Part shown: positions 1-64,000 of the stretch, piece after piece
How positions within the stretch are numbered: the stretch's first letter is position 1
How the letters are laid out: each line of letters opens with the position of its first letter
From: Marsupella aquatica
Taxonomy: Eukaryota > Plantae > Marchantiophyta
Length of the DNA stretch: 64,000 nt
NCBI GenBank assembly: GCA_973895155.1
Contig: OZ316891.1
Location: forward strand, 6,605,708-6,669,707
Direction of reading: 5' to 3'
Program-made: the position numbers and the translations under genes
Notes under the pieces: generated by a model
What the model was told of the DNA's origin: nothing
Seen by the model: only the letters and a program-made list of their open reading frames with translations
Databases searched by the model: none

Positions 1-13615: not shown

Positions 13616-14199
13616 CAATATTTTCATATAAAGAGAAACTGATTCATACACGCAGGGCTTTTTCATGGCTTAAATTTATGAACGCTGTGCATAGATTTAA
13701 TCTATTTTCTCTAAAAATCTGCATCTGGTAAGGTAATTACACAAGAATATCTTTTAGTTTTTGGAAAAAGGATAGGAAAAACTTATAGTCCCAGCATTCA
13801 ATCTAGCCTCAATATATCACTGCAAGGGGTAATTATAGCATGAGAGCAAACAATGAAAAAAATCCATTTGAATAAAAACACCCCACTTCACTAGCAAAGT
13901 TAATCCCCAGCTAGCCAACATGGTTAATAAATTCCAATTTTGCAAGTACTCTTTTGGCTAGTGGACTAGCTGAAAAATATAAAGCACTCAAAATATAAAA
14001 ACCTGCAAAAATCAAAAGAATTTAAAACCCACTTGTGAGTTGCTAAGAACGTTCTCCTTGTTATGAAATTCCTGTTTGCTTGCATCATACTATACCTCCA
14101 CTTCCAGCAAAAATCAAAAGAATTTAAAACCCACTAGTGACTTGCTAAGAATATTCTCCTTGCTATCAAAAATTCCTGTTTGCTTGCATCATTATAGCA

Positions 14200-14700
14200 T
14201 GCTCATCCTCGAACATGCTTTATTTTTTGTCTTGTAGTGATCTGAAAGTAAATAAAATATGAGAGCATAGAAGTGCTGTTATATAAGTAAAGTGTCTGCC
14301 AAGAATAGCACACTGACCAAGAAAAGGTAGAGTCAAACTATGCTACGATGTGTGCACTTAACTCAAGGTGCCTTATGAATGACACTCCTTTCAATAAAAA
14401 CCATAAACCTAGGAAAGAAAAACATGAGGAGAACTTAAGAGGCTATGCATTCATGTTCTTCAGCATCATTTCTCTCACTCTTGGTGGTGGAGCCTTTGGT
14501 TTCATCTCTAAGAAAACACATACTATAAAAGGGGGCTGCCGAGAACACTCTAGAATACCTAAAACTAAAGGGGTCTAAAAATTAATTAAATTAATGTATA
14601 GAATACAAAGGCTGCCCCTTGATAAGGCAGATTGAAATGAAAATACAAGACACACAAATGAAGACAAAATCTGAAATGTGCATTCACCATCATACAATCC
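14200..14700 (+). repeat. Dispersed repeat, second copy at ~47655-48340
   Basis: Shared blocks: ttttttgtcttgtagtgatctgaaagtaaataaaatatgagagcata; tgtgcacttaa..tgccttatgaatgacact; ggtggagcctttgg; ggggtctaaaaattaatt. Confidence 0.75.
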
Positions 14701-15293
14701 TCACTGCCAGCATCCATGCAAAGCTAAAAAACAATTTGCAAAATGTGTCACCCAGCAGCAGGTCTCCTTTCCACCAGATTTACTAAAGAGTCACCATAAT
14801 TGAACCTTGGCCCTCCAATCTTCTCTCCTGGCTGTTTAGAGCATGGCCTTTGGCACTTTCAAGCCCCACTGAGTCCATGAGGTCCCTACACGGTTGAATA
14901 AGTGTAACATGTTGGCTAAACCCTAAACCTGATGCCAGTTGAAATGCTTACAGGAATCAAGGTGGTTGTGTCCCAAAAGCTTGCAGGAGATATGCTTGAG
15001 CACAGCCCGGGAGCACAGAGCTAGAATATGGCATTATATTGTTGCCAGCAGTTCAAATTGCTTCAAAGCATATCTGGTGTCCAAACTTAAATTGTATCAA
15101 AGCACAAACTTAAATTGTATCAAAGCACTGAGTATCCAAATTTGAACTAATATTTTTTGTTTTTTTGGTAAAAAGTGACTGTGCCCAAAATGTATACCAA
15201 ACGGCCATTGTGGCAAAGACCAGCAAGGCAGAGAGAAGACACATTCAAAGGGCCAACTGAAGGAGCATGCACCAAGAAACATGTCAACCAAGC

Positions 15294-15584
15294 CTGGGGG
15301 GTTTCACTTCCATAGAATTGACACATCACGTACGACTAAGACTAAGGTAGTTTTGGGTTTTAAGAAAAGACTTGGAAATGTTTTCCGTGGAAGAACTTTA
15401 TGGTCTTTTAAACCCAATTTTGAGTTTTGTAAGAACATTAGGGTCCTTGTACTAATCAATGTTTTTTGGAATATTCCAATTCTATAGGGTTTTTTTTCAA
15501 ATAGATTTTTTCTTATATTTTCAGGGGTACACGGCTTAAAAACATCGCAGGTGATGGGGGCTTCTATGTAGTGAGACCCCCTTG
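15294..15584 (-). mobile_element. hAT-type MITE (~290 bp), same family as 17425-17721, opposite orientation
   Basis: Termini ctggggggtttcact...agtgagacccccttg. Degenerate 8-bp TSD aaccaagc/aaccaaat. The body is the reverse complement of 17425-17721. Confidence 0.75.
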
Positions 15585-15999
15585 AACCAAATGCACAACG
15601 GCACAATGCCAAACGCCTTATGGTAGCCCGAGATTGTCAAAAAGCTGGCCAAAAGCAGCCTAAGGCCGAGACAAAGCCTGAGTCAGATGGGATCAAGGTC
15701 AACAACCATAACACAGAATTGAAAGGAAACCAAAACCCAATTCAAAAGAAGGGGGCCAACCTATAGGTAAGTGGGAATTTGCCAACAACATTCTTTGTGA
15801 AAGTATAGGTGGCAATGAGAGGACATCCAACTTACCCCAAAGCAAGCAATTGAGAGTAGGTGCAGAAAGCAACCGTCAAAGCAGGGGAAAGAAAGAGAAG
15901 TTAGCTAGGGTCCCTAAATTTGCACTCATTGTGAAAGTATGGTCCCTTCCTAGCCTTGCCATGTTCACCTAGTTAGTGTCAAATCCAATAAGAACATAG

Positions 16000-16024
16000 T
16001 GACGGACCAAACGAGAAGTGTGAC
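16000..16024 (+). repeat. Left terminal inverted repeat of the large element
   Basis: Reverse complement of 35938-35962 with one mismatch; overlaps a hairpin aaacgagaagtgtg-ac-cacacttctcgttt. Confidence 0.85.
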
Positions 16025-16340
16025 CACACTTCTCGTTTTTCCCGCGGCTAAAAAAATTCTAAGGCAAAAAAGTGTTGGATACGGAATTAGTATTCCATGT
16101 AATAACCCAGATTTTAGATTTTTAAAACAGGAAAAAATGACTTGAATCCAAAGCAGGGATACGGCGTATCACATTTTGGATCCCACCGCAGTTTTCAAAA
16201 AAACAAAATCAACAAACGCAGTAAAAGGGGCGAGGACAGTTTACCCGTCAAGAATATTCCTAGAGGATTCCTTTTAACGGTCACTTTTAATCGACTACGA
16301 CAAAACTATGGTCAGAAACTGACCATGGTCAGGGGGAAAC

Positions 16341-16383
16341 TATAAATAGGAGAGCGACGACTCAAAATTTTTGGCTCATTTCT
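16341..16383 (+). promoter_or_regulatory. TATA box + initiator-like motif of cargo gene 1
   Basis: TATAAATA at 16341 and GCTCATTTCT at 16374, the same layout as at 18673/18704; followed by a GT-AG intron 16467-16851. Confidence 0.5.
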
Positions 16384-16498
16384 TCTTGCTCCCGCATTCG
16401 CTTGCTCCCGACGAATCCACAATCTGTATGCATATTCGTATCCCCCAAGTCAGACTACAAAAACAGGTGAGAAATATATATTTTTGAAAATCACGAGG

Positions 16499-16795
16499 AT
16501 GAATCCCAAATGGGATACGGCGTGTCCGGTTTGGGATTCAATCTTGAAAAATCCAGTCTTGGCATGACGAAACATGAGAAAAAGAGGTTGGATGCGAAGT
16601 GGGATATCCCACTTCGCATCCAACCTCTACATAAGAAGGTCTTGGTTGAAAAATGCAGGAAATTTGGAAGTTGAATGTGAAGTGGGATACCCGGTATCCC
16701 ATATGGTATTCAACCTCTGAATATCAATCAGGTTAGGTCCAAAAGGCGAAGTTTGAATGCTAAGTGGGATACGGCGTATCCCTTCGGATATTCAG
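16499..16795. repeat. Palindrome array 1 (4 copies, ~85-bp period) in intron 16467-16851
   Basis: Copies at ~16499, 16583 (perfect 46-bp palindrome agaggttggatgcgaagtgggat|atcccacttcgcatccaacctct), 16670 and 16752; a further single copy at ~16143. Confidence 0.85.
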
Positions 16796-17424
16796 CAATA
16801 GCTTTTTTGTGATGGCGAAAGATATCTTAAGTATTGGCGATTGTTTTGCAGGCTAGGTTCTTATCAACTTTGACAGAAGCTCTTGCTTCCTTCGAGCCCG
16901 CCATTTTGGAGTGACGAACTATTAAAGCTTTAGCTTTCGTTGAGACTAACATTTTCTCAAGTGAGTTCAATGACGGTCCAGATTCAAAACCGAGATAAAC
17001 GTGCTCATCGATTGTATAAGAGATTAGTTGAACTCAAAGTGCTTCCTACTGGATTAGGAGCGATTTGGATGGGAGGCGTAGATCCTCAAGATAGTCTCAA
17101 TCCGCTCCGAATTGAGTTTTGCAGAAAGAATGAGCAAGGAGTTCCGATTCGGTCAAGAATTTTTTGAACGGTTGTCTGCATTCTGTTGATTCTTCGTGTA
17201 ATTATTGTCGTGATGATGAAAACAAGTATCATCGATTGGCATACTTGTGTTGTCGAATTTGGAACGAAGATCCTTGGGTTAACTCTTCCCATTGAATCTA
17301 CTTGATTCTAGGGTCACAAATATTTGGAGTTTTGTTCAGTATTCTTGGCTCTCAAATATTTAGACATGATGTTTTTCTTTTGATCAAAGAAATAAAGTAA
17401 TTGTTTTGATCCCTGTTTTGTAGG

Positions 17425-17721
17425 CTCGGGGGTCTCACTATATGGGGACCTCCCCATCGCCTGCGACGTTTTTAGGGCTCGGACCCCCTAAAATGTAAGA
17501 AAAAAAAATTATTTTTTAACCCCTATAAAGTTGGAATATTCTTGGAATATTCTAAAAATTGGATTAAAAAGGCCCTAATGTTCTTATAAGTCTCAAAATT
17601 GAATTTAAAAGACCCTATTGTTCTTCTACAAAAATTCTTAAGTCTTCCCTTAGAACCAATAAAATGACCCTATCCTTCGTCGCACGTGATATGCCATTTT
17701 TGTGGAAGTGAAACCCCCGAG
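17425..17721 (+). mobile_element. hAT-type MITE (297 bp) nested in the large element
   Basis: TIR ctcgggggtctcact / agtgaaacccccgag; perfect 8-bp TSD TTTGTAGG at 17417-17424 and 17722-17729. Confidence 0.9.
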
Positions 17722-17803
17722 TTTGTAGGTTCTTCAAACAGAGAACTTCTCCATTTTCTCTATCACTCAAGGTATTCCTTTTTTCGTGTCAAATTGGTTT
17801 GGA

Positions 17804-18347
17804 ATGGCCGTCCCTCAAAACCTTGTCTTTGCAAGGTTAGCGACCATATTTGAGAACGAGAAGAAGAAACAAATTGAGCAGAAACGGAGCCGAAGGGAAT
17901 CCGGACTACTTTTGGATGGACTTCCTGATGAGATTGTTGAAACGTTCATATGGCCTATTTTGAAAGTTTCTTGCATCGAGGACGAATTTGATTCTTCCAA
18001 GATCTCGGCTGAAGAAAGACTCAGCCGATTAAAAGAAATGGTTTGGCTGGGATCCTCCTCAAAAAAAATGGAACCAGCTTGTAGTTTGTACACGAGTATG
18101 GGGTCTCCTTCGACTAGCACGAAGCCAGTTTGAGGGATTAAATGAATTGCTTGATAGCGTTCCCCATGGAGACCCACTTCAGAATGTTCATCTCGCAAAC
18201 TTTTTTAGGATGGAAACTTTGAATCTTCCCCCAATCGATTTCCTTGGTTTGTTTTCGACATCAGAACTAAGTCAATTTCAAGGGGACTGGCTAAATCTAG
18301 AGAAAGATCAACAAGCCAAACTAGTGGAAATATATGGACAAACTTGA
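17804..18347 (+). pseudogene. F-box-like cargo protein, frameshifted at the A-run ~18061
   Basis: LLDGLPDEIVETFIWPIL resembles the F-box consensus (LxxLPxEIxxxI). The reading continues in another frame after the oligo-A tract (ORF 18147-18347). Confidence 0.5.
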
Positions 18348-18672
18348 TTAATGTTCTATCATTCATGCTTAGGTGTGCTCATGGTGAGCTACTTGTAAAA
18401 ATGTTTTTCATGAATCAATATTTACTATCTTTTGTGGCACATCTTTGGACCAAACTCAGATTGTCAGCATTTTGCCCTGGCTGGCTTCCAGACCTTTAGT
18501 TTCTCGTTGCCAATAGCATCCAAATGAGGGTATCCCATATCGGATTACTCCACTATATTTTTCCGTAAAACATTCTTCAAACCCTAAACTGCATACTAGA
18601 TTAGCCGCGACTATTTCAAGCGACTATTTCGAGGAACTAACTGCCTTGTTACGTAGTGGACCCAGGAGAAAG

Positions 18673-18713
18673 TATAAATAAGAGTGCCTCCCCCAAAAGT
18701 TACGCTCATTTCT
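18673..18713 (+). promoter_or_regulatory. TATA box + initiator-like motif of the methyltransferase-Ulp1 gene
   Basis: TATAAATA at 18673 and GCTCATTTCT at 18704; a splice acceptor ttttgcgcAG at 19317-19318 sits just before the ATG at 19320. Confidence 0.5.
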
Positions 18714-18839
18714 CATCTCTCACGCCGCCTCTCACTCTTTCCAAATACCCATTCTCCATAGATATTTGTATTCCCTCGGCAGACACTCCATCACCAATTG
18801 AGAATACAATCTCCACGATATTTTCATACAAACTGGGAG

Positions 18840-19241
18840 GATGAATCCGAAGTGGGATACCGCGTATCCCACTTCGCATTCACTTTGGCCGAATTCTTGT
18901 TTGAGAAGAAAAATGCAATGAGATGTCGGGGATGAATATGAAGTGGAATACCGCGTATCCCACTTCGCATTCAACATGCAAATCTTCAAAGTTATTGAAA
19001 TCCTCAGCGCAACTAAGGGGATGAATCCAAAGTGGGATACACAGTATCCCACTTCGGATTCATCTCCAAGATTTCATGCTTTCTTAATGAATAGCCAGAA
19101 TAGGGGCGGTTCGATACGAAGTGGGATACCGTGTATCCCACTTCGCATTCATCCCCAAGAATTCATACTTTTTATATGAAAGAGCCGGAATAGGATGTGT
19201 TGGATACAAAGTGGGATACCGCGTATCCCATCTCGCATTCA
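18840..19241. repeat. Palindrome array 2 (5 copies, ~90-bp period) in the 5' leader/intron of the methyltransferase gene
   Basis: Consensus gatgaatccgaagtgggatac-cgc-gtatcccacttcgcattca at ~18840, 18931, 19020, 19109 and 19199. Confidence 0.9.
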
Positions 19242-20679
19242 CATATTGGATTATGGACTTGTTGCTCAAGTGGACCATATTAGGCTTGAAATTCTAACAT
19301 GTGGTTTGTTTTGCGCAGGATGTCGAACAAGTCAAGTGCTTTGGGTTCCTCTGGCTCTTCCCGACAAGCCATCATTGATGAAATCTGGAAAAAGGATCTC
19401 TATGTTGAGGAGAAATTCCTCAAGAACAAGTGGTATTTGTGTGATGCTCGTGAGCTTGATCTTCATCAAGCATATGCAGGCCCAGCATTATGGTTGATTG
19501 TCGTGAAGGGTAAAGAGCATTGCCACCAAGGATTGGTGATCGACACGGCCGAGTCGGACATCGTTGATACAAAAACCAAGAAAGTTAAGAGGGTACCAAT
19601 GTTTCTTTGCATTGGTGTTGATAAGACCTTCTCTGTGTTGGTTCTCAACTATGAGAAACTTGATCGAGTCTCCATGAATGCATTTCCGGAAGACCCGATC
19701 ACTCAGCTCGTGGCGGAGGCGCCTGATGTGGATGCATTTTTGTTTTGGTGCTTGAATTATGTCTTCACGTCGTGGAAGGTGGTGCGGGACTTCATCAACA
19801 TTGTGTATCGCTTAGTGGTTGGAGAAGACTTTAAGGGTCCCGAAAGAACTCCATTGAAGTTGAAGATACATAGGCCAACTAATCCGTCTGGGACAGTGGA
19901 GGGTTCGGAGACAACCACAACAAAAGAGCAGGCAGTTTCCGAGCCAAAGAACAAGAAGAAAGCACTAGCAACATCTGTTGGAAAATCTGGGGAAGGATCA
20001 GGTGCCACTATCTCCGAAGATCCTCTGAAAAAGAAGACTAAGTTGGATCGACGAGAAATCCAAAAGAGAGTAGTGTCAATAGCTCCCCCTTCGCCTTTGA
20101 GATCGGTAGATGAGATTCCTCCAACTTCACAAGGTGGGCCATCCGTTGCATCGAAGGGGAAGGGTCCGATGATTCCAGGGGTTGGGAAAACATTGAAGAA
20201 GCACGAACCAATTTTCCAGATATTATTTAGATCAGGAAAAGTTTGGGACCTCCAAGACCAGATCTTTGACATGTGGAACAGATTTGAGATCAAGGGGCAG
20301 ACCAAACAAAAATCCCCTGTGAAGATAGTGAAGAAAGGGTCCAAGTTAAAGGCCGTGCCCGTCGTGAAACCTTTGAACAAGCTAGCAAATGGGCTAGCAT
20401 TGACACCTTGGAGAGCGATCCAAGGGATTGAGCACGACCGGTTTTTGGAATCCCTTCTCCTTCAAGTCAAGGATCGAATGATCAGTCTAGAGCAAATGGC
20501 CAAAGAGGCCGAAAGTTACAAGAAGCTTGTGAAGATCAGTAAACTATTTGTGCAATTGTCTGGCCAACCAGACTAGGCAACTTGTAAACAGATGTTTCCC
20601 AAAGAGACGCAGTCTGCGGAGCTCGAAAGATGGAGTGGAAAACTCTTGGATGTGGTAAGTTGATTTTGTGTTTTCAAAG

Positions 20680-21078
20680 GTTGAATTCAAAACTGGATAC
20701 GCGTATCCCATTTGGGATTCACAATCGATTCTGGCTCCATTCAAGTTGTTTCTTTCTTTTTGTCTGGGTGGAATCCGAAATGGGATACGGGGTATCCCAT
20801 TTCGGATTCGACCCCAGGTTTTGGCTGTGTTAGCGTTGTTCCTTTGATTTTCCCTAGGTGGAATCCGAAATGGGATACCCCGTATCCCGTTTGGCATTCA
20901 ACCCCGGGTTTTGGCTGTGTATGCGTTGTTCCTTTGAGTTTCCCTAGGTGGAATCCCAAATGGGATACCCCGTATCCCATTCGGGATTCAAGTTGGAGTT
21001 TGAGGGTTAGAAGCATGATTCACCAGATTTATTTAGTCGAATACCGAATGGGAGACTCGGTATCCCTCTTGGTATTCA
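20680..21078. repeat. Palindrome array 3 (5 copies, ~90-bp period) in intron 20656-21111
   Basis: g(t/g)gaatcc(g/c)aaatgggatac-nnn-gtatcccatttcggattc at ~20680, 20768, 20858, 20948 and 21036. Confidence 0.9.
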
Positions 21079-21329
21079 GTGCATTAACTCTGGTGCCTTG
21101 ATGTTTTATAGTTGAAAGCCTTCTCGAAGAAGAAGAACAAAATGGTTCAAGTGTCAAATGATGGCGAGGAGACTGTTGAGGAGGAGCTTAGTTCCGATGT
21201 TATCCCCCTTGGTTTTAAGAATATGGTTCAGGAAGCTATTGAGAATTATAATCGTCGGATTGGTATCGATACTGTTCAAGCGGAATCAAGCGACCACCGT
21301 TGGAAAAATTCTGATGGAAATTTCATCAA

Positions 21330-22020
21330 CTACACTCTCCACTGTGGAGATGTCCGGGCGCTTGATAGGTTCTTGGAGAAACGGCCTTACACACTTGCAG
21401 TCGCCGACATTCCTTATGGATTCAATGCCATCGGCTCTGAGAATGATGAAGTTCCATTTTCAGAGAAAGATATTATTGATACATGGTGAAATGTTTTGCT
21501 AAGGTGACTACTTCACCTATGTGGAGGTTTGTTGTTATTCATTCGCTGCAACAAAGTGTCTCCGTTTTGAATGCTTTGGGAAAGACTTGCAACGCTGGAG
21601 TTGAGGCAGGAATTTGGGAGAAGCCAAATGTACATGCACACCCCTCCGGGAATAGGCTAGCTTGGGCGTTTGAGAACTGGTCCATTGGATATTATAATGA
21701 AGGTGGTATCAGGACCAGGGAAATGTACAATTTCGAGCATGATGAAAAAAGAATCAACATCATCAAGGTTCCTTGTGTTACCAAAAAATGTGTAACACCC
21801 TTAGGGGAAGTAGTGAATCCGTATCAGAAGCCGATAGCCCTCACAGACTGGTTCATCAAGCATTTTAGTGAAGAAGGAGATTGGATTGTTGATTTATGCG
21901 CTGAAAGTGGGTCCACTTCGTGTGCGGCTTTGTTGGCAAAGCGACATGTTACAGCTTTGGAGTTGAGTGCTCAACAAATAGACTGTATCCAGACTCGACT
22001 AGTCACGCTGGATGAATCAT
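21330..22020 (+). CDS. DNA methyltransferase domain (N6_N4_Mtase fold, beta motif order)
   Basis: Catalytic motif IV DIPY (21406-21417) precedes the HPxQKP-like NPYQKP and SAM-binding motif I DLCA(G>E)SGST, followed by ALELSAQQIDCIQTRL. This order is typical of beta-class amino-MTases. Confidence 0.85.
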
Positions 22021-22348
22021 GGGACTTGAATGAGGAAGCAATTGAGGAGGGTACAGGGCCGATGAGTTTTGAGATACAACCACCGATTGGTGGTATGACA
22101 AGCACTCTCACCACCGGACCTTGCATCATTACAACCACGGCTGAGAATGATGATGATGTAGATGAAGACGAGGAGCAGGAGGAAGAGGAAGCAGAAGCTC
22201 CGGCATTAGATCTTGGCTCATTCCTCGAGGTGTCGAGATTATTTTGAGATTAGATTGCTGCAAATGAGATTTCCCCAAATTGTATATGAACTTCTGGAAA
22301 TATTCCAAGAGATTTAGATGTTCTTATGTGACAATAATGTCCTTGCAG

Positions 22349-23001
22349 GATCCACCAAAGGAGGTTATTGAATTGAAAAGTGTTCTTCATAGATTTTTGC
22401 ACAATCCTTTTGTTGGTCATCTCCTCAATCAAGAAACATTGGAACAACTTGAACCCGACCAATATTTGGGTGACGAAATTATGGAATTTTACCCAGAGTC
22501 CCAAACAGAAGAACAGGGAGATCTTGCTCCAATGGTAAACACGTTATCCTCCTTTTTTTATCCTTGGATGGCATCAAGGATTGAAAAAGAACCAACACAT
22601 GAATCCCTTAAAGAATCTTTACAGAAAATGCGAGGTTATTACAAGCCACCATTTTCCAAGATTGAGGTTATTCTTATGCCAATTCACATGAGTGGCCATT
22701 GGAGTTTGGTTGTCATATGTTTGGATCGATCTCAATCTTTGATCCAAATGTATCATCTAGACTCACTTGCTGGTCGATCTACATGAAACTCATGTAATTG
22801 AATCGGCACTGAAAAGGTGAAAGACTTAACTTTATCTTCTAGTACTATTTGTTTTTCAAATGAGATTATTTAATTCATGTGATTATAAATGCTACTTTAA
22901 CTAAGGAATCACTTTCAATGACTTGCAGATATTTCACAATAGAATGGGAACTATTTTTTGGAAAAGTGCCATTGGGTGTTATGGAGATGTGGAATCCAAA
23001 G
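22349..23001 (+). CDS. Ulp1 (C48) SUMO protease, N-terminal exons with catalytic His and Asp
   Basis: ETLEQLEPDQYLGDEIMEFY; ILMPIHMSGHWSLVVICL; MYHLDSL. Confidence 0.8.
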
Positions 23002-24219
23002 GTATGTAATTTGTTTCATTTTTAATTCTTTTTATCTCTCTATTCATTAAAACTAGAAAATTCTTTGATCTTTGGACATTTGGGCACTAAAATACATATT
23101 TTTGGGCACAAGAATTGTACATTTGGGTAGTGAAAGTTGTACATTTGGGCACCATTTAATGTACATTTGGGGAATCAAGATTGTACCTTGGGGAAAAATA
23201 AATATTAATTTGGATTCTAAAGAAAAACATTTGGGTGATAGAAATATAAAATGTGTTGGATAATAAATAAAACATTCATCTAGTCTAATAATTAAGATAT
23301 AAGCTTGGATATGATCTCTACCCTAATCTTATGCTTTGATCATTAATAGGGTTCTAAATTCATGTTATTCTAGTTGCTTGGAACTCTCCACACTAAAAGC
23401 AATTCTACACAAGAATCCAATATCAAATTACTCAAGAATCCAATATCAAATTACTCAAGAATCCATCAAGAACAATTTTACTAGAGCCTTCATAATAGGC
23501 CACACAAGAATCCAATATCAAATTACTCAAGAATCCATCAAGAACAAGTTTAAACTGAGACTCTAGATGAATTCAGAAGTGCATAAACCCCCTATGCAGT
23601 CATTTTCTACACATCAAATATGGAAAGAAATGCATGTACAATGCTTCACATGAGAACTATCTAGTTAAACATGTGGGAGAAAGAATAACAATGGGATGGG
23701 CGACCTCTCACTTGAAGCTATGCACCAAATTTGGCGCTCCAAATTTTGCTAGTTTCCATATACTCCTCATGTAGTGTTGGCCATCAACGTCAATAGTAGT
23801 GGGTGCAGCAGCTAAACCAAATATTTGGAGCTCCACATTGTGCTAGTTTTTAAAATAATATAACTGTCACTATTGCTGGCCAAAATTGCACCATCCCCAA
23901 GGCAACCTTAACTCCAAAACTGCACCATCCTAGAGGCAACCTTAACTCTCCATCAATGACCAACAAACCTCTTTTCCTCACAAAAGTACCTACCCAAAGA
24001 GACAACAGTTGTTGGCTCTAGATGATCTTGAGGTAAAATAGTGATCCTCAATAACCAAGGAAATCATTCTAAAGATTCTCAACTATCACTAAACCCTTAC
24101 ACAAATGTAAAATAAGTTGTTAGCTATAGTTGATCTTGAAGGAAAATTGAGACTTGTAATTGCCTCAAAAAATCATTATATAGCAATTTCTCAAAAATCA
24201 TCAAGAGACCTCAATTAAT

Positions 24220-25665
24220 GAAAAGCTTACACAATTGTTGGCTCTTGATGATCTTGAGGTAAAATCAAGGCCCCTAAATTTCCAAGGAAACTGCTCTAAA
24301 GATGCTTCACTATCAAGAAATATATATCCAAAGCTTACACAATTGTTGGCTCTAGATGATCTCGAGGTAAAATAAAGGCCTCTAAGCTTCCAAGGAAACG
24401 GTTGTGAAGATGCTTCACTATCAAGAAATACGTATGTGTGGGAGAAGGAATAGCAATGGGATGGATGAACTCTCACTTGAAGCTATGCACCAAATTTGGA
24501 GCTCCAAATCTTCCTAGTTTCCATATACTCCTTACGTAGTGTTGGCCATCAACATCGATACTAGTGGGTGCAGTGGCTGGACAAAATATTTGGGGCTCTA
24601 CGGCTCCACGTCTCGCTAGTTTTCAAATACAACTATCACTATCACTAGCCAAAATTGCACCATCCCAAAGGCAACGTCAACTCCAAAATTGCACCATCCC
24701 AGAGGCAACCTTAACTCTCCATCAATGACCAACGAACCTCTTCTCCTCACAAAAGTACCTACCCAAAGAGACAACAATTGTTGGCTCTAGATGATCTTGA
24801 GGTAATAGTGATCCTCAATAACCAAGGAAATCATTCTAAAGATTCTCAACTATCACTAAACCCTTATACAAATGTAAAATAAGTTGTTAGCTATAGTTGA
24901 TCTTGAGGGAAAATTGAGACTTGTAATTGCCTCAAAAAATCATTGTAGCAATTTCTAATCATCAAGAGACCCAATGAAAAGCTTACACAATTGTTGGCTC
25001 TAGATGATCTCGAGGTAAAATCAAGGCCCCTAAATTTCCAAGGAAACTGCTCTGAAGATGCTTCACTATCAAGAAATACGTATCCAAAGCTTACACAATT
25101 GTTGGCTCTAGATGATCTCAAGGTAAAATAACGGTCTCTAAACTTCCAAGGAAACGGTTGTGAAGATGCTTCACTGTAAAAAAATACGTATCCAAAGCTT
25201 ACACAATTGTTGGCTCTAGATGATCTCGCGCAAGGCAAAATGAAGGCCCCTAAACTTCCAAGGAAACCAATGTAAAGATGTTTCACTATCAAGAAATATG
25301 TATCCAAAGCTTACACAATTGTTGGCTCTAGATGATCTCGAGCCTGTAACACATGGGCCTCTAACTTGAAAGAAAACCGTTGTGAAGATGCTTCACTATC
25401 AAAAAATATGTATCCAAAGCTTACACAATTGTTGGCTCTAGATGATCTTGAGGCAAAATAAAGGTCCCTAAGCTTCCAAGGAAACCGCTGTGAAGATGCT
25501 TCACTGTCAAGAAATATGTATCCAAAGCTTACACAATTGTTGGCTCTAGATGATCTCAAAGTAAAATGGGGACTCTAACTACCACAAAGATCACTACGAA
25601 TGCATCCCTCACCCTAAACAAACCCTCGCCAAAGCTACAATAAACTCTTGGCTCTAGATTATCTA
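24220..25665 (+). repeat. ~105-115-bp tandem repeat with core aagcttacacaattgttggctctagatgatctcgag
   Basis: Units at ~24224, 24331, 24980, 25087, 25195, 25307, 25417 and 25525. Confidence 0.85.
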
Positions 25666-26414
25666 GCTAGAGATAAACTAGATAATTGCTATAGAAATTG
25701 GTAGGGTTATGGGTTTAGGGTTTTCTGCCCCCAAAACCTGGCCTGATCTATCCTTAACCAAAGCTCAGACCAATAGAAATATTAGCAAGGAGGAGCTCAA
25801 GAGACTTGGAGAGAGGGAGAGCGAGAGGAAGAGCAAGAGGAACAGAGAACAACATGACAACAAAAATGAAACTAGTAAAATGATCCTCGCAACTGGGAAC
25901 AAAGGATTATATGCCACCGACTGACTCACGAGAGGGCCCAACAATCTGCGTACGGATTTGTGTACGGATTGCTTTAACTGCACACCAAGGGCATACGGGT
26001 TGCATTAAATGCTTTATCATACCTGACACACTTATGCCTCTCTCATACTTGTATCTACCTAGTGTTGCCTTTGGACATGACATACGGTGCGTTGAGGAGA
26101 TTTGAATTCCGATCATTTGCATTTTTATCTTTCCTCTTTCTTGCAAGAGCTCCTCCCTTCTTGCTCTTGCTTTGAGATCTTGGTTGTAGCCTCTAGATCT
26201 TAGTTTTAGCTTGGGTCGAGATCTATGTGCTAGCCTCAAGATCTTAGTTTTAGCTTGGGTTGAGATCTGTGGGCTAGCCTCGAGATCAATATGGTAGCCA
26301 CATGGTTTTAGTGCTAGACTATAGGGTCAAGATCGGAGTCGAATCAGTTGTCACCACTCATGATCGACCACGTGTCATCCATCAATTGCTTGTTGCGATG
26401 TCCACTCGGAGCAC

Positions 26415-29400
26415 TAGGAGACTCTAGATCATCTTGAGCTTCTTGTCTTGACTTTGGTTTTATAGTGTAGAATATTGAAGCACTTGGAGGCTCTAGATCG
26501 AGCCTCTTGCATGTCTTCATTTTGGTTTAAGAGTGCAAAAATTGAAGCGCTTGGAGGCTCTAGATCATCTCGAGCCTCTTGTCTTGACTTTGGTTTCATA
26601 GGGTAGAAAATTGAAGTGCTCGAAGACTCTAGATCATCTCAAGCCTCTTGTCTTGACTTTGCTTTTATAATGTAGAAAATTGTAGCACTTGGAGGCTCTA
26701 GATCACCTTCAGCCTCTTGTTCTGCCTTTTATTTTAGAGTGCAGAAAATTAAAGTGCTCGGAGGCTCTAGATCATCTCAAGCCTATTGTCTTGACTTTGG
26801 TTTTAGAGTCCAAAAACTTCAAGCGCTCGGAGGCTCTAGATCATCTCGAGCCTCTTGTCTTGACTTTGGTTTTAGAGTGCACAAAATTGAAGTGCTTGGA
26901 GGCTCTCTAGATCATCTTGAGCCTCTTGTCCTTAGTTTGGTTTTACAATGTAGAAAATTTCTTGGAGGCTCTAGATCATCTCGAGCCTCTTGTCCTTAGT
27001 TTTGTTTTACAGTGTAGAAAACTTCTTGGAGGCTCTAGATCATCTCGAGCCTCTTGTCCTAACTTTGGTTTTAGGGTGCAAAAAATTGAAGCGCTTGGAG
27101 GCCCTAGATCATCTCGAGCCTCTTGTCCTTAGTTTTGTTTTACAGCGTAGAAAACTTCTTGGAGGCCTCTAGATCATCTCGAGCCTCTTGTCCTAACTTT
27201 GATTTTAGGGTGCAAAAAATTGAAACGCTTGGAGGCTCTAGATCATCTCGAGCCTCTTGTCTTGACTTTGGTTTTAGAGTGCACAAAATTGAAGCGCTTG
27301 GAGGCTCTCTAGATCATCTCAAGCTTCTTGTCCTTAGTTTTGTTTTACAATGCAGAAAACTTCTTGGAGGCTCTAGAACATCTCGAGCCTCTTGTCCTTA
27401 GTTTTGTTTTACAGTGTAGAAAACTTCTTGGAGGCTCTAGATCATCTCGAGCCTCTTGTCCTAACTTTGGTTTTAGGGTGCAGAAAATTGAATCGCTCGG
27501 AGGCTCTAGATCATCTCGAGCCTCTTGTCCTTAGTTTGGTTTTATAGTGTAGAAAACTTCTTGGACGCTCTAGATCATCTCGAGCCTCTTGTCCTGACTT
27601 TGGGTTTAGGGTGCAGAAAATTGAAGCGCTCAGAGGCTCTAGATCATCTTGAGCCTCTTGTCCTGACTTTGGTTTATAGTGTAGAAAATTTCTTGGAGGC
27701 TCAGATCATCTCGAGCCTCTTGTCCTTAGTTTGGTTTTCTAGTGTAGAAAACTTCTTGGAGGCTCTAGATCATCTCGAGCCTCTTGTCCTGACTTTGGTT
27801 TTAGAGTGCAAAAAGTTGAAGCGCTCGGAGGCTCTAGATCATCTTGAGCCTTTTGTCCTTAGTTTTGTTTTACAATGTTGAAAACTGCGTGGAGACTCAA
27901 GATCATCTTAAGCCTCTTGTCTTGACTTTGGTTTTAGAGTGCAGAAAATTGAAGCCCTCATAGGCTCTAGATCATCTCGAGCCTCTTGTCTCGACTTTGG
28001 TTTTAGAGTGCAGAAAATTAAACTGCTCTGAGGCTCTAGATCATCTCGAGCCTCTTGTCCTGCCTTTGGTTTGAAAGTGCACAAAATTAAAATGCTTGGA
28101 GTCTCTAGATCATCTCGAGACTCTTGTCCTGACTTTAGTTTTAGAGTGCAGACAATTAAAGTCCTCGGAGGATCTAGATCATCTTGAGCCTCTTGTCTTG
28201 ACTTTGGTTTTAGAGTCCAAAAACTTCAAGCGCTCGGAGTCTCTAGATCATCTCAAGCCTCTTGTGCTGACTTTGGTTTTAGAGTGCACAAAATTGAAGC
28301 GCTTTTAGATGCAGCCTGTGGGAGGGAGCCTGTGGGAGTGGCGCAGCTTTTTGTCTTGCACCAGATTCTCTGGAGGCTCTGGATTGGGAGAAACACTCAC
28401 ATGTTTCAGACGGGGGGGGGAGACGTGTGTTTGACCTGGGACTTGTCCTGTCGGAGGCAGTGGAGAACTTATTCGCTACTGGTCGGCGTTGCCCCCATGG
28501 TAGGAGGTGCACTCGCCTGCTATGGGCCAAATCATGTATTGATGGGCTTTGCAGGAGCTGGCTCGATGGTGGGGGGACCAGTTTCACTTCCGCTGGATGA
28601 CTCTGATTTTTCTGTGAGGTTGGAACGTTGAGACCAATGAATGTATGGTTCTGGGGGCAGGGATGCCCTATGGCTGGTTATTAGGTTGTGTGGTCGTCCT
28701 CTTTTGCTGTTAGGTATCGCCGGGGAGGTTAATTCCTTGCCTGATGTGGGATTAAGGTGATTTTTTGAGGTTTGGTCCTCTGTTCTGTCTTGGCTGTCTC
28801 CCGTGAATATGATCTGTTTGTGCGCCCTCCCCGTGGGGCTTTTCGCAGGGGAACTGAAATTTATAAAATGGCTACCATTCCAAGGAAAATTGAAGTGCTT
28901 GGAGGCTCTCTAGATCATCTCGAGCCTCTTGTCCTTAGTTTGGTTTTACAGTGTAGAAAACTTCTGGGAGGCTCTAGATCATCTCGAGCCTCTTGGCCTG
29001 ACTTTGGTTTTAGAGTGCAAAAAATTGAAGCGCTTGGAGGCTCTAGATCATCTGAAACCTCTTGTCCTAACTTTGGTTTTAGAGTGCAAAAAATTGAAGC
29101 GCTCGAAGGCTCTAGATCATCTCAAGCCTTTTATCTTGACTTTGGTTTTAGAGTGTAGAAAATTAAAGCGTTTGGAGGTTCTAGATCATCTCGAGCCTCT
29201 TGTCCTGCCTTTGGTTTTAGACTGCACAAAATTAAAGCGCTTGGACCGAGGCTCTAGATCATCTTGAGCCTCTTGTCTTGACTTTAGTGTGAGAGTGCAT
29301 AAAATTGAAGCGATTGGAGGCTCTAGATTGTATAAAGCCTCTTGTCTTGACTTCTGTTTTAGAGTGCAAAAAATTGAAATAGTCTAAGGCTCTAGATCAT

Positions 29401-29760
29401 CTCGAGTCTCTTGTCTTGACTTCTGTTTTAGAGTCCAAAAACTTCAAGTGCTCGGAGGCTCTAGATAGTCTCGAGACTCTTAGCTTGTCCTGACTTTGGT
29501 TTTAGACTGTGGAAATTGAAGCGCCTGAAGGCTCTTGATCATCTCAAGCCTCTTGTCCTAACTTTGGTTTTAGAGTGCTGAAAATTGAAAGCGCTTGGAG
29601 GCTCTAGCTCATCTCGAGCTTCTTGTCTTTGACTTTGGTTTTAGAGTGCAAAAAATTGAAGTGCATGGAGGCTCTAGATCATCTCGAGCCTCTTGTCCTT
29701 ACTCTGATTTTAGAGTCCTGAAAACTATTAGCACTTGGAGGCTATCGATCATCTGGAGTC
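26415..29760 (+). repeat. ~62-bp satellite (~40+ copies) with hairpin core ggaggctctagatcatctcgagcctc
   Basis: The unit ggaggctctagatcatctcgagcctcttgtc(c/t)tgactttggttttagagtgcaaaaaattgaagcgctt repeats throughout, interrupted at 28305-28885. Confidence 0.9.
28305..28885 (+). mobile_element. 5'-truncated L1-type LINE 3' end inserted in the satellite
   Basis: QILWRLWIGRNTHMF matches the L1 ORF2 C-terminal WxxWxxRNxxxF motif, followed by a 3'UTR-like stretch. Flanked by aaaattgaag(c/t)gctt direct repeats (candidate TSD). Confidence 0.65.
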
Positions 29761-30571
29761 CAAAAGATTCAAAGGGGTTTTGCTTTAGGTCTTTTGTGGA
29801 GCCAAGTTATTATGATAATTGTTGTACCTGTCCTATAAGTTCTGGAATATAGTGTCGTAGGTGGTGTGCAACCGAGGTATGAAATTTGATTTTTCAAGGT
29901 CTGGACTTGCTTGCTCAAATGATTTCTACCAACTAAGAGAGTCATGAGTGTAATATTTAGTCAAAGATAAACCCTCCATTTGGGTCTAGACTATCTCAAC
30001 CATCTAAGTATGATAAATATAAGTTCTTACATAGATAGGAGATTAGGGTGGTTGCAATCTCTACCCTTAATTAATAAGGACAAATGACCATTCATCACTT
30101 GCTACCCTTGACAGTCAAACTACCATATTTACTAGTGTTACTTAGGGTAGAGACGATTGACTAAACTGATATAGTGATTCATGTATTTTCAATAATTTTA
30201 ATTTAATATATTGTATATAGATTGTTATATTCTATTCATTGATATGCTTTTTTAGACTATATAATAATAATGATACTATATAGTATAATAATATAACTTT
30301 CTATTATATGAATATTAATTAATTATAAATTACTATTTAGTTATTTAATAATTTAGGTACAAGAAGTGTAATTTTAGACCACAAAAAGTGTACATTTGGC
30401 CTACCAAATATATACTTTTGGGGCAAATTTTGTGAAATTTTGGGTAGCAAAATAATACTTTTGAGCATCAACTTTTGGACTCTAGAAATTCCAGTTTTAA
30501 TGAATAGAGTGATTTTTGGGTTCAAAAACATATCTATAAATTGTACTAAAATACACCATGTTTTTTATCAG

Positions 30572-30772
30572 GTGCCACAACAACCAAATACCACAGATTG
30601 TGGTTTATTTGTCCTGCACAACATGGATGAAATTAGAGTTCGATGGAATAATTCAAAATCTGTATCCGCAGAGTCTTTATTTACAAGAGATTGGTACAAC
30701 CCCACACAAGCATGTCATCTGCGAAAGGTGATCAGAGATAGAGTTATGAAATTAATGCATGTATCAGCCTAG
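30572..30772 (+). CDS. Ulp1 protease terminal exon (oxyanion Gln and catalytic Cys)
   Basis: Acceptor ttttttatcAG then VPQQPNTTDCGLFVLHNM; phase 0, matching the donor at 23002. Confidence 0.85.
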   Translation: MPQQPNTTDCGLFVLHNMDEIRVRWNNSKSVSAESLFTRDWYNPTQACHLRKVIRDRVMKLMHVSA

Positions 30773-30791
30773 TTTAATTAGTAAATGAAAC

Positions 30792-33700
30792 TCAATCTTC
30801 TGAAGATACAGAACCTCGCTCTAAAATAGCAGCCTCTATGATCTTCTTTATTTTTGCTGCTATTTGGTTATTTGTCAAAAGTGCAAAATTGTATGCATAT
30901 ATCGCTATTGACGACAAAACTAGTTCATCTTGATGAAGTCTATTAGATACATTATCTTTTTCTGGAAAATATTTTCCATCAATTGCAGTCTCAGCACTTG
31001 CCTCAGTTGTGTACCACGTGATTTTGATTCTTTTCGGAATGTCTTCTCTTTTTGTCAAAATCTTTTCGACACCTTTGCCATCCAAAATAACTTGCCTTCT
31101 GGATCTTTGTGTGCTGCTACGCATATCATTGACCATTTGTTGTTCACTTCCATATCTTTGAAATCCCCAAGTTCAGGTTGCTTTCGCCGAGGACCTGAGT
31201 ACATAATCCTCTGTGGTCCTGCAACTTTATCAACTAGAGTTGGGTCAACATCTTCGGACGTCAAAATCTGATTTGTTGACACACCACCAAGTCCACGCCT
31301 TTCATTTTGTTGTGGCCAAACCCATTCAAATAACCACTCACCCTCCTCTAAGTGGTTTTTGATAACATCATTTTGCTTCTCAAAGAATGTCATCCACCAT
31401 AGTTTATCTTCATCGTCAAAGTAATTGAATCCCTCTTGAATTGCTTTTTGATATTTCACCAGAATGGATAATGCACCATTTGAGTCCATCAGATCATCAT
31501 CTCGTTCAACACCTTTTGCTGACTTTAGTGACATCTGTGCTGCAACCCACATTCTTGAAGTGGGGATGTAGTTGACAAATGCTACCACGTCTCCCCAATC
31601 AGAGGTTGTAGATAGATGTTTCCCATGAAACATGGTCACTTCGTTATCATCTACAATGCCTCGCTTGAATCTGAATTGCCTTTGAAAAGTTATGAGGTTG
31701 AGATCTCTCAAAACTCGACCTGAAACTCCGTTGTCATTTGGTTGGTCGGTCTCATTCACAAATTTTCTGAAGTCTGCAACTTCATCCACAAAAATTACAT
31801 CTGCTTGAGGAGAATATGCCCATTGTATAATATCCACAAGAGTATCTAAGCGAAATGCTTTATGCTTGTTTAATCTAGATGAGAACTTGCTAAACATCTT
31901 ATCTATTTGGTCATGCGTATGACCAACCAACAAAAAACCAACTTTTATCTTGTCAAAAACCTTTAAATCTACCAACATGTGTAGATAAGCCATCAAGAAT
32001 TTATTCTTGTTCTCCCTAGTGGTATTATCCAATTGAAGATATAATACCCGTGGCAATATCCCATCCCATGTATTCAAAATATTTTGAATAACATGAATGG
32101 TGAGATAATTTGCATCATTGTGGATGTTGGGGTAGGTCAGAAAAACTTTTGCCGCAAGCTTTCTATTAAAGATAAGACAACCCACAACATGGATAGGGAT
32201 GAAATATTTCTCATCCATGTTCTTTGGACAACGAATAAAATGTGGTAGCTCAGTTTTCTTTTGATCCATACTGTCAATACAAATACCCAAATACTTGTTG
32301 GGTTCATCATAGCATTTCTTTCGATGCTTTGCCAACTTCATCCTCTCGAGTGATTGTACTCTTCAATGCTCCATAAGAGCGTTGATATACTTTCCTGCAA
32401 TAATACAATCATGTGTAATCAATAAATTATCTATTCATCATTGTGTCTAACTTATCACTATCTTACTTAGACACAAATGTGAGGTTACAATGAACTTACT
32501 TTTATCTTCTTCTGTCGTTGCTTTGTCTCGAAGAGCCTTGAATTCGGTACATGGACCACAAGTGGAAAAACAACTCCTTTTGGGAATCCGCACATTTGAA
32601 AACTTCTTCTTCCAAACGCGCAAGAAATAAGAATATGTAACATATTGCTCTTCCCGCAAGATTGTTTCGGCAAGAAAGATTTCATGAATCTCTTGCTTTG
32701 TCCAATTGTTTGGCAAGTGATGAATTTCTTTATGAGGAAGACTATCCATGTTTCTTTGAAAGAAATCTTTCAACCATTCCACCAAGTTGAGAAATGAAGG
32801 TGAGTCTTCCTTACAGAATGTATCTCGTTCAATCCTGGTGAACATGTTTGCATGGATTGTAGCCAACCTATTATTCCCTATGGAATATAATTTCTTGAAA
32901 CCTCCTCTACAAATAGTTTGTCCATTCACACTATATCCACGGGAAGTATTATAATTACTCATAATACATCCTCGCAAAAGAATGTTTTTTTGTGAGTGTG
33001 AGAGACCAAAATAATACTTACGTTGTTTCCAACATTCTTCTAGACCTAAAGACCTCAAGCAAAACTTGTCACAACAAGAATACTTAAAAATATCTTTAAT
33101 TTTTTGTTTTTTCAAGTTCGCATTGATAAGCCTATCTTTTCGAATCATCTGGTCTCTAATTTTTTTGCTTGGTCTTCTCACCTCTATTCTATCTTGTATT
33201 GTGTTGGGAGAATTCACTCCTCCACTAGTTTCCATGGGACTCATTGAACTTAAAACAAAAGTATCTTGATTTTCTCCGGTATTAGTTTCACTCTCTACAT
33301 TTTCTAAGACTGGTTCGTGAGCACTCTCGCGACCAAGGATCTCTTTAACAATATTTGAGATTTCAACAGTCCCTATGGCATCCTCTACGACATCGGCTGG
33401 TACCTCCGATTCTTCTTCAGATTCTTCTGGAAAAGCAATTGGTACCCGAAGATTTCTTGTCTGAAATCTTCTACCGATATTCCTTGCTTCTATCGGAGTA
33501 TCCCCCACTTGTCTCTGAAAGTGTGATCCTTGCCTTGGTGTCTCATCTCGACTAGAGGGATCATCCTGACCATTGAATAGTCTTTGAACAACCTTCAATT
33601 TTCCTTCTAGCCTTGAATTTTCGGGGCAAGTTTGTGGCAACGCACTTTGCAACAATCTGTGAGGCATTTGATGGACACCTGCAGCATTTGTGACACTTGA

Positions 33701-34885
33701 TCTCCTTCCTCCCTTTTGAAATGGTCGTCCTACCAAAGATCCAGCAACCTCACACTGCATTCGAGCCAAAGGGCTTCGAAGCCCAAAGTTGATGTTTGAT
33801 TGACCACTAGGCGAAATCACCGATGGGAACACGGAATGGGATCCATGGATCCCAACTCGTATTCGTCCACTTGGACTTCGAAGTGACAGCTGCCCCACTT
33901 GTGGTTCTATGGTAGCGCTTGACAATTGACCATTGTGTAAAACAAAGTGGGATCCACGGATCCCCTGTCTCATTCCTCCACCCAAAGCGACTAACAAAGT
34001 TTGTCCGCTTTGCAATTCGGGCTCAACATTTGGTAAAATTCCAGGAGGGGATACCAAGTGGGATCCGCGGATCCCCTTCCGCATTCCTCTCCCCGAATCA
34101 GCAGGCAATGGTTTTTCGCTTCGCATTTCGGGCTCACCATTTGGTAAAATTCTAGGAGGGGATACCAAGTGGGATCCACGGATCCCATTTTGCATTCCTC
34201 CCACCAAATCAGTAGGCGAAGGTTGCCCGATTTGCAATTCTGGCTCGCCATTTGGCAAAATTCCAGGAGGGAATACCAAATGGGATCCACGGATCCCACT
34301 TGGTATTCCACTAATGGCATTTGGTAGCGAAGGAGATGAAATTGGCAATTCACGCTCTCCATTCCGCAAACTTCGAGTAGGGATCCCTCTGGGTATTCTT
34401 CGTGCGGCTGGCACTTCTAGCACCGTCGAACTTCTCATTCGCTCAAACTGCGATTGCACACTAGACAAAGCTATCTGGACTCCAGGAGGACGCGACATTG
34501 GGAAAACCAGAGGAGATCTCTTGGCGGGCCTACATAGCAACATTGTTCTTGGCATTATAAACCGAGGCCGACGCTTGGGTACATCTGGAGGGGTTCACGG
34601 TGAACTAGTCTGACCTAAGGGTATGACAGTGGACTTTCTCCCAAGCAAACGTCGTTTAAGCGGTTTGCTTGGAGAAACATAATAAGGTGTTGGAGCTCCA
34701 ACAACACTTCTCCCACACTCGGAATCAGGCCCTGAACTCTCTGAATCTGATGAAAATGACATCTCTGGCAAAACTCTTTGTGAGACTGGAAGCTCCTTCA
34801 TCAAACGAGATGGAATGAATTTTTGAACAACATCTGGCGAAGATGCATCAGAACTATAAATAGACTCGTCACCTGAAGATGCCAT
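30792..34885 (-). pseudogene. Sola-like (DUF7869-type) DDD transposase of the large element, with stops and frameshifts
   Basis: ATG at 34885, frame break ~34590, long ORF to the donor at 32499, intron 32499-32395, TGA at 32365-32363, ORF 32341-31055, frameshifted tail to 30792. Motifs SCCDKFCL, ICRGGF, WKKKFSNVRIPK, FSTCGPC, ICIDSMDQKK, YLQLDNTTRENKN, FLLVGHTHDQIDKMFS. Superfamily assignment is from recalled motifs. Confidence 0.8.
33825..34310. repeat. Palindrome array 4 (type B, GGGATCC-RY-GGATCCC), 5 copies at a 111-bp period, translated as 37-aa repeats in the transposase N-terminus
   Basis: Cores at ~33838, 33949, 34060, 34170 and 34282; protein repeat GI(R/H)GSH(L/F/S)VxPPGILPNxEPExxxxx. 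Confidence 0.85.
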
Positions 34886-35009
34886 TGAGATAGTATCAAG
34901 GTTCTATAGGAGTAAGGATTCCTATGGGGAGTGGACCGTTCCAGTGACTCCAATCTAGGAAAATAGAGACTCAATATTTGAGAACCTAAAATGAGTCATA
35001 AAAAATGAA

Positions 35010-35041
35010 GACGGAATCACATGCGAGCTTGTTCTTATATA
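35010..35041 (-). promoter_or_regulatory. Candidate TATA box of the transposase gene
   Basis: Minus-strand TATATAAG at 35041-35034, with tcattt ~30 nt downstream and the ATG at 34885. Confidence 0.4.
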
Positions 35042-35164
35042 GTTTTTGGGAAGATGTCCACGTGGCTTCCATTCATTGGTCCGTACAAATTTTTAAATGT
35101 GAACAAAATTGATCTTTGAGAGAAAAGAGTATTCCAAAATTGTTTGTTTCTTGAGTTGGATCGG

Positions 35165-35360
35165 ACAATGGGATCCATGGATCCCGATTGGTATTCAAAC
35201 ATTGATTTAGCAACGCGGGGGTTTGACAAGGGCAAATTTGGAAGGGTGAATACCAAATGGGATCCGTGGATCCCATTTCGTATTCACCCCGACTTTTGGC
35301 TTAGCTCTTTTTGGACTTGGGAAATAAAATGGGATCCATGGATCCCTGTTGGTATTCATA
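35165..35360. repeat. Palindrome array 5 (type B, 3 copies) upstream of the transposase; a single type-A copy follows at ~35590-35632
   Basis: gggatccatggatccc (35170), gaataccaaatgggatccgtggatcccatttcgtattc (35248) and gggatccatggatccc (35331). Confidence 0.85.
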
Positions 35361-35937
35361 TCTCTAATTTGTTAGATGGAGGGTGGCGGTTGGGAAATAA
35401 ATGGTCTACAGTATGTCCAACCATCTGCTTGGGTTAACTTAACTGACTGCATTTGTCGACCATGGTTGCTAGTAAAGTTTATACAGTACGTCGTTTTACC
35501 TTTGGTAAATATTCAAATCTAGTTTACTCGGTATGGTAACTTAAGGCCCCAAATGATCAACTTAGTGTGTTTTTGTTTGATTTTCCACGGATGAATCTGA
35601 AACGGGATACGGCGTATCCCATTTTGGTTTGAATGATTTGCTTGTCAAATGGAGATTTGTGTTATTGAAGCTTTTCCGGGCGAATTGATTAAGCGCGCGG
35701 AAATAGGACTTGAAAATCATTGTTTTATGGGTTTTGTGTTTGACAAATATTTTTGGGATCAATTGTTCTAAAATCAAAGATTTTAATGATTTTCCATTTT
35801 TTGTCAAAAAGTATCTCAATTTGGAATCGGATGTTGGATCCAATTTTGCATTCATCTAAGAATTTGTGTTTTTGATATCAATTTAAGATATTTTTTGCCG
35901 TTTTTTGCAAAAATCAAAACACACTTCTCGTTTGGTC

Positions 35938-35962
35938 GTCACACTTCTCGTTTGGTCGGTCA
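35938..35962 (-). repeat. Right terminal inverted repeat of the large element
   Basis: gtcacacttctcgtttggtcggtca, preceded by a tandem partial copy at 35920-35937. Confidence 0.85.
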
Positions 35963-38900
35963 TCGTGTTTAAGGAGTATGTTGATACTCTCATCTTACGC
36001 ACTTGAGAATGAAAGGCAATGCCTGGTCTTATGGCAAGTGCCCCTTCTTTGTAGGGTCTAGAAATAGTGTCCAATGCAACATACAAGAGCCTTTTCTTGG
36101 CAGTGTCATCACTCCTTCCCCACAACAAAATACAAAAATTATTTTTTTAATCACTTATATCCAATCTTCTAGATGCTAAGCAACATAACATGGTACACAG
36201 GGATAGCACAAAGAACATGCTCCAGAAGGACCAGCCTACCAAGTTGTGTACTTAAGACAATATCCAATTGGTCCAATGTCGCAATCATTATCCGCCTCTT
36301 GCGCTGGTTGGATGCCATTGCCAATGGGACAGCCCAGGTAAGTGATGACCCCCCCTTTGCTAGAATGCAACACCCAGTTCTCTGTATCCAATCAGGTCAC
36401 TTTGAATCATATTAGAGGTCAGTGATAAGATTTATGGATGTTAAGAAGAGCACCAGAGATATGTGTATGACGTTACAAGCAGTATGAAATTTCTCTTCTA
36501 TGGCATTGAGAAACAGACAAGTGTCATCAGCAACTTAGATGACACTACCATAGGAAGACAGAAACTGAAATTTTGTATCAAGCATGAAAATTCATGTTCC
36601 ATCATATTATCGTGTCATGGGGACTATTTAAATGACTGGAAACCATTGTCATATCATCATGTTGGGACCACTTAATTTGGGATTATTGAAATGACTAAAA
36701 ATCATTGACATGTCGTGGTCATTACAGTCAGCTAGAAATTACTTACTAATGATGGTCGTCATTTCAGTCTGGTTGGAATGACATAGTTAAACGTGTCATA
36801 AAGGGTTAAATTTTGGCTATCATTTTTGTGGTCATTTTGGGTGTTCTCCACAATAGGGAGGTGTTTTATGTTATACAAATCAATGAAAGAGAAATGATAT
36901 ATGTTGCTTTGTCACTGCCTTGTTCCCACAAGAGGGGATGTCCCCGTGAGACCTGTGGATGATAGAAGAATGAAAGAGGTACCTCAAACTGTACATCACT
37001 TTATTGCTTTGTGTATTGGGTCTCCCCAACACTTTGCATAAAAAAACAACCAAATCTTTTAGAGCAAAATAAATTAACCGAGCTCCACACAGAATCCACA
37101 AGTGCCACAACCCTTCAATAAGTCCTACTGCATTATTTCTATGACAATGTTGTAAATTAGTAGGTTTCCGGTATCTTGCTGACACCTAGCAAAAACATGT
37201 GTTTGGCACGTATTTCACCCAATTAATTGTTTTTAAGAGCATTGCACCTCATAGAAATTTATTCTAAATTCATGCAGACTGTCAAGTCTAGGATTTAATC
37301 TCCTCCCTTTTCCCGGGCCAGCATATTTTTCCAGCCCAACTTTTTTGGAGTGACACTTTACTGCACTGGGTGCAATTTTTAAAAATTGAATTATATATGT
37401 GCAATTTTAGTTACTACTACTGTATGGATTGTAGGTGGGGAGAGTGCAATTGCAAAAATAACTCTCCAAATCAGGTTCTTTTGGCTGTTTAGGGGGGCTT
37501 TACAAGACAGTGGGGGCCATTCAGTGTCTCTCCATCCAGAGCAAAGCTGATGGCCATTTCCTTACACAAAAGTTAAATGCCTGAGTCAAAATGTGTCAGG
37601 TTTGGAAGTAATCAATGCAATTCCCTGAAAATAATCGGCCATTTGCTAAGGGGGCCTTTACAAGAAAGTTTTTGACAAAAGAAAGCTTGCACACATCAAC
37701 AAAAGTGACCCGCAAGGGGCCCACGACAAATGACTAGGTTTGGTAATGCTTTTGTTTGATTGGGGACGTTCATGTAAAGTGAAGTGTGGCCAGTTCCCAC
37801 ATATGGACGGCTAGGATTGCATCTCTCACTTAGGAAAAAAAGGAATTGCTGCCCCAAATTCTTGTAAAGCCACCATTAGTGGGTGGCAAGGAGAAAGGTG
37901 TAGATGGACTTATTACAGATTCAGTTTGTGGGTGGGGCATTAATGAATCCCAAACGAAAAACAAGCAGTGACTGCATAGAAATTAGACTCTGTGCGATCT
38001 GTGTAGTTCATATATCGATCTCAACTTCAAACGATCTTGAGCGGTTTTTTCTGTTGCCTGTTCCACCATCAGTCCACAGGTGTACCTGTCGCCATTGCTG
38101 CGATGGTGGTTTTTTCTTCGGGCTCCTCTCCCTTTTGGTCTCTCCTCTCGCCCCATGAAGGCCTTCACTTCACAGTCATCTCCCTGAAGCTCTCAGAAAC
38201 AAGCAGTAGCACATGTTTTTATGTGGGATCTCTACATGAGAAGGTACCCCGTACTCAATTTGCAGGAGAAGCTAGTTCCAACGACGAGTCTGAATCTGAC
38301 CCCACAAATGGATCGACCAGAGGAGCAGGCACAAAATGATGAGACCCATCACCGACCGAATGTCCATTCGACTTCCTGGGGTAGAGAATTGGAGTTCAAG
38401 AAGTGCGAAGTGATACTTTGAAAAGATGAAAAGCTGGAAAGTGTGGATCCCGTGGAGTAATTTGTGCGCTGTATTGTTAGCTTGAGGGAGACTCCCGTGC
38501 CTTCAAATCCTTTTGATTCATGGTCCATTGTTTTACTGGCGGTTGCCGCGGTCTCATGTCCCTGCCCGGTGGATTCTAGACATTCACCTTTCTGGCTCTT
38601 AATTGGCTTGTATCGTCAATGCGGGTGTTCTTCTTATGCCTGTCGGTCGGCAGATTCTTTGAGAAGGAGAGAAGTAAGGTGGGCCGGCTTGTTTCTCTCT
38701 TTTGAGGTAGCTGTGGGTTCTTGGAGCCCCAGCCTTGTGAAAGAGATTTGGATGGATTATTGCATTGAACTTTCATCAATGATGACTGGGTAGACGGCGC
38801 AATGGGTCAAGGTGAAAGATGTATTCAATGCAATGTTGTTGGACGTGAAGTGGTCACAGTTTCCGTGGAACATACTTGACCGAGGAGCTCGAAATGGAGG

Positions 38901-38982
38901 ATCATTTGCCAGTGTAACGCTTACCCCAACCAAAACAATGGAGAAGCGCAGCTGTTGAGGTTTATCTGAAGGCTGAGTAGGC

Positions 38983-41900
38983 ATGGGCTCCAAAGTGGAC
39001 ACGTTTCAGAGGCCAACCTGTTTTAGCCAATTCCTGCCGAAAGGAATGTGGGTCCTCTTCACTCTTCTCAGCTTAGGGTTTCTGTCAACATTGTCTGGGT
39101 TGGAGGAGCAGAAGGCCCCATACAGAATGCAAACGTTGTTCTCGGTGGAGTGCAGTCCCTACTTTGACTGGCAGACGGTAGGATTGATGCATAGTTTCAG
39201 GAAAGCAAAGCAGCCGGGGCCCATCACTCGCTTGCTGAGTTGCACTGACCAAAAGTTGGAGGAGTACAAGAACCTCGACATTGCTCCCACTCATGTGGTT
39301 CCGTCTATGACAGTCCACCCTGTCACAGGAGACATGTAAGCCTACTTTAGGTGGTAAAATTTGTTTTAATTTTGAGTTTTACATTCGACTAATCGATAGA
39401 AAAGACGAATACCTGAATGGATGACTGAACAACTGGACGAAGCAGGAAGTGCTAAAGGGGAAAACAAAAGAAAATTTCGTGTTTATTGAAATTCTACGCA
39501 GATATTGCAGATTGATTGAATTTTGAAGCACAGATTGAGGATAATTCAAATGCAATGTTTTCTGCTCTTTTTCTTTTTTTGGCTTTTGTTCGTCACAAAC
39601 AGTTTGTACAACTAAAGTTAAATTGTAAGGTGAACTTGTTTATGAAAATGAGAAAGTTGTGATGGAAGTTGACAAAGTAGTTGAAATTTCAAACGTGTGA
39701 GTGGAGTTGGTCGCCAGGATTTTGGTGATTTCTTGTGCGAAGGTTTTTAAACTTGCGTTATTTGTCACGTGGTTGTATCTGGAGTAGAGGGGCATTGCAG
39801 ACGGGATAGATTACTTCTGTTTATTTATTTATTTGCGTTTTTTGACAGTTTTAGTATCACGGATGTATTAGTCTTGTGATGATCACAATTTACGTGTCGA
39901 CCCCTCCCCCTTGTAACTTTATGTATTGACCATAGTTCTGAGGGAGGCCATTGATTTTGAAGGAATCACGGAACGAAAGTTTTACTTTCCTTTATTTCGA
40001 ATGTCTTTTAAAGCCGTATTTGATTCAAATTCTCAGGGATGCCATGGACTTTAAAGCAGACACAGATGGAAATTATTTTGTTTCCTTACTTTTCACTGGT
40101 TGTAATAGCCTGATACATCAGATCTTAGCGATCCTTTCAATGTTGAAACTTCACAGATTGAAAAAGTTTCATCTTATTTGTTTTGGTTCCAAAACCCTGA
40201 TTGACCAGCGCTATTGTGGATGTCATTGAGTTCAAAACAGTCTGAGATAATTTCCTGTATTATGTTTTGCTTCTCTATGTGCAGTTACCCAGCCATAAAC
40301 AAGCCAGCAGGTGTCTTGCACTGGCTCATACATTCAGACGATGCCAAAAATGTGGATTGGGTAGTAATTTTGGATGCCGATATGGTCATGAGACAGCCAA
40401 TGATTCCATGGGAGCTCGGTGTCCAGAAGGGGCGTCCTCTTGCTGCTTATTACGGGTAGGTTGAGTACCTTTCATTTGCTTTTGGTTCTGTTGCCTCCAA
40501 TGGAATGGATGTTCCTCCTTTCTGTGTGTCAACTTTTGTGGTACATTTAGACCACTAGCATTCTGTCTTAGTCCGCAGGCTAAATGGGCAAGAATAGAAA
40601 TAAGACTAGTGGGAGTTGGAGATTTTGACGGCTAGATTGTATATAACAATACATGGCAGAAAGGGAATAATCGATGAGTGATTGCGAGGAACAAACAGGA
40701 TTTATCCCATTTGTAGCATTTTCCTCTCCATTTGTGCCATCCTTTCTGTTGTCATTAGCTGGTGGAAAAGTCTGAGAAATCACAAATTAATTAAGTTTTT
40801 CCAGCAATTGAATTACTATTTTCAACTCTAGATGACATATCAGTGTAGGTTTGTGATACTCTTCTATATAATTCCTTTTGATAATCCCGGTACTCATGAA
40901 ATGTGTGGCTTGACAGCTATCTTCTTGGTTGTGAGAGCACAGCTGTGTTGGCATTAGCTCACACAAGGCATCCTGAGCTGTGTGACAAAGTAGGAGGTTT
41001 TCTTGTTCACCATATCGATGACTTGCGAGCGCTGGCCCCGCTGTGGCTCTCCAAGACCGAAGAGGTCCGCGGTGATAGAGAGCATTATGCAACCAAATTT
41101 ACGGGGGATATCTACGAGCATGGCTGGATCAGTGAGATGTATGGATATTCCTTTGCTGCTGCAGAGGTATACTAGAAACATGATCCCTTGTCGATCCTCA
41201 GCTGCATGGATGTGGGTGAAGTCTTGGGGTTTGTTTCCATATTGCTGATCCATGCTCCAGTGGTAGAAACTAAAGCTACTGTAAAGCTATTTGACACCCG
41301 GAAGTGATAATATGAAGACGGTAAAACCCTAGTTCAGAATAATCACTCAACTTTACGTATAATGCTGTGGACTTATTCCCCTACAAATGCTCCCACGAAG
41401 TCACTGAGTCAAATCAAACGTGATCGTTTTTACTTTTTATACTTTTCTTTTGTTGTTAGTTCCTGAGGTCTTCGGTTATGTCATGTGAGCTTGAAAATCG
41501 TCGACCTTGTTACACTTTTCACTTGAAGATGGAAATCGTCGATCTTGTTACAATTGTCACTTGAAGAGAAAACTTTCTGTTCACCCATCCCCGCCCTGAT
41601 CTCAATAATTTACTTGCGTTTTCTTAGCTTTGCCAAATTGAATGCTAGCTTAGTAAAATTGAATATGCTTACGGCATTATGATGCAGATGGTCAACCTGA
41701 CGTCGTTTGCTCAAGGAAGGACAGTGATGAATGAAATCAATGGAAATTGGCTAATGGCCACCGGGAATTTTGCTTTGTATGGCAGATAGGGCTACGACAT
41801 CAGATTGACCATGGCATAATGATATACCCAGGATATATTCCTGCAGCCGGTGTTGATCCCCTGATAATGCATTATGGAATACCCTTCAACGTGAGCAGCT

Positions 41901-44892
41901 GGTACTTTGCTAAAAGTGAACACCGGGGAGATACAATTGTGGATCAATGTAATCGGCTCTTTCCCGCCCCACCATACCCAGAAGAGGTACTATCACTGCT
42001 CTACAATGTTGATGAATGCCCTTGATTCTTTTTCTGGACGCTAGTAGGAATGCTTATGCTATGCATGGGCTTAGTAATGCATGATCGTGTAATTCCTGGA
42101 TAAGCCTGCATGTAGACATCCAATTCTTAAGTTATCTTATAATGATCTAAAATATTTTGCTTTCGTTCGAATTATACTATTTTTTTCTCATTACCAATGA
42201 GCGACACGCGTACGAATTCTGTTGATAATATAGATATATCAATATAGTGCTTTGGAGCTGACGCTGGGATGGGATCTCCTTCCCAAACCTTTTTTCAGAT
42301 AGGACTTCTAAGCTTGCATGGAATCTGATAGAAACGCGATTTTAACTAAGATGACATGGATTTAGAGTAAACAACCTTGAGTTTCGACCTTATATTTGAT
42401 TCAATTGAGTTATCACGTACCTCTGCGTAAAAATCGTTGCTACAACGTAGAATGTCTATCTGGGTTTTCCTGATGCTTCCCCGAGACCTTCCCAATAAGA
42501 CCCATTCATTTTTCAGGTTCCGTCAATAACTGCAGATCGAGGAAAAATTCGTGCGCACTATCTCAGCATCGAGTGTATGAACACAATCAACGAAGGCCTG
42601 CTTCTTCACCATGCAAAGCGTGGTTGTCCTCAGCCACGCAAAACTAAGTACCTGGAATTCTTACTGGCAGGGTTGTCTCAGTCATTCCAAGTGTCTGCTG
42701 CTCACACGTCCACAGTTTTATTGCAAGAGAAAGTGGCATCTGAGGAGGCCATTGTGCACAGTACCGAAAGGCAAAATGGCTATCAACATCCCAAAATGCA
42801 TACGCTATTCTCTACCGAATGTACTGACTACTTTGACTGGCAAACTTTGGGAATTTATCACAGTTTTCTTTTGAGTGGCCAGCCTGGACATATCACCAGA
42901 CTGCTCAGCTGCTCTGATGAAGCACGAAAGACCTATAAAAACATCGATCTGGCTCCCACGCATGTGGTGCCCTCATACAGTGTGCATCCTCTGACAGGAG
43001 ATGAGTAAGGACTCCTTAAATCTTGAACCTTGAGATCATCACTTTTGGTAAATTTCCGCTAATAGACACGTCACTTTCTTGCTGGTTTGGACGAGTCAAT
43101 ATGGAGGATAAACCCACATTGAGTATTTGTATTCACCAGCTCTATTTGTGTGCTGTAGCCTCGAGCTAGAGGTTGCTCATTCCTTTCTGCCTCTGTCCTT
43201 TGGACGGACGACCTAAATCATATGTTCCATCCATGGTGCAGGTATCCCGCAATCAACAAACCAGCTGCTGTCTATCACTGGCTTAATCATGTTCACATGG
43301 ATGTGGAGTATGTGGTTATTTTGGATGCTGATATGGTACTCCGCAGACCTATCACCCCTTGGGAGCTGGGTGCATCGAAGGGTCGTCCAGTTTCTGCACC
43401 CTATGAGTAAGTTTGAGACATCAAAAGGGGGATGCTGGGCATACTAAGCCGATTCAGATTGAGAGATTGAAATCTCAAGAAGTTGCACTGATGATAATCG
43501 TTCAGTGCAGTACGATAGTCTGCCTCCATATAAACTGAATCTAGAAAATGCAATATTGCTAGAAAACGTTTTGTGAGTAGGAATGCTACATGGTAAACTT
43601 TATTGAAACACGATAAACCAGTGTATATATCTGGCCTTGTATCTGCACCATGCTTGAAACCCCTGTACTCGAAATATGCATAAGCTCTCACTATATATAT
43701 GTAATGGATAATTAGTTGCATCTTCCCGACAGAAAAGTAAATCTAGCTAAGTGAATTTAATGGAATTGATGTTGCGAACTTTCTTGTCTAGTTTATTTGT
43801 ATCTGAATATTCCGATGACGATTTGATGTTGACTTCCTTGTGCAGCTATTTGATTGGGTGTGACAATGTGCTGGCCCAATTACACACTAGACACCCAGAA
43901 TATTGCCATAAAGTCGGTGGCGTGATTGTAATGCACATTGATGATTTGCGTCTTTTCGCCCCACTTTGGCTTCACAAAACAGAGGAAGTTAGAGCTGATA
44001 AGGCGCACTGGGCTACGAATCTGACTGGTGATATTTATGGAAATGGCTGGATCAGTGAGATGTATGGATACTCATTTGCAGCTGCGGAGGTAATTCTTGT
44101 TCGCTTCCTCGTTGCCCACATTGTCTTCCTCTCTCTAGCTGCAATTTCCACGCCAATAATTGGAGAATATATCCGTGAGTAAGTTTCTCTTGAGACCATG
44201 AGTGCACTGACATGGGTTCCTTTGATTGTCAGCTGAAATTGAATCATACCATCAAGAGGAACATAATGCTTTATCCTGGCTACATCCCGCAAGATCACGT
44301 GAAACCTCTGGTACTCCACTACGGATTGGGATTCGCTATTGGGAACTGGAGCTGGGACAAGCAGACTTGGCGTTACTCAGACATGACAAGCACATGCTGG
44401 AAAATGTTTCCATTCCCGCCAGTTCCTGACCCACTGACGTACCCATCGATAAATGAGTATGAAAGGGATCTGCTAAGCTTTGAATGCATGAATACTTTGA
44501 ATGAAGCTCTTTTCCTTCACTACAAAAGGAAAGGTTGCAAACAGGATGGGAACCTGCAGTACAGTCGGATTTTGGATGGGCAGAAAGGGTCCAAGACACG
44601 GACTGCACTGGATGCCAGGAGTGAAAATGAAAAGTTGGAGTTGGATCATGCAGCTTTCAAGGTGGTGGGTTCAGGTGCTGGGGGTGAGGTGCTCAATCAG
44701 ACAGAGGTACAAACGGTCACACAGAAATTGCACATCGATGAGAGTAAACAGCAAACAGGGGACACTACTCTGAATCCCAGAGCGATCTGGACGATAAGTA
44801 TTTGGGCTAGTTTTGGAATTCTTGTCACCTTGACTCTCTCAGCCGCATATTCCAAGATACTAACAAAAAGACACAAGGAAAGAATCGTATAA
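38983..44892 (+). CDS. SERGT1: Peptidyl-serine alpha-galactosyltransferase (GT96 family; two tandem catalytic domains; N-terminal signal/TM segment and C-terminal TM segment)
   Basis: Exons 38983-39335, 40285-40455, 40917-41166, 41786-41986, 42517-43004, 43242-43406, 43846-44089 and 44233-44892; all GT-AG and phase-consistent. Motifs TLFSVECSPYFDWQTVGLMHSF, QPGPITRLLSC, YPAINKP, VVILDADM (DxD) and GWISEMYGYSFAAAE each occur twice. Confidence 0.92.
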
Positions 44893-46444
44893 GGGTTCTC
44901 GGTAGGCGTTGTAGGTGTAGGCAATTTTGATAGACCACAAAGCACACACCTGTAGGATTAGTGTACATAATTTTAAGGGGCTCTCTTTGGAAACCATGAA
45001 AGGAGGAGTCATTAACTCTAATGGGATACCAAAATGCTCTGTGTGAAAATCAACTTTCTACTCTAAATTATGTATCGTAGTTAAACACATGTTTCTATAG
45101 ATCCCACGTGAGCATAGGGAATCAGAGGAACATGTTTGGGATGGGGATCCCATCCGAGCTAACCTGTATTATCTTGGTCATGCTTGACATGAGCAGTAGT
45201 AAAGTCAAGAAGAACGAGAATTGTTAATGTCTTCACAGCCATTGTCCTTGCTGATGAACATTGGGGAGTTCTTCTGATTAGATTAGAGTAAGCACACCGG
45301 TTTACAGGCCGGTGGCTGCCAGCTAGAACTTTGCGGGGTGAACAGTGGATGGGGATAATGTTGCCCTCCTTGGATGTCATCTGTTAGGCACCAATGGCCA
45401 CCATTTTAGCCTGCACATGTGAGTATTGTCGAGCTGGCCGGGATTTTAGCAAGAGTTTTTGAAGTTGGATTGTCTCATGATTAGGCGTAAAATGGTTCAT
45501 TTCTCTGTCACAGTACATTAGGTGGGTGACTATTGTTGAGTGGGCCAGAGGCCAGATCTGTTTTTGTGCACATCTGGCGAAACTTCGAAGAGATGTGTCC
45601 AAAGGTGGCCACACTTCAGTAGTTCATGAAATATGGAGGTTATAGCTATTGCTCATTGAGTGTTCAGGGTCTTGTTTAATTTTCATTTCTTGTAAGAAGA
45701 CAAATAAGAAAAGGAGTTGAAGAGAGAGCAAAGATCCTGAGACTCAAGGGAATAACTCAAATGACTCTTAGGGAACAACTTAAAGTGCATATAGAAAATA
45801 GGGATTGTAGGAAAGAGGAGGGGGGAATCATAAGGATTTTTATTTTGCAAGATTTTGTCGTAGGTTCAAGGAATGAGTAATCAGGCTAGTAGCACCACAT
45901 AGTGATGGCAAATGAGGAAGGCTGAGTGAGTCACATCTAAAGGACATGGATGACCAGGGAATAACAAATTGTCACTTGGTCCACCGAGACTACCTAATTT
46001 TGGATTGCCAGTCATTTCTTCTATTTTAATTACATGGCCACCTAAGCTTGTTCCTTTAAGCGTCATGGAGGTATACATTTCTAACAGTAACAACTTTAGA
46101 TAAAGTTGAGATTTCTTGTTGCCTTCCTGAGGCAGTGGGTGGCTTGCTTTTGAATTTACTGCTCAGTACTTCCTTTGCAGTCTTAGGGTGACCCTCCAGA
46201 CCTTTATTAGGCTTTTTAGTTTAGTGTTGGGTAGTTCTTTTGTAGTCATAGGGCTTTTTTATTTCTTTAGTTTCCATTCATTTCTTGTGTGGCCAGGTTT
46301 GACACTTTTTGTTCTTGGTGGTGTGATGTCTATTCTGGTGACACTTTCTGTTCTTGGTAGTGATATATTTTCCTTGTCTCTAGGTTTGACACTTTTATTT
46401 GTTTTTTGGTAGTGTCGCTAGGTGTGTCTCTAGGTTTGACACAT

Positions 46445-47451
46445 TTTGTTTTTTGTTTTTTTTTGGAGAAATACACATACTTTTTGCAGAAAAAGGCCAA
46501 ATAGAGTACAAAAGAATAAACAAGAGAGGTCCCAAGTGGACAAAACCAAACGCAAACGAAGTGAGCAAAAGGAAACCCTAAAAACCAAGAAAGAGGAACT
46601 AAAAGAAGTGAGCAAAAGGAAACCCCTAAAAACCAAGAAAGAGGAACTAAAACTACCGCAAATGGACCGAGGTCCTCATCATTCTTAGCAAATGTGGCAA
46701 AAAGCTAATGGTCTACATCAAGTGTCAAAATTAAATCGGCAAGTGGGACTGGAATGTCCTCTAGGGGGGCTAGCCGCTGCAGAGTCACACTAGCATCCAC
46801 TGTCAGAGATCGACGATAGATGGCCCGAGCTTGAGCACACTGTAAGGTGACTGAAATGCGTTGGCGAAAGTGCGTGGTCAAAACAGATAGCGGGGGTCCG
46901 GAGGGACCCATCCGGCCGTGAACATCCCGAGCAGCTTGGCGAAGAAGCCCGTCGAACTGATGATGGAGACGCCCAAATATCTCAAGAGCAAGGGGCAGGA
47001 AGCTATCAGATGAAGCTTGTGCAACATATTTGGCCTCCTTCGTTGTTGTTGCTCGTGATGCTGCTGCCCCTGCCGTTGTTGCCGCTGTCCCAATGATGTC
47101 TTGGCGCAATGGGTTTGCCACCACTACATCTGCCAAAGTACGTTGACCCTCACGGACCATGGTAAGATCCACCCGTAACCGCTGTGATGGAGGACCAGGT
47201 AACTCGAGCACCACCTCCCGCCGTGCGCAGACCAAAGAGCCAAAGAGAACCTGAGCAGTCGTATCTCTCACAGTGTCGTGAACAAAAATGGTTTCACCGC
47301 CCAAACTGCACCGAAGAAGATGGACACATGTGGCATCACAAGGCTTCCCACAAGTGCAAGTAGGAGGTAAACCAGCAAGAAGTGGGTGGGGCAAGCCCAT
47401 ACAAAGACGCATGGCTGTCGCAAACTCCGCTGAGAGTTTGCGACAGCGGAG
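46445..47451 (-). mobile_element. 3' fragment of a non-LTR retrotransposon with a restriction-like endonuclease (CRE-like)
   Basis: ORF 47496-46705 has CTCGKPCD..HLLRC....HD (zinc knuckle), RVDLTM...LADVVV (PD-D/ExK-like), KEAKY and FLPLALEIFGRL. A-rich tail at the minus-strand 3' end (46445-46464). Confidence 0.8.
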
Positions 47452-47454
47452 TTT

Positions 47455-49290
47455 TTGGTAGTGAGACATATATTCTGTGTCTGTGTGTTTAACCATCTAA
47501 GTTTGACACTTGACAATCTAAGTTTGACACTTTTTGTAATTTGGTAGCCCGATGTATATTCTGTGTTTGTAGATTGGACTCTTTTTGTTTTTGGAAGTGG
47601 GATATGTACTGTGTCTCTAGGGTTGACACTTTTGGGTTTGAATAGTGTGAGATATAGCATCTCATCATGGAACATGTTTGATTTTTTTTGTCTTGTAGTG
47701 ATCTGAAAGTAAATAAAATATGAGAGCATAACTAGAAGGATAAAATGATGTAAGTGCGCACACTGACCAATGAAAAGTACACCCAAGTTTTATGGCACAA
47801 CAATGCTACAATTTGTGCACTTAATTCAATGTGCCTTATGAATGACACTCATTTCAATAAAAACCATAAACTTAGAAAAGAAAGACATGAGGGGAACTTA
47901 AGACACTATGTGTCCATGTTATTGAGAATAATTTCTCTCACTCTACTCAAGTGAGCTACCACAAAATCATGTTTCTTTGAGTTCAACTATTGTAGGTGAC
48001 TCTTCCCTTTTTGTGGGGTTTTCACAGATTTCCCCTTTAAAAAAGAATTTAAAATATATTTTTAAAAATATTTTCTCTTACTCATGAGAATACTTTGTTC
48101 AATTGGTGGAGCCTTTGGCTCCATCTCTAAGAGATCACAAACTTTAAAAGTTATAAGAAGGCTGCCAAAATAAGTTCAAAATATTCTAGAATATGTAAAA
48201 TTAAAGGGGTCTAAAAATTAATTTAAAATGTATATGATACAAAGGCTATCTCTTGATAAGGCAGGTTGAAGTAAAAATACATGACACAAAAAAATCTGAA
48301 ATGTGGATTCAAAAAATCTGAAAGGTGCAATGACCATATAGCATATTCTCCCTGCCTCAGGTTTGACACTTGTTTTGGGTAGTGTTTTTGGTAGTGTCAT
48401 CTACTTTATGCTGCCTCCAGGTTTGACACTTGTTTTGAGTAGTGTAGGTGCATTCACCATATAGCGCATTCACCATATGGCATATTCTCCCTGCCTCACG
48501 TTTGACACTTGTTTTGGGTAGTGTTTTTGGTAGTGTCATCTACTTTATGCTGCCTCCAGGTTTGACACTTGTTTTGAGTAGTGTAGGTGCATTCACCATA
48601 TAGCATATTCTCCCTGCCTCAGGTTTGACACTTGTTCTGGGTAGTGTTTTTGGTAGTGTCATCTACTTTATGCTGCCCTCCAGGCTTGACACTTGTTTTG
48701 AGTAGTGTTTTTGGTAGTGTCATCTACTTTCTGTTGGTTTCATCTAGGTTTGACACTTTTCTATTTGCCTCAAGGTCACTTTTTTGTTTTGGGTGTTTTT
48801 GTTTTGGGTTTCCTCTAATGTTTCACACTTTTTTGTTTGTCTCCAGGTCACCACTTTTGTTTTTGGTAGTGTGATATACATTCGAGGTCACCACTTTATT
48901 TTGGTATTGTGATATACATTCTGGTGATCAGTTTTGTTTTCGGTAGTGATTGACCACTTTTGTGTTCGGTAGTGATTACTTTTTGTTTTGGGTAGTGTGA
49001 TATACAACCACTTTTGTTTTTGGTGTTTTTGATAGTGTGATGTACATTCCAGGTCACCACTTTTTTTGGTATTGTGATATACATTCTGGTGATCACTGTT
49101 GTTTTTGGTAGTGATTACTTTTTGTTTTTGGTAGTGTGATTACATTCTGGTGATTTCTCCCTGACTCCATGTTTGACGCTTGTTTCCTATAGTGTCATGG
49201 ACAGTCGGTAGGTTTCTCCGAGTCTCCGCTTTTTGCCTTTGATAATGCATGATATATCTCCAGGTTTGACACTTTCCGTGTCTTGGCAGT
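47455..49290 (+). repeat. Repeat element with ggtttgacac(t)/ggtagtg tandem units (also 46290-46445); shares a block with 14200-14700
   Basis: aggtttgacacttgttttg(g/a)gtagtg units at 48359-48750 and ggtagtgtgatatacattc units at 48860-49150. Confidence 0.7.
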
Positions 49291-50109
49291 GATACTCTTG
49301 GTGGGGGTGACTAACTCGAGATCACATAGGCTTTGCAATCCTCAGGCCCACCCACCCTCCCCGCTTGTAAATCGGCCGCCAATTGGAAGTAGGGTTTCTC
49401 ATCCACCGGTGGAAGAGGACGAATCCGCTTCGACTTCCCACCTGCTCCCACGTTAAGATGACTTGGGCCTTGTCAGCTCGCATCCGAGGATATTCTTCAC
49501 CTGCTTCCTTTGGCCAGTTGGGAAGTCCAGTGCAGTAACCTCGTCGTGGAACTGATGACATGGACTCCCACCGCTACTGTAGATGGGAGATCTGACACTC
49601 GATTCGGGTAGTTCGACTTCGGTGCTGATAGATGCACTGGCTGGCAGTGGCAAGAATTTGCAGCATTAGCTTTTCGAGACTGCTCTGCTCTTCCCGACAT
49701 GCTGTCTCTGATCTCCGGGAGAGTTCAATACTTTCTTTCAAGGTACACTCTTTTGCACCGCTTCATACATAGAATGTTTCAAGGCAGACTGCGGTCTGCC
49801 CCCTCCACTGTAGGGGACCCTCACGGATATCAAAATTTCGGTTCCAGTAGCGACTTCGTTCGAAGATAGCGAAGGATGATAACGGTCTAAAGTATCCTCC
49901 GAAAGATACGGCTGTTGCATGTACAAGGACAGGACATCAGTGATGTCGTGTCGCTGCGGCACACTTCTCGTACGGGATATGTACTCAAATTAAACGCTCG
50001 CTACGGCTTCCATTCTACAATTCGGTTCCGCTGCAATTCGGTACTCTTTGAAGATCCACGATGGCAATCGTGCATTTGCAGCTCATTTGTTCTAGGAACG
50101 AGTCAGTAA

Positions 50110-50371
50110 ATGGCAATGCCACGAAAGGCACGTCATTGCTTCAAGTAAGAAGCAGTGCAATGAAACCCGTCGCTCACGGCGTCGCCGAAACAAAACAAGG
50201 ATCAAATAATAGATGAGAGCGGTTCCACTTGTGCTGCAGTATGGCAATGCCACGAAAGGCACGTCATTGCTTCAAGTAAGAAGCAATGCAATGAAACCCG
50301 TCGCTCCGCGTCGCCGAAACAAAACATGGATCAAATAATAGATGCGAGCGGTTCCACTTGTGATGCAGTAT
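50110..50371. repeat. 131-bp tandem duplication downstream of the GRP gene
   Basis: atggcaatgccacgaaaggcacgtcattgcttcaagtaagaagca at 50110 and 50241. Confidence 0.85.
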
Positions 50372-50827
50372 CGAACACGCTTGGAGCGGACGGATCACGA
50401 ACAGGAAAGCGTCACAGATGAGATTCCACGGAAGAACAGATAATTGAACGACACCGTGAGATTGGTTTGAAAAACTTTATCACCAAGACACTGAACATGA
50501 TCAACTTCTCTGGATCTTGAGAAACCACAACGGGGGGAGCATGCCCAAACGGCGTGCTATCAGCAGAAGGAACAAGAGTCCCACTAGAAGAGAGCGTTTA
50601 GAACGTTAAGGTGCTCCAAAAAGTATCAACGAAATATACCAAAACCAAACTTAAGTAGTGACAGCATTCGACCACTTCACGAGTGGCTCCGTAAACCTCG
50701 AAGGAGGGCGGATCAAGGAGTCGGGACCGGATGCGAGCGAGAAAGGAAACAGAACAAGGGAGCCGCGAAAGAACAGCCCAGGCTCCCGAGTTGATCACAT
50801 CACATGGCAGAAATCAGAAAGACATTT

Positions 50828-51361
50828 CTAAGCATCGTAACCACCGCTTCCGCGGCTATCCTGCCTCCAGCTCTTGTCACCATATCCTCCTCCGCCACCG
50901 CCTCCACCGCGGCTTCCTCCATATCCTCCTCCGTAGCCACCTCCTCCTCGGCCGCCAGTGCGTTCACCGCCGTAGCCACCACCGCCTCCTCCGTATGGAC
51001 GGCCTCCTCCCTCTCTGCTTTGGTATCCACCACCGCTTCCATAGCTACCACCGCCGCCGCCGCCTCCACTGCGAAACCCTCCCCCTCCGCCTCCACCGCT
51101 TCGAGACTGAGCCTGGTTGACCGTGATGTTTCGGCCATCGAGCTCCTTGCCATTCATGGCTTCGATGGCGTCCTTCATGGACTGCTCCTTCAAGAAGGTC
51201 ACAAAGCCGAATCCACGCGACCGGCCGGTATCCCGATCGTTGATGATCTTCGACTCCGTCACCTCGCCGAACTGCCTGAAGGCGTCCTCGAGGCTGTCAT
51301 CGTTGGTGGCCCAAGCAAGCCCTCCAACGAAGCACCTATACTCTTCAACTGCCGCCGCCAT
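50828..51361 (-). CDS. GRP: Glycine-rich RNA-binding protein (RRM + Gly-rich tail, GRP7/GRP8-like), 177 aa
   Basis: MAAAVEEYRCFVGGLAW (RNP2), RSRGFGFVTF (RNP1), NGKELDGRNITVNQAQSR, then GGGY repeats. TATATAA at ~51713-51707. Confidence 0.95.
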   Translation of the reverse strand: MAAAVEEYRCFVGGLAWATNDDSLEDAFRQFGEVTESKIINDRDTGRSRGFGFVTFLKEQSMKDAIEAMNGKELDGRNITVNQAQSRSGGGGGGGFRSGGGGGGGSYGSGGGYQSREGGGRPYGGGGGGYGGERTGGRGGGGYGGGYGGSRGGGGGGGGYGDKSWRQDSRGSGGYDA

Positions 51362-52064
51362 CGCCAAAGAACCTTCCAACAGAGAGCTCGATCGAGCGAC
51401 CAAACCCAACCTCAGAACTCGAAGCAGAAAACGAACCACACACACCCTCAAACAACACACTGCGAAAAGATCAAAAATCTCGAGCCCGTAACCGAGAACA
51501 GAACCGAAGTCCGATCGATCGACCGACCCGATTGCTTTGGAGTCTCAGGAGAGAGAGCTCTGCACCAATCTATCGACGAATTCGACCAAAACGTAGAGAA
51601 CCGAACAGAACCTATCGAACCGTAAGCGGAGCTGCGCGGGGGCAGCGGGGACCAGCGGCGGAAGGCTCTCGGGAAAGAGAGGCCGCTCTTAGGGTTACTC
51701 TCGCGCTTATATACCCGCGCCCGCTCGGACCCGACGCCCCCGCGCACGACGGCGGCCAGCCCCGTCGAGGCTGTGCGTCGCATTTTCATACAGTCCAAAT
51801 GATGCCGCTCCTGAAGGCCCGACGGCAACGGCGACGGCGACGGGCGCGGGGGAAGCCCGGTTGTCCTGATGCGAGGAACAACAACGATCACGATGACCTT
51901 TTAAAAAATCCTTTTACTGCGAGTATTTTAATCGGAAATTTTGCTTTGTTTGGGCCCGGCACAGCCCGCCTGTTTGCGGGACTGTAAAGTCGTGGCGGAC
52001 AATAATAATAGGTACATTCTGGGTTATAAACTGGTTCTTTTCTGTCCGGTATAGCCCTTGGCGC

Positions 52065-52701
52065 TCATGGAGAGTGAATTGTCATTACACTTGTGCACAC
52101 TTGAAAGGAAACTGGCTGGCCAATGTTATTAATGTCCAATTCAAGCTCTGTTTTCTTAGCCTGAGCAAGGCAGATCATTTCTGCTCGGGTCCAATTTCGC
52201 ACTCTCGGTCTCAATGATTGTTGACAGTCAGGAATGGAGAAAATAGTAGCAGCAGCAGGAGCATTGGCCATACTGCAAATTCATGACAATAAAAGCTCAC
52301 GGAGCCTTCTAAAGACAACACTTAGCGCAACATTCCCCGCTTGGCTCTACACTCCCCTCACGACACTCAGCCTGACACTCTCATTGTTGACCAGGTCTAA
52401 ACAAGGCATTCAGCTCAACACTCGACTCCCCGCTCGACACTCCCCGCTCGACACTCAACTTGTCACTTAGCTTGTGTTGCGAGGTGAAACATGTAAAAAA
52501 AGTTAAGTGCATAAGAATCTTGGCACTTAACTTTGTAGTTAAGTACTTGTGAACCTACAATCAGTAACTAGCAGTCATTATTGTTTTTAACTATTAATTT
52601 TAACTATGACAGCCATTTGAGCCGGTGGGAACCCTGCGCCTAGTTATCTTTTCAAATAACAGTATTAGTTTAAACATAACTTTAGGTGGGAACCCACCCT
52701 T
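52065..52701 (-). mobile_element. Probable PIF/Harbinger remnant (Myb/SANT-like exon plus terminus)
   Basis: RPRVRNWTRAEMICLAQAKKTE is Myb/trihelix-like; candidate terminus ggtgggaacccaccct followed by ta at ~52700. Confidence 0.35.
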
Positions 52702-53899
52702 ATGCAACTCACTGTAGATGTGTATTTTGGGTTCCTTTTCTAGAGCTTGGGGGTAACTGTTTTTTCTCTTCACAACATCTTTTGTTGCAAAACACTAGTA
52801 TTGAGCACAGGTCAAACTTCACTTTTACATGAACTTGGGAACAAATCAAGCTAAACCATTGAACTTTGCTTTACATGAATTTGGGAACACGATCAAGCAA
52901 AACCATTTTTATTTCTTTTCTAATCAAAATCATCGAACAGACCAAATTTCACTTTACATAAACTTGGAGACACAATCAAACTAAAACATTTCTGAACCTA
53001 GTCATCACTAAGTGAGCCCCTTGTGGATCCCTTTTTTAGCTGATATGTATTGTTTTTTTCCAAAACCGTAGAACCTCCTCTTGAGTTGTTCTAATCAACC
53101 GGAGCAAGTGGCTAGCCCCCACCGTCTTTAAAAGCCGCCCTTAGAGGTGCGAGGCCACCATCTACCGATATACTTTTGGAATGGACTTTTCCTAGGCCAT
53201 GAAGGTTTGTTCACATGTATGCAAAGGTGGCTTTACAAGATGACTGTGGCTCTTTTCCAGGAAAGAAATCTGGACGGACTTTTCTGGTTCTAAATATAGT
53301 GTTTGACCCTATTCGATAAATGCAAAAAGCTTGAGTGAAGGAGTCACTGGTTCTAAAGATAGAGTTTGACCCTATTCAATAAATGCAAAAGCTTGAGTGA
53401 AGGAGTCAAACTTGAACGAAAGAGTCAAAGTTTGAAATGGTTAAAGACCACCTTTAAAGATGGTCTATAAAAAATGAGCACTTCACTTTAGCATTTACTT
53501 TGGCCCATTGCTTTGCCACCTAAGATAGGTAAACAATGCCCTTACAGTAACTGAAGTAAAGCCAATCACAGCCGTTTTCACTCACTATATGGTGCAAATG
53601 TAGTCCCAAATAAACAGAAGGAATTGGCCCCTGCCTTCTTGCATGAGAATAGAAAACTAAGCATTAACTAATATAATGCCAGTTCCCTAATGTTTTCTTG
53701 TACACGGTGGGATGGGGCAGCAGTTTTTTTTGTGGGCATGCCAAAATGTTACTTGGAGAAAGGGCAGACAAATAATATTAAGGAAAGTAATCTAGGCCAT
53801 TGGCCACAATCAAATCCACCCCTGCAGGTAATCACACATCAAAATGTGGTGTGCACTCATTGAGTTAAAGAAAATAACGACCTTTATCATGGAATGGAG

Positions 53900-54960
53900 T
53901 GGGGGAGGGTTTCCAGAAAGTACGACACAAGTGACTACTGTACCTGTATGGTAGAACCAAACTTTGTGTCTTTCCTTACTGTTCCTCCACGCTTCTAGAG
54001 CTTATCACCACCGTGGCGAATTTTGAAAAACAAGGACCAAAATGGCTGGAGAGAAAATGAAAGAAAAAGATGTAGAATCTTGTGTCACCAAGGGACGAGT
54101 TGATAGCCAGTACCAAGAGTGTTTGTCTATATGTCTATTAGAGATTGAGTTTGGACACGGCTTCCAGGAAAGTTTGATGTGCTACCCAAACGATAGAAGT
54201 CGGTAATTAATTCAAGTTCTTTTTAACGCGAAAACATTTCTACTCGAATGTAGCAAATTGAAAACACAGAGTAGAGAGTTTCTGGCAGGTTGATGTTGGA
54301 TACGTGGATTTCAAGCAGAAGGCAATTTCGAGCCTGGGTTATACACTGCATTACGGTGCTTAACTGCAAATGTTGCAGGTGAGCTCCGACAAAGGCAGTG
54401 GCAAATGTTCGAGCTCTTCCAGTCACCCACTATGCTTGCCACTTCAACTTTCTACAATCAGCACCGATTAAGTAGGAGATCGTGCACACATATTGGGATT
54501 TTAAGGGTTAGCTCGCTGTTGCAACTGAATGTAAATTGTACAAAGTTATATCAGTCAAGTCATTGTCCGTGAAAAATTGAGAATGTTGAGGTGGATGAAA
54601 GATGGAATTCTAAGAACACCCGGACCAAGGAGTGGGTGGATTGGAAGATCAAAGTCGAGACAAGGGGAGTCGACAATCTCCAGTTGCATTACTTTGACGA
54701 CAAGTTGCAGCTGGACTTTGTGTGGATTGAGTACCAGCAATTTGTTCAGGAAGTCTAGAATTGTACATTTGAGAATGCCTATAACATGAAGGCAACTGGA
54801 GCTGTCACGACGCAGTTGAATCCAATCACCAACTGAAGCTGCCCCTGGACACTCGTCAGACTGGCCTATAACATCCATGCCTCTCTCTTTGTCCAAGATG
54901 GATGATCCCCACGGCATACCTACTCTCGTGGGAGCTTTAGAAGACATCAATGAAAGAACG
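53900..54960 (+). pseudogene. Degraded protein-coding remnant of unknown family
   Basis: Plus-strand frames give protein-like text broken by stops (LLELITTVANFEKQGPKWLERK; KIENVEVDERWNSKNTRTKEWVDWKIKVETRGVDNLQLHYFDDKLQLDFVWIEYQQFVQEV*). Candidate intron ~54203-54378. Confidence 0.3.
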
Positions 54961-57900
54961 AGACCCTCTTGAAGACATCGATTATAATCATTGACATTCT
55001 CAAGTGACAATCCTTCCTCAAACTTCTCATCCTTTGCATGAGCTGCTGAAACACACTGAGGATTGATCCACGGGTCTCAGTCTGGTAATGCCACTTTCCT
55101 TCATTTCTAAATCTTCAGTTGGCCTATGACGTATATTGAATCTTAGACTCTGGCAACAGGATGTGGAGATCATTGACTCCCTGCATATTCACCACACTTA
55201 GTGCATCCTACGAGTCAGAAAGACCAGAGCAACAGATTGAGGCCACTCCCGTCCTAGAACTGCCCATAAACCTTCAACCAGTCCTAGAACTGCCTATGAA
55301 CCTCCAACCAGGAAGAGATTGAAGCGCACCCAACGCAACACCAGAGAAATTGAGGCTCGAGCAAAGCAGCACTGCAAAGCTACGATTGAAAATTTTAATT
55401 AATTAAAAACTGCATCAACACATAGGGACATCTACTGTGTGCCCTTTTCTTTACCCAACAGACGGACTCTCATGTAACCCTTTGCCTTGCAGTGGAGTCG
55501 ACGGTAGCAAAGTGATCGGTTTCCACAGAACGGCGACGGCACGACGCGTGCAGTACTTGAACACGGGACCTGGCTAACAAACAAGCTCCTGCCTCTTTCC
55601 GGTCACGTCACCGACATGAATACCGTTTGCGGCAACGCCGAGGCCCTTTGGCCCAATTGGCCCCCGTTCGCGGTCGTGACGATGGAGATGAGGGAGAACC
55701 ATGATCGACGGCGGGAATTTGTGCAGGCAAGATCGGACCCTGGGATTGGGGTCGACTTGGTTCCGATCTCCCGACGTACGTGTTTCCCGGGTGGGACTAA
55801 AACGACCAGGCGGTGGGGGGACGGCAGGGTCTGCATGGAACCGACCGCGTTTTGATATGGAGGGGCACTGACTCCCCAATCCCCATTCCCCATTCCGCAG
55901 GTTTCGATTGGAAGGACATGACGTGGATGGACGGGTTCGAAGAGGGCAGATGTCACATGGGAGGCAATCCACAGTGTTTATTATTGTCTTTTACAATGTT
56001 GGGCACACCGCTGTGGACCACATTTTGGTGGTTATGGGAGTTTGGGGCTTATAACTTGACGTTTATCAGTCCTTAATTTAAAAAAAAAATTGTGCCTGCA
56101 AGAACTGGAGAAGGGGGAGACCTTCAAAAACACAGGCACAAATACTTTATATTCACGCCTTGAAAATTAATCTCATAGAAATTTCCCCTCTGTGTTCCAT
56201 GATCAATAACTCAACCAAAATGGTCAAAAATGTACTCTCGCTTGGATGGAAGTGTAGCTTAGTTACTACTCTAGCACATTGTTGAAACTAAAAAATATTA
56301 GAGATTACTAACATCAATTTATTTAATAAACTCAAATTTTGGGAAATGTGGTCCATAGGGGTTTTCAAAGAGCAATGTTGTGGTCAGTGGGAGCATCATT
56401 TTCTCAGATCCGGATGGTTGATTTTGATGAATAATAATGGAAACTTTTTTAAAAAAAAATATGGACGACCATGACAAGTTTGTTGCAAAATTCCTGTCTC
56501 CTTTTTGTGCCACATCATCAATTTCCACCACAAACATGAACAAAGACGCTTGCAGTAACAAAGACACAATGCATCATGTTTAATTGCTGCAATGCCACAA
56601 AAAAGGGTTAGACCCGAGATGTTCAAAACTTCAGAAATTTTAGAATTATCGTGCCCTATGACAAAGAGCAAGCTGGGGCAAAAAAGTAAACCATTTATGT
56701 ACTTTTCCTTTAAAAACAACAAGGAGCAACTCTAGATGTTAGATCTGATTGATCAATGATCAATAATTGACTGGATCCTATATAAACTGACAGTACTTTG
56801 AATTAGTCAGTTGTTCTTTTTGGGTTTTTGTGACGTTGTTTTTGAGCAATTGGGGTAGGTGAACATAGGTTTCTTAAGATGCATCAAAAGACTTTGTTAG
56901 TAACTTTGCAGTCTCAAGTCTATTTGGGCTGAGAGCTTTCCATTATTTTGTTGCCTAGATTGGGGAATTTCTTGCTAGATAAATTTATAGAAAATTTGGG
57001 TTCCCAAAACTTTCTAAAAACCCTCAAACCAGTCAGATGAATGAGATTGAAAGGAAAATAACTAAAAAGCACCAAAAAAATCAAGATTGGGGACAACATA
57101 AAATAACATAGTGCACTCATAAGAAATGGTGCCAAAATTGTGCCCATGTAATCCCGCATGTAATTCCTTCATGGCCCAAACCACATGTTTGTGGGGTTTT
57201 AACATGCCTTAGAAACAGTGTGGTTAAAACCCCACAAATAGTATACCTCTTGGGATATCTTTTGTTAGACATTTTCTCTTAGGTCTAGAGTCACGACTTC
57301 AGTCGTGATTAAGCTAACCTTAGTCACAGACTTGGTTGGGTTATTAGTCATTATGCACACTATATGCATAAGCACGTTGTTGCTTGTGAGGAGGAATTGA
57401 GGCTCGTTGTCTGGGAGCCAATTGAGAGACGGGTTGAGAGATAGGGAGAACTTGTATTATGGAGACTCAGTATGGTCGACTGGCCTATAGTACAATACAG
57501 CTCTTATGTGTTCTCATGAATGTAGCCTCACGTGAGGTGAAGCATATAATATTTCTTTGTGTCGACTACTTGTTTGTTAGATGGTTGTGGACATGTTGTT
57601 GTGAATATTGTCTTTGCTTGACAACTTTGACATGTTGTTGCAATCCTTTTATATAACTCCAAAGAGGTTTTATTTTGGAATGTCATTTCAGCTTGTAATG
57701 TAAGGAACAGTAGCTCTCCTTGTATGATTGGGGATTGAAGCTCCCTTGTATTCATGGTAACACAAATTGATAGACACATCATTGGAAACCAAAGTATGTC
57801 AAGGTAAACCAGCTCTAGCCACCTGGAGTGATGGTACTAAACCTTAAACTACGTCCATAATGTGACCACTCTAAACATGATTATGTTCTATACAAGTCCA

Positions 57901-58189
57901 TTGGACCTAGGAATAATATATTAGATTGCAAAATCTTGTAGTGATGGGCCCAAAAATGTCCCAGACCATTTAAACCCCAATTTAAGGAATACTGAAGTAT
58001 TAGATTAATTCCAATTTTATCTAAATATTATTAGTTAATGAATGATCAACCTCTTTAACATTTGGTGGGATAGTCAAAAACTTCAAAAGTTTTGTTGCAA
58101 GATCTTTATAACAATGCATCACTAAATGACATCAAGTACCTCTTGATCCATGCACAAACCCTTAATTAAACTATCATTCATTGTTTCAA

Positions 58190-58766
58190 TTGTCTATTTA
58201 ATTATTATAGGGTTGAATACAAAAAAGATTGACACGCACCAGGGTGCGTGACCTACAATCATAGTAAGTACCACCCTTTAATTAATTAGTTTCTTTACAA
58301 CAACTAATAGGATTGTTGTATATTACAATGTCTACTGGACATTCATTTGAATGTCAATAATATCATGCCTTAATATCACCAAACTAAGGGCCCACTAACT
58401 AATATTATATCTTAAATAAACTAACCAACTAACTAACTTGTCTATTTAATTACTATAGGGTTGAATACAAAAAAGATTGACACGCACCAGGGTGCGTGAC
58501 CTACAATTATAGTATCACCCTTTAATTAGTTAGTTTCTATTGCTTTGACTCAATCAGGCATGGAACCATATAAAATCAGAAATCATTGAAAGTTGAGTTC
58601 ACTTGAGGGTGTAACTATAATTATTATTTATTAATAGGATTGTTGTATATTACAATATCTACTGGACATTCATTTGAATGTCAATAATATCATGCCTTAA
58701 TATCACCAAACTAAGGCCCCACTAACTAATATTATATCTTAAATAAACTAACCAACTAACTAACTT
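58190..58766. repeat. Tandem duplication (~250-bp unit, second copy with an insert) downstream of transposase 2
   Basis: ttgtctatttaatta(t/c)tatagggttgaatacaaaaaagattgacacgcaccagggtgcgtgacc at 58190 and 58438. Confidence 0.8.
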
Positions 58767-58860
58767 AGACGATAAGACTTGTCTAAACTTGAGTTCTCTG
58801 GCTACTACTATTCTGAGTTGCCTTTTAAACTGTATGCTAAACTACATGCTTCATTACTGT

Positions 58861-61800
58861 CTAGGATTTGTCACTTGCTATGCATGTCAAGAGATAGTCT
58901 CTTGCCTTGACAGCAACATTCTTTGGAATTCCTACCAGCCCTGTCACTGGTCCTTTGCGTGCTTTGAAACACCACAAGGCAGAGGAAACATCTATTGTCT
59001 CAGCTTCCTTGTATATTGGAGATGGATCACGTTCCCATTTCTTATCCCAAGAATCTGCCCACCGCTCTCTTGGCTGCCAGTCTGATTGACCACGTTGCTT
59101 CTTTGCCATAAATGGTCTAAACCACTCAACGCCACATACATGAGTAAGAAGGTTTTGTTCATTCACTGGTCCTTCTACCACATCTGTAACAACTAACCCC
59201 ATATGGACGGGATAAACATCCAGGTCTGAGTCGTCCGGCCGTACCAACACATAACAGCCCTTCACAACATCAACCCTAGGGTTAAAACTCTCAGGAGGTT
59301 TATCTTTTGCTGGTCCCACATAATCCATTGTTGCCTCCAACTCACATGCCACATTTCGATATTCTGGTGGAACGTGCTCTCTCCATATTGATAAAGGCCA
59401 AAACCCGTATTCCAAGTTGTGTGCACCTTCAGGTTCATATTGCACCTGCTCACCCTGTAGAGTATCTACAATGTCATTCCAATAATTGATGAGAGTTGTC
59501 CAACGTCGCTTTGGTTCTTCCTCTTTTGTTTGCTTTAGAATAAACTCAAAGAATGACACATGCTTCTTCAACCCTGTCAGCACTTCAGGAAGCATTTTCA
59601 ACTCCATCATTGGTAGCCGTTTGGGCACCCCAATTGGGATGTGAGGACTTTTGTCATCTTTCCATGACCACATTTCAATACCTTCTTTGGGTAACCATCC
59701 CTGATCAGTTGACTTCATTTTGTATTGGAAGCATGGCATACTATCATGACGAACATAGAACCTAAACAGCCTGGGTTTTAAATGCCCCACCAATGCCTCA
59801 GGGCCCTTCAACATGAATGGAGCTAAGTAGTTTTTGAAATCTGGGACCTCCTATAGAAAATGTGGGACTGCATTGGGTGTCCTTGCTCTCATGAACAAGG
59901 ACATTAACTCAGGCAATGAGTATGTGGGGTTATGCATCATAGACTCTGAAAAATGCCCGAACATACCGTCAACATCCTCATGAGTGTGCCCAACCACCAT
60001 AAAACCAAGATGAACCTCTTCAAACACCTCCCTTGCCATCAACAATGACAAATAAGCCATCATATATCTGTTCTTGTTGTCTGAGGCACAATTATCCAGT
60101 TGTAGCTTCAATACTCGTGGAAGGGGCCTGAACTTTGGTGCCTCAGGTGCTGCATCACAATGTAACAATCTCAGAATGCTTTTAAATAAAACCCTAGTCA
60201 GACCCTAAACCCCAATTTAGGGTTTAGGGTTTAAACCCTATTAATGAAACCTTGGCTAGGAGGAGCAACAACTACACAAAGTAGAGTGTCAATGTGTGTG
60301 AGCTTATATTATTAAATAATAATAAATTAAAGGATTGTGAGTAAAGTACCTAGGCTTGAGATGTAGGCAATGTCATCCTCAAATGCTCTAAGGACACTTG
60401 CCTCCAAGATATCTGCTCTCCCAAAAAGGAGGTCTTTAAAAAGACTTGTCGAGTCTGGCCCCTCCACAAGTGATTTGATCATTGGATTTGGGTTTTCCAA
60501 CATCCTTAGTATTGAATCAATTGACCCAATAGTGATGTTGACATCACTTGGCCACACTCCAACATGATATTGGGCTATGGCCTTGGGACCATGACCATGA
60601 GTAAGGATACCAGTGACAGTAATTGGGAACTTTTGGGCACCATCCACATGCTTAGGATTGAAGGGCATTCTTGGGAGAGCTGTCTTTGAATGATCCATCT
60701 TATCATGAATAAGGCATAACACTTCCTTTGGACGATGGATGGACTCATATCTCCAGGTATGATGGATGGACTCATATCTCCAGGTATGATAGCACATTCT
60801 TTGCTGTGTGTGGTCTTGGTGATGTTCCTCCTCGTCACGCCTTAGGCCCTCTAACTCTTCCTTAGCTCCTATAAGGTTTGCTTTCCGTTGAAGCAACTCA
60901 CTACAAGTTGTACACTTTGAAAAGTTGTTGCCCTTTTTGTGACGTGAGAACTCCCTGAAATACATCTGATGTAGATGACTCAAGGTGGGTTGGGAAATTG
61001 GAGGAAGACCAGCCTCTTGGTTGACAACATTAACCCTGTTTCTAATATTCTCCCAAGTAAGATTTGTTGGCAATTCCCTCAAAACCATCCTTGTATTATC
61101 TGCCATGGTTCTCAACTTGGCTGGATGATGATCAACTGCCTCCTCAATAATCTCTTTCATTGACATGAACGCTTGAGATACTTTCTCGGACATACGCCTT
61201 TTTCCAGCATTACCATAGGTACCTATGTTCATTCCAGCCATCACAGTCTTCTTCAAGGCATAAAATTGAGTCTTTCCTCTTGAATGAATGATTCTCCATG
61301 CCTCCAAGCACAATACTTTGCCCTCCACTGCTAGAATCCTTTCTCCAGTACCCAAGTGTATTGTATTTTTAATAGCCTTGATTTCCTCCTCCTTGCGCTC
61401 CGCAAAGGTTTTGACCACCACTTTTGCCTAATTGCCATAGCCAAGTTGCGGTCCAAATATTGGCAACAATGTTCACTACAACAGTCCTTAGTGTTTATCA
61501 ACAACACATCTTGACGTGCCAAAGATGTGTCTCTTCTAGATGTCTGGGAAGATGGACTCTTTCTTTTCCTACTTTTATGGACGTAGGACCACTTGCCACT
61601 TGTTGGCGATGTGTTCCCTCCCACAGCTTGCCTGATGTTGTGGAAAGACAACAAGTTGCCATCCTTGGCAATGAGTTGGTCCATCGACCAAGCTTTTAAG
61701 CAATCTCTATGCTTCAGATGATCTATGGTAGCTCCCTGGACAAAATCGTTGATCAGAATTCCCACATGTGTATTCCCAAGGGTGACATCCCCAAGCTTCA

Positions 61801-62284
61801 CTATAGGATCTAGAACATGTATAGTTGCCACTGCAAAAATCAACTTGTTCTCATCCACCACCTTTACAGGCATGCCCATCCACAAGGCCTTTGGTAAAAC
61901 TACTTCCACACCAGACCGACTCTCATTATGGTTGTTCCCATCAGAATTTTGATTGACTGGATCTTGATCATCACCAACAGTGCCAAACACATCCTCCGAT
62001 TCCATGGGAGCTCGAAAAAGCTAATTCCTTTCCCATACAAGGTAACCCCCAATCATGTCCTTCAAAAGTTCGCCATCTTCGCATAGAATGGTCTCGTCAA
62101 AAACTTCCTCCAATAGAAGAAGAACTCTGTCCGCCCCAAGAGGAATATTGTGACAAACCCTGGAAGGATCAAGACTTATCACGCAACCTTTTCCAACCTG
62201 TTTCTCACATATGCCTATAATAACTTGTCCGCCTTCCCTGATCCAGACTGTCGATGTCACCATAATAATTATGATCCTGCACAT
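58861..62284 (-). pseudogene. Second, divergent Sola-like (DUF7869-type) DDD transposase
   Basis: DCCSEHCCQ, LCLEAWRII, FSKCTTC, CLIHDKMDHSKT, LKLQLDNCASDNKNRY, FMVVGHTHEDVDGMFG. Frameshift ~61420, probable intron ~60350-60170, TAG at 59853-59851 in frame with ORF 59814-58861, and a 27-bp duplication (HTWRYESIH twice). Confidence 0.8.
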
Positions 62285-62289
62285 CAGAG

Positions 62290-63120
62290 AATATCACTGT
62301 AAGCGTACAGTCCTGTCACGTCCGTCAATTTCACTGCACTATTCTGTCACGTCGGTCAATAAGCAGAATATAGTCAATGCACTGCGCTGCACGCGACTGG
62401 TCGCGTGACCCTAGAGGTACCACACATACCGGCAACAGACTATGCATGGTCCGTCAATCATGTCAAATGAATGAGAATGACCACAATCGATTACGATCAA
62501 TCATTTCACATCCACTCAGAACAAATGAGTGGACAATCAGTAACTACTGAGGACAGTAGTGCTAATAAGCGCCAGTAAAACGTCCGTGAACTGCATTGTC
62601 CTGTCACAACCATCAAGAAGTAGGCAGAATGTAGTCAATGCATTGCCCTGCATGCGACTAGTCGCGTGACCTTAGTCAGAGGGTGTAGGGATAACAGGGT
62701 CTACGACGTAGAAGCTAGAAGGCTAGGCCCAAACTCTAGCTCATACTTGGTACTTCATAAGTAAGATACGATTGCGCGTGAGACAGGAAGATACAACTAC
62801 GGATCTAAAGGCATGTCGCGTGACCTTAGTCAGAGGGTACAGGGTCTACGACGTAGAAGCTAGAAGGCTAGGCCCAAACTCTAGCTCGTAATTGGTACTT
62901 CATAAGTAAGATACGATTGCGCGCGAGACAGGAAGATACAATTACGGATCTAAAGGCATCACACATATCGGTAAAGATAATGCATGGTCCGTCAGTCATT
63001 TCAAGTGAATGAGAACGACTACAATCGATTACGAACAATCATTTCAACTCCACTCAGGAAAAATGAGTGGACAGTACCAGTTTACCAATGAGTGGACACC
63101 GGACAGTCAGTAACTACTGA
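62290..63120. repeat. Nested direct repeats between transposase 2 and the divergent ORF
   Basis: gtcgcgtgaccttagtcagaggg... at 62661 and 62816 (~155-bp unit); gcagaat(a/g)tagtcaatgca at 62363/62624; tgcatggtccgtca at 62443/62981. Confidence 0.75.
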
Positions 63121-63435
63121 CCTTCATAAGAAATCTCAGTACTTCACTAGCAATCAGTATTCCCGGGGCGGTCGCCAAACGTGAAATTAAAGCCATAATT
63201 AGAGGACAACTGAACTTCCCGCCAATTCTAATACGCGCCAGTCAAACGCGCACCCTCTTCTAGAAACCACTATGTACAATGACTAGTGGAGACTAAACAA
63301 TATAAAGCATTGAGATGATCCCTATTGCTCATTCCCCCACGCATTCCACTTTCTGGCTACTGGATAATCTATTCGTACATCAGCTCTCTCATTTCCAATT
63401 CTTAGTCTTGGTCAGCATCTCTTGTTTGAAGGGCG

Positions 63436-63978
63436 ATGACTACTCCGCTGAGCTCGAAGAATGAAGATATTCCGACGGACGATTCAGAAGGTTTGACGTA
63501 TCGAATTCGTGGTACTCCTTACAGAATGTGTCAGCGATGTAATATAATGTTTACGGTGACTAAATCGGGTAAAATGTTTTGTGAGAGACGACATTGTTCG
63601 CCACATTTGTCGATGGAAGATCAGATGGAGACCAATCCGACAGAGATGACTACAAAGATGGCACCAGGGGAGAAGTTAAAAGGCAAAGCCCTCGGGGAAT
63701 CCATTTCGAGGGGGGAGAAGTTGAAGGCCAGAGCATGCATCGAATCCATTTCGGGGGAAGCAGCAGCAGACGCTAAGACAGTCAAGAAGGAGGCCAAGAA
63801 AGTGGACGCACCGAAGAAAAGGCAATTAGAGATGAACGAAGATTCTGATTTGTATTACAGAAAGAGAAAGCCGAGAAAATCTATGGACGTTAGGACTTGG
63901 GCAAAGGAAGAATTTCTGGATTCAAGGGAATCCACACCAGACACCGATGAGTGGATGCCTTCATCTTGGAATGACTGA
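63436..63978 (+). CDS. Hypothetical 180-aa protein with a Cys/His cluster and a Lys-rich tail, divergent from transposase 2 (probable cargo)
   Basis: Clean ATG-TGA ORF; CQRC...CERRHC; basic NLS-like RKRKPRK; TATAAA at ~63301. Confidence 0.45.
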   Translation: MTTPLSSKNEDIPTDDSEGLTYRIRGTPYRMCQRCNIMFTVTKSGKMFCERRHCSPHLSMEDQMETNPTEMTTKMAPGEKLKGKALGESISRGEKLKARACIESISGEAAADAKTVKKEAKKVDAPKKRQLEMNEDSDLYYRKRKPRKSMDVRTWAKEEFLDSRESTPDTDEWMPSSWND

Positions 63979-64000
63979 CTCAATCGAAGTCAACAATATT

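Follow-up and report, generated by a model that had tools for sequence, protein, structure and literature searches.

A damaged Sola1-like transposon of Marsupella aquatica with palindrome arrays and a methyltransferase gene whose relatives have a predicted ParB-like part

A 64,000-nucleotide stretch of the Marsupella aquatica genome (hereafter the window) holds a large element in which a transposase gene and an amino-methyltransferase (MTase) gene lie among repeated palindromes, raising the question of whether the MTase acts on the element that carries it and, if so, through which sites. An earlier sequence-only reading had taken the element for a possibly undescribed, apparently self-contained epigenetic toolkit. 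With modest confidence, we favour the reading that a ParB-fold MTase binds the parS-like palindromes of its own element and methylates that element, probably as 6mA.

The element and its genes

The window element belongs to a multi-copy family of Sola1-like, cut-and-paste transposons and is itself damaged (Table 1). The ~25-bp enclosing TIRs, the minus-strand transposase, the amino-MTase and the Ulp1 protease of the sequence-only reading were all recovered. The left TIR is directly followed, up to 16038, by part of the TIR motif in inverted orientation, and beside the right TIR the 18-mer of the TIR recurs in direct orientation at 35920; this 18-mer is confined to both element ends. No perfect TSD was found at the ends of this single old copy, the best match being 4/5 for ends 16001/35961 and, for a 4-bp TSD with the ends shifted by one base, 3/4. 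CAC..GTG ends of the CACTA/Chapaev/Transib type at 15995/35967 were rejected, with three mismatches and no TSD. The element measures ~12.6 kb once nested DNA is subtracted. A relative of the nested MITE lies outside the element at 15294-15581, and the ~7-kb block, which holds 108-bp and 69/64-bp tandem arrays, is likely from its sequence to be a nested insertion within the Ulp1 intron.

Table 1 Features of the element (positions in the window)
Feature	Position	Strand	Remarks
Left TIR	16000..16024	+	24/25 match to right TIR; end possibly 16001
Four type-A palindromes (GGGATAC-N3-GTATCCC core)	16155..16783	.	Near left end
High-copy MITE, nested, 297 bp	17425..17721	.	8-bp TSD; empty-site joint 17416-17722 in 4/4 runs
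Small frameshifted gene with F-box-like LPDEIV stretch	17804..18347	+	Diverged contigs cover locus in 4/4 runs
Five type-A palindromes	18853..19230	.	~90-bp spacing; MTase leader, predicted intron, acceptor 19318
MTase first exon	19320..20654	+	N-terminal region (to ~20172), then, in frame, C-terminal part of ParB-like exon
Predicted MTase intron with five palindromes	20655..21111	+	~90-bp spacing
Beta-class amino-MTase exon	21112..22247	+	N6_N4_Mtase PF01555, E 9e-7, above cut-off
Ulp1/C48 protease exons	22349-22816, 22929-23001	+	PF02902, E 4e-11 and 2e-5, above cut-off; His and Asp motifs in the first
~7-kb tandem-repeat-rich block	23290..30340	.	Within last Ulp1 intron; edges approximate
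Last Ulp1 exon	30572..30772	+	Gln and catalytic Cys motif; ends 20 bp from transposase stop
DUF7869 (Sola1-like) transposase	30792..34885	-	PF25273, E 4e-44
Five type-B palindromes (GGGATCC-N2-GGATCCC core)	33837..34299	.	In frame, 111-bp repeats, transposase N-terminus
Palindromes: three type-B ahead of the transposase start, one type-A near right end	35169..35621		
Right TIR	35938..35962	-	24/25 match to left TIR

The transposase gene has one intron near 32363-32480, and its acidic residues are conserved in the motifs DxMD, QLDN and GHTHxxID, which we take to resemble those of Sola1/2. No match was found among PDB sequences or, beyond DUF7869, in the Atlas; a profile search gave no MULE family match and thus no sign of the MuDR-type transposase of VANDAL elements, and DUF7869 was not found mentioned in the literature searched. 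Zisupton elements are associated with Ulp1 and F-box genes, and a Zisupton identity, raised by the Ulp1 and F-box-like genes here, was rejected as the transposase is DUF7869. In the transposase tree, from which 8/42 candidates were removed for missing the core pattern and L002 was left out, the backbone is poorly supported and the MTase-linked transposases do not form one resolved clade.

All four genes of the window copy are broken. The transposase has an in-frame stop at 34595-34597 and a frameshift near 31055; the MTase has a premature stop at 20574-20576, where most other copies have Trp, and a frameshift near 21481 with an altered SAM motif; and the first Ulp1 exon has a frameshift near 22780. 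Other family copies are many and diverged; they lack the MTase stop and frameshift, and in two organisms copies are free of several of these lesions. This read-level evidence covers the left half of the element. CpG is 0.6-1.0 in the element versus 0.2-0.3 in the flanks. Since an unrelated element without an MTase is likewise high (0.63) and the premature MTase stop is of a kind typically left by CHG methylation, high CpG is no proof of 5mC protection, and CpG retention was dropped as a diagnostic of it.

The MTase gene lies inside the TIRs on the strand opposite the transposase, and the view that the two travel together is upheld by related loci. Eight were fetched, seven of them from one metagenome assembly and hence one source, and in all four that were long enough (L002, L004, L005 and L006) the transposase faces the MTase tail-to-tail, its 3' end lying 317-470 bp beyond the MTase stop. 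In Riccia sorocarpa, a ParB-like plus MTase gene (R1sor_010796) and a DUF7869 gene (R1sor_010795) have consecutive gene tags and are recorded on contigs of equal length. For the MTases of Chara, Ginkgo and Adiantum, no adjoining transposase tag appeared among the matches listed.

The proposed toolkit, in which a spliced MTase-Ulp1 protein and an F-box protein would mark the arrays and remove SUMO or degrade silencing factors, is unlikely. The Ulp1 motifs GHW, LDS, QQPN and DCG (His, Asp, Gln and Cys) are all present, the MTase and Ulp1 ORFs are only 119 nt apart and could be joined across a GT..AG, phase 0-0 intron, and in contigs of other copies, one of them diverged, the end of the MTase is followed by Ulp1. 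Against a single gene, the intron donor is weak, the ORF of 12/12 close MTase homologs finishes at the corresponding position, and in most other copies a stop codon occupies 22233-22235, 3 nt inside the putative intron; of the one-gene proposal, the phase-compatible intron stands and the fusion itself is putative. Both Ulp1 and the F-box-like gene are absent from 8/8 related loci, the 317-470-bp gap in the four loci reaching it being too small for Ulp1 between MTase and transposase. The F-box likeness is a LPDEIV-type stretch noticed by eye, and three pieces of this frameshifted gene gave no F-box family match at E up to 10. Neither the F-box assignment nor a conserved set of four genes finds support; we read Ulp1 and the F-box-like gene as having joined the element later, in the window lineage.

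The methyltransferase and a predicted ParB-like part

The order of the MTase motifs, DIPY (motif IV) followed by the SAM motif DLCxGxG, is that of the beta class, and a fold search returned CcrM as the top match (E 4e-13), with PvuII and HpyAVI also among the top matches. Profile comparison favours 6mA enzymes (HpyAVI 3e-14, MboIIA 2e-12), with weaker matches to 4mC enzymes (N4CMT 6e-5, PvuII 2e-3). Motif IV of the family is DIPY/DVPY rather than DPPY and starts with D in 36/36 proteins having both motifs (162 examined), with S in 0/36; orthology to DN4MT1 was rejected on this motif (D-x-P-Y vs SPPY). The catalytic motifs are intact in 12/12 close homologs. Judging from its sequence, the MTase of an intact copy is likely to be active and to make 6mA rather than 4mC; the N6_N4 family switches between the two (PMC8885841). 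The MTase tree (34/162 proteins, almost no prokaryotic rows) gives no donor. MTase relatives were found neither in viral contigs (0/57 candidate stretches) nor in prokaryote genomes (0/32), and phage matches reach the MTase domain only, with no phage ParB-MTase ancestor among them.

Structural modelling suggests that the MTase of the relatives carries a ParB/Noc/KorB-fold part, mostly deleted in the window copy. In the model of the L005 exon (pLDDT 84.6), both a ParB N-domain and an HTH DNA-binding domain are predicted. Foldseek gave 10 matches at E <= 0.001, all Noc or ParB, and VIA-align gave PadC at Z 10.7 (rmsd 2.9, 100 aligned), KorB at Z 9.7 and the KorB DNA-binding domain at Z 5.4; sulfiredoxin and kinases with the same fold reach Z 7-8. 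Identity to ParB is only 12-19%, with TM-scores of 0.2-0.35, and the HTH_ParB profile was found in 5/30 members, below cut-off. In the Atlas, the exon resembles fungal DUF3723 (0.96) and phage ParB_N (0.90), at a recognition score below threshold and as a lead only. The ParB-like domain and an N4/N6 MTase occur in single proteins of Chara, Ginkgo and Riccia and as consecutive exons in L001 and L003-L005. The ParB part has the motif GGNH/GGGH/GGSH, with no arginine pair, at positions which we take to correspond to R103/R104 of Caulobacter ParB, and a conserved arginine upstream (xRP/xRE). CTP binding by Caulobacter ParB needs this arginine pair (PMC8367383).

Model residues 1-204 of 365, which hold the ParB N-domain together with the first helices of the HTH, are deleted in the window copy; one contig in X4 diverges at the deletion junction. 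Since the ParB N-domain is lost, this copy could be a passive target at most.

Palindrome arrays and their possible readers

A scan of the window found 23 palindromes within the element and none in the 44 kb outside it, compared with a mean of 0.13 and a maximum of 2 when the element was dinucleotide-shuffled 30 times; counting the perfect 46-bp palindrome at 16583-16628, which has no spacer, would raise the total to 24. The sequence-only reading, which had counted ~24 and none beyond the TIRs, was right in this, and also in placing them at the 5' ends and in the introns of genes, except that 5/23 lie in frame within the transposase coding region. The palindromes are distinct from the TIR motif. 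In the related loci, L001-L004 and L006 together carry 41 copies and L005 carries 20; each family has its own palindrome, with a different core on the common skeleton GAAT-N9-GAK-N6(7)-MTC-N9-ATTC, at the same gene-relative places as in the window, namely introns, leaders and, in frame, the transposase coding sequence. Placement in the MTase intron is identical in L001-L005, and an equivalent translated motif is present, by pattern, in 5/7 homologous transposase exons. The skeleton is retained across three unrelated cores, the proteins of which are ~45-75% identical. The arrays are conserved, family-specific and, in the window, confined to the element; the relatives' palindrome was not found in viral contigs. 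Within-copy arm pairing is no better than between-copy pairing in 3/4 sets (p 0.10, 0.96 and 0.98; the fourth 0.03), which fits protein sites rather than hairpins, and a hairpin function is not favoured.

The family protein would be a ParB-fold DNA-binding part fused to a beta-class amino-MTase, and the ParB-fold part makes it a likely reader of the palindromes. By analogy with ParB at parS, a dimer would probably read the palindrome dyad, with GAT-N6-ATC as the candidate methylation target. It is possible, though doubtful, that the protein spreads from the arrays like a ParB clamp; its nucleotide motif is non-canonical. On the outcome our judgement is evenly balanced: by analogy with VANC, the methylation mark may keep the element expressed against host silencing. 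A more elaborate and improbable version would be that plant transposons have captured an entire bacterial partition-style device, in which a ParB clamp loads at co-evolving parS-like arrays, slides along its own element, and writes a private 6mA domain that blocks host 5mC silencing, with a spliced-on SUMO protease added in the window lineage. If true, a eukaryotic nucleus would for the first time be seen to house nucleotide-driven loading and spreading of ParB, and the device would amount to a family-specific epigenetic writer that can be programmed.

It is decidedly unlikely that the palindromes are instead transposase sites, for auto-activation or synapsis, with the ParB-MTase binding elsewhere or non-specifically. 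Arrays are indeed found close to the two ends and within the transposase gene, and transposases are described as activating cognate copies sequence-specifically (preprint 10.64898/2026.08.24.746577). However, the motif repeated at the element ends is a separate, unrelated one, the arrays are densest around the MTase exons, such palindromes are absent from a second DUF7869 element in the window (whose visible part also has no MTase), and the MTase partner has the fold of known palindrome binders.

Methylation could also act as a brake or timer, full methylation closing the transposase promoter and ends and hemimethylation after replication reopening them briefly, by analogy with the control of IS10/IS50 by Dam and with repression by KorB. 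The symmetric GAT-N6-ATC dyads would suit a hemimethylation switch, arrays lie on both promoters, and KorB, described as a long-range repressor, is among the best fold matches; the intron and leader arrays, however, match the activating VANC pattern, and we hold this reading to be quite improbable. A neutral origin, with the arrays as hairpins or by-products of tandem repetition and the MTase as an inert passenger, is very improbable: three unrelated cores share the skeleton, which persists even where it is translated in frame, and the MTase motifs are intact in the 12 homologs, even though the arrays expand as 44-111-bp tandem units and the window copy is dead.

Comparison with known systems

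The sequence-only reading had taken its system to be possibly undescribed, and had itself named an architecture already annotated elsewhere as grounds against it; the pairing of a transposase with a ParB-MTase is already published for Ectocarpus, the only description in the literature searched (PMC12477816). Sola1-1_Ec32 is a 21.5-kb element with a 1104-aa ParB-like plus N4/N6 MTase opposite the transposase, for which binding and modification of its own element were proposed (PMC12477816). Compared by description, both are giant elements with the ParB-MTase on the strand opposite the transposase. Their termini are also alike (AACCG-CGGTT in Sola1-1_Ec32, GAC(C/G)G-CGGTC here). They differ in TIR length (282 bp against 25 bp), and the window element has no clean 4-bp TSD, lives in a land plant, and adds Ulp1, an F-box-like gene and the palindrome arrays. 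The main text of PMC12477816 has 0 occurrences of 'palindrom', and self-binding and self-modification appear there as a suggestion, with no target site. The available text of PMC4738411, PMC12730594 and PMC13297926 describes no system of the window type, and no account of such arrays turned up in the literature searched. What is new is a land-plant lineage with candidate cis sites for the Ectocarpus-type idea, which extends the system to hosts with strong 5mC silencing. Because the three palindrome variants on a fixed skeleton predict cognate versus non-cognate binding, the suggestion becomes testable.

With bacterial ParB/parS, Noc/NBS and KorB, the family shares a predicted ParB N-domain and helical DNA-binding domain (PMC8367383), and its repeated 16-17-bp palindromic cores are candidate loading sites. 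Unlike bacterial ParB, the protein is fused to an MTase, has GGNH in place of the arginine-rich CTP motif and comes without ParA; unlike parS, the dyad spans 38-39 bp with outer GAAT/ATTC. Marchantia DN4MT1 and bdelloid N4CMT are likewise prokaryote-type beta-class amino-MTases in eukaryotes, but they are host genes with SPPY that make 4mC, whereas the family MTase has D-x-P-Y and a ParB part and is transposon-borne (bioRxiv 2021.02.12.428880, PMC8885841).

The likeness to VANDAL elements drawn by the sequence-only reading holds for array placement: family-specific tandem motif arrays lie in introns, leaders and terminal non-coding DNA, alongside an element-encoded candidate reader (PMC5735166). 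VANC motifs are 8-9 nt and non-palindromic, VANDAL elements are MuDR rather than Sola, and VANC causes 5mC loss, whereas the ParB-MTase would add a mark (PMC5735166). Next to VANC, the system would represent another anti-silencing design with sequence specificity, the second of its kind and one that adds a mark, and it would provide a possible origin of localized 6mA in the genomes of plants.

Structure of the element and its surroundings

The window DNA is eukaryotic and CpG-poor, with plant-type genes that contain introns. The Sola1-like transposon within it is 19,963 bp long and, as the sequence-only reading had proposed, is enclosed by terminal inverted repeats (TIRs), identical at 24 of 25 positions; a perfect target site duplication (TSD) was absent at its ends, the best being 4/5. 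Most of the proposed gene content was recovered by Pfam: a minus-strand DUF7869 transposase together with plus-strand N6_N4_Mtase and Peptidase_C48 (Ulp1) domains, all above the cut-off. For the small gene presented as F-box-like, no F-box match was obtained at E values up to 10, and that identity is unsupported. Approximately 7 kb of the element is a tandem-repeat block within the last Ulp1 intron, in which two variants of the GGCTCTAGAT core occur in 9 and 19 exact copies and five ORFs gave no meaningful Pfam match and no coding family. The element also carries a nested 297-bp MITE, whose empty site is present in 4/4 public sequencing runs. All element genes are broken in the window copy.

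Coordinates of the element's features and of neighbouring sequences in the window
Feature	Position	Strand	Description
TIRs	16000-16024 and 35938-35962		Ends of the element
Tandem-repeat block	~23290-30340		108-bp and 69/64-bp arrays with a common GGCTCTAGAT core
MITE, ~297 bp	15294-15581 and 17425-17721		Very abundant; these copies 73% identical; ends CTCGGGGG..CCCCCGAG; TSD 8 bp
Multi-exon host gene	4150-10278	-	NB-ARC, DUF7779 and repeat-like exons; by its sequence an atypical NLR/STAND gene
Non-coding element	10424-13615		~550-bp TIRs 91% identical, AG..CT ends, TTAA each side; presumably Kolobok-like by end rules
Multi-exon gene	38977-44892	+	Two similar FSxECxxYFDWQT repeats; no Pfam match for three exons; presumably resembles plant peptidyl-serine galactosyltransferase
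ORF	46705-47496	-	Zinc motif, ADV, PLALE; no useful Pfam match; presumably like the endonuclease end of non-LTR retrotransposons
RRM protein gene	50828-51544	-	Glycine-rich
Second DUF7869 transposase	58861-62020	-	Distant, decayed, CpG o/e 0.27; element ends not found; palindromes of the present family absent
Unannotated ORF	63430-63978		Cysteine pairs; beside the second DUF7869 transposase

Other copies and the conserved core

Parts of the left 7.3 kb of the element are present in six public runs from three coded organisms, and copies were compared over this left part in the best four of the six (two studies, one possibly the source sample). A 2.35-kb MTase stretch was covered by 338, 249, 828 and 520 contigs in the four runs, mostly less than 99% identical. 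The position of the window's premature stop is Trp in most of the depth in 4/4 runs, its 2-nt frameshift is absent from the contigs in 3/4 runs, and a SAM motif with Gly occurs in one contig each of runs X3 and X4; the element is therefore a family with copies less damaged than that of the window, although the contigs are too short to demonstrate a single wholly intact copy.

MTase homologs number 498 representatives at E 0.001, with Chara, Ginkgo, Riccia and Adiantum among those named (7 of the 20 clusters looked up). Twelve close homologs share 59-62% identity, keep the D(I/V)PY and SAM motifs intact in 12/12 and finish at the same point as the window ORF. Genes labelled "hypothetical" in Chara braunii (P0033, P0040 and P0050), Ginkgo (P0042), Ceratopteris (P0321) and Adiantum (P0046, P0323 and P0339) are also members of the ParB-MTase family and are probably unrecognised transposon cargo.

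A metagenome scan yielded eight related loci, seven of them from one assembly. In 4/4 loci that extend far enough, the 3' end of a tail-to-tail transposase lies 317-470 bp past the MTase stop, and, independently, in Riccia the genes R1sor_010796 (ParB-like and MTase) and R1sor_010795 (DUF7869) carry consecutive tags and are recorded on contigs of equal length, so they are probably neighbours. The claim that the MTase travels with the transposase thus held, but Ulp1 and the F-box-like gene, proposed as parts of one toolkit, were matched in 0/8 loci. Because of these three observations, the conserved core is taken to be the transposase, the MTase gene and the palindrome arrays. In the transposase tree, the window and locus L006 share one starred clade, the Riccia neighbour falls in another and the backbone is unresolved, so a single capture is not established by this tree.

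An integrated toolkit including Ulp1 and an F-box protein, which would be compatible with the ParB-MTase reading, is unlikely, if the least so of the alternatives. A putative in-phase 119-nt GT..AG intron could connect MTase and Ulp1 into the single gene originally proposed, the short gap between them leaves little promoter room, and contigs of other copies continue from the MTase end into Ulp1, making Ulp1 part of this lineage; however, a stop codon lies 3 nt into the putative intron in most copies, where the homologs also end.

A ParB-like exon and parS-like palindromes

In relatives, an additional exon precedes the MTase exon (model from locus L005, pLDDT 84.6). All 10 Foldseek matches of the model at E <= 0.001 are Noc and ParB; in VIA-align it matched PadC (Z 10.7) and KorB (Z 9.7), then sulfiredoxin and related folds (Z 7-8), while the DNA-binding domains of ParB gave Z 4-5.4. 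Single proteins of Chara, Ginkgo and Riccia contain both parts. Only residues 205 onward of 365 remain in the window copy: 21/23 homologous exons align starting at 20166-20202 and none upstream, and one X4 contig differs in sequence up to this same point, which fits a deletion in the window's line. The L005 exon (L005:1864-2994) also had an Atlas feature score of 0.96 to fungal DUF3723 clusters, with a sub-threshold recognition score. DUF3723 is a Starship cargo family; a literature search found DUF3723 and ParB together in no paper, and a ParB-like nature of DUF3723 is offered as a lead. The exon's nucleotide motif is GGNH, and it lacks the arginine pair that PMC8367383 gives as important in Caulobacter ParB, so CTP-driven sliding cannot be taken as given.

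Within the element, 23 palindromes were found by pattern (<=3 mismatches), against 0 in the 44 kb outside and a mean of 0.13 in 30 shuffles of the element. They lie at the left end (4), in the MTase leader (5) and intron (5), in the transposase ORF (5), upstream of the transposase (3) and at the right end (1); the number and confinement given by the sequence-only reading were borne out, but the five in the ORF depart from its 5' ends and introns. These five form in-frame coding sequence of the transposase N-terminus, as palindromes do, by pattern, in 5/7 homologous exons. The window set comprises type A (GGGATAC-N3-GTATCCC core, N7 spacer, n=14), type B (GGGATCC-N2-GGATCCC, N6, n=8) and one short variant; L001-L004 and L006 hold 41 with a GAGCGAKAC-NN-GTMTCGCTC core, and L005 holds 20 with CCGAT-CCAAAC-ATCGG. 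All sets have in common GAK-N6(7)-MTC, flanked at a distance of 9 bp by an outer GAAT/ATTC (on one side only in L005), and sit in leaders, introns and the intergenic gap. Since arms of the same copy pair no better than shuffled arms in 3/4 sets and the L005 set has no self-complementary centre, a dyad read by a protein is favoured over a hairpin.

With moderate confidence, we propose that a ParB-MTase dimer would bind the palindromes of its own family and methylate both its own element in cis and, in trans, silent copies, a mark that would probably confer resistance to silencing. That the palindromes are instead transposase sites is improbable, the TIR motif being unlike them, and methylation acting as a brake or timer is slightly more doubtful still. 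Neutral repeats are very unlikely. The shuffle, with a pattern built from the window copies themselves, excludes chance and says nothing on function.

Comparison with known systems

The predicted MTase fold is of the beta class with CcrM as top match (model pLDDT 57), 6mA enzymes score far above 4mC enzymes in its profile, and motif IV starts with D in all 36 scorable proteins (of 162), whereas DN4MT1 and N4CMT have SPPY (bioRxiv 2021.02.12.428880; PMC8885841). The predicted mark is likely 6mA. The element is real, and its kind is already known: the main text of PMC12477816 reports the pair of transposase and ParB/MTase gene in the Ectocarpus element Sola1-1_Ec32, so the system is not undescribed, and "palindrom" has 0 occurrences in that main text. 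For motif arrays, VANC is the precedent (PMC5735166). Judged apart from two works cited by PMC12477816, which may mention land plants or target sites, the additions to the known pair are a land-plant lineage, the evidence for a ParB fold and, most importantly, parS-like arrays that co-vary.

Follow-up and report, generated by a model that had tools for sequence, protein, structure and literature searches.

VANC and KIU proteins recognise motifs in the non-coding parts of the elements that encode them, and KIU is a VANC gene with a captured Ulp1, according to the accessible portion of PMC13317346. ParB-terminase loci with ParB-methyltransferase (ParB-MTase) genes are reported for phages in the available text of PMC4738411; the chlorophyte ParB-HTH Dam family in the same text was considered as a counterpart and rejected, being of group 2 (M.EcoKI/M.TaqI type) and not made up of permuted enzymes. 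Where DNA MTases are carried by eukaryotic retroelements, they are thought to alter the elements' own chromatin (available parts of bioRxiv 10.64898/2026.05.21.726589 and PMC5890265). In the accessible sections of the former (bioRxiv 10.64898/2026.05.21.726589), DAM-LTRs are given as absent from Streptophyta, abundant 6mA is treated as absent from streptophytes, and no mention of 'ParB' or 'PF01555' was found. Enzyme-made 6mA in land plants is disputed.

Here, a locus from Marsupella aquatica was compared with these systems. A preliminary description of the window, i.e., the whole stretch of 64,000 nucleotides that was analysed (contig OZ316891.1, GCA_973895155.1), had predicted one polypeptide fusing a beta-class MTase to a Ulp1 SUMO protease. 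The best reading, by analogy, is that the gene would act as a self-targeting epigenetic accessory, probably through 6mA, and may resemble VANC/KIU in its working while being unrelated to it.

The transposon and its decayed copy

The gene is carried by a DNA transposon of about 20 kb that extends from 15993 to 35969 (positions are those of the window) and is bounded by terminal inverted repeats (TIRs). The left TIR with its internal repeated unit (15993..16040, forward strand) matches the reversed and complemented stretch 35935-35962 at 26 of 28 positions, and the right TIR (35920..35969, reverse strand) is followed at 35970-35973 by TAAG, the same letters that precede the left end at 15989..15992. 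This candidate target-site duplication stems from one insertion only, and a match of the flanks has a chance probability of about 2% over five registers. Thus, TIRs, a flanking repeat, a DDE/D-type transposase gene and multiple copies (many divergent contigs of the element in four sequencing runs) were all found, as expected of a TIR transposon. No description of the element was found in the searchable literature, with Repbase and paper supplements outside the search, and none of DUF7869. The transposon context of the gene was absent from the preliminary description.

A DDD transposase-like gene with a Pfam match to DUF7869 (31055..34594, reverse strand) converges on the MTase gene. Its acidic triad motifs read CIDSMDQ, QLDNTTRENKN and GHTHDQID, and at 31066 the window copy has 2 nt that its sisters lack. 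The open reading frame gave no PDB sequence match at E<=10, and the Pfam scan of 26 window ORFs returned DUF7869 in place of any MULE family and likewise no VANC domain. Convergence of a DUF7869 gene on the MTase gene was also observed in three sister loci (L002, L005 and L006), where the former lies 578-728 nt past the MTase stop; sister elements retained MTase and transposase at 57-60% protein identity. A decayed third gene-like region (16851..18347, forward strand), weakly indicated by translation, is split by a repeat of about 290 bp at 17428-17721 and had no Pfam match. A resemblance of this left gene to F-box genes found no support in Pfam.

The window copy is a dead pseudogene and cannot make the polypeptide. 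Exon 1 contains an in-frame TAG at 20574-76, exon 2 is shifted by 2 additional nt at 21481-82, in the stretch from motif IV to motif I, and exon 3 has 4 extra nt at about 22774 between the Asp and Cys of Ulp1. Motif I reads DLCAESG (G>E), the replaced G being present in 120 of 125 relatives. In addition, intron 4 harbors a nested insertion of 7.48 kb (23030..30513) with 25-bp inverted ends and T-run flanks. This 7.5-kb stretch was rejected as a part of the gene since sister copies are without it, with joints 23027-23032/30512-30520 in all four runs.

A ParB-like module ahead of a beta-class methyltransferase

The N-terminus of about 445 residues, left unassigned in the preliminary description, coincides with exon 1 (19320..20654, forward strand), which has exactly 445 codons and comprises an unknown N-terminal domain, a low-complexity linker and the helical/HTH half of a ParB-like module. 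The suggestion that it may hold a DNA-recognition module was sharpened by structure models, according to which the MTase N-terminus in sisters is a ParB/Noc-like module. For the model of a sister exon (pLDDT 81), the top Foldseek matches were all Noc/ParB proteins (E 2e-6 to 6e-5), and VIA-align gave PadC with Z 10.2 (rmsd 2.9, 99 aligned) and KorB with Z 8.7. Pfam HTH_ParB matched the sister module at E 3e-4, below the cut-off. Both the ParB/Srx N-terminal fold and the HTH were found in sister L003; in the window copy, the ParB core is absent and only the C-terminal helical half is kept. The family motif GG[NG]H[GSTC]xxA (GG-x-H/N-[S,T,C,Y]-x-x-A in 12 matches; GGNHGARA in L001, L003 and L005) is without the arginine of GxxRxxA, the arginine-patch CTP motif of ParB. 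Because of the missing arginine, CTP clamping may not apply to the plant module, which is therefore named ParB-like and not CTPase ParB.

Exon 1 is followed by intron 1 (20655..21111, forward strand), a phase-0 intron with a palindrome cluster, whose position and phase recurred in each of the 5 sister loci examined. Exon 2 (21112..22229, forward strand) encodes an amino-MTase with NPYQKP and an acidic tail. As in the sisters, motif IV (DIPY, 21406) lies ahead of motif I (21891), i.e., in the beta order. Pfam N6_N4_Mtase was matched in the window with 29.5 bits (cut-off 26.7), and the top Foldseek matches of a sister MTase model (pLDDT 58) were CcrM (E 4e-13), RsrI and BceJIV. Motifs I and IV, whose lack in intact copies had been named as counter-evidence, are present and intact in one frame in 12 of 13 sister ORFs, whereas in the window copy the frameshift and the G>E change break up the catalytic and SAM motifs; the 13th sister ORF (P0013) has NLCCGTG at motif I. 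In all 15 pairs of sister MTases, pS (0.48-0.91) exceeded pN (0.04-0.29), and the ratio dN/dS, which had been proposed for comparison across copies, was 0.05-0.08 in the three unsaturated pairs. The MTase is under purifying selection in the sisters. Together with the Pfam and Foldseek matches, this bears out the earlier view of a prokaryote-type beta-class MTase that has introns.

The mark made by the enzyme is predicted to be probably 6mA, because motif IV begins with D (111 of 118 relatives in the alignment; 2 have S). It is unlikely that the product is instead N4-methylcytosine (4mC), by which the host's 5mC would be blocked or forestalled on the element. Marchantia and rotifers do have beta-class 4mC enzymes, and Adineta N4CMT and PvuII were among the Foldseek matches (ranks 10 and 27). 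However, the two top fold matches were CcrM, a 6mA enzyme, and the two eukaryotic 4mC enzymes carry (T)SPPY in place of the D-first motif found here.

Relatives of the MTase were found in Chara, Riccia and Ginkgo. A phage protein (L008) encoded near terminase genes combines ParB_N and N6_N4_Mtase in one chain and aligned with the plant protein in hhalign with a probability of 98.5 over the MTase. Among the 20 matches listed, identity was 23-29% and confined to the MTase part, and MTase relatives were found among 0 of 34 pattern matches in viral contigs and 0 of 50 in prokaryotic genome contigs. In a maximum-likelihood tree obtained by quick search from 83 rows (93 of 199 kept at a 150-residue filter, 83 after duplicate removal), the MTase of the window grouped with its close sisters in a clade of 30 rows (SH-aLRT 99), and the rows from Chara, Riccia and Ginkgo fell outside this clade. 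Since both phage rows were dropped at the filter, the tree is silent on donor and direction, and the putative horizontal origin of the MTase rests on domain architecture.

The predicted junction between methyltransferase and Ulp1

Exon 3 (22349..22816, forward strand) encodes the Ulp1 catalytic domain with His (22697) and Asp (22760). It is followed by exon 4 (22929..23001, forward strand), where the phases fit and the relative P0186 ends at the same donor, and by exon 5 (30572..30772, forward strand), which encodes QQPN..DCG with Gln (30578/30581) and Cys (30602) and ends with the stop. The His-Asp-Cys triad and the oxyanion Gln were thus present as first described, split by a frameshift in the window copy, and the domain matches agree: Pfam Peptidase_C48 scored 43.5 and 24.7 bits in the window (cut-off 20.7), and the best PDB matches were SENP7/SENP2 (E 4e-6).

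The predicted intron between MTase and Ulp1 (22230..22348, forward strand) was found as proposed, with 119 nt, GT..AG borders and phase 0 on both sides. The donor reads GAG/GT at 22230 and is the only AG/GT donor in 22050-22335, the acceptor reads TTGCAG and ends at 22348, and the gap is 66% AT. The ancestral stop of the MTase falls within the gap, and so does an in-frame ATG at 22337. Across the donor, sister contigs read GAG GTG TAG (TAG at 22233-35, A at 22234), and this stop in the second codon past the donor was found in all sister contigs of runs X2-X4; the read-through stop of the window (22245-47) differs from it. All 13 sister MTase ORFs stop right after the acidic tail, the same holds for all 6 loci whose tail is intact, and Ulp1 is absent between MTase and transposase in 3 of 3 informative sister loci. 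Therefore, the stretch previously taken for an acidic linker joining the two domains is the ancestral C-terminus of the MTase. Of the proposed single polypeptide, it stands that the splice sites fit and that such a protein is plausible; it does not extend to the whole family, given the three sister loci without Ulp1.

Variation among sister copies was concentrated in the gap, where 31 of 119 positions varied vs 8 of 142 flanking positions (p 4e-6, or p = 0.004 if all 9 variant rows beyond those listed are exonic). All 7 listed indels between sister copies fall inside the gap. GT and AG were unvaried among the 40 variant rows listed of 49, and the ATG at 22337 was not among the variants listed; the acceptor AG was lost in one X4 loose end and missing from one low-depth contig. 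Over 82 nt at the start of the Ulp1 exon, 2 variant sites were listed and no indel. As for gap variability alone, a 3' UTR or spacer would also vary more than exons. The relative P0186 was called from M-Q-D, exactly at the LQ/D acceptor of the window. No 22229/22349 joint was seen in DNA contigs, Ulp1 was found in 0 of 164 candidates for a fused protein (255-2000 aa), and Peptidase_C48 was found in none of the 58 scanned of 150 MTase relatives listed (for one of them, 5 of 14 families were shown). These negatives are weak, because most entries are single-exon gene calls.

Judged from the sequence, Ulp1 is likely joined to the MTase by splicing. Less probably, Ulp1 is a separate cargo ORF that is translated from ATG 22337 or joined by splicing to a different exon upstream, and the ancestral TAG would terminate the MTase in every case. 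This arrangement would accord with the stop fixed in sister contigs, preservation of the natural C-terminus (13 of 13 ORFs), an in-frame ATG four codons ahead of the acceptor and a donor at 22230 without +5 G. However, the donor of intron 3 likewise lacks +5 G, only about 100 nt separate stop and ATG, the acceptor is canonical and in the correct phase, and P0186 starts at the acceptor and P0187 further in, neither with an M-S-L-Q start. It is improbable that Ulp1 is a functionless captured host fragment with splice sites left over from its donor gene. The window copy is dead and only two Ulp1 relatives were found (P0186 with 68% identity; P0187 with 4 members), as this explanation would have it; yet the relatives, at 62-68% identity, keep an open frame with His and Asp, and the low variation without indels at the exon start argues against it too. 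Joining by splicing is thus retained as the preferred reading.

Palindrome arrays and comparison with known systems

Repeat analysis revealed five palindrome clusters in the element. Cluster 1 (16513..16782) is of the GGGATAC-N3-GTATCCC type, cluster 2 (18845..19241) has a 90-bp tandem unit and lies upstream of the ATG of the MTase gene, and cluster 3 (20695-20978) lies inside intron 1. Cluster 4 (33839-34299) falls in the open frame of the transposase-like gene and cluster 5 (35171..35620) upstream of it. GGGATAC was counted 14 times over 12.5 kb of element sequence and once over 44 kb outside. Each subfamily has its own arrays of 16-19-bp palindromes, e.g., CCGAT-N6-ATCGG (15 times) in L003 and GAGAC-N2-GTCTC (5-7 times) in L001, L004 and L005, and sister arrays are also located within introns and 3' of the MTase stop.

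ParB and Noc bind parS and NBS, respectively, and by analogy the ParB-like HTH may bind the palindromes of the element, at which the intact MTase would write 6mA. The mark or the bound protein might keep promoters and introns of the element open against host silencing or, alternatively, time transposase expression. With a donor one codon before the ancestral stop, a long MTase-Ulp1 form could arise beside the short ancestral form, and its Ulp1 would remove SUMO from silencing proteins on the element to which the protein is bound. Alternatively, it could be the transposase that binds the palindromes. Overall, a decayed cut-and-paste-type transposon, with a ParB-like/MTase accessory that likely binds its own palindromes and is predicted to make 6mA and with a Ulp1 that is likely alternatively spliced, is given a probability of about 0.5.

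It is rather doubtful that the ParB-MTase is an autoregulator, which would methylate promoter and end palindromes to damp the transposase or gate transposition, in the manner of Dam with bacterial IS10/IS50. Palindrome clusters upstream of all three genes, several of them with GATC or GATAC, speak for this explanation. Against it, sister arrays also occur inside introns and beyond the MTase stop, and capture of a de-SUMOylase would better suit counter-silencing. Tentatively, a streptophyte transposon lineage (Chara to Ginkgo) may use a phage ParB-MTase as a parS-like self-address, in which the protein of each subfamily would load on the palindromes of that subfamily, with 6mA on its own elements and, in the branch of the window, a spliced SUMO protease directed against silencing machinery. 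A conserved multi-copy beta-class MTase on plant transposons offers a concrete enzyme and, in the palindrome arrays, concrete sites for the 6mA question; if the reading is true, adenine methylation in plants would have a source encoded by a transposon. Such MTases would also form a candidate pool for the domestication of host amino-MTases.

As to known transposons, Sola1, which has a 4-bp target-site duplication, may be akin in the DDD-type triad motifs and in the candidate 4-bp duplication, here seen at one insertion. No report of Sola elements with MTase or Ulp1 cargo was found in the searchable literature. Sola1 is listed for Physcomitrella in the available part of PMC9033089. Marchantia MpDN4MT1 and bdelloid N4CMT are likewise bacterial-type beta-class PF01555 amino-MTases in eukaryotes; they differ in belonging to the host, in carrying (T)SPPY and in producing 4mC, whereas the enzyme described here has DIPY, a ParB-like partner and a transposon as carrier. 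DAM DIRS/LTR and DNMT retrotransposons, which are mobile elements of eukaryotes, also carry DNA MTases that are prokaryote-like or captured (accessible sections of bioRxiv 10.64898/2026.05.21.726589 and PMC5890265), but they are retroelements whose enzyme is either an NPP-type DAM or of the C5 kind, and not a DNA transposon with a beta-class enzyme. The phage ParB-MTase (L008) shares the order of a ParB N-terminal domain and a beta-class N6_N4_Mtase in one protein; in contrast, introns, an additional N-terminal domain and an acidic tail mark the plant version, which resides on a eukaryotic transposon. In the Mu-like VANDAL elements with VANC/KIU (Kaonashi), the accessory recognises short motifs of its own subfamily and Ulp1 is part of the same gene in some copies, as described in the available text of PMC13317346. 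Unlike these elements, the one described here has a DUF7869 transposase and TIRs, and whereas VANC induces hypomethylation, the accessory here is a ParB-like/amino-MTase and the predicted writer of a mark. It would represent an independent second origin of the VANC/KIU design, i.e., of motif-specific self-targeting combined with Ulp1 capture.

Structure of the proposed MTase-Ulp1 gene and state of its window copy

The preliminary description had proposed that 19320..30772 encodes a single polypeptide of a beta-class amino-methyltransferase (MTase) and an Ulp1 SUMO protease. Translation and a splice-site listing bore out the coordinates of both parts, with five predicted exons at 19320-20654, 21112-22229, 22349-22816, 22929-23001 and 30572-30772. 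In Pfam searches, N6_N4_Mtase matched at 21480-22244 (29.5 bits; cut-off 26.7), and two Ulp1 pieces matched Peptidase_C48 (43.5 and 24.7 bits). The beta-class order was recovered, DIPY (21406) preceding motif I (21891), as was the proposed 119-nt gap between MTase and Ulp1 (22230-22348), which runs GT..AG in phase 0 on both sides and is 66% AT. AG/GT occurs only once within 22050-22335, at the gap donor.

The window copy is dead. Exon 1 contains a TAG at 20574, two extra nucleotides lie between motifs IV and I, and motif I carries G>E at a position that is G in 120/125 relatives. Ulp1 contains four extra nucleotides, and the facing DUF7869 gene two that are absent from sister copies.

The transposon and its surroundings

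The transposon setting of the MTase gene had been overlooked. Inverted repeats at 15993-16040 and 35920-35969, each flanked by TAAG, enclose this gene and the DUF7869 gene converging on it (Pfam, E 4e-44; acidic triad intact). From motif and 4-bp duplication, we take Sola1 to be the candidate assignment. The host is probably a plant, judging by the transposase's Atlas cluster, in which Streptophyta are commonest, and by the named relatives from Chara, Ginkgo and Riccia. Contigs from four DNA runs, representing two organisms, span the element in many divergent copies. Since sister contigs from these runs join across 23027-23032/30512-30520, the 7.48 kb in the last Ulp1 intron must have inserted, as a nested element, into this copy alone; without them the element measures about 12.5 kb. 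The interior of the insertion (23672-29758) holds a tandem duplication of 760 bp and a 108-bp array, as well as two long 69-bp arrays, of 28 and 12.5 copies, with the common core GGCTCTAGATCATCTCGAG.

A third, decayed gene-like region of the element (16851-18347) gave no Pfam match; it may include an F-box-like stretch. A ~290-bp repeat, probably of a MITE family, is present in two copies in inverted orientation (73%), one outside (15294-15581) and one inside the element (17428-17721). Elsewhere, an NB-ARC/STAND NTPase ORF (Pfam, E 1e-9) followed by a DUF7779 piece (8001-10278, minus strand) is an NLR-like gene, broken or multi-exon. An inverted pair of ~550 bp (10424-10958 and 13065-13615; 91% identical) flanks ~2.1 kb of short repeats and resembles a non-autonomous long-TIR element. 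A second, distant DUF7869 remnant (59695-61427, minus strand) shares 34% identity with the element's transposase-like ORF, and neither an MTase nor an Ulp1 match was found near it.

MTase family, ParB-like N-terminus and palindromes

Among 264 candidates, 13 relatives of the MTase half showed 59-62% identity; a profile search yielded 1273 cluster representatives with E<=0.001, of which 163 reached 1e-10. Named relatives come from Chara braunii, Ginkgo biloba and Riccia sorocarpa. Of seven metagenome loci fetched, three (L002, L005, L006) have the DUF7869 gene end 578-728 nt past the MTase stop, and no Ulp1 was found in between. The others were uninformative, L001, L003 and L004 ending 300-460 nt past the stop and L007 being decayed. 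MTase-transposase linkage was established in the window and these three loci only, the Chara, Riccia and Ginkgo proteins lying outside that count. Chara protein P0038 (CBR_g41648) is a 1825-aa gene model with two tandem ParB-like and MTase units, which may be a merged annotation.

Strong purifying selection acts on the MTase: the dN/dS comparison proposed in the preliminary description gave 0.05-0.08 in the 3 measurable pairs of 15, synonymous sites being near or at saturation in most pairs. A structure search of the kind proposed there agreed with the beta class, the predicted model of sister protein P0012 (pLDDT 58) matching CcrM, RsrI, BceJIV and N4CMT in Foldseek. Motif IV begins with D in 111/118 aligned relatives and with S in 2, near-duplicates counted. 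Since both described eukaryotic 4mC enzymes, in the available parts of the sources, carry (T)SPPY instead, 6mA is the favoured candidate mark.

The domain preceding the MTase was seen in long relatives and in L001, L003 and L005. For the L003 exon model (pLDDT 81), the ten best Foldseek matches were all Noc and ParB, and VIA-align gave Z 10.2 against PadC and 8.7 against KorB. HTH_ParB matched a sister N-terminus under the Pfam cut-off (E 3e-4). The ParB CTP patch carries an arginine; because the family's ParB motif is without it, the N-terminus is termed ParB-like. A phage protein combines ParB_N and N6_N4_Mtase near terminase genes, which is the ParB-terminase locus type described in the available part of PMC4738411. 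The suggested role of the N-terminus in DNA recognition is supported by the sisters' predicted fold. In the window copy, exon 1 still has the unassigned domain at its N-terminal end and the helical half, but it is missing the ParB core together with the intron that sisters have there; the loss may be decay of this copy alone or a feature of the whole Ulp1 branch.

Palindrome clusters (GGGATAC-N3-GTATCCC and GGGATCC-N2-GGATCCC) sit 5' of each gene, within intron 1 and in the transposase 5' region. The element has 14 occurrences of GGGATAC, the 44 kb outside it one. Sister subfamilies carry other palindromes, in introns and near gene ends. Since ParB and Noc bind 16-bp-class palindromes, the analogy suggests subfamily-specific self-targeting by the ParB-like module, the rival reading being that the palindromes are transposase-binding sites. 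A 111-bp palindrome-bearing repeat (33839-34383) falls in an open frame of 715 codons that precedes the transposase core, and may be coding and binding site at once.

Proposed Ulp1 splicing and mechanism, and known systems

A spliced MTase-Ulp1 fusion, most likely one of two isoforms, is somewhat more likely than not. In sister contigs over 22170-22430, the listed variants affect 31/119 gap positions versus 8/142 flanking ones (p 4e-6, rising to 0.004 if all nine unlisted rows are exonic), all 7 listed indels lie inside the gap, and its GT and AG are absent from the listed variants; a mere spacer, however, would show the same pattern. The 68% Ulp1 relative begins exactly at the acceptor and stops at the next donor, and VANC-Ulp1 (KIU) offers a precedent in the available part of PMC13317346. 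Against fusion, sister contigs read GAG GTG TAG and therefore retain the ancestral MTase stop, common to 13/13 sister ORFs and 6/6 intact loci; an ATG lies in frame at 22337, and the acceptor AG is missing in one contig loose end. No fused protein was found among the relatives searched, a weak negative. One contig of DNA run X2 departs from the window at the MTase stop (22233), with 255 nt unlike it beyond, and is possibly an Ulp1-less sister in the same organism.

On the most likely reading, the intact protein would bind the element's own palindromes, methylate adenine locally and so let the element stay expressible despite host silencing; Ulp1 of this branch would strip SUMO off silencing proteins at the same sites. 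Anatomy, selection and folds are results of the analysis, whereas binding, the base that is modified, the effect on silencing and the splice are inferred, with a joint probability of about one half.

In the literature, with Repbase and supplements outside the search, no description was found of a plant TIR DNA transposon that combines subfamily-specific palindromes with a ParB-like beta-class amino-MTase. Transposon-borne MTases are already known in retroelements, according to the available parts of bioRxiv 10.64898/2026.05.21.726589 and PMC5890265, and VANDAL elements already provide examples of motif-guided accessory genes that have captured Ulp1.
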